From Acidithiobacillales bacterium SM1_46 (GTDB taxonomy: Bacteria > Pseudomonadota > Gammaproteobacteria > Acidiferrobacterales > Sulfurifustaceae), in the NCBI GenBank assembly GCA_001304215.1, contig LJVB01000001.1, positions 1 to 54,650 of the forward strand: a DNA stretch of 54,650 nucleotides, in the 5' to 3' direction. Shown one piece after another: positions 1 through 54,650 of the stretch (positions within the stretch are counted from its first letter, which is position 1; each line of letters begins with the position of its first letter). Made by a program: the position numbers and the translations under genes. The notes beneath the pieces were generated by a model, which saw only the letters and a list, made by a program, of their open reading frames with translations, was not told the DNA's origin and did not search any database.

Positions 1-94
1 CTTCGAGTCCGGCCCATCCACCCACAAATCGAAACTCTTGCCATCCGAACCCACCATCGTCACGCACCACCGCAGCTCCCCAGGAGCCGCCGGA
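1..94. repeat. terminal direct repeat, copy A (identical to 54557..54650); circular-closure overlap of the contig
   Basis: nt 1..94 (cttcgagtccggcccatccaccc...ccccaggagccgccgga) match the last 94 nt of the window exactly. The repeat lies inside the terminase ORF, and joining the ends keeps that ORF in frame. Confidence 0.95.
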
Positions 95-708
95 TTGTCG
101 TAACGATTGTCGAGCCACGGCGCAAACATCGGAATGATCCAATCGCCCGCGCTCGAGGTCGGAGGATTCGACGCCAATACCGTCCGACAACGCTGCTCAG
201 GATCGGCCGAGCGCACCCAACCCATCAAAAACCGCACCTGCGCCTCGCGGTTCTGAACCACCTCGTCAATCGCCAGCAAATCGTGCGCCTGACCCTGCCA
301 GTGCTCCTCATCCCCCGGCTTCGCCAAACCACCAAAATCAATCACCCGACCATTCACCGTGGTCAGCCTCGGCGGCAACGAACCGTTGTAACCCTTGTCC
401 GTGCCGTTGATCTCTTTCGCGCGATCCGTGATCGCCGTCAGATCCACATAGTGCTTGCGCACAATCAACGATCGCTTGTGATGCTCAAACGCCAGCCCGA
501 GTATCAGATCCGTCTTGCCCGACCCTCCCGAACCGCCATACAACAACACATCAGCCTTGCAATGCACCGCCTCAAATTGCGGCCCCGGCGACGGCACCCA
601 CATCTTGCCCTGGCTGCGCGCATCTATCAGCGAATCCAACTCCGCTCGAGCCTCCGGCGTCATCGACCGATACGACGCCAATAACTCGTCAATCACCGCA
701 TCGCTCAC
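1..708 (-). CDS. terL: terminase large subunit, N-terminal ATPase part (ORF runs off the window start and continues at 54650)
   Basis: Hand translation from GTG at 708 gives VSDAVIDELLASYRSMTPEA... Walker A is YGGSGGSGKTD and Walker B is HDLLAIDEV. The GTG overlaps the stop of 705..1010 (GTGA). The 708 nt are exactly 236 codons and are in frame with 53621..54619 across the 94-nt repeat; the joined ORF is 1644 nt (547 aa). Confidence 0.9.
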   Translation of the reverse strand, partial: MSDAVIDELLASYRSMTPEARAELDSLIDARSQGKMWVPSPGPQFEAVHCKADVLLYGGSGGSGKTDLILGLAFEHHKRSLIVRKHYVDLTAITDRAKEINGTDKGYNGSLPPRLTTVNGRVIDFGGLAKPGDEEHWQGQAHDLLAIDEVVQNREAQVRFLMGWVRSADPEQRCRTVLASNPPTSSAGDWIIPMFAPWLDNRYDNPAAPGELRWCVTMVGSDGKSFDLWVDGPDSK

Positions 709-1010
709 CCGCGCTCCTCCCACATCGCAAACCGATACCACCTCACCATCGTCTCAACCGGCGACGCATTCAACTCCGACACCAAATCGTCCGCAATCAG
801 CGGGCTCACCACCAACAACCGCCGACACCGATCCATGTCCTCCACCGGCAACGGCCACGCAAAACTCGGATTCTCAACCTGAATCACCTCCACACCCGAA
901 CGACGCGGATCCACAAAAACCAGCCCAAATCCATCAGCCGGCTTCTGCCGCTTCAAGCCCTCAATAAACTCCTCACAGCCAATCACTTCGGACGCTCTAC
1001 ACACCGCCAT
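705..1010 (-). CDS. hypothetical protein (101 aa) between terS and terL
   Basis: ORF track. GGAG lies just upstream of the ATG. The stop TGA overlaps the terL GTG start. Confidence 0.6.
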   Translation of the reverse strand: MAVCRASEVIGCEEFIEGLKRQKPADGFGLVFVDPRRSGVEVIQVENPSFAWPLPVEDMDRCRRLLVVSPLIADDLVSELNASPVETMVRWYRFAMWEERG

Positions 1011-1168
1011 ACCGCTCCAAAACGCGCCTCCTCGCGGGCATCTGCATCAGCTTGGCGGGCTGCCTCAGCCTCACATGCCTCCAAGGTGCGATACACCCCA
1101 ATCTCGACCGGCGCCGAAATGGGACCGCCCGGAAGAACCAACCAAAACCAAAGTGCATATTCGAGCAT
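983..1168 (-). CDS. small hypothetical protein with hydrophobic N-terminus (61 aa)
   Basis: ORF track. The RBS is GGAGGTGAATA directly before the ATG. The N-terminus reads MLEYALWFWLVLPGG. Confidence 0.55.
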   Translation of the reverse strand: MLEYALWFWLVLPGGPISAPVEIGVYRTLEACEAEAARQADADAREEARFGAVWRCVERPK

Positions 1169-1273
1169 TATTCACCTCCACGCGGGATTTTTTCGGAAAA
1201 TCGTGGGGAGGACGGTGCAGCAGCAGCCCTGGCCGCGCCACAGCGGCCCCCCGCCGTGGGATAAGGAACCCTA

Positions 1274-1927
1274 TCACGATCCATCGCCATCGCCGTCGCT
1301 GTCCTTACTCATTGCCCCCGGCTGCGGTTCGCCCTCCGAGGTGGGGCGGGCAGGGTCGCCGGCTTGGCTGCCCTCCTCGGCTGCATTATGCAGTCGGCCG
1401 GCCTGCCCCTCGATCAAGGCCCCGGCGCGCTGGTCCTCAAGCATGAACGAGGCGAGCCGGCGCATACGCTCCCGGTCGTCGAGGGTCACGAGGTGCGCCA
1501 CTGCCCCGGTGTGCTGGTGCTCCACCTTGTCGGCGTACCGGGGCGACAGCTTCGACATGAGGAACTTGCGAGCGTCCACCATGAGGCGGGCACGGCCGAC
1601 GTTGGCGTGATTCGGCGAGCCGTCCGGCAGTAGGTCGCCGGTGTCGTCGTCCGCTATCGTCAGTAGCTCATCGGCCATTGACTCCATGCCATCGGCCCGC
1701 GCGCGCATGTAATCGTCGTCGAATTGCGGAAATCGGCGCCGCCACTGGTGGACCGTTTGCCGTGCTGGCATTCCCGGTGTCCTGCATATTTCGGTCAGTG
1801 TTTCGCCCTCGCTGAGCCGCGCGCAGATAAGAGCGCCGACGCTTTCCCGGTAGGTGGTGGGTCTCCCTCCCTTGTGTGAGTTGCTGCCTGCCGGGTCGGT
1901 TTTCGTTTGCGCGTCAGTGTTTTGCAT
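1274..1927 (-). CDS. terS: terminase small subunit-like DNA-binding protein (start moved to Met24 of the track ORF)
   Basis: The pattern GGRPTTYRESVGALICARLSEGETLTEICRTPGMPARQTVHQWRRRFPQFDDDYMRAR matches the HTH terS family pattern as I remember it. The gene lies upstream of terL on the same strand and has an acidic C-terminal tail. Confidence 0.55.
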   Translation of the reverse strand: MQNTDAQTKTDPAGSNSHKGGRPTTYRESVGALICARLSEGETLTEICRTPGMPARQTVHQWRRRFPQFDDDYMRARADGMESMADELLTIADDDTGDLLPDGSPNHANVGRARLMVDARKFLMSKLSPRYADKVEHQHTGAVAHLVTLDDRERMRRLASFMLEDQRAGALIEGQAGRLHNAAEEGSQAGDPARPTSEGEPQPGAMSKDSDGDGDGS

Positions 1928-1981
1928 AATGCACCCTATGCCTGCCGGATTGCCGGGAATTCTACTCCTCAGCCTAGCCGC

Positions 1982-2011
1982 TTGACATCCCGGCACATTG
2001 TGCCTCAGAAT
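1982..2011 (+). promoter_or_regulatory. candidate sigma70-type early promoter TTGACA-N18-CAGAAT
   Basis: TTGACA at 1982..1987 and CAGAAT at 2006..2011, in the divergent terS/early intergenic region about 70 nt upstream of the first early ATG (2081). Confidence 0.3.
1992..2004. promoter_or_regulatory. perfect 13-bp palindrome GGCACA-T-TGTGCC (candidate operator) inside the promoter spacer
   Basis: Read directly from the sequence; it sits between the putative -35 and -10 elements. Confidence 0.35.
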
Positions 2012-2080
2012 CCGCGATGCTCCCTCAAACGAGCGAGCCGGCCCTCACTAGGCCGACACTACAACGCGAGGACCAACACC

Positions 2081-2497
2081 ATGACTGTCACGAAACGCAC
2101 CCCTTGGACGGCTGCCGAGAATCTTGCGCTTTGCCGCCTTTACTTCGACATGCTCGACCGAGTCCGGCGCCGCGAGGACTACAACAAGGCCGCCATGATT
2201 CGCCATATCAGCCGCAGCAACGGCCCCGGCGATACCGGACCACTAGCCGGCCGCAGCCGGGGAAGCATTGAGGCCAAGCTGATGAACGCGAGCGCCTGCC
2301 ATGCCGATATGGCTGGCGGCGACAAGGCGATGACAATGGACGGCCACGGCTATCGCTGCCTGCCCAACTATCAGCGGGCACTCAGGGACGCCATGCGCGC
2401 CGAGCTTGACCGCCGCAGCGCCGAGCGCGCCTATGCTGCCGACGCCGCCGAGTACAACGCGACGCAGGTACGCCGCAACGTGGAGGCGAAGCAATGA
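2081..2497 (+). CDS. hypothetical early protein (138 aa; start moved to Met59 of the track ORF)
   Basis: ACGCGAGGA motif 9 nt upstream of the ATG. ATGA overlap with the next gene. Contains an SRGSIEAKLMN-type segment. Confidence 0.65.
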   Translation: MTVTKRTPWTAAENLALCRLYFDMLDRVRRREDYNKAAMIRHISRSNGPGDTGPLAGRSRGSIEAKLMNASACHADMAGGDKAMTMDGHGYRCLPNYQRALRDAMRAELDRRSAERAYAADAAEYNATQVRRNVEAKQ

Positions 2498-3438
2498 CCA
2501 GCGGCCGCCTGATTCGACTGGACCGGCTGAACGTGACCCGCTTGGCTGCCGACTACTCGGCAGCCGTGCGGGCCGCACTGACCGCCTCGCAGCTTCTCAA
2601 CGTGCGAAACGGCGACGCCGTGGCCGCCGACTACATCGACACCGGCGAGCTACTCGCCGAGGCGGTCTATACGCAGCGCCCCGGCGCCGAGTCGATCGCC
2701 GACTATGGCGACGAGATCGCAGCGGCCGAGGAGCGCGCCAGCGCCAGCGGCTACCACCTGAGCCGCGTACTCGTCGGCTGCGAATTCTCGGGCACTGTCC
2801 GCGATGCTTTCGCGGCCGCCGGCCACGACGCCACAAGCTGCGACATCCTGCCGACCGAGTCGCCGGAGGGGCAGCACTACACCGGCGACGTTCGGGACAT
2901 TATCGGCGACGGCTACCACCTCGCCATTTTCCACCCACCCTGTACCTACCTCGCCGCCTGCCAGCTTTGGCGCTGCCAGCGTGACCCCGAGCGCGAGGCC
3001 AAGCGTATCGAGGCGCTCGACTTTGTCCGCGATCTCATGGCGGCGCCGGTCGAGCGGTGGGCGCTTGAAAATCCGGTGGGCTGCATCGGCACCGAGATAC
3101 GGCCGGCCGACCAATACGTGCAGCCCTACGAGTACGGCCACGACCACAGCAAGAAAACCGGCCTATGGTTGCACGGCCTGCCCAAGCTCGAAGCGGACCC
3201 CGCCGACTATGTCGCGCCCCGCCTCGACACCTACAAGGGCAAGCCGGTTAAGCGGTGGGCGAATCAGTCGCCATGCGGCGCCGACCGTATGGGCCCGAGC
3301 GACGACCGAGGCCACAAGCGGAGCCGATTCTTTGCCGGCATAGCGCGCGCGATGGCCGACCAGTGGGGCGGCGTCGCAAGCGTCGCGAGGCGGGCGGCCG
3401 AGCCGCTGGCCGAGCCGGTACAGCTTGCCCTTATCTGA
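2494..3438 (+). CDS. DNA cytosine-5 methyltransferase-like protein with an N-terminal extension of about 95 aa
   Basis: Ordered motifs: GCEFSGTVRDAF (motif I-like), FHPPCTY (motif IV Pro-Cys) and ALENPVG (motif VI ENV-like). The C-terminus reads RSRFFAGIARAMADQW. Confidence 0.55.
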   Translation: MTSGRLIRLDRLNVTRLAADYSAAVRAALTASQLLNVRNGDAVAADYIDTGELLAEAVYTQRPGAESIADYGDEIAAAEERASASGYHLSRVLVGCEFSGTVRDAFAAAGHDATSCDILPTESPEGQHYTGDVRDIIGDGYHLAIFHPPCTYLAACQLWRCQRDPEREAKRIEALDFVRDLMAAPVERWALENPVGCIGTEIRPADQYVQPYEYGHDHSKKTGLWLHGLPKLEADPADYVAPRLDTYKGKPVKRWANQSPCGADRMGPSDDRGHKRSRFFAGIARAMADQWGGVASVARRAAEPLAEPVQLALI

Positions 3439-3448
3439 GGGCACCACC

Positions 3449-3471
3449 AAGCCGCCGCGCGCCGGCGGCTT
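3449..3471 (+). promoter_or_regulatory. GC-rich intergenic hairpin AAGCCGCCG-cgcgc-CGGCGGCTT (copy 1 of a repeated stem)
   Basis: 9-bp perfect stem read directly. The same stem sequence recurs at 4949..4971. No U-tract follows. Confidence 0.6.
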
Positions 3472-3527
3472 GTTAGTGCTTTCACAACAGCGGGCCCAGG
3501 GTCCGCGACAACGCGAGGAGTAAGACA

Positions 3528-3956
3528 ATGACAACACTGAAAGGCTTAATGGTTTTCGTGCAGGGCATGGATTGCACCGCCGGCGGCGTCACCAGCGGCA
3601 AGCGTCACGCCTGCCTGATCGGCGACGGTATGCCGGAGATATTCGAGGCGCGCGACGATATGCCGGCGCTGGCGCTGGTCTATGACCTCGACCCGCAGGG
3701 CTGCGCCAGTGGCTACATGCTGGCGGCGTCGCCGCAGTGGCTCGGCGAGATCGGCCAGCTTGACCGCTACGACGCGGACGGCCGGCCGCTTTGCTACGCC
3801 AAGCAGCACAAGCTAATGCGCGCCAAGGCCGTCCCGGTCGATGACAACGGCCGGCCCCGCCTCGGCGGTATGTTCGGCGGCCACTACATCGACACCAGCG
3901 ACAGCCGAGGCCCGAGCGCCTCGCCTATCCCCGTTTTTGACCGCTTCGAGGTGTGA
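3528..3956 (+). CDS. hypothetical early protein (142 aa)
   Basis: ORF track. ACGCGAGGAGTAAGACA lies directly before the ATG. Confidence 0.7.
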   Translation: MTTLKGLMVFVQGMDCTAGGVTSGKRHACLIGDGMPEIFEARDDMPALALVYDLDPQGCASGYMLAASPQWLGEIGQLDRYDADGRPLCYAKQHKLMRAKAVPVDDNGRPRLGGMFGGHYIDTSDSRGPSASPIPVFDRFEV

Positions 3957-3959
3957 CCG

Positions 3960-4190
3960 ATGGCCTACGAGAAAACCCGAGTATTCCGCATCGCGGGCCG
4001 CCAGTGGCGCGCCCGCAAGGGCTTGACCATTAACCCCCGGCGCAAAGTCTACAACGACCGGGGCGAGTGGGTCCGCGCATGGTACGCGCAGCCCTGCGAT
4101 AAATCCGAGGAGTGGCGGCCAGTCGGCCGCACCCTCGGCGATCTCACCTATTGGATTCAACGCGAGGAGTCACGACATGCGAACCCTTAA
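3960..4190 (+). CDS. small basic hypothetical protein (76 aa)
   Basis: ORF track. It starts 4 nt after the previous stop. Confidence 0.6.
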   Translation: MAYEKTRVFRIAGRQWRARKGLTINPRRKVYNDRGEWVRAWYAQPCDKSEEWRPVGRTLGDLTYWIQREESRHANP

Positions 4191-4545
4191 ACCGTTCGAG
4201 TATCAGCTAGACCGCGAGACATGGGAGGAGCAGCGAGCCGCCGGCCGCTATAACCCCGCCACTGTCGTCATATGGCGCGGGCACCGCTACGCCATCGGCG
4301 CCGGCACCGGCGACGACCTCGATCTATTCGAGGAGGGCGGCGCGCTCTACGTGCTGGCCCGCCGCGATTCGCTCGGCTATGCCGGCCTTGAGGTGTTCCG
4401 CGACGGCGAGCGCATCGCCGACACGTTCACCGACTACGAGGAGCAGGCCGAATACATTAACGGGCTGAGCGCCATCTATGCCGCGAAGCGGCTGGCCAAT
4501 TGGTGCGACGCCGAGGGCGGGGAGGCTTACGGCTATGACTACTAG
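4177..4545 (+). CDS. acidic hypothetical early protein (122 aa)
   Basis: ORF track. ACGCGAGGAG at 4160..4169 lies 7 nt before the ATG. Confidence 0.65.
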   Translation: MRTLKPFEYQLDRETWEEQRAAGRYNPATVVIWRGHRYAIGAGTGDDLDLFEEGGALYVLARRDSLGYAGLEVFRDGERIADTFTDYEEQAEYINGLSAIYAAKRLANWCDAEGGEAYGYDY

Positions 4546-4795
4546 CGCGGTGGAGCTACTGCGGGAGCAAGGCGCCCGCACCCTGGGCCGGCGTGTCGGC
4601 TGCATCATGCAGTCGGCGCGGCCGGTAGACGAGCAACTAGCCGGCGCCATTGTCGAGATCGCGCAGCGAGCGCGCGAAAAGGCGACCGGCTCGACCGCGT
4701 GGACGCTGGCCGAGTCGTTGCAGCTTATCGCCGACCTCGAAGCCGAGGAGCGACGCCTCGACCGCTGGCTAACAACGCAGGAGGCGCGGCTATGA
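4535..4795 (+). CDS. hypothetical early protein (86 aa; start moved to Met20)
   Basis: GGGGAGG lies 9 nt upstream of the ATG at 4535. 11-nt overlap with the previous gene. Confidence 0.55.
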   Translation: MTTSAVELLREQGARTLGRRVGCIMQSARPVDEQLAGAIVEIAQRAREKATGSTAWTLAESLQLIADLEAEERRLDRWLTTQEARL

Positions 4796-4938
4796 GGTAC
4801 AGCGTCATACATTGGGGCTATTCGCCCCCGCGCGCCGGCATGGCCGGCAATACGTGGATAACCCGCAGCGAGGCCGAGCACCGCGAGGCAATGGCCGAGA
4901 TTCGCCGCCTTGGCGGCTACGTCCACGACTGGCATTAG
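4792..4938 (+). CDS. small hypothetical protein (48 aa, MRYSVIHWGY...)
   Basis: ATGA overlap with the previous stop. GGAGG lies upstream. Start moved to Met32 of track ORF 4699..4938. Confidence 0.5.
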   Translation: MRYSVIHWGYSPPRAGMAGNTWITRSEAEHREAMAEIRRLGGYVHDWH

Positions 4939-4948
4939 TGCCCCCCTC

Positions 4949-4971
4949 AAGCCGCCGCGAGTCGGCGGCTT
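4949..4971 (+). promoter_or_regulatory. GC-rich intergenic hairpin AAGCCGCCG-cgagt-CGGCGGCTT (copy 2)
   Basis: Stem identical to 3449..3471, and again followed by ACGCGAGGAGTAAGA..ATG. Confidence 0.6.
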
Positions 4972-5016
4972 GGTGGGTCGCATTGGACCCGTAACCCTTA
5001 CGCGAGGAGTAAGAGC

Positions 5017-5679
5017 ATGAACGACTACCAGAAAGAACGCGCCGAGGAGCGCGCATATATGCGGGAGCAGCTTGCACCAGTAGCCGAGGCACTCGGCAAC
5101 GGCTGGCAGCTTGACCCCGACCCCGAGGAACAGGACGCATGGAGCCGCTGGCACTATTTCAGCAACGGGCAAGGCCGGCAGATAGTGGCCGAGGTGGTAT
5201 GGAACAAGCCCGACCGCTTCGAGTTCCGCGCCCTGGGCTGGCCGACTTACGCCGACCCCGATGGCCGCACGATGACCGTGGACCCCTCGACAATGTGGAA
5301 CCCGAAAGAGTCGCGGCCGGTTATCTCGTGCGCCCGTTCAAGGACTCCCGAGGCTATCGCGCGCGACATCGAGCGCCGGCTATTGCCGGAATACGAGCGC
5401 CTTTATACGAGGGCCGAGGAGATCGCAGCCGACCGGCAAAAGAGCAGCGACGGCGAGGCCGAGCTTATCGACTTGCTATGGAAAGCAACGCGCGACACTC
5501 ACAACGAGCACCGGCAGGCCGACCGGCCCTATTTTGTCCGCGAGATCGAGGGCGGGCCGTTGACGATTGAATACCGCAGCCCCGGCAGCGTAAAGATTGA
5601 CCTCAGCGCCCGCGAGATGGCGGCCGTTATCGAGTTCCTGCGCGACTACCGCGCGAAGGAGGCGAAAGATGCGGCTTAG
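5017..5679 (+). CDS. hypothetical early protein (220 aa)
   Basis: ORF track. ACGCGAGGAGTAAGAGC lies directly before the ATG. Confidence 0.7.
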   Translation: MNDYQKERAEERAYMREQLAPVAEALGNGWQLDPDPEEQDAWSRWHYFSNGQGRQIVAEVVWNKPDRFEFRALGWPTYADPDGRTMTVDPSTMWNPKESRPVISCARSRTPEAIARDIERRLLPEYERLYTRAEEIAADRQKSSDGEAELIDLLWKATRDTHNEHRQADRPYFVREIEGGPLTIEYRSPGSVKIDLSAREMAAVIEFLRDYRAKEAKDAA

Positions 5680-5953
5680 TCTTGAGATCGAGGGCAACGG
5701 CTCCGCTTTCGCGGACGGCGGCGAGACTGAGACGGCGCGCCTGCTACGGCAGGCCGCCAACCGTATCGAGGCCGGCCATGACTGCGGGAACCTGCTCGAC
5801 ATTAACGGCAACACTTGCGGCGCGTGGAGCTTCGAGGCTACCGCGCCGGAGTCTGCTATTTGTCCCGACTGCGGGACTTGGGCCGAGCCCGACGCCATCG
5901 GGCAAACGTGCAACGAGTGCGGCCGGGGAATTATCGAGGCCGACGAATTCTAG
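5669..5953 (+). CDS. hypothetical protein with C-terminal zinc ribbon (94 aa; start moved to Met25)
   Basis: GGAGG lies upstream of the ATG at 5669. Cysteine pairs CPDC...CNEC. Confidence 0.55.
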   Translation: MRLSLEIEGNGSAFADGGETETARLLRQAANRIEAGHDCGNLLDINGNTCGAWSFEATAPESAICPDCGTWAEPDAIGQTCNECGRGIIEADEF

Positions 5954-5963
5954 GAGGTACGCC

Positions 5964-6215
5964 ATGACAATCAGCAAGACACTCACCGAGCCCCGCGAGG
6001 GCGAGGCTCGGCAGGTATGGGCGCAGCGCGAGTATGTCGAGGCGCTCGCCCAGGGTCTCGGCTTCGCCGCGCACGGCGACCGCTGGCTTTACTACGACCG
6101 AGAAGCAAGGCGGGGCACGATCCTGTACCCGTTCAGCAATGGCGAGGGCTGCCAGCGGATCGAGGCACCCATAAGCAACGGCCTCGACTGGATCGAGCAG
6201 CTTGCGCGCTACTGA
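5964..6215 (+). CDS. hypothetical protein (83 aa; start moved to Met95)
   Basis: TAGGAGGTACGCC lies directly before the ATG at 5964. Confidence 0.6.
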   Translation: MTISKTLTEPREGEARQVWAQREYVEALAQGLGFAAHGDRWLYYDREARRGTILYPFSNGEGCQRIEAPISNGLDWIEQLARY

Positions 6216-6224
6216 AACCAACAA

Positions 6225-6249
6225 GGGCGCCGGCACAGTGTCGGCGCCC
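6225..6249 (+). promoter_or_regulatory. GC-rich intergenic hairpin GGGCGCCGGCA-cag-TGTCGGCGCCC
   Basis: Stem of about 11 bp read directly. It is followed by ACGCGAGGAGTAACACG and the ATG. Confidence 0.55.
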
Positions 6250-6270
6250 GTTCACGCGAGGAGTAACACG

Positions 6271-6495
6271 ATGAAATTTTACGTTTTGTTCATTTATCAG
6301 GATGTCGAGCCCACGCTCTACGGGCCCTATGACGACCCCGACCAGCGCGACGCAAAGGCGCTAATCCTGCGCCAAGACGACCCCGACGATCTCCCGAGCG
6401 GTATCTATCCGGCCGAGATCGACGAGGCGGGCGACTTGCATATCGGCACCTATTCGGGCGCGTTTTTCGACAGCGCCGAGGAGGTGCAGCCATGA
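6271..6495 (+). CDS. small, strongly acidic protein (74 aa); DNA-mimic/anti-restriction candidate
   Basis: Sequence: MKFYVLFIYQDVEPTLYGPYDDPDQRDAKALILRQDDPDDLPSGIYPAEIDEAGDLHIGTYSGAFFDSAEEVQP. By eye it has about 22 Asp/Glu against about 4 Lys/Arg. ACGCGAGGAG lies upstream. Confidence 0.7.
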   Translation: MKFYVLFIYQDVEPTLYGPYDDPDQRDAKALILRQDDPDDLPSGIYPAEIDEAGDLHIGTYSGAFFDSAEEVQP

Positions 6496-7094
6496 GGTTC
6501 ATACATATCAGCGTTGACACTCACGCCGAGGCTTTCGATGACCGCTTGAGCGAGGAGATGGCGCACGTACTCAACGCGCCGAAGCTAATCAATACGCTGG
6601 CCGACTCCGAGGCCGGCACGGCGATACTGCGCACCTCCGAGGGCGAGGAGTGCGGCACCGCTTGGGTTTCCGATAACTGGTTCAACGGCTCCGGCCCGCG
6701 AGGCAGTATCGAGGAGACCAACCAGCGGCGCGCCGACTTCGCGGCCGCCGTGCTGCACCTCCTCGAAGCTGAGGAGGAGTGGAGCGCCGACACCCTGGAC
6801 GAGATCGCGAGGCTTGCGCGCGAGCGTGACCTTGCCCACTGCGACGCGGCCGGCATGTTCCGCGAGGGGCTGCCGCCGCCGCCGCCGTGGATGATTCTCA
6901 CCGAGTGGAGCGAGGGCGATCATCCCGTTAAGTGGGAATACAAGTACCTCGGCGACGGCGAGGCCCTGCACCGCATTACCTACGGCAAGCAGGCGACAGA
7001 AACCACCAGCGACACCGACGCGGCCAAAGAGTTCGGCTATTGCGTCCGGCACTCGCTCGAATGTATTGGCGCATTTTCGGAGGGTCCACGATGA
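6492..7094 (+). CDS. acidic hypothetical early protein (200 aa)
   Basis: ORF track. ATGA overlap with the previous gene. Confidence 0.7.
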   Translation: MRFIHISVDTHAEAFDDRLSEEMAHVLNAPKLINTLADSEAGTAILRTSEGEECGTAWVSDNWFNGSGPRGSIEETNQRRADFAAAVLHLLEAEEEWSADTLDEIARLARERDLAHCDAAGMFREGLPPPPPWMILTEWSEGDHPVKWEYKYLGDGEALHRITYGKQATETTSDTDAAKEFGYCVRHSLECIGAFSEGPR

Positions 7095-7324
7095 AACCGA
7101 CACACGTATCTATCAGCAAGGGCAAGGGCGAGCCCGCGACAACATGGCGCCTCGGCAATCCATTGCCGGGGCAGCAGATTCAGTGCATAGGCGATGACGG
7201 CCTTGTGCATCGGGTCTGCCACTGGCAAAGCTGGTTCGAGGTGGGAACAGTCGTGTTCACCTCGGGCGAGCGTCACCACTTCCACGGCCCAGGACAGGCC
7301 AAGCACCGGAGGGCGAACCAATGA
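7091..7324 (+). CDS. small hypothetical protein (77 aa; start moved to Met54)
   Basis: ATGA overlap with the previous stop. Confidence 0.55.
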   Translation: MKPTHVSISKGKGEPATTWRLGNPLPGQQIQCIGDDGLVHRVCHWQSWFEVGTVVFTSGERHHFHGPGQAKHRRANQ

Positions 7325-7566
7325 CGAGACTATGCGAGAAGTGCGGCGACCCGATTTTTGAGGTGTTCGCCGCCGCCACTGGCGAACCAATTTGCTGCGA
7401 CTGCTACGAGGGCGACGTTGACCCGCTGCATTGCGTACAGCAGGACGCATTCGTGCAGGGCTGGTATGCGGCCATCGAGCAGCGAGACAAGGAGGATCGC
7501 GAGGCAGGCGTCACCGATGACGCGCTTGACGATTTCATGCTTACTTACCCAGGAGGCGAGCCATGA
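7321..7566 (+). CDS. small zinc-ribbon protein (81 aa)
   Basis: CEKCG...CCDC motif. ATGA overlap with the previous gene. Confidence 0.6.
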   Translation: MTRLCEKCGDPIFEVFAAATGEPICCDCYEGDVDPLHCVQQDAFVQGWYAAIEQRDKEDREAGVTDDALDDFMLTYPGGEP

Positions 7567-7790
7567 GCAATTGTTGCCACCACTGCGACGACCGTCGCGA
7601 GCTTGACCGGCGCCGAGTAGACGCCATCGAAACCATTAGCTGCCTATGGCCGCCGGACTCGGAATACTCCGAGACGGCCGCCGAGGGCCGGCAATACCTG
7701 CTCGACGCGCTGGCCGTCGAGTGGCGTAGTCTGCCGGTCCCGGTGCTCGAATATATGGCAAGGCGGCAGGCCGCAAGGGAGGCGCGGTGA
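7563..7790 (+). CDS. small Cys-rich hypothetical protein (75 aa)
   Basis: ORF track. ATGA overlap with the previous gene. N-terminal CCHHC. Confidence 0.6.
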   Translation: MSNCCHHCDDRRELDRRRVDAIETISCLWPPDSEYSETAAEGRQYLLDALAVEWRSLPVPVLEYMARRQAAREAR

Positions 7791-7990
7791 AACCCAATCC
7801 GGCCGAATACAATCCCGATCCTGAGTACCTGCGCCAGCTAATCGCCAGCACTGGCAAGACTCAGCGCCAAGTGGCCGAGGAAATACTTGGCTGCTCGGAG
7901 CGGGCTATTCGCATGTGGATCGCCGGCGACCGCCGCTTTCCCTACGCCGTGCAATTCACGCTAGAAGCGGAAGTCCTCGGGGTTCTCTGA
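7787..7990 (+). CDS. small HTH DNA-binding protein (Cro/XRE-like, 67 aa), last gene of the early operon
   Basis: GTG start in a GTGA overlap. The segment TGKTQRQVAEEILGCSERAIRMWIAG is a typical helix-turn-helix. Confidence 0.6.
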   Translation: MKPNPAEYNPDPEYLRQLIASTGKTQRQVAEEILGCSERAIRMWIAGDRRFPYAVQFTLEAEVLGVL

Positions 7991-8290
7991 CTCGCGGAAC
8001 TTTGCGGACTCGGGCACACGGACGAGCCCGAGCCGCTCGCGCGGGTACTCAGCCGAGGCAGGCTGTAGCACGAGGCAGTCGCCGGGGCTGAGTTGTAGCG
8101 ACCAGCGATGATAGCGGCCTTGAATCAGTAATTGATTCCCCGGAGCCGGCCGCATACGGACCTCGAAGCCCTCAAGGAACCGCGCGATCTCGTCCTCATT
8201 CTCGACCCGCCATTGCACCCAGGGAATGCCGCTCGGCAGATCGCGAGGCGCGTCTATCTTGGCGGCTGGTCCTCGACCCATCTTTGACAT
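7961..8290 (-). CDS. hypothetical protein (109 aa), last gene of the minus-strand DNA-metabolism operon
   Basis: ORF track. GGAGAGG lies upstream. The 3-prime end overlaps the convergent HTH gene by 30 nt. Confidence 0.55.
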   Translation of the reverse strand: MSKMGRGPAAKIDAPRDLPSGIPWVQWRVENEDEIARFLEGFEVRMRPAPGNQLLIQGRYHRWSLQLSPGDCLVLQPASAEYPRERLGLVRVPESAKFRESENPEDFRF

Positions 8291-8384
8291 AGGCGATCAA
8301 ACCTCTCCGGCACCGAGTTCCGGTCCCGAATTCTGATGAAATCTCCACAAATCAAGGCGAGGCGGGGAAACAGCGGATTTTTCT

Positions 8385-8840
8385 TTACGCTTCGCTCGAC
8401 CGTGTAGTGTAGGCATGATTCAGCTCGATCCATTCTATTCGCAGCTTGCGGGCAATGTTCCGGGGCATTGTATAGTCAGGCCACGGCGACTCCAAGTACC
8501 AGCCGATGACGAGATCCTGCAAGGGTAGCAGCACCGTGACCTCGTCGCCGAAGTGCTCCTCGAACACTCGCCGGCCCCAAGCAAGGCTAGGCCCGAATTC
8601 GCCGGACATCCACTGCCGAGTTCTTCCAGGGTGACAAGTGCCGAAGTGGTGCCATGCGCATAGCCCTATCGTCGCATCGTGTTCGCCCTCAAGGCGGCGC
8701 CCCGCATCGGTGACATGCTCGATGCTCGTATGCACATCGAGGTAGCCGACACAGGCGCAAGGCAGACAGCCAATGGCCTCCTTGATGATCTTGAATCGCT
8801 GGCGGTGCGAGACCTTGATCGGCGCGGTTTTACCTACCAT
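8385..8840 (-). CDS. Ref-like (RecA-dependent) HNH-type nuclease (151 aa; start moved to Met52)
   Basis: Cys/His pattern CLPCACVGYLDVHTSIEHV...GLCAWHHFG. GGGGAG lies 8 nt upstream of the ATG at 8840. Confidence 0.5.
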   Translation of the reverse strand: MVGKTAPIKVSHRQRFKIIKEAIGCLPCACVGYLDVHTSIEHVTDAGRRLEGEHDATIGLCAWHHFGTCHPGRTRQWMSGEFGPSLAWGRRVFEEHFGDEVTVLLPLQDLVIGWYLESPWPDYTMPRNIARKLRIEWIELNHAYTTRSSEA

Positions 8841-9009
8841 GAGGCAGGCTCCCCTTGCCGACCGCCTTGGGCCGGCGGGCATTGCCGCGCGTTTCGAGTG
8901 GTGGGTGGATCTTCCATTTCCAGTCCTTGAGGTACTGCTCGATCCGCTTCGGCGACCAGCCTCGGCGCTGTAGCTGCCGGCGCTTGGCCTCAATACTCGG
9001 TAATGGCAT
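8830..9009 (-). CDS. small basic protein (59 aa), not in the ORF track
   Basis: Hand translation: MPLPSIEAKRRQLQRRGWSPKRIEQYLKDWKWKIHPPLETRGNARRPKAVGKGSLPHGR. It fills the 149-nt gap between the DUF1064-like and Ref-like genes. Third-position G/C is high by eye. GGAGG lies upstream. Confidence 0.5.
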   Translation of the reverse strand: MPLPSIEAKRRQLQRRGWSPKRIEQYLKDWKWKIHPPLETRGNARRPKAVGKGSLPHGR

Positions 9010-9391
9010 AGCCCATCGCCTCCATGAGTGCTTTCTTGATCTTGTAGACTTCCGTGCGGAAGCCGCTTTGCATTTTCACATCCTCGATGACCAGCTTGGA
9101 TCGCTCGAGATCGTGATACTCGAAGTCAGCGACGTAGGTGAGGTGCCGGCCGTTCGGGTAGCCAGCCGAGCGAATCTTGATCGGTGTGCCGCCGATGGTG
9201 ATGGCATACCGGGGATGCACCGTGAGATCTCGGATCACGCCGGCGCGCTGCATGAGTAGCAGCTCCTCGTATCGCTTGAGCTCCCGCTTCGAGTCGCAGA
9301 CCGTGCCGTCAGGATGCTTGTGCTTTTCGATGTTCTGGTAGCGATCCGGCTTGCGCCGTGGATTCCTGACTCTCGGCCCTTTCTTTTTCAT
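8990..9391 (-). CDS. DUF1064-like phage protein (nuclease-like fold)
   Basis: The pattern RYQNIEKHKHPDGTVCDSKRELKRYEELLLMQRAGVIRDLTVHPRY matches the DUF1064 pattern (FDSK.E...Y..L) as I remember it. GAGGA RBS. Confidence 0.55.
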   Translation of the reverse strand: MKKKGPRVRNPRRKPDRYQNIEKHKHPDGTVCDSKRELKRYEELLLMQRAGVIRDLTVHPRYAITIGGTPIKIRSAGYPNGRHLTYVADFEYHDLERSKLVIEDVKMQSGFRTEVYKIKKALMEAMGYAITEY

Positions 9392-9548
9392 CGTGTTTCC
9401 TCAGCATCATGCGGACAAAATCGAGGCAGATCTCGTAGTCCCTGCTCTTGCGGTGATGGTCGGGGATCTCCCCCTCGTAGAATTCCTCGAAGCAAAATTT
9501 GCCAAAGTCAAAGTCTCGGCGCACCAGCTCCAATAACAGCAAGGCCAT
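9309..9548 (-). CDS. possible small protein (79 aa, MALLLLELVRRDFDFGKFCFEEFYEGEIPDHH...)
   Basis: C-terminal part of track ORF 9309..10112. It fills the 200-nt gap after the helicase but overlaps the next gene by 83 nt. Confidence 0.35.
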   Translation of the reverse strand: MALLLLELVRRDFDFGKFCFEEFYEGEIPDHHRKSRDYEICLDFVRMMLRKHDEKERAESQESTAQAGSLPEHRKAQAS

Positions 9549-9591
9549 TCGGTCGGCGAGGAATATCAGGCGCCGTTGCTGGCGCCCAGGG

Positions 9592-11109
9592 TTATGCTCG
9601 TTGCTTGGCTTTATAGAAGGCAATCTCTCGGCTCCTGATGTAGTTGAGTACGCGCGGCGACGGCGGCACCAGCGCGTGATTATTCCATTCGTGCGGCGGC
9701 CGGCACTTGGCCTTTTTCTCGAACGTAAACACGGCCCACATGGGCTTGCGGCCCTTCTCCTGAGCGTAGTGCCGAAGCATGGCGTAGAACACCTCATAGC
9801 TCGGCCAGTCGGGCGGCAGCGGCTTGGCCGTGTTCCTGCCGATCGGCACCAGATCCGCGTCCTTGGCCTCGATGTCACGCTTCGAGAACGGTACTTGCCA
9901 GCCACATTTCGGGCAGATCCGCTGGCGGCTGAATATGTGCCGGCACTCCTGACACTCGTATTGCTTGGACTCCTCGGCCTCGCCCGATTTCGGATGACGC
10001 GACCAGTTATCGCAGGCTTTCTTGCCATCATCGAGGCGCCAGCGGAACAGATCGTCAGCCATGCCGAGGCGCGGCACGTTGCCGGCATGATCGAGGACCA
10101 TGCACTCGCCACCGTCAGGCTTGGGCCTCATGCCTCGACCAATCATCTGCAAGTGCAACACGATGCTTTTGGTCGGCCGGCATACCTGGACGCAGCGAAC
10201 CGAGGGTGCGTCGAATCCGTATGACGCTATGCCTACGTTGACGAGCACCTGAATTTTTTGGGCCTTGAACGCAGCCACGACTCTGTCGCGGTCGCCCTGC
10301 GACAGTCCGGTGTGCAGCGCCTCGGCCTTGATGCCGACCCGATTGAAGCGGTCGGCGAGGGCCTCGCAGTGTCGGATGTCAACGGCGAACGTGATGGTGT
10401 GTCGGTCGGATGCCAGCCTGAGCCAATTGTCGATCGCGTCGCCCACCAGCTCGACGCAGGCTTTCGATAACTTGCCGACCTCATAGTCGCCCTTCCTGAT
10501 CTTAATGCCGGTGAGATCCGGCGCGTCAGCGCCATAGTATTCGACCGGCGCGAGGTATCCCTCCTTGATGAGCTGGCGCACCGAGACCACGTTTTTGATC
10601 TCGGTGAAGTAGTAGCCCAAGCCTCGGCCAGTCTGCCGTGCCGGCGTGGCCGTGTAGCCATCGACGCGGGCTTTGAGCTCGTAGTGGTTGAGGATCTCGA
10701 GGATCTTCGGTGCCATCGAAAGGTGACACTCATCGACGAGGACGCGATCGACCCTCGGGAACCAGAAGTCTTTGTCTTTGCGGACTCGGGCGATGAGCGT
10801 CGGCCAGGATATGACATGCACCGGATTCATTGGATTCCAGTATTCGCCCTGACGCTTGGCGCGCATCGTCGAGACGTTGTTCGCCCCGCAGATCGAGGCG
10901 GCTGCGCCGTGCGTCTGCGTGAAGATCTCATTGCGCGGGGTCAGGATCGCGGTCGAATTGCCGCGATCCATTTCCCGCTTTGCTATCAGGCATTGGATGA
11001 TCGTCTTGCCTGAGCCGGTCGGCGCACAGTGGATCACGCGGTCGTTGACGCCATGCCCCATCGCATAGTCAACATCGCTCGCCTGATACTCGCGCGTCTC
11101 GATCTTCAC
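9592..11109 (-). CDS. SF2 DEAD/DEAH-type DNA helicase with C-terminal zinc ribbon (start moved to GTG, Val13)
   Basis: Motif I CAPTGSGKT, motif II LVDECH, motif III TATP, motif VI QMIGRGMR, and zinc ribbon CQEC...CPKC. The GTG is in a GTGA overlap with the ParB-like stop, and GAGGA lies upstream. Confidence 0.9.
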   Translation of the reverse strand: MKIETREYQASDVDYAMGHGVNDRVIHCAPTGSGKTIIQCLIAKREMDRGNSTAILTPRNEIFTQTHGAAASICGANNVSTMRAKRQGEYWNPMNPVHVISWPTLIARVRKDKDFWFPRVDRVLVDECHLSMAPKILEILNHYELKARVDGYTATPARQTGRGLGYYFTEIKNVVSVRQLIKEGYLAPVEYYGADAPDLTGIKIRKGDYEVGKLSKACVELVGDAIDNWLRLASDRHTITFAVDIRHCEALADRFNRVGIKAEALHTGLSQGDRDRVVAAFKAQKIQVLVNVGIASYGFDAPSVRCVQVCRPTKSIVLHLQMIGRGMRPKPDGGECMVLDHAGNVPRLGMADDLFRWRLDDGKKACDNWSRHPKSGEAEESKQYECQECRHIFSRQRICPKCGWQVPFSKRDIEAKDADLVPIGRNTAKPLPPDWPSYEVFYAMLRHYAQEKGRKPMWAVFTFEKKAKCRPPHEWNNHALVPPSPRVLNYIRSREIAFYKAKQRA

Positions 11110-11822
11110 TTTTTCCTCGCCACGATCACGGCCGCCGCCGTCCAAGTGCTCACGTATTCGAGATCCGCGACATCGTCAGGCGTGAGCTCGAGCTTGGTGG
11201 AGTCCTCGCCACCATAGGGAAACGCCTTGATGAGCGAGCAGGCTTGTCGCAGCTCCTCGAGCTCGACCTCCTCCTGCGTCGGCTCCGGCTTGGCCGAGGG
11301 TCGATTGTCCTCGGGCTTGGCCTTTTCCGGCTTCTTGGGTTTCTCGGTCGCCGGCTCGTCGCCGATATTCAGCTCCCGCTGAATCTTGTAGACCGTGCGC
11401 ACATGCACACGGCACAAGTCAGCGATCTCCTGACGCTCGAGAGACGAGATCTCAGGATCCTTGAGGGCCAGCTCCACCGCGTTGCGCTTGTCCTGTTTCG
11501 TGCGTCTCAGGCCGTGCTGCGCATTGGCACCCAGGGCATATTGCAGCGCCGCGTGAATGTCGCCCTCGTGGATCTCGCAGTCGATGGTTTCCTTCTCGGC
11601 GTGAATGTGTGCGAGCAGGCGATGGAAGCCATCAGCCAGCACCGTGCGCTTGCTGTTTTTCTCGCGGAACACGATGATCGCCGGGAACTGGTCGCCATTC
11701 TCGAGATCCTCCCGATACTGCTCGATGGTGTCCTTGTCGAGACGCTTGCGTACCTGCGTCGCCGCAGTGGCCTCGATTGACTCGACCGGCAGCGACTCAA
11801 TCTTCGGTTTTTTCGACGCCAT
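11106..11822 (-). CDS. ParB N-terminal-domain (ParB/Srx-like) DNA-binding protein (start moved to Met23)
   Basis: Motifs FPAIIVFREKNSKRTVLADGFHRLLAH and HGLRRTK, followed by an HTH-like segment. GGAGGA RBS. Confidence 0.7.
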   Translation of the reverse strand: MASKKPKIESLPVESIEATAATQVRKRLDKDTIEQYREDLENGDQFPAIIVFREKNSKRTVLADGFHRLLAHIHAEKETIDCEIHEGDIHAALQYALGANAQHGLRRTKQDKRNAVELALKDPEISSLERQEIADLCRVHVRTVYKIQRELNIGDEPATEKPKKPEKAKPEDNRPSAKPEPTQEEVELEELRQACSLIKAFPYGGEDSTKLELTPDDVADLEYVSTWTAAAVIVARKK

Positions 11823-12111
11823 TGCCGTCCTCCAAGTCGAGACCGATCTGCCGGTTGTAGATCTGCTCGAGCTCGGCCTCGATCTCATTGGCCAGCTCGG
11901 TAATCAGCCGCTCGCGCAGCGTCTTTGTCTGCCCCCCGGTAATCAGCCGCATGACGTCATACGGATTGATTGCCGAGTCCGATGCCTGCACGGCATTGAT
12001 GGCGTTGAGCCGCACTGCCTCGCAGATCTTCTCGAGCCGGTCAGCACAGTCAGCCCGAAGGCGCTGCCGGAACGTCATTGCTTTCGCTTGTTTTTTCTTA
12101 GCCATTATCAA
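11797..12111 (-). CDS. hypothetical protein (104 aa)
   Basis: ORF track, same strand and operon as its neighbours. Confidence 0.6.
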   Translation of the reverse strand: MIMAKKKQAKAMTFRQRLRADCADRLEKICEAVRLNAINAVQASDSAINPYDVMRLITGGQTKTLRERLITELANEIEAELEQIYNRQIGLDLEDGNGVEKTED

Positions 12112-12592
12112 ACCTCAGCTCCATGAATCGAACGCGGTCGGGATTGACCACGTACACCTCCTGCTCGAGACCGCCGAAATTGCTGTCCTTTGCAGTTTGC
12201 TTTTGCCACTGGTCCACCGTCTTGCCGACATCCACAAAGCCAAAGTGCGTCATGTCGGGATTGAGGTGGAAATACCAGTCAGGTTTCTCGGTCGCTCGAT
12301 CAAATGACGATGTCGAGCAAACCATGTATGTCTTGTGCGGCCAGTCCTTGCGGCACGTAAACGGGTAGCCAAGCCGCTTGACCTCGCAGCGGTGCCAGCC
12401 GGCATCGTCGCCGGCGTCCACGTAGAGATCCCCGTTGTCGCTGTAGCCTCCCCGCTCCTCGTAAGTGGGTGCCCGCTCGTATGGCGGCAGCTTCACGGTA
12501 TGGCCGCGCTGCCACAGGTAATGCGCGACCCACCACACCGCCGTTTGACTGGCGTCGAGCCGCTCGAGGAACAATTCGTGATTCGCGGGCAT
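12098..12592 (-). CDS. PD-(D/E)xK-type nuclease-like protein (164 aa)
   Basis: The segment GDLYVDAGDDAGWHRCEVKRL fits a D...ExK catalytic pattern. Confidence 0.5.
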   Translation of the reverse strand: MPANHELFLERLDASQTAVWWVAHYLWQRGHTVKLPPYERAPTYEERGGYSDNGDLYVDAGDDAGWHRCEVKRLGYPFTCRKDWPHKTYMVCSTSSFDRATEKPDWYFHLNPDMTHFGFVDVGKTVDQWQKQTAKDSNFGGLEQEVYVVNPDRVRFMELRFDNG

Positions 12593-12896
12593 ATCTACCG
12601 GCCTTTGGCCCTGTCGGGTGACAGGCTACTAGGCTCGCCTTTGGTCGCTGCCGTTGCCCTTATGGCCACTCGGATCACTGGTCGGCCGGTCGGACCTCCC
12701 CGAGATTTTTGCCTGCTCGAGTTCCGGTCGAGTGTGGAATTAGCACCGCAGGAAGCGGCGCCGGTAGGGCGACACGCGGATTTTGCGTTACAATCCGTGT
12801 GCGCCGGTAATCGACTACCCGATTCCCGAGGCCCTCGGAGCTGGTTACTCCGGGGGCCTAAAATTTTCGGCACCTGAAAATGCCGAGCTGTCGAAT
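12593..12896 (-). other. 304-nt non-coding, highly structured region inside the minus-strand operon
   Basis: No ATG in any minus frame. The only spanning ORF (12595..12942) is Arg/Ser/Pro-rich with low third-position GC. Contains hairpins at 12773..12801, 12829..12859 and 12867..12886, plus GCGCCGGTA at 12758..12766 and 12801..12809. Confidence 0.7.
12829..12867 (+). terminator. strong hairpin AGGCCCTCGGAG-ctggtta-CTCCGGGGGCCT followed by AAAATTTT (terminator-like; reads as a paired, bidirectional arrangement with 12867..12886)
   Basis: 12-bp stem with one G-U pair, read directly. The shared AAAATTTT separates it from a 6-bp hairpin, TCGGCA-cctgaaaa-TGCCGA. Confidence 0.35.
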
Positions 12897-13238
12897 CTAC
12901 GTGTTCCACGCTTCCCTCGCAAGAGCTTCGAGCTTTGCCCACTGGTCGTCGGTGAATTCGTTGCTGCCGCGCCGATCACCTGGGCGCGAGATGAAGTCAA
13001 CACCCTCGCAGTTTCCGACATGCCGGATGTATCGCATCAGGAGTTCGCGGATCTGCAAGTGGTGATTCACCACATGGTTGAAGAACACTTGCGCCGCGCA
13101 ATCCGCGCGCCCCTCGAACCGCAGCGGATCCTCGAGGTACATTCGGCCGACCTCCTCGCCCTGCGCCATGAATGCAATGTGCGTCGGCGCCGGCTGCGCG
13201 ATCACAAAGCGGGGCTTTTCGTCACTTCGATCAATCAT
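12897..13238 (-). CDS. hypothetical protein (113 aa)
   Basis: ORF track. ATGA overlap with the upstream gene. Confidence 0.6.
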   Translation of the reverse strand: MIDRSDEKPRFVIAQPAPTHIAFMAQGEEVGRMYLEDPLRFEGRADCAAQVFFNHVVNHHLQIRELLMRYIRHVGNCEGVDFISRPGDRRGSNEFTDDQWAKLEALAREAWNT

Positions 13239-13426
13239 GCCGGCATCCCCATCGTGAACGCCGTGCGCCGGCTGACCTCGATGTAGCCGGCACCAATCAG
13301 CTCCTTGAGCTTGCCGGCCTTGTCGCCATACTCGACCATGACCGTCATCGTTTCCGGCTGCGTGAAATGCAGCGTCGGCAATTGTGCGTAGAGATCATCG
13401 ACGTCACCCCACCAAAAGATTTTCAT
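13235..13426 (-). CDS. small hypothetical protein (63 aa)
   Basis: ORF track. Confidence 0.55.
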   Translation of the reverse strand: MKIFWWGDVDDLYAQLPTLHFTQPETMTVMVEYGDKAGKLKELIGAGYIEVSRRTAFTMGMPA

Positions 13427-13435
13427 GCGTCCTCC

Positions 13436-13777
13436 TCACACCAAGAACTGCGGCGGCCTCGGGATCTCCTGATCGAGCGGCCGCCACCAGTGCAGGCAGT
13501 AATTGAAATTGTTGACATGGTCCTTGAGCGGAACGTGGAGCTGCATAAGGCAGTCGTCATCGCCCCAAAACGTGCAGGCGATCCATGTCATGTCGTCATA
13601 GCTCGGCATCTTTGAGCGCCGGCTGACGGAGGCGTGTTCCCACCCCGCGCCAACCGACACGATCACACTCAACCCTCGCTCCCTGAAATGGAATGCGCCG
13701 TTTTGCTTGTCGCCAATCGGATAGCCGCGCAACTGTACGCGGTGCTTCTCGCACCAGTCAGGAACGTGTAGCGGCAC
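13436..13777 (-). CDS. conserved phage protein with a GWEHASVS...LHWW signature (113 aa; start moved to GTG, Val38)
   Basis: GAGGAGGA lies 5 nt upstream of the GTG at 13777. The WEH.SVS motif recurs in a phage DUF family, from memory. Confidence 0.5.
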   Translation of the reverse strand: MPLHVPDWCEKHRVQLRGYPIGDKQNGAFHFRERGLSVIVSVGAGWEHASVSRRSKMPSYDDMTWIACTFWGDDDCLMQLHVPLKDHVNNFNYCLHWWRPLDQEIPRPPQFLV

Positions 13778-13928
13778 GGCGGTCCTCCTCGTCCTCGAAT
13801 TCGCGCCGCAGCTTCGCGTAAGCATCCTGCAGATCCCAACCACCGTAGCCGCTGCATTTGAGTACGCGCTTGGCGGCCTTGGCCACACGGCGCAGCTCGG
13901 ACATGCTCATCTTGTCGGGATCTTTCAT
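13758..13928 (-). CDS. small protein (56 aa), not in the ORF track
   Basis: Hand translation: MKDPDKMSMSELRRVAKAAKRVLKCSGYGGWDLQDAYAKLRREFEDEEDRRAATRS. ATGA overlap with the stop of 13925..14143. Confidence 0.5.
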   Translation of the reverse strand: MKDPDKMSMSELRRVAKAAKRVLKCSGYGGWDLQDAYAKLRREFEDEEDRRAATRS

Positions 13929-14143
13929 CGCTTGAATGCACCAGCCAGGGCAATGATGTCGGTCACGCTGAGGCGCGGTTCAGTCGGCGCCGGCGTCTCG
14001 TCGTCGCTCTCGAGGTAAGTAAATGCCGAGCGGTCATTGCCGATCATGTAGCCCATGCCGTCAGTGCCCACGGCCCACAGCGTTGTGCCGTCCCAATAGA
14101 GCCCCGGCGTGTTGTAGTCAACCGACCTATTCTGGATTTTCAT
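13925..14143 (-). CDS. hypothetical protein (72 aa)
   Basis: ORF track. ATGA overlap with the RHH gene stop. Confidence 0.6.
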   Translation of the reverse strand: MKIQNRSVDYNTPGLYWDGTTLWAVGTDGMGYMIGNDRSAFTYLESDDETPAPTEPRLSVTDIIALAGAFKR

Positions 14144-14298
14144 ATCGGAATCCCCTTGTCTTTGGCGTCGTTACGGATGGACTCGCGGAGGTACGCCGAC
14201 AGCGATAGGCCGGCGCGCGCCGCGAGCAGCTTGAGGGCCCGGAGCTCTTGTGCGGTGAGCCGAAACTGGACCTTGTCTGTTCTCTTTTTCATAGGCAT
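14140..14298 (-). CDS. ribbon-helix-helix (CopG/Arc-like) regulator, 52 aa (only the last 52 codons of track ORF 14140..14742)
   Basis: MPMKKRTDKVQFRLTAQELRALKLLAARAGLSLSAYLRESI is a classic strand-helix-helix pattern. It is the first gene of the minus operon and sits next to direct repeats. Confidence 0.65.
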   Translation of the reverse strand: MPMKKRTDKVQFRLTAQELRALKLLAARAGLSLSAYLRESIRNDAKDKGIPI

Positions 14299-14301
14299 AA
14301 T
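14273..14301 (+). promoter_or_regulatory. candidate promoter TTGTCT-N17-CATAAT for the recombination operon
   Basis: Hexamers read directly. The -10 abuts the operator repeats. Confidence 0.3.
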
Positions 14302-14327
14302 GTACTGACACTTGTACTGACAAGCAA
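14299..14327 (-). promoter_or_regulatory. candidate promoter TTGCTT-N17-TACATT for the RHH operon (would give a leaderless or near-leaderless mRNA)
   Basis: Read on the reverse complement. The -10 ends immediately before ATGCCTATG. Confidence 0.25.
14301..14322. promoter_or_regulatory. two direct repeats TGTACTGACA (14301..14310 and 14313..14322), candidate RHH operator
   Basis: Exact 10-mers with 12-bp phasing in the 48-nt divergent intergenic region. Confidence 0.5.
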
Positions 14328-14346
14328 TACTTACGCGAGGAAAAAA

Positions 14347-14616
14347 ATGGATCCGAAAATGCCGTGCCGTATATCTGACGGCCCACAGACACCGGAGGAC
14401 GCCGCTGAATCCTGGGATCGCTGGTTCGGTCAGGAGGACGAGGATGATGCTTACGAGCGCCACCGGCAACACGAGATCGACACCACTGACCGCTGCCCCG
14501 AGTGCAAGGGTCACGGCGCCGATCCACTTTCCGACAACGTCAACTGGCTGCCGTGCAAAACGTGCGGCGGTGATGGACGAGTAGCAAAAGCAACGCGAGG
14601 AGACCGCAATGAATGA
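14347..14616 (+). CDS. small protein with DnaJ-type CxxCxGxG zinc-finger repeats (89 aa; start moved to Met34)
   Basis: Motifs CPECKGHG and CKTCGGDG. ACGCGAGGA lies upstream of the ATG. Confidence 0.6.
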   Translation: MDPKMPCRISDGPQTPEDAAESWDRWFGQEDEDDAYERHRQHEIDTTDRCPECKGHGADPLSDNVNWLPCKTCGGDGRVAKATRGDRNE

Positions 14617-15439
14617 CCAATACACCGAAGCACCTGACCTGCCGATCCGCATGACGCAGGAGTTTTTCAAGGATCTGATCGAGAGCCTTGTCGAGCAACG
14701 ACTGAACAGCCACGCCGCGCTCACCGAGGCCGACGATTGCAAGGAGCTCTACACCGCACTCGCCAAGGCGCAGACTGAAATCAGGAACGCCGAGAAGAAC
14801 ACGGAAAACGAGTTTCTCAACAGCAAGTACGCGAACCTCGCTGCCGTGCTCGATGTCGTGCGCGAGCCGCTGGCCAAGAACGGGCTCGCTGTCGTGCAGC
14901 TTCCGGTGCAGGCTTACAACGATGACGGCACACCGACCTCGAATTACGTGCGCCTGATTACCATGCTGACGCACCAGTCAGGCCAGTCGATCTCGACCGA
15001 GTGGCAGATGTACTGCGAGAAGCCCAACCCCCAGGGCATCGGCTCGACGCTCACCTACATGCGCCGCTACATGCTGTCGGCGATCTGCGCCGTGGCTCAG
15101 GCCGATGACGATGCGCAGGCAGCCATGAAAGACCCGAGTCAGTATGACCGGATCTCGCCGAAGGAAGCCGATGACATTCTGGTCGAGGCTCAAAATCTGT
15201 TCGGCGACGATGGCGACCGTGTCGTTGACCGGATGCTGGCCAAGGTATTCAGCACCAGCGATGTGCCGATCACGCAGGTACGCGACATCCCCGCTGGTCA
15301 GGCTGACGCAGCGATCAATCTGCTCCGCAACCAAGCGAAGCGTGAAGCCGCGCAGAAGCAGCAAGCGGGGCAGGACAAGAAACCGGCCGATAAGAAGCCA
15401 CAGGCGAAGGCGAGCAAGAGTGACGCGGACGAGTCGTAA
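14609..15439 (+). CDS. ERF-family single-strand annealing protein
   Basis: The segment ALAKAQTEIRNAEKNTENEFLNSKYANLAAVLDVVREPLAKNGLAVVQ is a typical ERF N-terminal signature. The tail is Lys/Gln-rich. Confidence 0.8.
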   Translation: MNDQYTEAPDLPIRMTQEFFKDLIESLVEQRLNSHAALTEADDCKELYTALAKAQTEIRNAEKNTENEFLNSKYANLAAVLDVVREPLAKNGLAVVQLPVQAYNDDGTPTSNYVRLITMLTHQSGQSISTEWQMYCEKPNPQGIGSTLTYMRRYMLSAICAVAQADDDAQAAMKDPSQYDRISPKEADDILVEAQNLFGDDGDRVVDRMLAKVFSTSDVPITQVRDIPAGQADAAINLLRNQAKREAAQKQQAGQDKKPADKKPQAKASKSDADES

Positions 15440-16089
15440 TGGACTGCCGCATAGTCACCGTTGAGCAGGGATCCGATGAGTGGTTAGACCTCCGCAGAAA
15501 TCGGATTACCTGCTCCCGCCTCGCCGATGTAATGGCCAAGCCGACAACGAAACGGTATCAGAAATATCGGCATGAGAAAGTCCTCGAGCTCCTCGGTCAC
15601 AAGCATGTCGAGGAGAACCCCGAGTGGGCTCAGCACGGCAGGGAGCACGAGCCTCGTGCGATCGCCGGCTACGAGTTCAAGTACGATGTCGATGTTGAGC
15701 ACAACGTGTTCCTGATCTCGGAGAAATTCGACTGGCTCGCCGGCTCGCCTGACCTCCTGCATCTTCCCAACTACGATGCCGGCGGTGAGGTAAAATGCCG
15801 CGCGCTGTTCAAGAACTACAAGAAGTACCGGGAGATTGCCGAGCAGCACAAAGGCACCACGCGAGCTTGCCCCGCCGAAAACCGGCACCAAGTGCAAGGC
15901 CACATGATGCTGACCGGGTTCTCCTACTGGTGGTTCATCAACTACTACATCGGCGACAACCTCGAAGGCGGCCTCGTGCAGAAGATCCACCGAGTCGCGG
16001 TGCCGAGAGACAACAAGCTGATCGAGCAAATGGAGCACCGCTGTCAGGAATTCATGCTCGAGTGCTATGAACTGGCCGGACTGGCCTAA
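15439..16089 (+). CDS. YqaJ-type (lambda Exo-like) recombination exonuclease
   Basis: The segment QGSDEWLDLRRNRITCSRLADVMA and PD-(D/E)xK-like downstream motifs. The start overlaps the erf stop. Confidence 0.8.
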   Translation: MDCRIVTVEQGSDEWLDLRRNRITCSRLADVMAKPTTKRYQKYRHEKVLELLGHKHVEENPEWAQHGREHEPRAIAGYEFKYDVDVEHNVFLISEKFDWLAGSPDLLHLPNYDAGGEVKCRALFKNYKKYREIAEQHKGTTRACPAENRHQVQGHMMLTGFSYWWFINYYIGDNLEGGLVQKIHRVAVPRDNKLIEQMEHRCQEFMLECYELAGLA

Positions 16090-16104
16090 CGACAAGGAGA
16101 AGCT

Positions 16105-16425
16105 ATGAGCTCAAGACCACCCACAATCCCATTGCAGCAACAGCCACCGAAACTCGAGCAGCCGCCGATCAAGATGTGTCCATGCGGGCAGTTTCCCGAT
16201 GGCCTGCTGATCGAGATGCCGGAGCGCGCCAAGTACGGTCGCGCAATGGGTAGCTGCTGCGGCGACTGGTCCGTAGAGTTTCGCAATAACTACACGCAGG
16301 ATCCGCAGGAGACATTGACGCGGGCGAGCAAGGCATGGAACGATGCCCCCAGGGCGCCGGAATCCGATGTGTTCCCCCCTGAGCCTGCGGCTCCTCCCTC
16401 CGCAGAACCAGAGACGTCGCATTAG
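16105..16425 (+). CDS. Lar-family-like restriction-alleviation candidate (106 aa)
   Basis: Cys pairs CPCG...CCGDW and a terminal ASKAWNDAPR resemble the Lar signature (..AWN.R). It sits immediately after the exo/annealase pair, as lar does in Rac. Confidence 0.4.
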   Translation: MSSRPPTIPLQQQPPKLEQPPIKMCPCGQFPDGLLIEMPERAKYGRAMGSCCGDWSVEFRNNYTQDPQETLTRASKAWNDAPRAPESDVFPPEPAAPPSAEPETSH

Positions 16426-16528
16426 GGGTAGCGATGACGTCTGGAATCTAAAACAACCCCCGGTCGGCTGAGAGGCTGACACCTCGCGTAAGCCGAGCCT
16501 GCTGCGGCTAGTGAAAAGTGCAGGGAGA

Positions 16529-16555
16529 GGGCGCCGAAAGGCGCCCTTTTTATTT
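16529..16555 (+). terminator. rho-independent terminator GGGCGCC-gaaa-GGCGCCC-TTTTTATTT
   Basis: Perfect 7-bp GC stem, GAAA tetraloop and T-run. It lies at the convergence of the plus recombination operon and the end of the late operon, and it overlaps the stop of 16550..16753. Confidence 0.8.
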
Positions 16556-16753
16556 GGCTTGGGCCTGAGCCCTACCCTCGAGACGAGCGACCGCGCGCGA
16601 GATCCCCGGAACCGCCTGAACCTGCTGCTCGAGACCCTCGACCTTGGTCTCGATCTTGGTGATGCGCTTCTCGGTGTGGCGCAGCCCACCGATGATCGCA
16701 AGCACGATCACAATGGTCTGCCCGATGATGGCGGTCCATAACTCAGGGGTCAT
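16550..16753 (-). CDS. small membrane protein, N-terminal TM plus coiled coil (67 aa; start moved to Met44)
   Basis: Sequence starts MTPELWTAIIGQTIVIVLAIIGGL... GGGGAGG RBS. Confidence 0.6.
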   Translation of the reverse strand: MTPELWTAIIGQTIVIVLAIIGGLRHTEKRITKIETKVEGLEQQVQAVPGISRAVARLEGRAQAQAK

Positions 16754-17057
16754 TCTGCCTCCCCAACAGCGCGGCGAAGGCAGCCTCGACACGCTCTCGA
16801 TTTTGCTCGATGTCCTCGGCATTCTCAGAGCCGGTGCGCTTGTTGTCGGCGATCGCTGAATCCATAGCGACGATCTTGGCATCGGTGCCGAGATCCTGGG
16901 CAGCCAGCGCCTCAGCTACATTGACGCTCACGCGCCACTCGAGGATCGCGATGCCGACCGCTGACATGAGCGTGAATGCGGCAATGATCGACGCGAGCAG
17001 CGCCTTGCTGGTAGCGATCGCCTTGGCGGCGTCCTTTACGGTTATCTCCTCACTCAT
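16743..17057 (-). CDS. membrane protein, one central TM (104 aa; start moved to Met8); holin-like candidate
   Basis: TM segment LLASIIAAFTLMSAVGIAILEW. ATGAGTGA overlap with the upstream stop. Confidence 0.55.
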   Translation of the reverse strand: MSEEITVKDAAKAIATSKALLASIIAAFTLMSAVGIAILEWRVSVNVAEALAAQDLGTDAKIVAMDSAIADNKRTGSENAEDIEQNRERVEAAFAALLGRQNDP

Positions 17058-17808
17058 CGTCCTCGTCCTCACTGCCACCCATGAGAGCAGCCCAAGCAGC
17101 GCGCTTTTGCTCCTCCGAGAATGCCGGCTTGGGCTCCGGGGCCGGCGCCCGGACTACTCGCGGGGCTGGCTCCGGCCGTTTCTCGAGGGCCTCGATGCGG
17201 GCGACGAGCTGCTGCTGCTGCATTTGCACCTGCTCGATGTCCTCCTCGTGATACTCCTCGATCTGCATTCGTTGCTCGAGGATCTCGCTGGCGGGCTCCG
17301 GGGCCGGCGCGACCGGCGTGAAGTCGTGAGCCTCCTCACACTCCTCCTCGCTCTCGAATTCCTTGAGGATCTCTTTGACGTTGCACAGCGACATGGCCGC
17401 CAGCTTGTACTTGCCAGCCGTCAGGTAAAACTCAGCCATGCACACCTGATTCAGCACGAGACCCTGCCGTCCGAACACCGGCGTTGACCACTGCGTCGAG
17501 CCGAGGCAGTCAGCAATATCGACATCGCCCAGGCTATTCGCAATGCCGAGCGCCTTGGAGTCGAACTGCATGTTAGTGCTGACGTCACCGCCCTGCACCG
17601 ATACAGGACCAGTCGTAACATCCACCGGCACGTTGACGTCGCCGCCGGTGACGTCAACATCGACAGGCGTATCCACGTTGACATCGACATCGACCTCGTC
17701 GTTTTTGTTGCCGCCGGCCTCGGCGATGTTCCACCCGAAGGCGAACCACAGGATGAATACCGCCCATACCAGCGCGTAGTAGAGCCGAACCTTTGTCTTG
17801 AGAGTCAT
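17050..17808 (-). CDS. membrane-anchored protein with a VDV repeat tract, Cys-containing domain, coiled coil and acidic tail (252 aa)
   Basis: N-terminal TM YYALVWAVFILWFAFGW, then DEVDVDVNVDTPVDVDVTGGDVNVPVDV, and an ending of SEDEDDE. Confidence 0.65.
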   Translation of the reverse strand: MTLKTKVRLYYALVWAVFILWFAFGWNIAEAGGNKNDEVDVDVNVDTPVDVDVTGGDVNVPVDVTTGPVSVQGGDVSTNMQFDSKALGIANSLGDVDIADCLGSTQWSTPVFGRQGLVLNQVCMAEFYLTAGKYKLAAMSLCNVKEILKEFESEEECEEAHDFTPVAPAPEPASEILEQRMQIEEYHEEDIEQVQMQQQQLVARIEALEKRPEPAPRVVRAPAPEPKPAFSEEQKRAAWAALMGGSEDEDDE

Positions 17809-18236
17809 AGGGCCACCAATAATCCGAGGGCTATCAAGCCCCGATGAAACCAGTTATCCATGAAGTGATCGCGCCGCTCGCGCTCGAGCTGCTCCTCGCG
17901 TACCTGAGTGAACTGCTGCTGTAGCTGGCCGGCGTCGATGAGATGGTTATACGCCTTGCTGAGATCCTCGAGGGCCTCGGCGTTCGCTTCGGCAGCCTCG
18001 TAATTGCCGCCAGCAACCACCGTGTATCGCACCAGCGCCTCGAAGCCATCCTTGCTGAATGTCACCGTCTCCTCGGTCGAGGATACGGGAGAGGGCATCT
18101 CAGGCAGCCTGACAGGCTTGGCGACCTCGACCGTCGCGTATTCAAGATCCCACGGCGGGAGCTCAACCGGATCGCTGGCGCACCCGCTCAGACTGCCAAT
18201 CAGAAAGCAGATCGCCCATGTCGTTGTCCTTTTCAT
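17805..18236 (-). CDS. lipoprotein with C-terminal hydrophobic helix (o-spanin or unimolecular-spanin-like)
   Basis: Lipobox LSGC (MKRTTTWAICFLIGSLSGCAS) and C-terminal GLIALGLLVAL. The gene overlaps the i-spanin-like gene by about 74 nt in another frame. Confidence 0.6.
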   Translation of the reverse strand: MKRTTTWAICFLIGSLSGCASDPVELPPWDLEYATVEVAKPVRLPEMPSPVSSTEETVTFSKDGFEALVRYTVVAGGNYEAAEANAEALEDLSKAYNHLIDAGQLQQQFTQVREEQLERERRDHFMDNWFHRGLIALGLLVAL

Positions 18237-18468
18237 CGAGAGCATCGAGCCTCCTCACGGTTTCATCGACTGCCGCCTGCGCGTCAGCCTTGCGCTTCTC
18301 AGCCTTGGCAGCCAGCTTGCGGGCCTTGGCGCTATTCTCGTCGATGCCGGTCTGCAGGATCTCGTCACGCTGCTCCTCGGTGCGCCTGAGCGCCCTCGAG
18401 TCCCGACCCAGGATCGCCAGCGCCGCCGCCAGCAATGCCCCGCCGAGGATGATGAGCCACTTTTTCAA
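18163..18468 (-). CDS. i-spanin-like protein (N-terminal TM plus charged coiled coil, 101 aa)
   Basis: MKKWLIILGGALLAAALAILG followed by an Arg/Glu/Ala/Lys-rich helix. Confidence 0.6.
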   Translation of the reverse strand: MKKWLIILGGALLAAALAILGRDSRALRRTEEQRDEILQTGIDENSAKARKLAAKAEKRKADAQAAVDETVRRLDALDEKDNDMGDLLSDWQSERVRQRSG

Positions 18469-18662
18469 CCGAGATCCTCCGGCTTGAGTACCAGCTCGCG
18501 TTTCATGTAGCCGACCAGCGCCGAAATGAATGTCGTCGTGGTGCTGACCACGGTCGGCGATACCGAGACGGCAGTGAAGTTATCGACGAGCGCCCATATG
18601 GCCGCCATTCCCATGCCGGCCAGCGTAGCTGCGGTGATCGTACTTGATGGCTTCTTAGGCAC
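18465..18662 (-). CDS. small two-TM membrane protein, holin candidate (65 aa, GTG start)
   Basis: AAGGAGG lies 5 nt before the GTG. Hydrophobic segments ITAATLAGMGMAAIWALV and TTFISALVGYM. Confidence 0.5.
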   Translation of the reverse strand: MPKKPSSTITAATLAGMGMAAIWALVDNFTAVSVSPTVVSTTTTFISALVGYMKRELVLKPEDLG

Positions 18663-18677
18663 ATTGACCTCCTTGTC

Positions 18678-18718
18678 AAAAAAGGGTCCGGCGAGAGAAA
18701 CAGCAAAAACCTCGCCGG
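18678..18718 (-). terminator. terminator-like hairpin CCGGCGAG...CTCGCCGG followed by ACCCTTTTTT on the minus strand
   Basis: 8-bp stem, 15-nt loop and a T6 run, in the 90-nt gap between 18753..19121 and the holin-like gene. Confidence 0.4.
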
Positions 18719-18752
18719 CAAGCCCCTGACGCTGTTCTCCTCCGGGGCGCCC

Positions 18753-19121
18753 CTATGAGAAGCGGTTGACGATTTCGTTGTTGAGCGACGCCAGCCTGAC
18801 TGCTGCGCCTGCCCCCTCGAGCGTCAGCGCCTCATTCACGCCAAGGGCACCGGCCGCAACGGTCTGCACACTGAGCACACCATCGTTGCCGGTGGATCCC
18901 TCGACCCCGATGTACTCGCCGACCTCGTAGCCGCCGAGACCGTTTGCCGAATCCGTGACCTCGTCCGGCGTCGGCACTGTATTGAAGCCGATCGTGGTGC
19001 CGGCCACTACCTTGTGCCGGCGGTCAGGACGATTGTCGCCTGCGTTCGCGTAGCGATTGACGCGCCGATTGCGCGAGCCGCTCGCGTTGTTGAATCCCGG
19101 TCGTTTTACTGCCATTGCCAT
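18753..19121 (-). CDS. hypothetical protein with basic N-terminus (122 aa)
   Basis: ORF track. A terminator-like hairpin follows it. Confidence 0.6.
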   Translation of the reverse strand: MAMAVKRPGFNNASGSRNRRVNRYANAGDNRPDRRHKVVAGTTIGFNTVPTPDEVTDSANGLGGYEVGEYIGVEGSTGNDGVLSVQTVAAGALGVNEALTLEGAGAAVRLASLNNEIVNRFS

Positions 19122-19130
19122 ACCTCCTTG

Positions 19131-19589
19131 TCAGTTGGCACTGAGGCCCTGCGGAGCGCCCGGAAGCCGGACATCTATCGTCTTGCAGGACTCGTTCGAT
19201 TGCTGCGACTCCTCGCCATTGGTCGCAATGTGTGTCGCCACGTAGCAATGCACCCCGTTCGGCTGGTTCGCGTCCAAGTAAGTAGTTACCGAAGGCGGCA
19301 CCCGCGCGAGCTCCGTGTAGCTGCGAGGATCCGACATGCCAGTGCCGTCGAGCGGGAACGATTGCTTGTAGAGCACCGTCTCCTCGATCTCCTCGACCGG
19401 CATGGCGGTGCCATCCTCGTACTGCGTCGCATTGGTCCACGAAAGATTGACGTCATTGTCAGCCAGGGCAACGCCGGTAATCAGGCCGAGGCCCACCAGA
19501 ATGCTGTAGATCCACGCCTTGAACCGCTGCCACTGCCGGCGACTCCACACCTTGAGCCGCGCCCACCTGTCCGAAATCCAATCCCTCAT
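19131..19589 (-). CDS. signal-anchored protein with fibronectin type III-like domain (152 aa)
   Basis: TM segment IYSILVGLGLITGVALA, then VNLSWTNATQYEDGTAM...YVATHIATNGEESQQS (FN3-like pattern). Confidence 0.55.
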   Translation of the reverse strand: MRDWISDRWARLKVWSRRQWQRFKAWIYSILVGLGLITGVALADNDVNLSWTNATQYEDGTAMPVEEIEETVLYKQSFPLDGTGMSDPRSYTELARVPPSVTTYLDANQPNGVHCYVATHIATNGEESQQSNESCKTIDVRLPGAPQGLSAN

Positions 19590-20035
19590 AGCAGTCTCCG
19601 CACACCGAGAAGTCGGCTCGAAGCATATCGCGAAACCTTGACCGTGTCGCTTTGGTTGCCGCCTAGCACCTCAATGAGAGCGTCGCTCCTGCCGGCGTAG
19701 AAACCCACATGCCCAGGAGCGTCGATGACCTCCGGCCCCGGCTGGTCTCCCTGCCCGCGCTTGAGAATCACGATGTCGAATCCGGGCTCGGCCTGCTCGA
19801 GCGTGATGCCCTTGCCGACACTGAGCCATGAGCGGGCCCGCAGATCCTTGGATCTCGGCAGCCGGAGCAGCCACGCGATGTAGTTCACGAAGGCCGAGCA
19901 CCACGGCACCTCGTCATTCTCAGGCCACGAGTTGTCGAGCTTGAGCATGGCGAGGATCTGCGGGTTATCGACGCTGCCACCGACCTCCTGAATCCCGGTG
20001 AATCGCTGTGCGATGTCGAATGCGGTCACGTTCAT
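19586..20035 (-). CDS. endolysin candidate, NlpC/P60-CHAP type (TIGR02594-like, 149 aa; start moved to Met98)
   Basis: Catalytic-type Cys in VPWCSAFVNY and His in PGHVGFY. GGAGG RBS. ATGA overlap with the upstream gene. Confidence 0.7.
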   Translation of the reverse strand: MNVTAFDIAQRFTGIQEVGGSVDNPQILAMLKLDNSWPENDEVPWCSAFVNYIAWLLRLPRSKDLRARSWLSVGKGITLEQAEPGFDIVILKRGQGDQPGPEVIDAPGHVGFYAGRSDALIEVLGGNQSDTVKVSRYASSRLLGVRRLL

Positions 20036-20352
20036 AGCGTTATCCTCCGGCGCTCCCGCCATGCGATTTCCTCCGCTGTCAGCGGATTGTCTTGGTGCTG
20101 GCGGGCTTCGACCTCGTAGGGATGATTGCGATAGCCGCCCCAAAATGCTCCGTGCCGCAGCCACAAGAGCGCGTAGGAAATCAGAAACCATAGCCGCCCC
20201 TTGCGCTTCACCTGATAGCAATGCTGCAGCTCGTGCCGGTAGTGCCGATCGCTGACCTCGGACTCCTTGAGGCCAAACCACATCCACGACCAGAACACCA
20301 TGCCCCACCCGCGTCGCATCCACCATGCGTTGTAGACGATTCTGAATTTCAT
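20032..20352 (-). CDS. small Trp-rich membrane-associated protein with HExxH...ExEA motif (106 aa; start moved to Met77)
   Basis: Sequence features: MKFRIVYNAWWMRRGWGMVFWSWMWFGL...RHELQHCYQ...NHPYEVEARQH. GGAGGGAG RBS. Confidence 0.6.
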   Translation of the reverse strand: MKFRIVYNAWWMRRGWGMVFWSWMWFGLKESEVSDRHYRHELQHCYQVKRKGRLWFLISYALLWLRHGAFWGGYRNHPYEVEARQHQDNPLTAEEIAWRERRRITL

Positions 20353-20360
20353 GCTCCCTC

Positions 20361-23300
20361 CTACGGGATCTGAATGGCCATCATGCCGGCATGGATGCGG
20401 AAGAAGCCGTTGCCGCCGCTGGTGCCGTTCTTGGCTGCTCGCAGCGAGAACGTGTGCGGATTGGCGTCCGTCTTGACCAGCGCCATGATCGTGACATAGG
20501 TGCCTGAGCCCTGCGAATTCGCGCCGCCATTGGTCGGAATGACTACCGAGTTGGTGACAACCTGAGCTGCAGTAGCCCATATTGGCTGCGACGTATTCGT
20601 GTTGCTTTCCGTCACCATGCCGTTGACCACCGTGCCAGCATTCGTGGCGAACTGAATCTTGACGTCATCGGCCGAGGGCGCCTGACAATCAAAGACGATG
20701 TAGAGCATGAACGTGCTCGAGACCGGCAGACCAAGGTTCAGAGCACCAGCAAATGTCGTGCCGGTCAGCGTCAGCGAGCCAGTATTGAAGTCGCCTTGGA
20801 TGCCGGCGGGATTACCTTGGCTGGCCAGGACGATGTCATTGCCGGCATCGTCCGTGAACATCAAGCTGTTCGGCGTATCGTTGCGCACCCATAGCTGACC
20901 GTAAGCGGCCGTGTCGCCTTGCGCCGCCGCGCGCTCCTCGAGATAGAGCGTGTAGTCGTTGATGATGACTCGGTCAGATCCGTGATTGACCTCGAACTTG
21001 GTGCTGCCGCCCTCCTGAATGGCAACCAGCCCTGACGTCGCCGTGTTGAGCAGGATGTCGCCGCCCCCGACCAAGTGCTGAATGATTACATTCGTGCCAT
21101 CGGAGTAGATCCTGCCGTCCGCTCCTGCGGTGCCGAGCTGGATCTCGGAGTTGTCCTCCATGATGAGATCTTTGCCGGTCAGGAACGTCATCGCATTGTT
21201 GTTCGCCTGCCACAGCGCCACGCCGCCACCGGCAAAGCCGATCGTGTTGGTCGTGACGTTGTAGAAGCCGGTCGTTGTCGCGCTCGAGAACACGATGCCC
21301 GGAGCTGCTGCGCTTCCGGTCGGAGCCTGCAGCGGCGCACCGAATATGAGATTGTCGATTGCCGCGCCAGTGCGATTGATCGTGATTGCCGGATCGCTCA
21401 CCGTGTTAGCGTCATTGATCGCTACAATCTCGAAGGTTTCCGCTGACGCATGGAGATACCAGCGACCATTGTCTGCCGTCGCATCACTCTCATCGAGAAC
21501 GATTACAGGCCGAGTGTTCGACACCTCGATCGCCGGTGCTGACGGCAGGATGCCAGTCGCAATCGCGAGCGTCGTGCCATCGTAGGTGAAGTTGGCGCTG
21601 CCCTCGATGTCATTGGCCGCTGCCGCACCGACAGCGATCTGATTGTCGGTGATCGAGCCGCCGATCGAGCCGCCGGCTGCCGGCGCAGCCCATGTGCCAT
21701 CAGCTCTCAGGAAGTTTGTCGTGCCACCGCCTGATCCCGGCACGAGTCCCTGCAGCGTAGTCGTGAACTGATCGAGTAGCGCCGTGACCTCGGTGCCAGT
21801 CAGCTCATCGACGATGCCGCCGGCGCCTGCATTGTTACCGAGCAGGACATTGTTGCCGACGACATTTTGCATCTTGGCGTAGGTGACTGCGTCGTTCGCA
21901 ATCGTGGCCGCCTGAGACCCTGACCCTGGGCCTGCGGTTACGTCTCCGGTGAGCTGCGTAATGCCGCCGCCCGGAGGTGCTGCCCATGTGCCATCGGCGC
22001 GCAGGAAGTTAGTCGTACCGCCACCGGATGCCGGTGCCAAGCCGTTCTCGGTGCTGGTGAATATGATCGAGAGAGGGTGATCGCCACCAGCATCGTCGGT
22101 GAACATCAGGGTGTTCGGCGTGTCATTCCGCACCCATACCTGTCCCTGACCGGCGGCAGGAGTATCGTTAGCGGCCTGCTCCGTGTAGAAGAACGGCGCA
22201 TTGGCGCCCACCGTGAACGAGCCGCCTGAGCCAGTGGACCAGCCGGCCGAAATCACCGTTGCCGCTGCCCCCGGATTCGTCAGGTTGTAGGTGTTATTGG
22301 CATCGTCGATGAACCACAGTTGATTCGGAGTGCTGTTGAGAACAGCGAGGCCGCCCCATCCAGTGCCCGGAGCCGTCAAGCTGGTGCGCTCACGCAAGTA
22401 AAGCTGCGGGGCGCCGTTGCCGGCGTCGTTGCCATGACCGATGACGACACTGGTCTCAGTGACTTGCAGCCGGGGCAGAATGTTTCCAGAGCCGTACCAC
22501 TCGTGCCGGTTGCTGGCGTTGTGGCGACAGATGGCAGCGCCACTGGTTGTCACCGAACCCGCGTTCATCGTGATCGAGTAGGTGCCGCCTTGAATGAAGT
22601 TCAGTGTTGCGGTGCCAACATTCAGCGGGTGCGTGATAAGGCTCGACTGCAGCACACCGTTGAGCGGCTGGCCACCAATATCCTCGCGACCGACATAAAT
22701 ACCGAAGGCCGTTGTTGGCGGCGCGACGTAAGGCTGCGGAGTGATCTGGACCTTGCAGGCATCGCCATTCGTGAAGGTGCCGTTGGTTTCAGTCCAGTTG
22801 ATGTAGGCAGCAACGTAGCCTGCGCTGATGGTGGCCGTCTCGTTGATCGAGCCGTAGGCGTAGACAGTCGGATCGTCTGCCTTGACGATGCGGAACAGGA
22901 TGCCGTTGACTGCACCGTTTGTCGGTCCCCAACAGTCGAGCATCCACTGGTAAAGATCGGTGCCGTCACTATCAGTCGTGTCGATAGCAAATTGTTGTGA
23001 CGAACCCGGTCCTCCGGCATTGTTGAACCGGATGTTACCGGGACCAGGATCATTGATCGTCGTGGTTGAGTCGTAGACGTAGTTGAAACTGTCGAAGCCG
23101 CCGCCGCCGCCGGCCGTCAGCGAGTAATCGTTACCGGCCTCGTCGGTGAAGTACAGCAAGCCCGCATCGGCGCTGTTCACCCATAGCTGACCTTTGCCGA
23201 CAATGTCGGTGTCTGCCGCAGCAATCTCGCTCAGATAAAGGCTACCCTCGCTCGAGATGCGCATACGTTCGACAGGCACTTTCGCGCCAGCCGGAGTCGT

Positions 23301-24851
23301 CGAGAAGATGACGCGCCCCGGCATATCGTTGAGCGCCGCAGTGCCATCGACCTCGAGCTCGATCTCGGCTGCTCGCTGATAAGCCGCACCATCCCAACCC
23401 GTTGCCGTAATCCACAACAGCGATTGACCGTCAGTGACCAGCGCATGAGTCGCGTCGTCACTGTTCGATCGAGCCGAAACGATGACAGGAGCAATCGTCG
23501 TCGAATGCCGGTGCAGGATAAACTGCGCGAGATTGGTGCCACCAAGATCCGAGACCTTGGCTGAGCCCAGGTAATTGACACCGTCGATCGAGATGCCGGT
23601 CGATTCTGTTCCTGGGTCTCCGGCAATAAGGCGCGTGACAATCAGCGGATCACCGAAGGCTTGACCACCTACCACATAGTCATTGCCATCATCGTCGGTG
23701 AACATGAGCGTATTCGGCACATCATTCCGAACCCACACCTGACCGAAACCCGCTTGATCTGCCGGTGCTGCCGCTTTCTCGAGCATCCTGAAATTGGGCT
23801 CGCGCAGCGTGAAGTAATCGAGACCGACGCCATTGACCTGCAGGTTTGTGCGGCCAGTCGTGCCGAGAATGGCCGACCCAAGATCGTCACTATTCAGGTA
23901 GATCGACTGAGTGCCATCGTTCACTGACATGAAGTTGTCGTGAACGATGAGACCGCCAAGCGATAGCGACATGCGTCTCGCGCTGGCGACGGTCCATGCA
24001 ATCATGTTCGGCTGGTGCCGATACATGCCCATGCCTTCCTCGCCATCGAAACCTATGCCGGCCTGCGATGAGCTGCCATCTGGAATGATGACTGCGGTTG
24101 CTGGCTGCAAGCGGAGGTAGCCGAGAGACGCAGAGATTATTCCGTCAGTGTCATTGTGTGACATCTGAATGGACTCGGCGCCAGTGCTATTGAAGCCGAC
24201 GAAGATGCCGTTTTGCTGCGCTGTGACGTTGCCGGCTACGCGCACATCGTTCGAGAAGAAATACTCAGTGGCAGCACCAAGGAACTGAATACCTGACGCA
24301 GCACCAGACACCGTGAAGTTGATCGGATTGGTGGTCGCCTCCATCGTCAGAGTGCGACCAGTGCCCTCGGTGAGAATCAGCGCCGAGCCATTTGTGATCT
24401 GAATAGGATTGGTGGTCGTGTTGCCAACATCCGTAACTGTCTGCAGATCGGCGGCAGCCGGATTGTCAGGATCGAAATAGAAATCGAGCAGGACTGGCGT
24501 CGAGCCAACAACGATCGGATCCGTGGCCGGCGACGAGACACGGTACATGACCGGCACACCCGAGCTGCGCTCAGCCGTGACCAGTGTGTTCAGGGTGATG
24601 TCGCGAGAGCCATCCCAATCCGGCGCACGACTCCATGCGCTCGAGGTGTTGACCTCCCATATGCCGTTCTCGACAGGATTGGTCTGCGCCGTGAGCAGGA
24701 CGCGGTCGCCGTCATTGAAGTTGTAGAAATCGAGAAACAGCGGGCCGCTCAGGCTGGCGATGTTGGTCGTCGCCGCGCGCTTGCATGGCACCTTGATCGC
24801 CTTGCTGGCGATGATCCCGTTGAACCTATCCGTGGAGTTGCTGACTGCCAT
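20361..24851 (-). CDS. giant tail fibre / receptor-binding protein (1496 aa)
   Basis: Its N-terminal approx. 100 aa are a paralog of 42529..43626. It has five copies of a GQ(V/L)WVRNDTPN(T/S)LMFTDDAGND-type module and two copies of GGGTTNFLRADGTWAAP. Confidence 0.8.
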   Translation of the reverse strand: MAVSNSTDRFNGIIASKAIKVPCKRAATTNIASLSGPLFLDFYNFNDGDRVLLTAQTNPVENGIWEVNTSSAWSRAPDWDGSRDITLNTLVTAERSSGVPVMYRVSSPATDPIVVGSTPVLLDFYFDPDNPAAADLQTVTDVGNTTTNPIQITNGSALILTEGTGRTLTMEATTNPINFTVSGAASGIQFLGAATEYFFSNDVRVAGNVTAQQNGIFVGFNSTGAESIQMSHNDTDGIISASLGYLRLQPATAVIIPDGSSSQAGIGFDGEEGMGMYRHQPNMIAWTVASARRMSLSLGGLIVHDNFMSVNDGTQSIYLNSDDLGSAILGTTGRTNLQVNGVGLDYFTLREPNFRMLEKAAAPADQAGFGQVWVRNDVPNTLMFTDDDGNDYVVGGQAFGDPLIVTRLIAGDPGTESTGISIDGVNYLGSAKVSDLGGTNLAQFILHRHSTTIAPVIVSARSNSDDATHALVTDGQSLLWITATGWDGAAYQRAAEIELEVDGTAALNDMPGRVIFSTTPAGAKVPVERMRISSEGSLYLSEIAAADTDIVGKGQLWVNSADAGLLYFTDEAGNDYSLTAGGGGGFDSFNYVYDSTTTINDPGPGNIRFNNAGGPGSSQQFAIDTTDSDGTDLYQWMLDCWGPTNGAVNGILFRIVKADDPTVYAYGSINETATISAGYVAAYINWTETNGTFTNGDACKVQITPQPYVAPPTTAFGIYVGREDIGGQPLNGVLQSSLITHPLNVGTATLNFIQGGTYSITMNAGSVTTSGAAICRHNASNRHEWYGSGNILPRLQVTETSVVIGHGNDAGNGAPQLYLRERTSLTAPGTGWGGLAVLNSTPNQLWFIDDANNTYNLTNPGAAATVISAGWSTGSGGSFTVGANAPFFYTEQAANDTPAAGQGQVWVRNDTPNTLMFTDDAGGDHPLSIIFTSTENGLAPASGGGTTNFLRADGTWAAPPGGGITQLTGDVTAGPGSGSQAATIANDAVTYAKMQNVVGNNVLLGNNAGAGGIVDELTGTEVTALLDQFTTTLQGLVPGSGGGTTNFLRADGTWAAPAAGGSIGGSITDNQIAVGAAAANDIEGSANFTYDGTTLAIATGILPSAPAIEVSNTRPVIVLDESDATADNGRWYLHASAETFEIVAINDANTVSDPAITINRTGAAIDNLIFGAPLQAPTGSAAAPGIVFSSATTTGFYNVTTNTIGFAGGGVALWQANNNAMTFLTGKDLIMEDNSEIQLGTAGADGRIYSDGTNVIIQHLVGGGDILLNTATSGLVAIQEGGSTKFEVNHGSDRVIINDYTLYLEERAAAQGDTAAYGQLWVRNDTPNSLMFTDDAGNDIVLASQGNPAGIQGDFNTGSLTLTGTTFAGALNLGLPVSSTFMLYIVFDCQAPSADDVKIQFATNAGTVVNGMVTESNTNTSQPIWATAAQVVTNSVVIPTNGGANSQGSGTYVTIMALVKTDANPHTFSLRAAKNGTSGGNGFFRIHAGMMAIQIP

Positions 24852-24853
24852 GT

Positions 24854-27800
24854 TTAATCATCCTTGGGGCCTGTAATGTACTCCAATAGCTCCGTGTCGT
24901 CCTCGTCCCAAATTGCATCGAGCACCCGATTGGTCTGCGATGACGGCAAGTGAGTGGCCGTGCCAACCGCATTGACCAGGGCCTTGCGCAGAGCCTCGTC
25001 GGCCTCACCCTGCTCGGCCTGCACCCACACGTTGAACAGATCCTTGGCGAATGCACCGATTGGAGTGCTGCCGCTGCCATACCGCTGACTCGGGATCTCG
25101 CGCACGAACGGGATGCCGCTGACTATCGAGTCTGCCGTGGCGGCCGCCGTCCATTTCGCCCACCGCTTGAGCTCGTCGCCCTCGTCATCCTCCTCCGGCA
25201 GCCTGCCGTAGAGCAGATAGCTGGCAATGCCCTCAACCGTGAACAGCAAGATCATGTCCATCGACCAGTACAAGATCTGCGACGGCTTCCTGAAATTCGT
25301 GTTCTTAGTTTTCTCGTAGGCGATGTTGCCCTTGGCCAGCATGTAGCCAATGAGCGTCGTCCAGATTCGGATGTACTCAGCCTGCCGCGTGTTCTCGCTC
25401 AGGGTGCCGCGCTCGATGTTCGAGCGATCCGTGAAAAAGCCGGAAGTCTGCGCGCCCTCGACGGCCGCATCAGCCATGAGCACTGACTGCTGGTGATTCT
25501 CGCCATCGACATTGCGCGCTTTCTCGTAAGCACCGAGCCACGTAATGACATCGACCACCTTCTGCGCGTACTTGATCGGCAGGAATAGACCGTAGCTGAT
25601 CCGCGTCATGGTCTCCTTGGCGATCGTCGGGGCTGCCCCGAACCACGCATTGAGGTGCGCATCGACGTCCTGCACATCCTTGTGCCATGCGCCTACATCG
25701 TAGCGAGTCCGAATGAAGTCACTGCTCTCGCTGACGTAGTTCCACCATTTCGCGGGGTTCTGCATGAATTTGCCGACACCCATCATCATGCCCTTGGTGC
25801 CGACAAACGCGATCGACTGGAAAAAGCCGGTCCACTGCAGCGCCGTGACGAGCAGGTTCAGGCCAAGCCGTGACTTGGTGAAGCCGCCACGGATCCACCG
25901 CGCGCCCTTCTGGTAGATATTCTGCGCCGGCATCTCACCCACGGCTGCATCAGTCAGCCACAGGTTCAGCGACTTGAGCGCCTCATTGTTGCCGGTGCGT
26001 TTCATCGCGGAGCGGAACCTGCGGTCATTCAGGATCCGCTTGACGAAATTGACCTCATCGCCGATTGCGATGTCGCGAATGATCTCGCGCAAGTGGATGT
26101 CGATGACATTGAGATCGAGCCTGACAACAAGACCTTGCTGGCGTGTGCGCTCGTGCGTAGCGCCGGCACGAGTGCTCGCTGACACGTAGACGCCAGTGCC
26201 GAGCTTCTTGTAGATGTCCTCGAGGCTGTCCTGTTTGACGCGATCCGACAGCTCGTGATCGTACATCAGCGGGTAGTAGCCGCCGCGCACAGTGATCTGT
26301 TTGCCATCGGCGGTGCGTATCTGAAACGGCTGACCCTCGACCTTTGATGGCGCAATGCCACGCCGGCGCTGCTCGGCCTCGCTGAGATCCTTCCAGTAGG
26401 TGTCGATGTAATCCCACACATCCTGCACGAATGCCCAATCCTTCTCGCTGAGCTGCGCGAGAAGCTGGCGCGCTACAGGCTCGGGATACGCAAGCTGACC
26501 GTTGTCGAGTACGCCGCCCAGGAGCGCGCGGCGATTGCCCTCGTTGCCCCAATTGAGCGCCACCGCGATTGCATCAGCCTTGCTGTAAGTGACGCCCTGC
26601 GACTCGATCGTGATGTTTTTCTTGTGGAGCTTGGCGAGATCCTTGGTGCTGTAGTGCTTGAGGTAGATCCCTGACACATCCTCCTGCGCCTTGTGCAGCG
26701 CCGGAATCAATCGCTCGGAGTAGGCCCGCCTGAGCGGCACGATGATGTAGCGCGACACGGCCCCAAAGCCAGCCTTGTCGAGCACCCTCGCGATCGAGCT
26801 CGGCCGCAACCAGTTGGTGATCGCCTGATCCTTCGCCTTGACGACGCCCTGTTTCTTGGTCTTGTGGCCACCGTGCAGCGCGATCTCGGTATTGTTCTCG
26901 AGCACCGATGCCTCGAGCTCCACAGCCACATCATCGAGATTCAGCGTCTCGCCGTTGACGAGGTAATTGTTCATCTCGGCCTGCTTGGCCATGTGCTCAA
27001 GCTGCTTGACGACATCCCGCAGGCCGCGCATCTCCTCGACCGTGAGCTGCTGCCAGTTGACCGTCTCATCGACAATCTTCGCCAGCGTCTCCGGCGTCAC
27101 GATCATGCGACCGTCCTCGACCATGTCGCGGAGATCCTTGAGACGCTCCTCGCGATCGACCTGAGACAGCGACTTCTTGCGCAGATCTACGCCCTCGAGG
27201 ACCGCGTCGATCTGATCGAGGAAACCAGCCTTGCCCATCTGCTGCCGCTTGCGAGGCTTCTCGAATTTCGCGAGATAGTTCCGCGCCTTGGTCATCTCGG
27301 CCTCGGCGCGCACGGCTGCACGATACATCTCGTGATTGATGATCTGCTGCCGCTTGAAGTTGTAGGCCGCCTCCCAATCCTTGCGGGTCGCTGCCTCGAA
27401 TGCCTGCCGTGCCGCCTTGCGCTCGGCTGCGAGGTAGATATGCGGCTTCACCTCACGCACACGACGCCGGCCTATGGCTTCCTTGGCGCCGGCCTTGATC
27501 GCTGCCAGCTCGGCCCGCTTCGGCAGGATGCCACGGTTCGCCGCCTTGGCCTGACGCTCCTCGCGGGCAATACGGCGCTCGGTAGCCCTCACAATGCCCC
27601 TGTCGCGACGCTGCAGGGCCCGTAGCTGCCGCAGCTCGGTCATCAGTACATTCGCCCTGCGCTCGTTGTGGACCGCCTTGAGGGCCGTCTCAGACAGTGT
27701 GCCGTCATGCAGCGGGTCGGGATACCGCTGCCGCATACGGACATCGGTCTCAGCCTCGATCCAATCGGTCATCTTCGGAGCACTGGCCAGCTCGTTCATC

Positions 27801-30800
27801 ATGGCGTGAGCATCCCGGTAGCCGAAGATCCTGGCCGCCTCATTCACATCGACGCCACCCTTGGCCGCGTACACCCACGGCCTCGGGAGCTGGTTGAGAA
27901 ACGTCTGGTCAGGGCCGAGCAGATCGAGCAGCGATTGCTTGTTGATCTTGAACGGCGACATCGTCGGCGCACTGCCATCCGGCTGCGTCCCGCGCTGCAG
28001 CATAAACAGCGCCTTGTAGACGCGCATCTCGTGAGCTTCGGTCTCGACCTCGGCGCGCACCTTTTCGCGCTCGTGCTTCCACCATGCCATCGACTCACGC
28101 TTGAGCGCCTGCAGCACCGTCTGGTGTTCCTTCTCGACGCCCTCGTTGTGGGCGCGCACCAGCTCATTGCGATACACCGCGTAGGCTTCCGGCGACATGC
28201 CGGACTCCTCCTGCGTCATAAACAGCGAGGCGTACTCTTGATGATTCTCGGCGATCGCGATTTCCTCATCGCTCGCCAGCATCCGGTCCATGACGCCACG
28301 GATCTCCGGCGTGAGTACCTGCGCCTTGGGGCCGCCGCGAATGGTGCGGTACACGTTGAGCAGCCATGAGCGGAATGCGTTGAAGGCATCCCGCAGCTTG
28401 ATGCTCGGTGCCTTGCCCTCCATCGTGTAAGCCTCGAATGACTCGGCCCACTTCTCATGGTGCTCGCGCGTGATCTCGTGATAGCTGTCAACGCCGAGAT
28501 AATCGAGGATCGTCTGCCAGTCATCCTTGATCTGCTGCGGCGAGTCAGCCCTCGACGCCAGCGATCCCATGATCTCGAGATAGAGATGGCCGGCCTCGTG
28601 AATGAACGTCGATAGGTTGTGCGACTCGTAGAGACGGATGACACCCTGGCGGGCATTGTTGAACGTGATCGAGCCGCGCTTGCCCTGAAAGAGCTGCTGA
28701 CCGTTCATTACGTTGTTGCGGATCTTGTTGGTCAGATCCATGACATGAACGATCTCTTGCTCGCCGTTGTACTCGTCGAGCTTCGCCTGAGCGACGTCAC
28801 TGGTATCGAACGGACCAGCGCGCCGGCGGCCGTCACGATCGAGGATGTAATACTGCGGCACCTTGGTCGTGGTCCGAGACCACTGGCCATTCGTGTTCTT
28901 GTAGCGCGCGTGATCCAAGACCGTGTCGAGCCGGAATGGCTCGCCATCCTTGGTGCGTACCTGCTGGCCGTTGAGTCGCACTTTCGCGTCGCGGTCGAGC
29001 TTCTTGACAATCTTGCGGAGCTGCTGCGGCACCGTCTTGTCGTAGAAGTTGCGCATCGGCCAGCCCTTGACCTGCATATCATCGCCGGTCAGCGTCACAG
29101 GATACTGGTAGTTGAAGTGATGCTCGGCCTCACGCATGGCCTTATCTTTGTCAGCGAACACCATCAGATCGTGCATGGCTTGGTTGCGCTGAATCGTGTC
29201 GCCGTGCTGCACAACGACATAGGCATCGAGGAACGGCCGTGCCGGATCACCCCATAGCTGCTGCCCAATATCAGCCGCCGCCGGCTCACCCTTATCCATC
29301 TCGGGGAAGCGAATCATGCCGCCGGTCTGCTCGAGGTATTCCCGGCCGGTCATTACCTGAATGGTGCCGCGCTCGAGATTGTTCTCGAAACGCTTGCGCT
29401 GCTCGGTTTCAAGCATCTGAGCCATCTCGGATCCGACATACGTTGCCAGCTTGGCGCGCGGCACCGTCTCCGAGAAGTTGAGCCCTATGCGTCCCTCGCT
29501 GTCCTTCGAGTAGACCTTGAGCTCCTCTTTGACCCAGTTGTACTGCACCTCGTCGGCGTAGGTAGCCAGCGAATTGCGAATGACCTGAGTCTCGCCAGTC
29601 GTCCATGCGACCTGATCGTAGCCTTGCTCGGCTGCCAGCCTGACCATGCGTTTCAGAACGAGATCGACCCACTTGTTGTTCTTGAATGGCGCATCAGGCA
29701 CGGCGTCGATCTGCGCATCGACCATCTCCTTGTGCTTGCCGTGAATGAGTCGCTGCAGGTAGACCTCAGCCTCGAACTGGTCAGCGACCGCACCTTTGCC
29801 GACTGACATCTTGCTCGGCTGGCCGCTTTGATTCGTGCCGTAATAGATCTGCTCACCAGTCTTGGGGTCCAGGGCGATCCACTGAAACTCATCCTGACCG
29901 ACGACGAAATTCGGCGCCGGCGGGATGCCCTCACGGTAGCCACGCTTGCGACCGCGCTGGTGGAGATCCGATTGAATCTCCTCGATGAACAGGATCTTCT
30001 CGCCGTTCGGGCCGATGCGGTCCTTGACCCTCGCCCATCCCATGATGTTCGGATAGTCGAAGTGGCTGAAATCGTAATTCTGCTGCATCCCGACCGGATT
30101 CACTTCCGCGTCGGTCATTGAGTATTCGCGCTTGAACTCGAACCGCAGACCGTAGTCGCCCATTGCCCGCATGAACCAATCGACGTCCTTCTCGAGCAGG
30201 CCATTGAACATCCATCGCTCGTAGCCGTCGCTGGCCTCAACCAGTCGCATCTCGATCTTGCGGCTCAGCGCCTTTTGCACGACTGCATTACGCAGCTCGG
30301 CTGATCCCATGCCGGCGCCCTTGAATTCGCCGGTGTAGAGAATCTGCGCTTCCTGCACCTCGGGCAGCTTGAGGATGATCTCGCGATAGTTACGACCGCC
30401 GCCGAGCGTCTGGTCCTCGTTGATTGAAGCCGGCGCATCGAATGTGCCGGCAGGATCGAGACCGAGGTAATGCTTCTCGATGGCGGCCATCGCATCGTCG
30501 AAGTCTTGCTTGTTGATCGGTGCGTCGATCGGCAGAAACTCGCCATCCTGCTCATTGCGAACCGCGACGTTGCCGGCGTCGTGATCGACCAGCACCTCAA
30601 AAACGTGGCCAGTCTCGCGCTCGGTTACATCCCATATCTCGATGCGACCGTCCATGACGTCATCGAAATCGACCTCCCATTTCTCAGCCGCGAAATCGTA
30701 TGGTGCCGGCTGCGCATCAAGGCTCGGCTGAATCTGCTGACCACCGCCCTGCTGAATTTCCTCAACGACAACGCCATTGGCGCGCACGTAATCGAGCAGC

Positions 30801-31666
30801 TCCTCGCGCGTGACGTTCTCCATGAGATCGAGGTACTCGGGGATCTGCAGCCAAGTGATCTCATCGGCCGTGACTCCCGGTTGCTTCTGCAACCAGCCCA
30901 GGACCGTCTTTGCGTCACCCTTCGGCATCGGCATGGTGCGCACCGCTACCTCGACGGCCGAGTAAAAACCGAGATCCGTGGACTGGTAAAACTGGTTCGG
31001 CCGCTGGCCGGTCATCTCGTCGATCTGATCGACCAGCGCCGCCTCCTGCGGACGCAGCTCGCGCAGTCGATCCCTGATCTTCCGCTGCTGCTCCTCCATC
31101 TTGCGGAAGTTGTTGAACAGCTCGCGCGGGCTATTGCCACGGAGCAGGCCGCCGGCCATCTGCCCCTTTGTCCACATATCGGGATTGGCGAACAGCATGG
31201 CGCTCAGGCGATTCTGCAGCGCGAGATCATCGTTGAGATCTACCGGAGGATCCATGCCCTCGAACGGGCCGGCACCGACGATCGGCGCGCCTCGCTCGGT
31301 ATCAGGATTCAGCGGCGTCCAGTGCTTCACCGTGTCCTTGATCCACTGAATATCGCCGTACTGAATGTCGAGCTCGCGGGACTCCTTTTGCACGGCAGCG
31401 AGATCTTTGCGCAATTGCTTGAGCTGGCCCTCCCGGTACTCGCGGATCTCGCCCAGGACATCAGGACGCTTGCGGATCTCGGCACCGCGATCGCGCGCAC
31501 GACTGGCGATGTCAACGACATCGAACTCAGCCATTGCCAGCATCCGATTGACGGCCTGCGTATCGCTTAGGCCGTCGCGGACCCACTGCTCGAGCAACCG
31601 CTTGTCGCGGTCACTGACCTTGTAGCCAGCCGCCTCGAGTTTGCGTATGCAGTCCCTAACCGCCAT
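24854..31666 (-). CDS. 2270-aa virion-module multidomain (polyvalent-type) protein with a zincin HExxH motif and a C-terminal multi-TM region
   Basis: FIHEAGHLYLE (nt 28586..28600), FIEEIQSDLHQRG (about nt 29957..29990), long charged helical regions, and at least four hydrophobic helices in the last approx. 350 aa. Confidence 0.75.
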   Translation of the reverse strand: MAVRDCIRKLEAAGYKVSDRDKRLLEQWVRDGLSDTQAVNRMLAMAEFDVVDIASRARDRGAEIRKRPDVLGEIREYREGQLKQLRKDLAAVQKESRELDIQYGDIQWIKDTVKHWTPLNPDTERGAPIVGAGPFEGMDPPVDLNDDLALQNRLSAMLFANPDMWTKGQMAGGLLRGNSPRELFNNFRKMEEQQRKIRDRLRELRPQEAALVDQIDEMTGQRPNQFYQSTDLGFYSAVEVAVRTMPMPKGDAKTVLGWLQKQPGVTADEITWLQIPEYLDLMENVTREELLDYVRANGVVVEEIQQGGGQQIQPSLDAQPAPYDFAAEKWEVDFDDVMDGRIEIWDVTERETGHVFEVLVDHDAGNVAVRNEQDGEFLPIDAPINKQDFDDAMAAIEKHYLGLDPAGTFDAPASINEDQTLGGGRNYREIILKLPEVQEAQILYTGEFKGAGMGSAELRNAVVQKALSRKIEMRLVEASDGYERWMFNGLLEKDVDWFMRAMGDYGLRFEFKREYSMTDAEVNPVGMQQNYDFSHFDYPNIMGWARVKDRIGPNGEKILFIEEIQSDLHQRGRKRGYREGIPPAPNFVVGQDEFQWIALDPKTGEQIYYGTNQSGQPSKMSVGKGAVADQFEAEVYLQRLIHGKHKEMVDAQIDAVPDAPFKNNKWVDLVLKRMVRLAAEQGYDQVAWTTGETQVIRNSLATYADEVQYNWVKEELKVYSKDSEGRIGLNFSETVPRAKLATYVGSEMAQMLETEQRKRFENNLERGTIQVMTGREYLEQTGGMIRFPEMDKGEPAAADIGQQLWGDPARPFLDAYVVVQHGDTIQRNQAMHDLMVFADKDKAMREAEHHFNYQYPVTLTGDDMQVKGWPMRNFYDKTVPQQLRKIVKKLDRDAKVRLNGQQVRTKDGEPFRLDTVLDHARYKNTNGQWSRTTTKVPQYYILDRDGRRRAGPFDTSDVAQAKLDEYNGEQEIVHVMDLTNKIRNNVMNGQQLFQGKRGSITFNNARQGVIRLYESHNLSTFIHEAGHLYLEIMGSLASRADSPQQIKDDWQTILDYLGVDSYHEITREHHEKWAESFEAYTMEGKAPSIKLRDAFNAFRSWLLNVYRTIRGGPKAQVLTPEIRGVMDRMLASDEEIAIAENHQEYASLFMTQEESGMSPEAYAVYRNELVRAHNEGVEKEHQTVLQALKRESMAWWKHEREKVRAEVETEAHEMRVYKALFMLQRGTQPDGSAPTMSPFKINKQSLLDLLGPDQTFLNQLPRPWVYAAKGGVDVNEAARIFGYRDAHAMMNELASAPKMTDWIEAETDVRMRQRYPDPLHDGTLSETALKAVHNERRANVLMTELRQLRALQRRDRGIVRATERRIAREERQAKAANRGILPKRAELAAIKAGAKEAIGRRRVREVKPHIYLAAERKAARQAFEAATRKDWEAAYNFKRQQIINHEMYRAAVRAEAEMTKARNYLAKFEKPRKRQQMGKAGFLDQIDAVLEGVDLRKKSLSQVDREERLKDLRDMVEDGRMIVTPETLAKIVDETVNWQQLTVEEMRGLRDVVKQLEHMAKQAEMNNYLVNGETLNLDDVAVELEASVLENNTEIALHGGHKTKKQGVVKAKDQAITNWLRPSSIARVLDKAGFGAVSRYIIVPLRRAYSERLIPALHKAQEDVSGIYLKHYSTKDLAKLHKKNITIESQGVTYSKADAIAVALNWGNEGNRRALLGGVLDNGQLAYPEPVARQLLAQLSEKDWAFVQDVWDYIDTYWKDLSEAEQRRRGIAPSKVEGQPFQIRTADGKQITVRGGYYPLMYDHELSDRVKQDSLEDIYKKLGTGVYVSASTRAGATHERTRQQGLVVRLDLNVIDIHLREIIRDIAIGDEVNFVKRILNDRRFRSAMKRTGNNEALKSLNLWLTDAAVGEMPAQNIYQKGARWIRGGFTKSRLGLNLLVTALQWTGFFQSIAFVGTKGMMMGVGKFMQNPAKWWNYVSESSDFIRTRYDVGAWHKDVQDVDAHLNAWFGAAPTIAKETMTRISYGLFLPIKYAQKVVDVITWLGAYEKARNVDGENHQQSVLMADAAVEGAQTSGFFTDRSNIERGTLSENTRQAEYIRIWTTLIGYMLAKGNIAYEKTKNTNFRKPSQILYWSMDMILLFTVEGIASYLLYGRLPEEDDEGDELKRWAKWTAAATADSIVSGIPFVREIPSQRYGSGSTPIGAFAKDLFNVWVQAEQGEADEALRKALVNAVGTATHLPSSQTNRVLDAIWDEDDTELLEYITGPKDD

Positions 31667-31886
31667 CGTTGTCCTTCACATCAAGGAACGCCGTCACCAG
31701 TGCGATGAGCAGCTCGTCCTCTTGCAATATACGCCTATGCCTGAGCTGCTCAGCCTCCCCCATCCCCGGCGGGTAGGTAGGCTCAGGCGTGATCGGCGGC
31801 ACCGGCGGCGTGACACCAGTCCTGCCGAAGTGGCTCGACAGGTAGTGGCTTGCACCGTAATGAGAGCTTTCATAGTGGCTACTCAT
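31656..31886 (-). CDS. small protein with an N-terminal SHY repeat (76 aa)
   Basis: MSSHYESSHYGASHYLSSHFG followed by a Pro-rich linker. ATGA overlap upstream and an 11-nt overlap with the giant gene. Confidence 0.6.
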   Translation of the reverse strand: MSSHYESSHYGASHYLSSHFGRTGVTPPVPPITPEPTYPPGMGEAEQLRHRRILQEDELLIALVTAFLDVKDNDGG

Positions 31887-32470
31887 GTGCCGTCCGTGTT
31901 GGTGATGTCACGGCCACCGTTGACCGCGTCATCGCCCTCGATTCGATTCTTGCTGTCAGCGGCATCCCTGATCGCATAGCTGCCGTCACCAGCCTGTACC
32001 ACGCGGCCGGCGGCATCAGCACGAATCAGCCTCATCTGCTCAGCGAACGTCTCGTTGTTCTCGATGACGTAGTTGAAGATGTTGGCGATGTCCGCATCAG
32101 AGATCCGACCCTCAATCAAGCCGCCGGAATTCTGCGACAGGATGCGCACCTGATTCGAGGCTGCGACATCGAGGATGTTGTTGTTGGTGCCCTGCAGGGC
32201 GACACCGTACTGACCGTCCTCAAACCTGACGAAATACGGCGGGATAATCAGGAACGCCTGAGCGTAGGTGAAGCCGGAAATCGTGTAGGACGGAAAGTTT
32301 TGCTGCGTGTCAGGCCACGGAATTCCATCGACCGACTTTTCCCAATCCTTGAGATCTCGCCAGAACTGCACTGTGTCGAGCTGCCGAACCTCCGGCGATG
32401 CCTGAATGATCGGCATGTCCGCGCGAGGAACGAAGATCTCGCCGGTGATCGGATCGACACTGATAGCCAT
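31883..32470 (-). CDS. hypothetical virion-module protein (195 aa)
   Basis: ORF track; coupled to its neighbours. Confidence 0.65.
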   Translation of the reverse strand: MAISVDPITGEIFVPRADMPIIQASPEVRQLDTVQFWRDLKDWEKSVDGIPWPDTQQNFPSYTISGFTYAQAFLIIPPYFVRFEDGQYGVALQGTNNNILDVAASNQVRILSQNSGGLIEGRISDADIANIFNYVIENNETFAEQMRLIRADAAGRVVQAGDGSYAIRDAADSKNRIEGDDAVNGGRDITNTDGT

Positions 32471-34137
32471 TACTCGTCACTCACCAGGGTAATCGTCGCA
32501 GCAAGCCCTCCCGCGCCGATGGTGTCGTTGATGTTGGCCGCCTTGTAGACCGGCGATGCCGTGCCCTTGCGCACGTAACCAGTGACCGCCTGCGGCGTCG
32601 AGCCGGCATAGCTCGCTGATACCTGACCGCTCGCATTGGTGATGCCGTAGGTGATGACATCGACACCGCCCGGAGTCGTCTCGAGGAACACCTTGGCACC
32701 CTCGATCGGGCTACCCTCAGTATCGAGCACCGTGATTGTGACCGTCACCGTCTGGTTGATCGTGACCGTGCCTGTATAGCCGCCGGCTACCTCGTAGCTG
32801 AAAGTGCCGACGCCGTTTGTGATGTTGATGGTGACATCGCCATCCAAGGCATTGTCGATGAAAAAGACCGTGTTTCCCGTGGAACCGCCACTGGTCGTCT
32901 CGTAACCATTTACCTCATAGCCGTCGATATTGAATGTCGTCAGGCTGGCCGTGTTGAGGTTGATCTGAATACCGTAGCCAGTGCCATCGGAATTCAGCGT
33001 GATGTTGTCTTGCGCGGAGGGATCGGAATTGCCATCCCACAGAATCGCACCATTGGCATCATTCGAGCCGTTGAACGTCAGCCGATTGCAAGTGAGATCC
33101 TCGAAATACACCTGATCGCAGTTATTGAAAATGCAGTCATTGGCGTACTTGCTCGCGGTGTTCGCCGGGAAAGTGATAGCACCTAGATCGGTGAACGTGA
33201 CTGAATCGAGCTGCAGCGTATTGACATCGGCGCTCGACATATCGAACTGAGCGCGCGTCCCGGTATTGACGATGACCACGTTGTCGAGCACGAAGCTGAT
33301 CGTGTCAGTGGCATTGCCGACAACCCGAAACGGAAAGTGCGTCGCACCTACAGCGCGGCCGCCAGCGTTATCGCCAACCCAAAACCACTGCTCATTTGCG
33401 GCTGAAAAATACGCATCAGCATTGGCTGTCGGCTCACCCCACTCAGTAGGCGCAAAGAACCAATACGATTCGCCGACTGGATTGGCGACCATGCCCCACC
33501 CGTTTGTGACATCGTCGCCCTGCACATCGGCCATCGTCTCGGGAGTGCCGACCGTGCCGCCATTGATGCGCAACGCATAGCTGCCATTGGCGTGATACGT
33601 CATGCGATCGAGGGCTAGGTTCGCGACGTTACCCTGGGCCTTGGCGTTGTGGAATGTGCCGATACCGAATTGAGTTACAGCCGTCTGGTCGAGGTTCGCC
33701 TCGCTACCGGCATAGACCGCAAAGTTTGTTCCCGGCGCTGCGACGATCTCTGAAACATCGAGCTTATAGACGTTGAAGAACGGACCAACAGGCATTCCCT
33801 GTGCATCGTTGCCACCAACGGAATAGCCGATGCGATCGGTGCCGTCGCCAAGAAGGATCTGCACCCCACGATTCGCAAATGTCTGCGGCAATGCGTCCTT
33901 GAGAAGCACGTAGGCCGTGGCGTCACTGAGATCTATATTCAGGCCAGTGCCACCGGAGTCGGTCGTCGTGTAGAGCTCGTCGTCGTTGTTCGAGTGCTGC
34001 GCCCTGACAGCCTGAGTACCCTCGTAAAACTGACCGGCCAGAGGCTCATCAGCGAGTGCGCCGCCGGATGTCGAAAATGTAACTGAGACATCTTCGCAGT
34101 CGTTGATTTCAGTGCGGAGATCCGTGCTCATCGACAC
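32470..34137 (-). CDS. tailspike/fibre-like protein with a C-terminal carboxypeptidase-regulatory-like beta-sandwich (555 aa)
   Basis: Asn/Asp/Gly/Thr-rich beta-helix-like repeats (NDCIFNNCDQVYFEDLTCNRLTFNG). The C-terminus reads VTITVLDTEGSPIEGAKVFLETTPGG...GITNASGQVSASY. Confidence 0.6.
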   Translation of the reverse strand: MSMSTDLRTEINDCEDVSVTFSTSGGALADEPLAGQFYEGTQAVRAQHSNNDDELYTTTDSGGTGLNIDLSDATAYVLLKDALPQTFANRGVQILLGDGTDRIGYSVGGNDAQGMPVGPFFNVYKLDVSEIVAAPGTNFAVYAGSEANLDQTAVTQFGIGTFHNAKAQGNVANLALDRMTYHANGSYALRINGGTVGTPETMADVQGDDVTNGWGMVANPVGESYWFFAPTEWGEPTANADAYFSAANEQWFWVGDNAGGRAVGATHFPFRVVGNATDTISFVLDNVVIVNTGTRAQFDMSSADVNTLQLDSVTFTDLGAITFPANTASKYANDCIFNNCDQVYFEDLTCNRLTFNGSNDANGAILWDGNSDPSAQDNITLNSDGTGYGIQINLNTASLTTFNIDGYEVNGYETTSGGSTGNTVFFIDNALDGDVTINITNGVGTFSYEVAGGYTGTVTINQTVTVTITVLDTEGSPIEGAKVFLETTPGGVDVITYGITNASGQVSASYAGSTPQAVTGYVRKGTASPVYKAANINDTIGAGGLAATITLVSDE

Positions 34138-34526
34138 ACCCTATCGAGCACCAGCGGCAGACATGCTGCGGCAAACATATCTGTGTCCTGCGGTGTTGAG
34201 ATGCGCGCGGCCTGTGCGGCCGGCGTCACGTAGCGACGGAGGTTCTCATCGTAATTGCCGAAGATCACAGCCGGATTTTTCACCGGCTGGATCTCGTCAA
34301 TCGTCTCCCGAGCGCCGGGAATCAGAAAGATCCTGCGCTCCTCGTCGATGTCGGCTATCGCATCTGCAATCCTGTCGAATTCTCGATACGCGCCGCACCC
34401 CGGTACATTTCCGACCATGCGCCAATCCTTAATCTGGTAGGCGGCGATCGTCTGTTTCCACATGCGCCACTCGACGAATAGCTGCTCATCGGTGAAACCA
34501 GACTCCCATACGCCAACAACAATCAC
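34128..34526 (-). CDS. small protein with a SPOUT (TrmL/TrmH)-like sequence pattern (132 aa)
   Basis: The segment RIFLIPGARETIDEI..PAVIFGNYDENL...ARISTPQDTDMFAAACLPLVLD parallels the TrmL pattern LFALT..YLMFGPETRGL...IRIPM...SMNLSNAVSVVVYE. Confidence 0.3.
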   Translation of the reverse strand: MIVVGVWESGFTDEQLFVEWRMWKQTIAAYQIKDWRMVGNVPGCGAYREFDRIADAIADIDEERRIFLIPGARETIDEIQPVKNPAVIFGNYDENLRRYVTPAAQAARISTPQDTDMFAAACLPLVLDRVCR

Positions 34527-36943
34527 TCATCCGGTGTCCGAATCGTCGAGACGGAGAACGGGCCAAAAGTGGTCGTCGTCTTGAACGTCTTGATCGGATT
34601 CGGCGAGCCTCCACGACGCACCGTGACGGCTACCTGCTCGCCAGGGTTAGTCCACGTAGCGGTGTAGCTTTCGTTGCCGCTGCCAGAAACGTGCTCCTTG
34701 TCAATCAGCGCGCGCATCAGGTTATTGCCGATGGTCGCTGTATTCGGAGCCGTGCCTACCAGCGTGAACGTGCCGGTCGTGTTGGTGTAGGAGCTGTACT
34801 CGAGCAGATCGTAGTTGCCATCGGAGTCACGCTCGAGCCGCAGGAAGCCGGCCGCCGGCGTGTTGTTCGGGATGTTGCCTGCGCCTACCACAACGGTCGT
34901 CGATACGCCGCCAGTCACGCCGGCGGTAATCGTCATCTCGTCGAAGTTGGGCTCGGCATCGCCGTTGACGTCGAGCGAGGCACCGTCCCACGGATAAACC
35001 GAGATGCGGTCGCCGATGACAAGGTTTGTGACTGTGCCAGAGCGATTGTCCGGCGGCTGAATCGTGACTTCGAGCAGGTTCGGGAAGCTGTCGCCGGCGA
35101 TCGCGTCGCTCGGGTCGATGGCAATACCGAAATTGGTCTGGAAGTTTGTGCCGGTGAAGTTGCCGACGAACTGGTTGTTGATCGTTCGCGTAGCGACTGC
35201 ACCGTTGACGTCGATCTGATTGCCGGACGTCTTGCCGAAAAGCGTCTGATTGTCGAGCGGCACAACGCCGGTGAGCTGCTGCCCGTAGACGTTGCCGGTC
35301 GTACCCTGGTCGTCGAGTGCGAGCAGGAGGATCTGACCGCTGGCCGTGTTGTTGACTACCGTGCCGGTCGTAGCCGTCCATTCGCCAGCACCGCGCAGCG
35401 TCGTGATCGCCTCGGTGTTGTTGAACTGCCCGAACGGGTCGGCAACGATGATCGTGCCAGTGCCAGCCGTATCATCGACGTAGATGACGCGACCTCGAGC
35501 ACCGCCGGCACCCTCGACCACCTCGCCCTCAGTGACCAGTGTGCCGCTGCCGCCGGTGTACGGGATCTCGGTGCCGTAGGCCAGAACCTCGGGCTCGGTC
35601 AGATTGGCGGTCTCGCCGTCATACGCAAAGTTGCGATTGAAGCCGGTGAATAGCTGAGCGTTGCGACCGAACAGCGTCTCGGCCGTGCCACGGCGCTGAA
35701 TGTACTTGGTGCGCTCGTAAGTCTGCAGCGCACTCGCTGAGCCGAAGTCGATCGACAGGCCGAAAGGTGTCGGGCCCGAACCCTCGTTGAAGTCGAGCGT
35801 CTGGTAGCCCTCGGTGACAACAATCGTGTTGTACGGCGCGCCTGCAACCGTGCCGGCTGCCGTGTTGTTGTTCGAGTCGCCCGAGGAGAACAGGGCGAGC
35901 GACGTTTCGGCGGTGCCGACTGTCGTGAAGCCCTCGAAGTAGGACTCGCCATATTCGAGCAGCTTGCCCTTGATGCGCTGGCCGTCGATAGCGACGCCAT
36001 TCTCGATCGTCTTGACCAGAATTCGGACCTTGCCGGATACCGAATCGGGGAAGTAGGCGTTGTTCCAGTAGTCGGTGATGATCGCGTCCTCTTGAATGAG
36101 GATCGGCCGCGTCGTCGTCAGCGGCGTCGTCACCTGTACGCCAAGGCCCGAGTACAGGGTGCGCGTGTTGCCCGAGCCCTGCTCCACCGAGCCGCCGTAC
36201 ATATGCTGCGCGACCGTATCGTTGATCGTCACCAAGCCAAGCAGTCGGATGATCTGGTCGGTCTGCCGATCCGTCGCGGTCGGGTCGATCATCGAAAGAT
36301 CGTCGTCACCCGCGATGGTCTCGTCATCGTTGAGATCCGACAGGAAGCGATGCAGCTCGAGCGGCGTGTAGCCGCGAGGATGCACCTCACCGTTGACCGT
36401 GCCGTCACCAGCGATGTCGCCAGTGAATGTGTCGTTGTTGACCGGCAGGCCAAAGGTGTCGATCTCGGTGATGAAGCGGACGTCGAGCTCGCCGGTCGCG
36501 CCAGCGTCAGAGACTACCGTGATGACTTCGGCCTGCTGGCCGCCGGAGAACGTGAGGATCTCGCCGGCAACCACGTTCGACGTCTGTCCGTCGAACAGGA
36601 AACTGTGCGTTGCCCCGATGGCGGGGCCGGTCCACGCGATGTCGATGTCGCCGGCCGTGTCTGTGACCGAAACGTCATCGCGCAGGTACGCGGGATAGAG
36701 CAGGAGATTCGAGGTATCGACGTCAGCCGTCACAGCTCCCTGCGTCAGCGTGTCGGCGGCATCCGGCGGGATTGAGCCGTCGATGATGGCAATGGCCAGC
36801 TTGCCGGTCGTCGTCGGAACGCCCGGAATGTCGGAGACGATGAAACCGGAGTCGGCGCCAGCATTCCATGTGACAAAGGCTCCCTCCTCCACAAAGCTAC
36901 CGCCGGCGCGGTTGCTGTAGGTCACGTTGTAGTAAACGGTCAT
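34523..36943 (-). CDS. large virion/tail protein (806 aa)
   Basis: ORF track. Thr/Gly/Asn/Val-rich beta-type composition; sits in the virion module. Confidence 0.7.
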   Translation of the reverse strand: MTVYYNVTYSNRAGGSFVEEGAFVTWNAGADSGFIVSDIPGVPTTTGKLAIAIIDGSIPPDAADTLTQGAVTADVDTSNLLLYPAYLRDDVSVTDTAGDIDIAWTGPAIGATHSFLFDGQTSNVVAGEILTFSGGQQAEVITVVSDAGATGELDVRFITEIDTFGLPVNNDTFTGDIAGDGTVNGEVHPRGYTPLELHRFLSDLNDDETIAGDDDLSMIDPTATDRQTDQIIRLLGLVTINDTVAQHMYGGSVEQGSGNTRTLYSGLGVQVTTPLTTTRPILIQEDAIITDYWNNAYFPDSVSGKVRILVKTIENGVAIDGQRIKGKLLEYGESYFEGFTTVGTAETSLALFSSGDSNNNTAAGTVAGAPYNTIVVTEGYQTLDFNEGSGPTPFGLSIDFGSASALQTYERTKYIQRRGTAETLFGRNAQLFTGFNRNFAYDGETANLTEPEVLAYGTEIPYTGGSGTLVTEGEVVEGAGGARGRVIYVDDTAGTGTIIVADPFGQFNNTEAITTLRGAGEWTATTGTVVNNTASGQILLLALDDQGTTGNVYGQQLTGVVPLDNQTLFGKTSGNQIDVNGAVATRTINNQFVGNFTGTNFQTNFGIAIDPSDAIAGDSFPNLLEVTIQPPDNRSGTVTNLVIGDRISVYPWDGASLDVNGDAEPNFDEMTITAGVTGGVSTTVVVGAGNIPNNTPAAGFLRLERDSDGNYDLLEYSSYTNTTGTFTLVGTAPNTATIGNNLMRALIDKEHVSGSGNESYTATWTNPGEQVAVTVRRGGSPNPIKTFKTTTTFGPFSVSTIRTPDE

Positions 36944-36953
36944 CCTTGAACCC

Positions 36954-37355
36954 CTAGTTTAGTGTCTCGCCTCTTGGCTGAGCAGTGATTGAATCTATGT
37001 AGCCCCTGCCGTCCCGCTTCACATCGAAAAAATAGGCGACCCGAGAGCGATGCTCCTGGGCCGCCTGAATTTCCTCTAGCACGGAGCGGAGGGGAGTCAG
37101 GTCAACATTCACGACTGCATTATTCAGTCGCTTGTCACGAATCAGTGCTTGCAGGGTTGCCAGCACCTCGAGCTGAGTCTGTGAGCGGGCAAGATCGGCG
37201 CGGGCGCGCTCCTCCTGGGCTGCGATGAGCCTGTCAAGTTTATCGACAAGCTGGTCGAACTGCTCGATCTTGGTGATTTCGCGCTCGTATTCGACCTCAG
37301 CGCCATCTTCCTCGAGCTCATCGAGCTCCCGCAGAGAGATAGTCTTTTCAGCCAC
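36954..37355 (-). CDS. acidic coiled-coil protein (133 aa)
   Basis: ORF track. Heptad-like Glu/Leu/Ala-rich sequence. Confidence 0.6.
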   Translation of the reverse strand: MAEKTISLRELDELEEDGAEVEYEREITKIEQFDQLVDKLDRLIAAQEERARADLARSQTQLEVLATLQALIRDKRLNNAVVNVDLTPLRSVLEEIQAAQEHRSRVAYFFDVKRDGRGYIDSITAQPRGETLN

Positions 37356-39927
37356 TTACGCAATCTCGCAGCTTTTTGAGCAAGTTTCGACGCTCAACTG
37401 CTGCGTCAAATCTCCGTTGTGCAGCAACTTTCAATTCAGCCACCTTGCCCGTTTCCCTGACGCGAACTCTATCAGTAAATGTTAAATCGCCAAAGTCCTG
37501 CCGCTCCCAAATATCGGGCATGTGGTCCATTACCTGCTGCACGAGGTGGTCCACACCGTATTGCTCGTCCTGCATCGTATCCACGGAGTCGAGCAGGCCA
37601 ACCAGCTCGACGAGCTGCTGAAAGCTGAGATCGTCCATCTGATCGAAGGTGTCGAGCGCATCGAGTGCCTCACGCACCTCCGCATTGGTCATGGTGTTCA
37701 GATCGAGGCCGGCCTCGCCAATGAGCGCCTCGAGCTCATCGAGACGCCGCTGCATCTCCATCGCCTGCGGGTCAGCGTCAGGCCCGAGAACGGGCTTACC
37801 GCCGATCTCGTCCCGTATGGCCTCCACGAGCAGGTTCTCGTCGCGTGACGCAATGTAGCCCGCCTCAGCGGCCTTTTCCGCTGCCGTGGCCAATGTCATG
37901 CCGTCCCGCTTCACCAGCCCCCTGATCGCCTTACCGGCGTCCATAGCCGACAATTCGCCACCCTCGTCCATGACACCGCCAGCTTTGCGCAGGAACTCGC
38001 TCAGTCTGGTGCCGAACAAGTCTTGCTCCTTGGGGCCGGTGCCCTCCCGCAGCATGTTGATGTACGGATCTACATAGGCGTCGATGTCCTTGTCGGTATG
38101 TGCGTCAGCGAGAACCCGACGCACTCCACCAAAGAATTGCTTGTAGAGCTGCATCGGATCCTCGCCGGCGCGACGCGCCAGATTCGGAATGCCGCGCATG
38201 ATCTCGGCCGTTGTCCTGGCCGTCTGCGGGTCGAACGCATCCGTGGCGACAAGCTGGTTCACGACATCGTTGATGATCTGCTCATCGACATCCTGCTCAG
38301 GATCGAGGATCTTCGCCGCCAGCTCCTCGAGCTCGGAGATCATGGCTGGCTTGTTTTTATCGTAGAGATCGGCCTCGTGCGCCGACATCTGCGTCTCGGG
38401 GTCGCTGGTGATGTGCTTCTGGAAAAACTGGTGATGCTCGGTTCCAGCTATTTTCGTGGCGTAGTCGTTTATCGGGATCTCAACCGTGCCGCCGCGTTCG
38501 CGCGCCAGCTCAATATCTTCCTTCTTGACGTTGAGATGCGCCGCCACCTCGTCAGGATCGTGGCCCTTCTCCTGCCAGTATTGATCGAACTGCTCGACAT
38601 CGACATGCAGCGATTGCACATCGCCATCGGCCGTCACGCGGCTGACGAAGTCCTGATAGGTTTTCGGCACCTCCTGCCGCAGCCGTGACGCTTCGGCCGA
38701 GTCGCCGAGTGCCTGATACACGAGCTCCATCTGTTTCGCGCGGCGCGCTTTCATGCCGTCACGGATGATGGTGGTGGTGCCGCCGGCGCCGGCAAGCAGC
38801 ACCGTGCTTTTCATGGTCTCGGCTGCAATGGCGCCGATGCGCTCGATAACCTGCTCGCGGGTCAGGTAGTCGTCGCGATCGTTCATGTACTTGAGGGCCT
38901 CACCGCCGGCCATCGTCACCGACTCCTGAAAGATCTCAGTCGCGATCTCGGACGTCATGCCGATGCCGAAATCCTTGGTGCCCTGCCACACGGCGTCGCG
39001 GAACGTCTTGCGCTTGAGCGCGTCTGCAACGACCTCCTTGGCGAGCTGACCTTTGATCTCCCTGATCCCCGGCAGCTTTGACAGCAATACGCCGCCGCCA
39101 AGGGCTTCGGCCGCACCGCCGAGATTGCCGACAATGGTCGCGGCCCAGGCTGCGTCCTCGTGACTGAAACCCATCTCTCGATATTCTAGGTAGGCATGAC
39201 CGCCCTCCTGCGTCTCTGAGTAGCTGAATGCGCCGGCACCGAAGCCGATCGTCAGGCCGCTTGACCAGCCGGCCAACATGCCGGGGCCCGCGCCGACGAC
39301 CGGAAAGATCGTGCCGCCAGTGATGGCGCCAGTCGTGGCGCCCACAGTGCCGCCGACCATTGCGCCTTTCGCGCCCGACTCCCACGCGCCAATGAAATTC
39401 GCCGATTGCTTGGTCAGCGCAACGACCAGCGAGTGAATGCCGGAGGTGTCGAAATCGTGGTCAACGCTATACTTCTTGAGCTCCTTGATGCGCTCCTCGT
39501 CACCGGGAAGAAACACACCTTCCTGCTGGCGGGCGCCAATCTCGCCGAGCTCCTGCATTGCCCACGAGTGATGCCACGCCTGCTGAATCGGCCGAAAGGC
39601 GCGCTCCATGCGCGTGAGGTTCTCCTTGTCGGCCTTGAGCACGGAAAGGTGATACGGATTGTCGGCCGCAAACTCGAGCCACTTCGGATTGCTGTCGCGG
39701 TACTGATCGGGGTCGAACTTCCGCATCTCGACGAGCTGACTGATATTGTCGAAGTCAGCGTCGATGACCTCGAGCGGCAAACCAGTCTGCCCACCGAGCT
39801 CGAGGATCCTCGAGGCGCGGTTCGGCTCGACGTTGACCGCGTTACCGGCCGCGAGCCGCTGGCGCTGCTCCTCCTCCCGCTTGACCTCGGAGTAGTCGCG
39901 GAGCTCGGGGAGGTAGCTCTCGGGCAT
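37348..39927 (-). CDS. internal virion/ejection protein candidate with a Gly-rich hydrophobic segment (859 aa)
   Basis: The segment GGTVGATTGAITGGTIFPVVGAGPGMLAGWSSGLTIGFGAGAF. The remainder is acidic and helical. Confidence 0.6.
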   Translation of the reverse strand: MPESYLPELRDYSEVKREEEQRQRLAAGNAVNVEPNRASRILELGGQTGLPLEVIDADFDNISQLVEMRKFDPDQYRDSNPKWLEFAADNPYHLSVLKADKENLTRMERAFRPIQQAWHHSWAMQELGEIGARQQEGVFLPGDEERIKELKKYSVDHDFDTSGIHSLVVALTKQSANFIGAWESGAKGAMVGGTVGATTGAITGGTIFPVVGAGPGMLAGWSSGLTIGFGAGAFSYSETQEGGHAYLEYREMGFSHEDAAWAATIVGNLGGAAEALGGGVLLSKLPGIREIKGQLAKEVVADALKRKTFRDAVWQGTKDFGIGMTSEIATEIFQESVTMAGGEALKYMNDRDDYLTREQVIERIGAIAAETMKSTVLLAGAGGTTTIIRDGMKARRAKQMELVYQALGDSAEASRLRQEVPKTYQDFVSRVTADGDVQSLHVDVEQFDQYWQEKGHDPDEVAAHLNVKKEDIELARERGGTVEIPINDYATKIAGTEHHQFFQKHITSDPETQMSAHEADLYDKNKPAMISELEELAAKILDPEQDVDEQIINDVVNQLVATDAFDPQTARTTAEIMRGIPNLARRAGEDPMQLYKQFFGGVRRVLADAHTDKDIDAYVDPYINMLREGTGPKEQDLFGTRLSEFLRKAGGVMDEGGELSAMDAGKAIRGLVKRDGMTLATAAEKAAEAGYIASRDENLLVEAIRDEIGGKPVLGPDADPQAMEMQRRLDELEALIGEAGLDLNTMTNAEVREALDALDTFDQMDDLSFQQLVELVGLLDSVDTMQDEQYGVDHLVQQVMDHMPDIWERQDFGDLTFTDRVRVRETGKVAELKVAAQRRFDAAVERRNLLKKLRDCVSG

Positions 39928-41780
39928 CAGTAGTCACCTATGCCGAGGATCCGAGACTTGGCGGCGGCAGTGTCGCCGGTGACGTAGTAGTAGTACGCCT
40001 CCTCGATGTCCTTGTCGTCGATTTCCTTGCCGGCCGACTCGGCCAGATTGCGAGCGTAGTCGGCGAACGACAGCGGACGGCCCTGGCCATCGGTATCCAC
40101 GATCTGAGCCTGAGCCTTTTCGATCGGGATGTAGGCTTTCTTTTTCTCGTCCTCGGTGAGACCGGCTGCGACGCGCTCGGGATCGGTGCCGATCTCGCGC
40201 ACGAATACGCGCTCAGCCACGGTCTGCGCAGTGATCTCGCGGACCTCCTGCGGCGACAGGTAGCCGGAGCCAGTCTGGTTGTACTTGCGCAGCGACTCGT
40301 CCACGAGACGCTTGTTGACCTCGGTGTCGATGCGCAGATACCGCTCGTATTCGGCGGTGCCCGGAGGCGGCACCCGCTTGAACATGCCGGAGGGACCGAC
40401 CAGCAGTCCGCGCAGCACCTCGTCATCGGGATCGCCGCGATAGATGTTCGGATCCTTGCCGGTCGCCTGCGCGTCCTGAATGACCTTTTGCTCAGTCGCG
40501 AGCCTGTTCCAGTCCTCGCGCGTGAACTGCGTTTTCCACTCCGGCGTGTTGATATTCAGCTTGGCGCGCTGACCCTGCGGCATCCGGGTCCATGCGTAAT
40601 ACATATCCTCATTCGTGGATTCGGCGAAGCCGTCATTGTCCTGCCACCGCTCGGCGTACACCCGGAGCTGATTCTTGGTCGGCACATCGAGTAGCGACAG
40701 CAAGCCGGAGTCGAGCTGACCGTAGCTCGCACCGCCCTCGATGGCCTGCGACAGTGTGGTGACGATCTCGTCGCGCGCCATCTCATCGACAGCCTTGTCC
40801 TCGTTGTTGCGCTGCGTCAGCTCCATCTCGAGGAAGTCACGCTTTTGCGCGTAATCAGGATCATTACGATCGAGCATCTCGCGCGCCTTGCGCTTGCGCA
40901 GCGACAGGCTCGCGGCATCGGTCTCGCCATACATGCGCGTGACCGTGTCGATGATGTCGTAGACGTCGCCTTTGACGTTCTCGGTTTTCAGCTCCTCCTT
41001 GGTCGCATCGAGCATCTTCTTGACCGTGTCTGCCGGCAGGAAGTCAGCAATCGAACCAGAGCCCTTGCCCTCGCGAATGTCCTCCTGCGTGATCGGCCCA
41101 TCGGTGCGCCGCGTCATCAGCGATCGCTCGAGCTCCTTGACGCGCACCTCGGGATCCATGACCGTGAGCCGGTCCTGGGCGACCTCCTGCACGAAACCCT
41201 GTTTCATCTTCTCGGCCTCGAGCGGATCGAGGCCAGTTTGCTCAACGGCCGCGTCCACCTGATCGAGCGTCGTAAACATCAGATCATTGGCGGTGTTCGG
41301 GTCAGCCAGCCGAATGCGCTCGGCATTGCGACGCAGGTTGCCATCGAGCTCGACGAGACGTTTTTCGTTGCGCACCTCACGCGCGCGGTCATTTACGGAG
41401 ACTGCGCCACGCTCGAAGATGACCTCGGACTCAGCGGTCAGTAGCTCCTGATCGCTCGGGTCCATTGCGTACCGACCAAAGACCTCCTCTCGCCGGCGAG
41501 CAGTGGCCTCCCGATAGCGACGATCATGCGTCTCGGTATCGGGATCGTCCTTGAGCGCCTCGCGCTCCTCGAGCTCGGCGTCGATGAGTGCGTTTTTCGC
41601 CAGCGCGTATTGCAGCCGATCATTCTTTTGCTTTTTCTCGGCTGCCATGTTGACGAACGTGGCAATCGAACGATTCAGCGCGTCAGCCAGCTCGACGCCG
41701 CTCTTGTCGGGTAAGTCGATGCGATTCGAGCGCAGGCTTGGCCGTGCGCCGTAGTCCTCAACTGTCGGTAGCCTTGCCAT
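39927..41780 (-). CDS. internal virion protein candidate (617 aa)
   Basis: ORF track; charged helical protein in the virion module. Confidence 0.6.
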   Translation of the reverse strand: MARLPTVEDYGARPSLRSNRIDLPDKSGVELADALNRSIATFVNMAAEKKQKNDRLQYALAKNALIDAELEEREALKDDPDTETHDRRYREATARRREEVFGRYAMDPSDQELLTAESEVIFERGAVSVNDRAREVRNEKRLVELDGNLRRNAERIRLADPNTANDLMFTTLDQVDAAVEQTGLDPLEAEKMKQGFVQEVAQDRLTVMDPEVRVKELERSLMTRRTDGPITQEDIREGKGSGSIADFLPADTVKKMLDATKEELKTENVKGDVYDIIDTVTRMYGETDAASLSLRKRKAREMLDRNDPDYAQKRDFLEMELTQRNNEDKAVDEMARDEIVTTLSQAIEGGASYGQLDSGLLSLLDVPTKNQLRVYAERWQDNDGFAESTNEDMYYAWTRMPQGQRAKLNINTPEWKTQFTREDWNRLATEQKVIQDAQATGKDPNIYRGDPDDEVLRGLLVGPSGMFKRVPPPGTAEYERYLRIDTEVNKRLVDESLRKYNQTGSGYLSPQEVREITAQTVAERVFVREIGTDPERVAAGLTEDEKKKAYIPIEKAQAQIVDTDGQGRPLSFADYARNLAESAGKEIDDKDIEEAYYYYVTGDTAAAKSRILGIGDY

Positions 41781-42532
41781 TAGCTGTCACCACTCCTGAA
41801 TGTTGCGGATACCGATGTCGAGAATGCCGTCAGCCCACCTGATTCTGAGAAATTACCGACACCGGGATCGAATACGGCAGGCTCGATCCTGTAAGCAATG
41901 CCCATCGACATCGAATTGAAATTGAGACCTGTATTGATGCCGCGCATAAACGTCGCGCCACTATCGACACCAACCACATCGACCGTGTCGTCGGCAGTAT
42001 TGTCCTTGATGGACGCCGCGATCTTGAATGTCCAAAGTGCAGCCCCCGGCATATTTTCGCGGAACAATGCGCTGTCGGACGTATTCTGTGAATTCTCGTT
42101 GTCAACCGTGATGCCGCTGAGCGCGCCAGCATACTGATTGCCGGTAAGCACGATGACATGCAGGATCGACGGCGATCCCTGACCGAATATCAGGCAGTTA
42201 TCTTCTGAGTCTCCGGTCGCAATGCGCGGAAAAATACCGAGGTTGAATCGACTCTGCAGCGAATTGAAATTCAGGACGCCGCCAGTGCTTGACCAGATCT
42301 GAAATGTCGGTGTGCGCAGCGTGACCGAACCCATGCCAGGAACATTCGGCCCGTTTGCGGCAATAGCGATCATAATGTCGCCGACAGATCGTGGCGGCGC
42401 TGCAACCGTGCGCTCAGCATTGCCGACAAAACTGCCGACCGGCAGCGCGATCGGTGTGCCCTCGACAAAGCCGGTGTAACCACCAGTAGGAGCAGCCGCG
42501 CCGCCAAGCACTGATCCGAGCAATAGCTTCAC
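41780..42532 (-). CDS. fibre-associated protein (250 aa; start moved to GTG in a GTGA overlap)
   Basis: It sits immediately downstream of the short fibre gene and is translationally coupled to it. Gly/Ser/Asn-rich beta-type sequence. Confidence 0.55.
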   Translation of the reverse strand: MKLLLGSVLGGAAAPTGGYTGFVEGTPIALPVGSFVGNAERTVAAPPRSVGDIMIAIAANGPNVPGMGSVTLRTPTFQIWSSTGGVLNFNSLQSRFNLGIFPRIATGDSEDNCLIFGQGSPSILHVIVLTGNQYAGALSGITVDNENSQNTSDSALFRENMPGAALWTFKIAASIKDNTADDTVDVVGVDSGATFMRGINTGLNFNSMSMGIAYRIEPAVFDPGVGNFSESGGLTAFSTSVSATFRSGDS

Positions 42533-43626
42533 GCAAATGCCTCGGCAAATGTGGCGAGCCATGTCGAACCTCCGTCACGAGAGCGAATTGCGAGTAACGC
42601 CGTGTCATTCGGCGCCGGATCCGGCAGTGCATTGCCTCCTGGCCACTCGAACGATACCGGCCATGTGATCGTGCGCTGCGGGCCGTTCATCAGCACCTCA
42701 ATCTCCATCTGCGCCAGCTCGCCGGAAATCGGCAGATTGCTGAATGTGATGCTCGGAATGTCCTGATTGACGATGAGCCACACCGACTGACCGAGTGCGT
42801 AGTTGATGGTGATGCCACCGCCGTTCGCTATGACCGTTTGCTGCTTGATGGTGAAATCGAGGATCGGGTAGCTGTTCAGATTGATGTTGCCGCCGGTGAT
42901 GATCTCGAAATCACCGAGCGCCGTGACCGTGATGTTGCTGCTGCCGTCCTGTGCGATGCTGCCTTCAATCGCGTCGCCATAGCCGTAGAAGGCGAACCGC
43001 CGAGTGCCGACGCCGCTGATAAAGATACCGTTGCCAGTTGACCAGAATGGCTCGTTGAACCGCATGACCTCGACCGCTGCGCTGCCGAGCACCTCGAGGA
43101 ACGGAAACGGCTGCTCGGTGTCATTGACGCGGAACGTGATCGTGTCGAGATTGTCCGGCGTCTGAATAATCAGCGAGGCGCCGGTCTGAATGACGATGCC
43201 CTGATCGGTCGTGTTGCCGACCGTTGTCACTGCCTGCAGATCGTCGCCGCCACCGCCGCCTGACCCCACCAGATACAGCGTGAACGTCAGCGCATCGACG
43301 TCCGGCTCGAGGATCTCCGCAATTGCACCGTCGAGCTGGTAGAGCACCAGTGCGCCGGCACCGTCATCGACAGGAACCAGTGTGCCGCCGACAAGATCCC
43401 GATTGCCGTCGAAGTCGCCGGCGCGCTGCCATGCTGACGTCTCGCACACCCATATGCCATTCTGAATCGGATCGGCCTGAGCCGTGACCAGAACTCGATC
43501 GCCGACGCTGTACGGGAAGTATTCTCCGCTCAGCGTGATCGGTGTCGTCGCGAGATGCTGGCATGGCGCCTTGATGGCGAGGCCAGAGACGAAGCTATCG
43601 GAGCGGAAATTCTTTTGCGCGGTCAT
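42529..43626 (-). CDS. short tail fibre/spike (365 aa) sharing an N-terminal anchor domain with the 1496-aa fibre
   Basis: LAIKAPCQHLATTPITLSG...GDRVLVTAQADPIQNGIWVCETSAWQRAGDFDGNRD compares with AIKVPCKRAATTNIASLSG...GDRVLLTAQTNPVENGIWEVNTSSAWSRAPDWDGSRD in the long fibre. Confidence 0.75.
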   Translation of the reverse strand: MTAQKNFRSDSFVSGLAIKAPCQHLATTPITLSGEYFPYSVGDRVLVTAQADPIQNGIWVCETSAWQRAGDFDGNRDLVGGTLVPVDDGAGALVLYQLDGAIAEILEPDVDALTFTLYLVGSGGGGGDDLQAVTTVGNTTDQGIVIQTGASLIIQTPDNLDTITFRVNDTEQPFPFLEVLGSAAVEVMRFNEPFWSTGNGIFISGVGTRRFAFYGYGDAIEGSIAQDGSSNITVTALGDFEIITGGNINLNSYPILDFTIKQQTVIANGGGITINYALGQSVWLIVNQDIPSITFSNLPISGELAQMEIEVLMNGPQRTITWPVSFEWPGGNALPDPAPNDTALLAIRSRDGGSTWLATFAEAFA

Positions 43627-44168
43627 GCGTTCATCGCTCCTGTCGAGGTGTAACCGTAACCCGGAATTTCCATGCCTCCCGGTTGCGATGTCGTCACGCT
43701 GTAGCCGCTTGCGCCACCACCACCACCGCCGCCGAAGCTGCCGCCGAATGCTGAATACGTGGACATGGCCGCCGTGATCGTATTGACGACGCCGATCTTG
43801 ATTGCTGTCTTGCCCTCACGCTCGGCCGCCTCAGCACGGAACTGCAGGCCCTCGGCATCATTCTGGCCGGCCCATAGCCGCGACATTACGCGGTATTCGC
43901 CCTCGGCATTGAGATCGCCGAGCAGCGCGACAATGCTCGGATCATCGACGCCAGCACCGGAGGCTGCACTGACCGCAATGGCGCGCGAATGAATGCGCTT
44001 GCGATTGCGCTCCTCCTCGCCGGCTTCGCGGGTCGCCGCCGCCATGCGACGAGTAGCCGCCTCGCGGTAGCCCTTGGCCTCCTGATCCTTGAGCTTCTTG
44101 GTCTGATACGCCTTGTAGGCTTGACCGGCACCGGCGACGACCGCTGCCACTATCGCTAGTTGAGCCAT
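43623..44168 (-). CDS. virion protein candidate with an N-terminal TM helix and Gly-rich C-terminus (181 aa; start moved to Met19)
   Basis: N-terminus MAQLAIVAAVVAGAGQAY and C-terminal FGGSFGGGGGGGASG. Confidence 0.55.
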   Translation of the reverse strand: MAQLAIVAAVVAGAGQAYKAYQTKKLKDQEAKGYREAATRRMAAATREAGEEERNRKRIHSRAIAVSAASGAGVDDPSIVALLGDLNAEGEYRVMSRLWAGQNDAEGLQFRAEAAEREGKTAIKIGVVNTITAAMSTYSAFGGSFGGGGGGGASGYSVTTSQPGGMEIPGYGYTSTGAMNA

Positions 44169-44602
44169 CCGTACCACGCTCCATGTAGGTGTGTGAAACC
44201 GAGGCGATGCAGCAATCTGCAAGCCTCGGCGTCCGTAGCAATTGACATGACCGGCCCCCGGTACTGATCGACGAGATCCAGGCTCGCCCTGATTGCGCGC
44301 ATAACTGTAATCGAATTCAGGTAGGGGCGCAGCTTCTCCGAGTGATCCGAAAAATAGATGCCGTAGTCGCGCTCGCGGGAGACGCCTACCAGTCCCTCGA
44401 CCTTGCCGTCCATGAACACGGCATAGGCGCGCAGCGTGTTCGGGATCTTGCCGTAGTAGTCCCGAACATCATCAGCCGTGGCGAGACGCCACGTTATCTC
44501 CGGCCGCGTTTCTCGATCGACTCCATCTCGGCTAATGCCGCCAGAATCGTACACGGCCTCGGCGACTGCGCTTGCAGGCATATTCTCGAATCCGAATCCC
44601 AC
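44156..44602 (-). CDS. GNAT-like (acyltransferase-fold-like) protein in the tail module (148 aa, GTG start)
   Basis: The segments RAYAVFMDGKVEGLVGVSRE and ACRLLHRLGF resemble GNAT core strands and the C-terminal helix. There is no clear Q/RxxGxG/A motif. The gene overlaps the 924-aa gene by 109 nt. Confidence 0.35.
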   Translation of the reverse strand: MGFGFENMPASAVAEAVYDSGGISRDGVDRETRPEITWRLATADDVRDYYGKIPNTLRAYAVFMDGKVEGLVGVSRERDYGIYFSDHSEKLRPYLNSITVMRAIRASLDLVDQYRGPVMSIATDAEACRLLHRLGFTHLHGAWYGWLN

Positions 44603-47268
44603 TCACCACCAAAACCGAACTGCCCCTCGTGATACCGACCATAGATCGTGTCCGCAGGCGTTACCTGAGCGTCCTCGACCGCTGGCAGATCGTAGAGGTT
44701 GTTGAAATCGGGTCCGTACTGCAAACCCTGGTGGTGCAGGTTTTCAGCAATGAAGCCGATCCGATTGATTTTCTTTTCCTCGAGCAAGCTCAGGCCATTG
44801 ATGTCGCCGAGCTTGGTTGACTTGAACTGCGCCGTGTAAGGCAGGCCGACAACGACCTGAGAGAATGGCGCACCAGCGAGACCGGAGAGATCGAGCTCGC
44901 CCGGAGTACCGAAGATCGTCACCTGAGCCGTGCCCTTGTCGGCGCCGTCAGCCCATATGCTCACCGTGAGGCCCTGTAGATGATCGAGGCCGGTGAGCAG
45001 TGATGTCGGCGCGCCATCGTAGACGACATGCGAATCGACGCACTTGTTGATCGCACCGCCAATGGCCTCGGACTCGAGCGCCCACTTCTCGAGATAACGC
45101 TCCTCGCCCAAGCCGGAGGGTCCGGTGTTGCGGATCACCGTGTAATAGACCTGATCCTCCTCCCTGCCGGGGAGCACACAAACATCCTCGACCCACCCAT
45201 TCGGCACGGAGTTATAGAGCCCCATCTCAATGTCGATCCAGCAGATCACATTTTCGAGCCTGTCGTAGACCAGCATCCCGACAGTGCCGTCCTCACGGAC
45301 GCAATGAATGCGCACATCAGGTTTCATCTGCACGGCAATGTGCGTGATGCCGGCGACGTTGAAGTCCGGCGCGTAGACCGACAGATCGACGCTCTTGTAG
45401 TCCTGAACGTCGATGTCATACAGGAGCTCGTAAAGACGCTGCTCGGTGCGATCGACAAATACCGCCTTTGAGCTGATCGTCTTGATGTTGAAATTCGAGA
45501 CCGTCAGCGGCTCATCGAAATTCGAGGATCTCGCCGACAGTGGGTTATTGCCGTCCATGCGCATCGCGGCGACGTTGTGTGAATTGTCAGTCGTGCCGAT
45601 GAGCAGGCGCGCCATTGACAACAACCAGTTGATGTCGCGGATCGGGCCCTGGCCAATGGTTCTCGAGATCGTGCGCGCGTCGCCCTCGAGCTGGTCATCG
45701 AAGGACTCGAAATTATCGGACTCCGACAGGATGAGCTTCTCGTTGCCGCCCCACGCGAGCCGGCCCTCGTGAATCGCCACGGCTGACGGCCAGCCGGATT
45801 GATTCGACCACTCGCCCTCCCACCAGTCCTTTGTCGGCAGCAAGTTGCCGAACGGCTGCAGGACTCGCACTTTCGCCGTGGTCGAGCTCGTCACCTCGTA
45901 GACCCTGCAAATGCCCTGAATCGAGCCGCCGGAATAGTTCAGCGTGACCGTGACCGTGCCGCTGGTGTAATCGGCCACCTTGACGCCGATGCGGTAATAG
46001 ATGATCTGACCGTCCTGACCATCGAGGAAGCTGGTGTCTGTCGGTGCAGTCCATGTGGTGCCTTGGTCATTCCACGGACCATCCTCGGTGAACGCGAACT
46101 GCAGCGTCACCGTCGCCGTGAACGTGCCCTCGATGATGATGCCGAAGCGGCGCGCCTCCTCGCTGCCGGTGACGCGGATCGGATTGGTCCACTCATCGGA
46201 CGGCGGTGAGGTGATTGATTCAGTCACCACCTGACCGGAGCTCTCGAGACGGAACAGGGCGCCGTGATGTTGCGGCGCCTCGAAGTAAGGCGCGGTAGCG
46301 GTCAGGATGACTGGCGCCTGCTCGAAGCTGAGCGACCAGTCCGCATCGCCCTGAATCGCTGACACTGACATCGCAATCGGGCCGGTGTTCTGCACCTTGA
46401 ACGGCCCGTTTTCCGGCCGGTAGGTGACGATGCCCCAGGATCGGGAATTGAAGCGGCGCTCGATTTTGCGCTGATCCGTGTCCTTGCAGGCGAGGTACAT
46501 GACGTCGCCGGACTGGTCATAGCGCACGTTGAGGATGTCCTGATCGCTCGAGTACGGGTGGAAGAACAGCACCGGACCAGCGCCGGAGATGTTGATGTCG
46601 TTGACAAAGACGTTGTAGTCCTTGCCGTTCGCCAGCTCGATCCAGAAATCGCCGCCCGGAGTGAACTCAAAGTCGTAGGTGCCGCCGTTAAGAATCTGCT
46701 CGGGGATGTAGTCATCGTCGCCGGCGCTCGAGCCGACACGGAACACCGTGCCAGTGCCGCATGAGATCCTGATACCGTGCGCGACAAACTGGTCAGGCAC
46801 GGCCACCGTAACCTGCTGCCGGATACGCGCGTAATTGGTGCCGTTGCCGCGCAGGATCGCGTTGATGCCGCCATCATTCCACGCGAACGCACCGGGATCC
46901 GAGGCGTCGATCCATCCGGTCAGGCCGCTGCCAAAACCGCCATTGGTGATCGTCGTCGAGACCGCAACGCGCTCGAGGAGCTGATCGTCAATACGGATCC
47001 GCGCGACACCGCCGGAATTGAGCTCGACCAGTGCCGTGTCATCGACGCCGAACACGAACGGAAGCTGACGCACTCGGTTGAGATCCTCGTAGCAGCTTCC
47101 GATGTAGGCGGTGCCGGGGCGCAGCATCATGGAGCCGAGTACCCTGGGCACGAAATTCTTTTGGATCTCGGCCGACATCGCCATGCGCTCGAGATCTACG
47201 CGCGCCAGCCCCCTCGAGGACACCACCCCTCGGTTGAAGGCGAGCAGCATTTTATCTTGCTTGGCCAT
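44494..47268 (-). CDS. tail tubular protein B-like / phage stabilisation-type protein (924 aa)
   Basis: Size and position after the 214-aa adaptor-like gene. The N-terminus reads LLAFNRGVVSSRGLARVDLERMAMSAEIQKNFVPRVLGSMMLRPG (family signature from memory). Confidence 0.6.
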   Translation of the reverse strand: MAKQDKMLLAFNRGVVSSRGLARVDLERMAMSAEIQKNFVPRVLGSMMLRPGTAYIGSCYEDLNRVRQLPFVFGVDDTALVELNSGGVARIRIDDQLLERVAVSTTITNGGFGSGLTGWIDASDPGAFAWNDGGINAILRGNGTNYARIRQQVTVAVPDQFVAHGIRISCGTGTVFRVGSSAGDDDYIPEQILNGGTYDFEFTPGGDFWIELANGKDYNVFVNDINISGAGPVLFFHPYSSDQDILNVRYDQSGDVMYLACKDTDQRKIERRFNSRSWGIVTYRPENGPFKVQNTGPIAMSVSAIQGDADWSLSFEQAPVILTATAPYFEAPQHHGALFRLESSGQVVTESITSPPSDEWTNPIRVTGSEEARRFGIIIEGTFTATVTLQFAFTEDGPWNDQGTTWTAPTDTSFLDGQDGQIIYYRIGVKVADYTSGTVTVTLNYSGGSIQGICRVYEVTSSTTAKVRVLQPFGNLLPTKDWWEGEWSNQSGWPSAVAIHEGRLAWGGNEKLILSESDNFESFDDQLEGDARTISRTIGQGPIRDINWLLSMARLLIGTTDNSHNVAAMRMDGNNPLSARSSNFDEPLTVSNFNIKTISSKAVFVDRTEQRLYELLYDIDVQDYKSVDLSVYAPDFNVAGITHIAVQMKPDVRIHCVREDGTVGMLVYDRLENVICWIDIEMGLYNSVPNGWVEDVCVLPGREEDQVYYTVIRNTGPSGLGEERYLEKWALESEAIGGAINKCVDSHVVYDGAPTSLLTGLDHLQGLTVSIWADGADKGTAQVTIFGTPGELDLSGLAGAPFSQVVVGLPYTAQFKSTKLGDINGLSLLEEKKINRIGFIAENLHHQGLQYGPDFNNLYDLPAVEDAQVTPADTIYGRYHEGQFGFGGEWDSDSRICLQAQSPRPCTILAALAEMESIEKRGRR

Positions 47269-47912
47269 CAGCCTATGAGCTGGCCACGGTTGCCGCGATC
47301 GCGACTGCCTCCACGGAACCCTTGCCGGCTACGCGCCCAACCGCCTTTCGGCGGGAACTTCGCCGGCGACTCCATCGCATCGGTAGCCTTGGCCTCGGCC
47401 AGCCATGTTTTCCACTTGCGCTCGAGCTCGCGCTCATTGAAGTCCATGCCGGTGATGCGCGGCGCCACCTTGTAGGCGAGATAGTGCTCGACCATCTCCG
47501 TGAAATTCGGCGGCCACAAGGTGAAGTCGGAACCCCACTGAGTGTCATCCGAGACGTAGGCGAAGTAGATCGTCTCCTGATCGCAGAATATCCACGCTCC
47601 CTCGTCCGAGTAGCGCGTGATCGGGATGTTGAAGTATTGATCGTGCGCCACCATGATCGTGCGCACGAAATCGGCTGGCTTGTCGAATGCGTACTGGTAG
47701 CCGAACGAGGGTGTCACCGATGGCGACGACCCCAATTCGACCGTGCGCTTGGCGAAATTCCACTGCCCCATCTGCAGGACACGCCGGACAAGATCGTTGT
47801 CCCATATGTCGTCGAGCTTGTAGCGCGGCTCACGGTTTTCGGTGAGATCTGCGAGCTTGCGCTCACCAATGATGCTGAGGGCACCATTGTAAAGCGTCAG
47901 TTTCGTCGGCAT
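47268..47912 (-). CDS. tail tubular protein A-like / adaptor (214 aa)
   Basis: Synteny with the T7 gp11/gp12-like size pair. ORF track. Confidence 0.5.
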   Translation of the reverse strand: MPTKLTLYNGALSIIGERKLADLTENREPRYKLDDIWDNDLVRRVLQMGQWNFAKRTVELGSSPSVTPSFGYQYAFDKPADFVRTIMVAHDQYFNIPITRYSDEGAWIFCDQETIYFAYVSDDTQWGSDFTLWPPNFTEMVEHYLAYKVAPRITGMDFNERELERKWKTWLAEAKATDAMESPAKFPPKGGWARSRQGFRGGSRDRGNRGQLIG

Positions 47913-47968
47913 ATCAGTCCTCCAAAGGGCCAGCGCATCCCTGCGCTACTGTTCAATCCTAGATCGGC

Positions 47969-48499
47969 TCACCGCTCGGTAGCCGCTTGGTGGTTCGCGG
48001 CCCATCGTGCAGCCAGTGGCCGCGTCTCAAAGCCGTCTTTGAGTACGCGGTCGCCGAGGCGCACACGCCACTTGTAATGCGAGCCGGCAAACTCGATGTC
48101 GTACTCGCTCGGTGCATCCACGGATGCCACCATCGCTGACTTGTACTGGTAGAACTCCTCCTGCTCGACGATCGTGTAGTTCCGACCTGACGCGACGACA
48201 TGCAGCACTTGCTTCCAGCTCATGTCATCCGGCATGACAACGATCGTGTCTCCTGGGCGAAAGTGCTGCGAGATGTGCTGCCAGTATTTCTCGTCGAGGG
48301 TCTCCTCCGGCGTCGTGCCGAGCTCGACGTTCACGCGCCACGGCGTATTGAACTCGGCCTGCAGGCCGAATCGCGACTGCGTTACTGGTGCTGATTTCGC
48401 GGGCGCCTCCGGTGCCGCTTCCTTTGCGGGCTCCTGCGTGACCTCCGGCTCCTTGGCCTCTTTGGCGGGCGTCTTTTTAGCGGTAGCTTCTTTGGGCAT
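47969..48499 (-). CDS. head-module protein with a Pro/Glu/Ala/Lys-rich disordered N-terminus (176 aa)
   Basis: PKEATAKKTPAKEAKEPEVTQEPAKEAAPEAPAKSAP followed by a globular domain. Confidence 0.65.
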   Translation of the reverse strand: MPKEATAKKTPAKEAKEPEVTQEPAKEAAPEAPAKSAPVTQSRFGLQAEFNTPWRVNVELGTTPEETLDEKYWQHISQHFRPGDTIVVMPDDMSWKQVLHVVASGRNYTIVEQEEFYQYKSAMVASVDAPSEYDIEFAGSHYKWRVRLGDRVLKDGFETRPLAARWAANHQAATER

Positions 48500-48510
48500 T
48501 GGTTTCTCCG

Positions 48511-48548
48511 AATAAACGAAAGGGCGACCCCAAGCCGGAGCCGCCCTT
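48511..48548 (-). terminator. terminator-like hairpin AAGGGCG...CGCCCTT followed by TCGTTTATT on the minus strand
   Basis: 7-bp stem, 15-nt loop and a T-rich tail, in the 81-nt gap after the capsid/98-aa gene pair. Confidence 0.4.
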
Positions 48549-48580
48549 CGATTGTCGCGCAGTTTTACCCTCTACGGCAA

Positions 48581-48877
48581 TTACGTGCCGTTAATCATCG
48601 TGACATCGCCGGCGGGATTGGTCGAAATATCGACCACCGTGACGAGGCAGAGATCAATGGTGCCGAGGTTGTCGTCAATGACGATAACCGTGTCACCGAC
48701 ACGAACACCCTTGTCGTAGCCGTCATCGACATAGGCGGCTGCGATTACCGTCGCAACCGGATCGTCGGAGCGATACGTGTGGATCGCCGAGCCGAGACCG
48801 GACGGATCGCCCGGAGCACCTTCTGCCGTGCCGACGCGAGGAGTGATTTGGTTCAGAGATGCAGACTTGTAAGCCAT
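48581..48877 (-). CDS. small head protein, decoration/cement candidate (98 aa)
   Basis: It sits immediately downstream of the capsid gene (14-nt gap with AAGGAGG). Confidence 0.5.
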   Translation of the reverse strand: MAYKSASLNQITPRVGTAEGAPGDPSGLGSAIHTYRSDDPVATVIAAAYVDDGYDKGVRVGDTVIVIDDNLGTIDLCLVTVVDISTNPAGDVTMINGT

Positions 48878-48891
48878 TACTCGTTACCTCC

Positions 48892-49743
48892 TTACGCTGC
48901 GGCCAGTGCAGACGAGTCATGCGCGCTGAGCACGATGCCGCTGTTCTGCAAGACCTGTGAGCCCATGTAGATCGAGCAACGGGCCCAGGAGTAGTCCTGC
49001 TCCTCGTCGTAACCTACCCGCATTTCCATGTCGTCGGCGTTGTAGGCATGGCCGATCGCCGACTTGTGGAAGAAGAAGCACGTTTCAGCCGCCGTGCCCT
49101 GACCGGGGAGACGCGGGTGAACGATCCAGTTCATGCCGAGCCAGCGGTACGTGACCGGCTGGTCCTTCCATGCCGGATCGGCGGCATCGAACGGGCCGTT
49201 CATGGTGTAGTCGCGGCTGGCAAAATCGTTCTCGCCCATCATGTACGCCTCGTAACCGGGCGTCACCAGAGCGGTGATCCAGCCATCCCACGGCACCTCG
49301 TTGTTGCCCAGGATCGTCTTTGCGCGCAGGGTGCGGAGCGTGTCGGCCGTGGCCGCAACACCGAGGTTCTGCGTACCCGTTGCCAGTTCGGCGATGATGT
49401 CTTGGTCAATCTTGCGATTGATGACACCCATCGTCGTCTTTTGCATGATGGCGCGCTGGTTGCCCTGCGAGGCAAAGATGTTGAAATCGGTCTTGCGCAC
49501 GAGATCGTGCCACTCGACCAGCGTTGCAACGGGCTGCGACAGGTTATCGCCGCGAGCCGGGATCAGGCCGTTGACGCCGCGCGTCTTGGCCGTAGCGTTG
49601 CCGGAATCAGCTACGAGGAAAGTCGCCTGATTGCCCTTGATGACCGATTCGGTGGTCGTCGAGGAACGCAGGAGCGACTGTAGCTGCTCGAAACCCGCAA
49701 TGAACTCTTGCCGGTATTGAATCTGAAAAGCAGTTTCAGCCAT
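48892..49743 (-). CDS. major capsid protein (283 aa; start moved to Met6)
   Basis: Position after the scaffold gene. GGAGGA RBS. A 164-nt untranslated leader lies upstream. The sequence MAETAFQIQYRQEFIAGFEQ... resembles capsid families as I remember them. Confidence 0.75.
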   Translation of the reverse strand: MAETAFQIQYRQEFIAGFEQLQSLLRSSTTTESVIKGNQATFLVADSGNATAKTRGVNGLIPARGDNLSQPVATLVEWHDLVRKTDFNIFASQGNQRAIMQKTTMGVINRKIDQDIIAELATGTQNLGVAATADTLRTLRAKTILGNNEVPWDGWITALVTPGYEAYMMGENDFASRDYTMNGPFDAADPAWKDQPVTYRWLGMNWIVHPRLPGQGTAAETCFFFHKSAIGHAYNADDMEMRVGYDEEQDYSWARCSIYMGSQVLQNSGIVLSAHDSSALAAA

Positions 49744-49907
49744 TGAGGCATCCTCCAAACAATGAAAAGTCCTTTTCCACTGGTCGGGTTAGCCTGCGTG
49801 TGGCTTCACAAGGGTTGGCTCAGGACGAGGGCCTTGCTCTGCCGGCAGGGGCCGGAATGCCGGGGCCGCGAGTGCGGGTTGGCCGGCGATGTGGTTCAGC
49901 TCGGAAT

Positions 49908-50072
49908 TTACGCTCGTTTCTTTTTCCGGTCAACTCCCTTGCGGAAGCCGCCGGTAGCGTAGTACATCGCGACCTGTCGCTTTGTGAACTTGCGACCACT
50001 CGGTGAGCGGTAGGCGTTGCGTCCTGTTTTCCTGAAAGGCACGTATGTCACCATCCCTGCCGTTTCGCTCAT
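49908..50072 (-). CDS. tiny, very basic protein (54 aa), not in the ORF track
   Basis: Hand translation: MSETAGMVTYVPFRKTGRNAYRSPSGRKFTKRQVAMYYATGGFRKGVDRKKKRA. ATGA overlap with the upstream stop. Confidence 0.5.
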   Translation of the reverse strand: MSETAGMVTYVPFRKTGRNAYRSPSGRKFTKRQVAMYYATGGFRKGVDRKKKRA

Positions 50073-50266
50073 AGGTAGCGATCCGGTACGTTGACGTCCT
50101 TGATGTCCACTTTCTTCTTGCCACGCCGGCGAGCCCGCTGGCCTTGAGTGGTCTTGAATCCGGCCGCCTCGCCCTTGTCCTCACCACGGCCCATCAGCTT
50201 GCGGTGGAGCTGAATCTGCCGCGATACCGGACCCGGAGGCGCCTTGGCTCCGAGAAGCCCGCTCAC
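50069..50266 (-). CDS. tiny basic protein (65 aa)
   Basis: Sequence MSGLLGAKAPPGPVSRQIQLHRKLMGRGEDKGEAAGFKTTQGQRARRRGKKKVDIKDVNVPDRYL. ATGA overlap upstream. Confidence 0.55.
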   Translation of the reverse strand: MSGLLGAKAPPGPVSRQIQLHRKLMGRGEDKGEAAGFKTTQGQRARRRGKKKVDIKDVNVPDRYL

Positions 50267-50481
50267 GGTGACAACGGCGTGACGCCGCCTCCCATGCGCC
50301 GGACGCGCCGGGGCCTGCCGGGACGACGCGGCGGCTGGCCACCCTCGTCATCGGCGCGGTCTCGAGCCGTCACATTGCTGCCCTGGGTGCCCGATGGCGG
50401 GCGAATCCCGGTGTAGCGCATGGATCCCTGAATGGTGCCGTAACGCGCCTTGTTCACGGCCTTTTTCAGCAACGAGCTCAT
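50263..50481 (-). CDS. tiny basic Arg/Pro/Gly-rich protein (72 aa)
   Basis: GGAGG RBS overlapping the scaffold stop. High third-position GC. Contains PPRRPGRPRRVRRMGGG. Confidence 0.6.
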   Translation of the reverse strand: MSSLLKKAVNKARYGTIQGSMRYTGIRPPSGTQGSNVTARDRADDEGGQPPRRPGRPRRVRRMGGGVTPLSP

Positions 50482-50491
50482 CCCTAACCTC

Positions 50492-51433
50492 CTATTTTGA
50501 CTCGGCTTTTAGCCTCAGATCGTACAGATAACGCAGGCGCTCCTGCGCCTCGGTATCCTTGTTGTACTCGCTGCGCTTGTCGCGCATGTACTTCTCGAGA
50601 TCCGCGATCTCGTCATTCAGCGCCTTTTGCGCATCGCCGCCGCTCGGCACGATCGCGCTCAGCGGATCCACGGTACGGGCGAGCTGCACCCACCCCTCCA
50701 TGATCTCCTTGACGTTGAAAATGCTCACGCCATCGGGGTCGCGCGCATTCAGGAACCGCTCGGCCGCCTCCTCGCCGAACGTCTTTTTCACGAGTGCCGT
50801 GGCAAGATTGATGTTCGCCTTGTAGTCCTTGCCCCACTCCTCGCGGAGCTCCTGCTGCAACGCCTGATTGTGCTCGCGGTCGATCTCGACAAGATCGTCC
50901 TGCGACTGCTCCATGAACTTGTTGTACCAGCCGAGCGCCACATGCGCGGCCTCCGGCGGCATGTTGTTGGCCAGGAGCTCGCCGGCGAAGTCCTCGAAGA
51001 TCTCGCGATCGTCGTCACCGATCACCAGCCCATCGGGCAGGTTCTCGAGATAGCCCTTGGCCTCGGTCGGCAGGCCATGCTCCTTGCGCCAGTCGGCCAG
51101 CTTCTCCTCCTCGATGCCCTCCGGCGGCTTCGGCAGGCCAGTCTCCGGCGGCTGGTTCAATTCGCCCGAGCGGATCTTCTGCTGCGCCTCGCGGTAGCTG
51201 TTCGCGAAATCGCCCGGAGACTTGAACCGCTGCAACTGCTCCATAAATTTCTCGTCGTCGCCAGCAAAGTCCGAACGCCAGTCGTGCGAGCGCATCTTCG
51301 AGAACTCGTCGAGCAGCGCCGCCGGTGAATCGAAGTCCTTGACCAGCTCGAGCTTCTCGGCGTCGTCGCCAGCAAAATCGGATTTCCAGTCGTCGTTGAT
51401 CGGGTTGTCGAGGTTCTCTGCGGGGTCACTCAT
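50492..51433 (-). CDS. scaffolding protein candidate (313 aa)
   Basis: Acidic helical protein between the portal and capsid genes. It has an internal duplication, DW(K/R)SDFAGDD, present twice. Confidence 0.6.
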   Translation of the reverse strand: MSDPAENLDNPINDDWKSDFAGDDAEKLELVKDFDSPAALLDEFSKMRSHDWRSDFAGDDEKFMEQLQRFKSPGDFANSYREAQQKIRSGELNQPPETGLPKPPEGIEEEKLADWRKEHGLPTEAKGYLENLPDGLVIGDDDREIFEDFAGELLANNMPPEAAHVALGWYNKFMEQSQDDLVEIDREHNQALQQELREEWGKDYKANINLATALVKKTFGEEAAERFLNARDPDGVSIFNVKEIMEGWVQLARTVDPLSAIVPSGGDAQKALNDEIADLEKYMRDKRSEYNKDTEAQERLRYLYDLRLKAESK

Positions 51434-51746
51434 TGTCAGGATTCCTTGTACTTATTTTGTCGGGGTCCGTCCGTGTCGGGGCCGCTTTCAGCATCCATAC
51501 CAGCGTCGTGCCGACGAATCGCTTGCCCTCGGCAAACGCCGTCGCGTGTGAATCTCCGGGCCGGTAACTCACATCGTGAGTGCCCGATGCCCGAATCAGG
51601 TAATCGAGACACATGCGCTGCTGCCTTTCCGTGGCCTCGCCACGCCAGCAAGCACGTAGCGCCTGTATCTCGGCTTCCGTGTAATCCGGCCGCTCAAGTG
51701 GATCCTTGTGCGGCCGGCAGTCCTCGATCTTCTCCTGAATCGCCAC
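51426..51746 (-). CDS. small conserved protein between portal and scaffold (106 aa, GTG start); possibly a Bbp19-type family
   Basis: ORF track. It starts 2 nt after the portal stop. The family assignment is from memory only. Confidence 0.55.
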   Translation of the reverse strand: MAIQEKIEDCRPHKDPLERPDYTEAEIQALRACWRGEATERQQRMCLDYLIRASGTHDVSYRPGDSHATAFAEGKRFVGTTLVWMLKAAPTRTDPDKISTRNPDNE

Positions 51747-51747
51747 G

Positions 51748-53379
51748 CTACGCTACTTTCTCCTGCGCAGCCGCAAACTGATTCGCCGCCGTGGCCTGCG
51801 TCTTGGCCAGCTCGGCCTCCTCCTCGGCACGAGCCTGCTCGGCATTCGAGCGAATGATCTCCTGGGCCGCGCGCTCGGTACGGATGTGCTTGTGCTTCAC
51901 ACCGATGCCCTCGAGCGCCGCGCGCAGGGCCGAACCGCTGTCGTAATGCGCCAGCGCAGTCGGATCCATCTCGAGCGCCACCCGAATCAGCTCCGCTGAC
52001 TCCATGAACGTCGATGCGTCCTTGCGCTCGATCGCCTCGTGCAATGGCGACTCGAACCGGAAGTGAATTTCGCGTCCTTGGAGCTCGCGCGGCATGTCCT
52101 GCACGGATCCAAAAACGCCAGCGCGTAGGAGGGTGTCGAAGGTATCTTCGCAAAGTTGGCCGTTGTACTCGTGTTCCATCGGCTCGAATAGTGGTAAGGC
52201 TGCCCTGACATACTCCTCCACGCGCTGACCGACCTCGAACGCTGTCATGTCGCCCTCCGGCGGCGGCAGCGTTAGCTTGTTGATGTAAAACGCCTCAGCG
52301 AGCATCGCCATCTGATTGTCGCGCTCGTTGTAGCCCTGCGGCAGTCCGCGCCGGTCCTGCGTGATCGGCCGCAATACGTCACCCTTGCGCTCGTCGTACT
52401 CGACATCAGCCCATGTGATGCCGCCCGAGTAGAGCTGAATGTCACCGCGAATCGCATCCTGCGTCGCAATCATCGGCGGGCGCACACTCATCTCGCCAGC
52501 CTCGAGCAGCGTCAGGCTCATCGCCTGCAGCAAACGCGCGTCCGGCAAACCGGCCACGGCCGCCGGCGAATACGCATACTGCGAGCCCGATACCGTCTGC
52601 CAGCGCGGCAACGTCACACCCGAGCTCCACGCCGGATGCTCATTGATGATGTGGCTGTTCTGCACATCGAGGTACACGATCATCCACGGATAACCGGCAC
52701 CCTGATCCATCTGCCCCGCGTAGACGTCACTCGTCACCGCGAGCCTCATGCAATCGACCTTGCTGAGATTCTGGTCCTTCTTGACCTTGTCGATGTTAGG
52801 GTGCATCGCGCCAGCACCGAACATCGCTTTCAGCTCCTTGATGCGCGGCTGCCACTTGATGTAAACCTCGCCGACCTGCTGGTCAGCGCGCTCGGCCCAG
52901 GCTACGTCCCTGAGATGCCAGCACCGATAAAGAAGATGCGGCGACTCGGTGTGCCAGTTCACATCGCGCGTGATGCAACACTGCCCGAACGCCGCGAAAT
53001 CCGCGTCACCCTCGGCCGTCGCGCGCACGAATTGCGACTTGCGATCGTACATCGCGCGACGCATTCGCTTGCCAGCCTCGTCGAGCCAGATCTTGCCGGG
53101 GATCGGCAGCTCGTCGTAATCATCGACGATGATCTGAAACCACTCTTTCTTGCGCGGCCGCAACATGGCGGCGAAGGAATTGCTCAAATCCCGGTGAACC
53201 AGGATTGGATACGATGAGTAGAGATGCTCGGCGAACTCCTCGCCCACGTAACGCCGAATCGTGAAATCCGCGCGCTGCGGGTAGAAATTCTCCGCGATCT
53301 CCTGCCACAGCGTCGTGATGGCCTTTCGCTCCTTGAAAAGCTGCTCGCCACGAGCAATGAGATCCTTGGGTCGCATCAT
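51748..53379 (-). CDS. portal protein (head-to-tail connector type, 543 aa)
   Basis: Position after terL, and size. The segment MTAFEVGQRVEEYVRAALPLFEPMEHEYNGQL parallels the T7 gp8 segment VTAEEIRYVASELEDTLGGVYSILSQELQLPL. Confidence 0.85.
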   Translation of the reverse strand: MMRPKDLIARGEQLFKERKAITTLWQEIAENFYPQRADFTIRRYVGEEFAEHLYSSYPILVHRDLSNSFAAMLRPRKKEWFQIIVDDYDELPIPGKIWLDEAGKRMRRAMYDRKSQFVRATAEGDADFAAFGQCCITRDVNWHTESPHLLYRCWHLRDVAWAERADQQVGEVYIKWQPRIKELKAMFGAGAMHPNIDKVKKDQNLSKVDCMRLAVTSDVYAGQMDQGAGYPWMIVYLDVQNSHIINEHPAWSSGVTLPRWQTVSGSQYAYSPAAVAGLPDARLLQAMSLTLLEAGEMSVRPPMIATQDAIRGDIQLYSGGITWADVEYDERKGDVLRPITQDRRGLPQGYNERDNQMAMLAEAFYINKLTLPPPEGDMTAFEVGQRVEEYVRAALPLFEPMEHEYNGQLCEDTFDTLLRAGVFGSVQDMPRELQGREIHFRFESPLHEAIERKDASTFMESAELIRVALEMDPTALAHYDSGSALRAALEGIGVKHKHIRTERAAQEIIRSNAEQARAEEEAELAKTQATAANQFAAAQEKVA

Positions 53380-53621
53380 CCGAGTGTCTCATCGGCTTCG
53401 GTAAGAATGTTGGAGGTGCGAGAGCCGCGACGCTTGGCGGCCTTGCGCCGCTCGTTGCGGCGAATGTACTCGTCATCCGGCATCTCCGCTGACTGGTAGA
53501 TCTTGTCGAGTGCGGCCTGCTGCTTGGCTTCCTTCTCCATGCGCCGCTCCTTGTTGGTCTTGTAGCCCTTGCCGAGCGAGAAATTGACCAACCGCTTGCC
53601 GGTGTTTTTTAGTCCTGACAT
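53376..53621 (-). CDS. small basic protein between terL and portal (81 aa; start moved to Met32)
   Basis: The ATG shares one base with the terL TGA, and there is an ATGA overlap with the portal start. AAGGAGG RBS. Confidence 0.55.
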   Translation of the reverse strand: MSGLKNTGKRLVNFSLGKGYKTNKERRMEKEAKQQAALDKIYQSAEMPDDEYIRRNERRKAAKRRGSRTSNILTEADETLG

Positions 53622-54650
53622 CAGTGCCTCCTTACGCGAGCCCTCCGTGGCCCCATGTTCACGGCCGGCCGCCGATTTTTGCCGATGATACCCCCGCGTT
53701 GATCGCTGCGCCATTCGCCGAGGTGCGTAATCGCCTTGTCACCCGCACTCCACGACTGCACCACCGCATCGCCACGATCCGGCGAACGACCGAGCATCTC
53801 CACAACGTCACGCTTCGACGTCACCTTGATACCGTTCGGCGTCAGCTCCCACGACAACGCCGTGAGATCCGCAACGAGCTTCTGATCGTCCGGCAACATG
53901 ATCGGCGAACCACCATCCTGCTCAGGATCGAGCGCCTCCATGAATTTCCAGTACACCTCGGCGCGCTTGTTGAAAAACTTGAGCATCTTCTCCTTGGTGC
54001 GCGCCGATGACTTGTCCATGCCCACATGCCGGATACAGCGCACCCCGTTCTCCTCAAGATGCGCAAACGCCTCCGCACCGTTCATCTCACCGCAGTCAAT
54101 CACCGGCAACGCGCCATGCTTGCGGTACTTCAACACCAGCGCCGCCACATCGCGACCGTGCGGCGTCTCCACCCCCGGCACACAAATCAGATCGGGATAA
54201 AAACCGTCATATCTCGGCGCCAGCACCGTCTCATCCTTGGAGCGCGCCGCGTCCACACCAATCGCGCACATCGGCACCCCACGCGGCGGCTGACCATTGC
54301 ACTCGCGCCAGCGATTCTGCGCCGCATGAATCCACGCCGTCGAAATGAGCTGATCCGGCTCGTCCTGCCGCGCCGCCATGAAATTGCCGTCACGAATCGC
54401 CGATCGCAACGGCTCCTGCAACGCATCGAGCTGCGCCGCGTAATTCGTGCGCGCCAAAAACGGATTGTCAGCCAGCCGGCCCGGAATGAACGTGCGCGAC
54501 TGCGGAATCAGGTAAATCGGCTCCCCTGTCACCGGATCGGTACGACCCGACTCGAGCTTCGAGTCCGGCCCATCCACCCACAAATCGAAACTCTTGCCAT
54601 CCGAACCCACCATCGTCACGCACCACCGCAGCTCCCCAGGAGCCGCCGGA
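53621..54650 (-). CDS. terL: terminase large subunit, C-terminal nuclease part (continuation of 1..708 through the circular junction)
   Basis: The track ORF 53621..54619 extends without a stop to the window end. The segment AIGVDAARSKDETVLAP is an RNase H-like acidic motif. The ORF is in frame with 1..708. Confidence 0.9.
   Translation of the reverse strand, partial: PAAPGELRWCVTMVGSDGKSFDLWVDGPDSKLESGRTDPVTGEPIYLIPQSRTFIPGRLADNPFLARTNYAAQLDALQEPLRSAIRDGNFMAARQDEPDQLISTAWIHAAQNRWRECNGQPPRGVPMCAIGVDAARSKDETVLAPRYDGFYPDLICVPGVETPHGRDVAALVLKYRKHGALPVIDCGEMNGAEAFAHLEENGVRCIRHVGMDKSSARTKEKMLKFFNKRAEVYWKFMEALDPEQDGGSPIMLPDDQKLVADLTALSWELTPNGIKVTSKRDVVEMLGRSPDRGDAVVQSWSAGDKAITHLGEWRSDQRGGIIGKNRRPAVNMGPRRARVRRH
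54557..54650. repeat. terminal direct repeat, copy B (identical to 1..94)
   Basis: Same 94-nt string as the window start. Confidence 0.95.

Follow-up and report, generated by a model that had tools for sequence, protein, structure and literature searches.

The largest open reading frame (ORF) of the window, by which we mean the whole 54,650-nucleotide stretch of DNA analysed here, encodes a protein of 2270 amino acids (Table 1), as the first-pass annotation had stated. The gene junctions are tight, in line with the translational coupling that it had described: the ATG of the ORF overlaps the stop codon of an upstream 76-aa ORF by 11 nt and is preceded by AAGGA at a distance of 5 nt, and its TAA is separated by 2 nt from the ATG of the fibre gene. 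The order on this one strand is portal, capsid, tail-tube A and B, small proteins, giant gene and fibre, and this order, with a giant gene directly before the fibre gene, recurs in BPP-1 (Bbp10), CP2 (gp25), OANV1, SR18, AF (gp16), a Vibrio phage and a 57-kb metagenomic relative. In BPP-1-, CP2- and AF-like podophages, the homologous giant gene occupies the place that gp16 has in T7, between the genes for the tail tube and the fibre. The assignment of the 2270-aa gene to the structural module is thus supported by homology and gene order.

Table 1. Positions of the 2270-aa ORF, its parts and two associated genes in the window
Feature	Residues (aa)	Position (nt)	Strand	Remarks
2270-aa ORF	1-2270	24854..31666	-	leader + exchangeable insert + constant C-module
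Tail-fibre gene	1496 aa	20361..24851	-	downstream of the 2270-aa ORF
859-aa gene	859 aa	37348..39927	-	separate; counterpart of the LPD22-bearing N-terminal part in BPP-1-type giants
N-terminal leader	1-228	30983..31666	-	helical and charged; kept in the close clade only
Exchangeable insert ("cargo")	~229-985	28712..30982	-	~760 aa; unnamed conserved domain
Insert core motif block NIMGWARVKDRIGPNGEKILFIEEIQSDLHQRG (NIMGWARV...SDLHQRG)	540-572	29951..30049	-	predicted beta-hairpin, then helix
Constant C-module	~986-2270			~1,285 aa (family 1,270-1,290)
HExGH domain	986-1155	28202..28711	-	opens the C-module; invariant columns, AF2 secondary structure
HEAGH (H1023, E1024, H1027)	1023-1027	28586..28600	-	
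E1071...E1078 (HEKWAESFEAY)	1071-1078	28433..28456	-	candidate third metal ligand; 44-51 residues past H1027
Long helical region	1156-1580	26927..28201	-	
Conserved C-module middle	1581-1900	25967..26926	-	motifs ALNWGNEGN and GGYYPLMYD
C-terminal region	1901-2270	24857..25966	-	rich in hydrophobic segments
Family-conserved hydrophobic helix	2131-2156	25199..25276	-	followed by an acidic cluster

Sequence comparison shows that the 2270-aa protein is tripartite, with a leader of ~228 aa, a swappable insert of ~760 aa and a constant C-module of ~1,285 aa, and that the C-module is common to Bbp10 of Bordetella phage BPP-1 and gp25 of Xanthomonas phage CP2. The PHROG 9880 profile matches aa 984-2254 (E 2.6e-274), and Bbp10, gp25 and gp16 of Pseudomonas phage AF, which belong to PHROG 9880 (a group without a functional label), are homologous to the C-terminal ~1,285 aa from end to end; these giants also share with the 2270-aa protein HExGH, the glutamates, GGYYP.YD and the C-terminal hydrophobic helix. 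Identity to the 2270-aa protein is 26-35% in 50 phage records and 49-56% in a close metagenomic clade. Giant polyvalent proteins of phages form a very large family that has already been catalogued, and the gene encodes one of its members; such proteins are probably carried in the particle and reach the cell together with the DNA. A profile of the HExGH domain matched 11,894 protein clusters. The distance from this domain to the C-terminus has a median of 1,265 aa (IQR 1,241-1,279), and the N-extensions ahead of it range from 10 to 2,303 aa. Phage homologues carry the Pfam polyvalent domains LPD22, ART-PolyVal, PBECR1 and LPD23, and metagenomic homologues additionally bear GGDEF, zeta toxin, HATPase_c and RadC; the Pfam polyvalent-protein models, including MPTase-PolyVal, gave no match to the 2270-aa protein itself. 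It resembles the polyvalent proteins that Iyer, Burroughs, Anand, de Souza and Aravind (2017; PMC5512222) described in phages and conjugative elements: it is giant, multidomain and encoded in a virion-gene context, and a recurring HExxH hub is combined with effector domains that are shuffled among orthologues. Unlike those proteins, which are strings of independent domains, it has ~1,100 aa behind HExGH that form one constant unit.

The family members differ in front of the C-module. Giants of the Bbp10/CP2 gp25 type start with LPD22 and then have about 700 further aa, whereas the 2270-aa protein starts with a clade-specific leader and then the unnamed insert. Here, the LPD22-like part is a separate 859-aa gene six ORFs upstream of the giant gene, which matches positions 268-726 of the PHROG 9880 profile and, with its aa 411-755, the interior of CP2 gp25 and Bbp10; LPD22 itself scored 27.1 bits on it, slightly below the cut-off. 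In BLASTP, the leader is 25-37% identical to the N-terminal ~180-220 aa in many proteins of the close clade, including "minimal" proteins of 1464-1502 aa in which it is fused straight to the C-module. Between these same two boundaries, relatives hold other inserts, and in orthologues the region ahead of the C-module is swapped for HATPase_c, ART, RadC, nothing or the present insert domain. The insert contains the sequence block that had been pointed out earlier, and its invariant residues are R428, E429, H535, N540, R546, G555, L559, E563, Q565, S566 and D567. It has 109 metagenomic homologues, some of which are fused to ART-PolyVal, LPD1, LPD23 or a DNA methylase; searches of Pfam and NCBIfam gave no match, and its AF2 model (pLDDT 68.6) gave no significant match among PDB folds. 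In other phages, the coding sequence of the insert domain lies between those of the terminase and the portal, which provides an independent virion context for it.

The insert domain also weakly matches PHROG 7348, which is labelled "endolysin", and homologues of the giant are named "lysin", "lysis protein" or "lysin containing a beta/gamma crystallin motif". The protein could accordingly be read as a virion-associated cell-wall-degrading enzyme whose HExGH domain cleaves peptidoglycan peptides, and a peptidoglycan role was proposed for the gp47 metallopeptidase by the phi24B authors (bioRxiv 10.64898/2026.04.10.717836). However, the "lysin" labels stem from a short motif annotation and not from an assay, and none of the lysozyme, transglycosylase, amidase and peptidoglycan-peptidase families matches the 2270-aa protein. 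Moreover, the transglycosylase of the relatives is a separate adjoining protein, for example bbp11, and this phage has its own lysozyme-like gene (19586-20326), which is separate from the 2270-aa ORF. We therefore consider a cell-wall-degrading function improbable.

The only HExxH of the protein lies in FIHEAGHLYLE, which the first-pass annotation had reported and which we located at aa 1021-1031. That annotation had also warned that such a motif could arise by chance. From composition, ~0.064 HExxH motifs would be expected in the 2270-aa protein, and HExGH is invariant in 7 phage homologues and in 42-53 metagenomic homologues and occurs in 144 of the 146 copies of the domain in the top representatives; this invariance indicates that the motif is not a chance occurrence. 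In the homologue alignments, H1023, E1024 and H1027 are invariant, E1071 is invariant across all alignments, and E1078 is invariant in alignments A2 and A4 and kept in 90% or more of the A3 sequences. AF2 predicts short strands, then the HEAGH helix and later a helix (aa 1067-1083) that bears both E1071 and E1078. The zincin fold that had been suggested was not confirmed, as there was no match in Pfam, also with 400-aa pieces, or in a PDB sequence profile search, and a Foldseek search of the PDB with a good model (pLDDT 81.8) had a best E-value of 0.42 and no peptidase among its matches. A small gluzincin would still be compatible with the invariant H-E-H, with E1071 and E1078, and with the strand-helix-helix order of the prediction.

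The same layout is found in the N4 virion RNA polymerase (vRNAP, gp50), in which a large N-terminal "payload" also precedes the HExxH subdomain of an ejected giant. In its C-terminal domain, subdomain C1 with the HExxH is followed by the large helical subdomain C2, and in both proteins about 1,100 mostly helical residues that lack structural relatives come after the HExxH part (PMC13434306), but the payload of the 2270-aa protein is not an RNA polymerase. Because N4 vRNAP with its HExxH domain is packaged unprocessed (PMC5512222), self-cleavage does not follow from an HExxH. The 2270-aa protein may thus be a packaged ejection-complex component that stays uncut and in which HExGH is a structural or regulatory metal site, which would agree with the fact that Pfam and Foldseek recovered no peptidase fold. 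In hhalign, HExGH and the downstream E..A...E..G..P...F..F.aW align to N4 residues 2212-2316, but this similarity was insignificant (P about 0.03; score 19.8 versus a shuffled-column null with mean 13.4 and maximum 21.1), and HMMER gave scores of 2-6 bits. In addition, the invariant E within HExxH and the conserved downstream glutamates are the classic catalytic gluzincin arrangement, and a release step is attractive given the exchangeable enzymatic cargo. We consider an uncut polypeptide with a non-catalytic metal site conceivable but rather unlikely.

Behind the HExGH domain, long helices run from around aa 1160 onwards in the AlphaFold2 prediction, and aa 1301-1500 consist of 49-50% R/E/K/A with a positive net charge, in agreement with the charged helical region noted earlier. 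This composition resembles that of scaffolds or tape-measure-like proteins, and position in the structural module alone cannot separate internal, external and assembly roles. The protein might then not be packaged, but act as a late-expressed assembly factor (a scaffold or a determinant of length) or form part of the tail exterior. We regard this as improbable, because the ART, RadC, zeta toxin and GGDEF domains on the same module in relatives would be sensible only if the host cytoplasm is reached, and because the genes for internal proteins have the corresponding position in T7 and BPP-1.

At least four hydrophobic helices had been proposed near the C-terminus, and this number depends on the threshold. 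In the last 370 aa, four segments exceed a Kyte-Doolittle value of 0.9 in a 15-residue window, whereas the remainder of the protein would predict 0.78 such segments per 370 aa; only two (aa 1938-1956 and 2131-2156) reach 1.3 over 19 residues, and none reaches 1.6 (maximum 1.36). The summed Hessa energies are +4.8 to +6 kcal/mol, and soluble virion proteins of the same phage have similar hydropathy values. At the family level, the second of these two segments is a conserved, transmembrane-grade helix, located about 140-146 aa from the C-terminus, with a family-mean hydropathy of 1.53 (alignment A2); in 226 family members the median maximum is 1.70, and 67% reach at least 1.6. The proposed membrane insertion and conduit formation by the 2270-aa protein draw support from this one family-conserved helix and remain tentative. 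Its segments do not surpass in hydropathy the putative membrane regions found in T7 gp16 (internal virion protein D), whose maximum is 1.44, and both proteins look soluble and mostly helical with moderately hydrophobic C-terminal segments (PMC8954989). T7 gp16 is also the largest protein of its cassette and is encoded just before the fibre gene. Nevertheless, neither sequence nor profile comparisons detected any similarity to T7 gp16 or gp15 (gp16 hhalign probability 0.6%; PDB profile search), the transglycosylase domain of gp16 is absent here, and the description of gp16 contains no HExxH.

Taken together, the 2270-aa protein is most likely a phage polyvalent protein acting as an internal virion (ejection) protein of a podophage with a T7-like structural cassette. 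The earlier proposal of an ejected polyvalent giant is partly supported, by the structural module, the Pfam polyvalent domains of the homologues and the swapped front part, but homology to T7 gp16 and domains of P1 DarB, the two precedents that it had named, were not detected. P1 DarB is a methyltransferase-helicase fusion. It is comparable in being a large packaged protein that acts upon entry, but Pfam found no DarB-type methyltransferase or helicase domains in the 2270-aa protein. Proteomics found another giant polyvalent protein, the 2,811-aa gp47 of podophage phi24B, in virions, and an ejection role was proposed for it (bioRxiv 10.64898/2026.04.10.717836); its domain set (LPD5, LPD1, LPD38 and MuF-C) differs. 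For the PHROG 9880 family, a literature search of limited reach returned no experimental evidence for any member in virions. The presence of the 2270-aa protein in virions is inferred, and the anti-defence activity that had been suggested as possible is conjectural.

As an internal virion protein, its C-module would be the chassis by which it is packed into the head and expelled through the tail before the DNA, and there it may form part of the ejection complex at the inner-membrane or cytoplasmic end, a job like that of T7 gp16 without detectable homology. The HExGH domain would be a small zincin-like metallopeptidase that might cleave the protein once it has been ejected and thereby free its front part. 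The insert would be an enzyme of some kind, delivered into the cell as infection begins; sister phages have an ADP-ribosyltransferase, a RadC/JAB domain or a GHKL ATPase in this slot.

The best-supported reading of the giant protein, the 2270-aa product of the ORF at the centre of this analysis, is that it belongs to the polyvalent class and is packaged for ejection, in which case the C-module (aa ~986-2270) would act as a chassis and the insert (aa ~229-985) as an injected payload; packaging and ejection are inferred, as are insertion into a membrane, a peptidase activity with self-cleavage, and any part played against host defence. The first-pass annotation had described its gene as the largest ORF, translationally coupled within the tail and internal-protein cluster, and this ORF is indeed the longest in the window. 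It starts at an ATG preceded by AAGGA, with an 11-nt overlap onto the stop of the 76-aa ORF before it, and the fibre gene begins 2 nt past its own stop; because both junctions are tight, the coupling within the structural cluster is real. The quoted sequence strings were located at aa 1021-1031, 540-572, 1938-1956, and 2131-2153, the sole HExxH lies at aa 1023 (chance expectation from composition 0.064), and the stretch noted as rich in Arg, Glu, Ala, and Lys corresponds to aa 1301-1500, which is about 50% R/E/K/A and net basic. The description is accurate, and the idea of a polyvalent giant from the virion module is backed by homology and gene order. The protein is a further member of a known, very large class and is ordinary within that catalogued class.

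Searches against named domain models gave little for the giant protein itself. Pfam searches of the whole protein and of seven overlapping 400-aa pieces (E up to 10) returned nothing credible, NCBIfam returned noise only, and PDB sequence searches with the protein, a C-module profile, and an insert profile returned only a weak uncharacterised match, designed helical repeats, and EF-hand fragments. In PHROG 9880, a family of function unknown, profile positions 933-2205 of 2231 aligned with aa 984-2254 at E 2.6e-274. By tblastn, 50 phage records matched at 25-35% identity, all limited to aa ~954-2270, including the CP2-like phages of Xanthomonas and Xylella, Bordetella BPP-1 (Bbp10), phages of Caulobacter, Pseudomonas phage AF, Vibrio and Cobetia phages, cyanophages, and Octadecabacter OANV1, and the alignment of the C-module with its homologues contains invariant columns. 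All inspected relatives encode, in this order, tail tube A/B, one or two small internal virion proteins, a transglycosylase protein of ~700 aa, the homologue, and a fibre, and the homologue gene occupies the position of T7 gp16. According to Pfam, the phage homologues have LPD22 at the N-terminus together with PBECR1, ART-PolyVal, or LPD23, and such homologues are polyvalent proteins as defined by Iyer et al. 2017 (PMC5512222). The giant protein shares with that class its large size, its place among the virion genes of a mobile element with the structural module on one strand, and a set of unrelated effector-type domains that varies between orthologues, here ART-PolyVal, PBECR1, LPD23, GGDEF, zeta toxin, HATPase_c, or RadC ahead of the same module.

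The relatives resolve into a three-part layout. A search with aa 981-2270 separated a close clade (49-56% identity) from a distant clade (at most 35%). Local BLAST found the leader (aa 1 to ~228) in many close-clade proteins, and together with Pfam it placed the start of the constant C-module at about aa 986, with a variable insert between the two. In "minimal" proteins of 1464-1502 aa, the leader is fused directly to the C-module. Elsewhere, the slot holds HATPase_c (P0110, aa 247-366), RadC (P0124, aa 290-399), or ART-PolyVal (P0116, aa 512-665), and in other metagenomic homologues, such as P0125 and P0128, it is filled by the same domain as in the window (28-35% identity). The front of the distant clade consists of LPD22 plus ART, PBECR1, GGDEF, zeta toxin, and others; LPD22 is absent by Pfam from the giant ORF and from the close clade, and the 859-aa ORF, a gene of its own, has an LPD22-like region. 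The strongest evidence for a single constant unit in the rear 1,270 aa, with payload in front, came from the HExGH domain (aa 986-1155), the first part of the C-module. Searched against 1.84 billion cluster representatives, the 168-position profile of this domain hit 11,894 clusters (E up to 0.001), 5,972 of them with E up to 1e-30. In the 138 best representatives, the distance from the start of the domain to the C-terminus has a median of 1,265 aa (IQR 1,241-1,279), and the N-terminal extension ahead of it ranges from 10 to 2,303 aa. Phage lineages that encode giant proteins of this family number at least ten thousand. Neither a Pfam model nor a solved structure exists for the module, and a limited literature search found no experimental study of it.

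Two conserved regions of the giant protein that have no Pfam name are probably enzymatic. In the HExGH domain, H1023, E1024, H1027, and E1071 are invariant in the alignments and E1078 is invariant or nearly so, and HExxH is kept in 144 of the 146 domain copies of the top 138 representatives, six of which have more than one copy. The AlphaFold2 model of aa 981-1345 (pLDDT 81.8) has short strands, a helix at 1018-1037 with HEAGH, a second helix, and a third helix at 1067-1083 on which both E1071 and E1078, candidates for a third metal ligand, lie. This predicted order of strands and helices would fit a small gluzincin, and the 44-residue spacing from H1027 to E1071 presumably resembles that of anthrax lethal factor. 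The zincin fold proposed in the first pass was left unconfirmed, because Foldseek of the model against PDB (best E 0.42, no peptidase in the top 50) and against BFVD (unannotated pieces of the same family only), the PDB sequence profile search, and Pfam MPTase-PolyVal all gave no match to it. These structural searches and the invariant residues bear from opposite sides on the main rival, which keeps the chassis but holds that the HExGH site may be non-proteolytic, as is possible in N4. The invariant HExGH…E site is an obvious place to probe a possible release of cargo by self-cleavage. The metagenomic homologues P0243, P0244, P0247, P0249, P0251, and P0304 have two to four HExGH copies per polypeptide at lengths of up to 4,793 aa, which recalls the metallopeptidase domains present in several copies in polyvalent proteins. 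A "lysin" label that databases attach to homologues traces to motif annotation and lacks domain support.

The second region is the insert. With aa 1-990 as query, 109 metagenomic proteins were found to have aa ~228-760 and a block at aa ~857-985 in common, with the motifs GGxNYREI, HxxxxNxxxHxRxxDR...ILxxEEIQSDWHQ, PDAPFKxxW...KR, and GxxMxxFYD. R428, E429, H535, N540, R546, G555, L559, E563, Q565, S566, and D567 are invariant, and this pattern of conservation looks typical of an enzyme. Some of the homologues also have ART-PolyVal, LPD1, LPD23, or a DNA methylase, and the domain is also found within PHROG 7348, a giant profile of 2,564 positions. The interval between terminase and portal is the usual site of head-internal protein genes, and two other, unrelated phage contigs, L009 (10001-12673) and L010 (7509-11333), encode an insert-domain protein between the large terminase and the portal; in L010 that protein is 1274 aa long and has the domain in its C-terminal half. 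The AlphaFold2 model of the insert was mediocre (pLDDT 68.6), and Foldseek against PDB found nothing significant; most of the top 50 were weak matches of short stretches to GNAT acetyltransferases (best E 0.14), a modelled likeness that may serve as a lead only. A PDB profile search with the insert returned nothing. Only 2 of 50,697 phage records and none of the plasmids encode the domain. Cultured phages and plasmids thus essentially lack this insert, which may be a new enzyme that is injected.

At least four hydrophobic helices had been described for the C-terminus, and this claim stood at low stringency only, where four segments exceed a hydropathy of 0.9 over 15 residues (0.78 such segments expected); at higher stringency, with 19-residue windows, only two attain 1.3 and 1.6 is not attained by any. 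Hydropathy peaks similar to those of these segments also occur in soluble virion proteins of this phage. We also surveyed 19-residue windows in 226 family members with a complete module. The most hydrophobic window in the last 400 aa has a median of 1.70 and reaches at least 1.6 in 67% of the members, and its position is fixed at a median of 146 residues from the C-terminus, equivalent to aa 2131-2156 in the giant protein; in the ~870 aa preceding the last 400, none of the 226 members reaches 1.6. In T7 gp16, the putative membrane regions are comparable at 1.30-1.44 and likewise lie near the C-terminus (PMC8954989). The family pattern supports, but does not prove, that aa 2131-2156 form a membrane-interacting helix.

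The named precedents resemble the giant protein in different ways. As with T7 gp16, its gene is the biggest in the internal-protein cassette and lies just upstream of the fibre gene; the cassette in the window is expanded by several ORFs. Unlike gp16 with its N-terminal lytic transglycosylase, the giant protein has none by Pfam or NCBIfam. Homology to gp16 was rejected (hhalign probability 0.6%, no T7 chain in the PDB profile search), as was homology to T7 gp15 (profile probability 1.9%). P1 DarB is of the DNA methyltransferase and helicase type, whereas the giant protein has no Pfam match of either. A 2026 structure paper on the virion RNA polymerase (vRNAP) of N4 divides its C-terminal domain into C1 (2124-2375), which has an HExxH, and C2 (2376-3500), which is helical and has no structural relatives; this layout of an HExxH subdomain followed by a helical remainder equals that of the giant protein. 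With hhalign, the HExGH motif and the conserved downstream helix were placed on N4 residues 2212-2316 with a score of 19.8 (P = 0.03), which is within the tail of 60 shuffled-column trials (mean 13.4, sd 2.2, maximum 21.1). Whole-module hhalign was insignificant (probability 1% or less), and HMMER gave 2-6 bits. The motif alignment is consistent with kinship to N4 vRNAP and the statistics are insufficient to establish it, so we treat it as a lead only.

Taken together, a shared ancient N4-type chassis, a new payload enzyme family, and an early host target make up a joint reading that we consider unlikely. The ~1,270-aa module, composed of the HExGH subdomain and a helical remainder that includes the C-terminal hydrophobic helix, would then share one ancient "ejection chassis" with the N4 vRNAP C-terminal domain, the insert would be an unrecognised enzyme family defined by R428, E429, H535, N540, R546, E563, Q565, S566, and D567, and the payload would work on a target in the host, perhaps a defence system, as soon as infection begins. 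If the shared chassis is true, thousands of podophage lineages would inject interchangeable payloads through one delivery module: N4 its RNA polymerase, and others ADP-ribosyltransferases, nucleases, RadC, or GHKL ATPases. The grammar of leader, cargo slot, and chassis, the family size, and the unnamed payload domain are worth keeping; the grammar offers an experimental handle, and the cargo slot could serve to catalogue the enzymes that phages select for injection.

The identical 94-bp ends of the window are exact repeats, so the window is a whole phage genome of ~54.56 kb (54,556 bp) that is either circularly assembled or terminally redundant, and a terminase-like ORF spans the end junction. 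No tRNA genes were found anywhere in the window. On the minus-strand arm, the order is terminase, portal, capsid region, and tail tube A and B, followed by ORFs of 199, 365, 260, 617, 859, 133, 806, 132, 555, 195, and 76 aa, the giant gene, the fibre gene, and the lysis cluster. Megablast of the right half (30000-54650) against cultured phages gave no match, and in a scan of representative genomes only two metagenome-assembled contigs matched, from a Phycisphaerales bin and an Acidobacteriota bin.

Coordinates of features in the window
Feature	Positions	Strand	Remark
Terminal repeat, left copy	1-94		exact repeat of right copy
DNA methyltransferase	2494-3438		replication/recombination arm
Helicase	9592-11145		replication/recombination arm
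ParB-like protein	11106-11888		replication/recombination arm
Erf and exonuclease pair	14609-16089		replication/recombination arm
Fibre	20361-24851	-	1496 aa
Giant protein	24854-31666	-	2270 aa
555-aa ORF	32470-34137	-	sub-threshold Ig-like (Big_1) match near C-terminus
806-aa ORF	34523-36943	-	
859-aa ORF	37348-39927	-	LPD22 at 27.1 bits, slightly below cut-off
617-aa ORF	39927-41780	-	
260-aa ORF	41780-42562	-	N-terminal hydrophobic segment, hydropathy 1.60
365-aa ORF	42529-43626	-	N-terminal domain in common with fibre
199-aa ORF	43623-44222	-	N-terminal hydrophobic segment, hydropathy 1.71
Tail tube A and B	44494-47268	-	
Portal	51748-53379	-	
Terminase-like ORF	53621-54619		spans end junction
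Terminal repeat, right copy	54557-54650		exact repeat of left copy

The 859-aa ORF matched positions 268-726 of the PHROG 9880 profile, and its aa 411-755 align with internal parts of CP2 gp25 and of Bbp10. It corresponds to the N-terminal part of the BPP-1/CP2-type giants, so the giant gene has been split here or fused there; six ORFs separate the two genes, and the 57-kb metagenomic relative L007 has the identical order. The N-terminal domain common to the 365-aa ORF and the fibre is PHROG 2647-like, and aa 8-159 of the former have 40% identity to the fibre N-terminus of L007, a similarity that points to a pair of appendage proteins sharing an attachment domain. Within the fibre, one segment is repeated (aa ~333-394, 527-630, 895-967, and 1301-1343). 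The 199-aa and 260-aa ORFs, just past tail tube B and each with one hydrophobic segment, are candidates for small gp13/gp14-like internal or membrane proteins, and nothing resembling bbp11 with its transglycosylase was found in the cassette. The 806-, 617-, and 555-aa ORFs, which sit inside the internal-protein cassette, had no PHROG, Pfam, or NCBIfam match apart from the one below threshold. L007 holds homologues of the 859-, 133-, and 555-aa ORFs.
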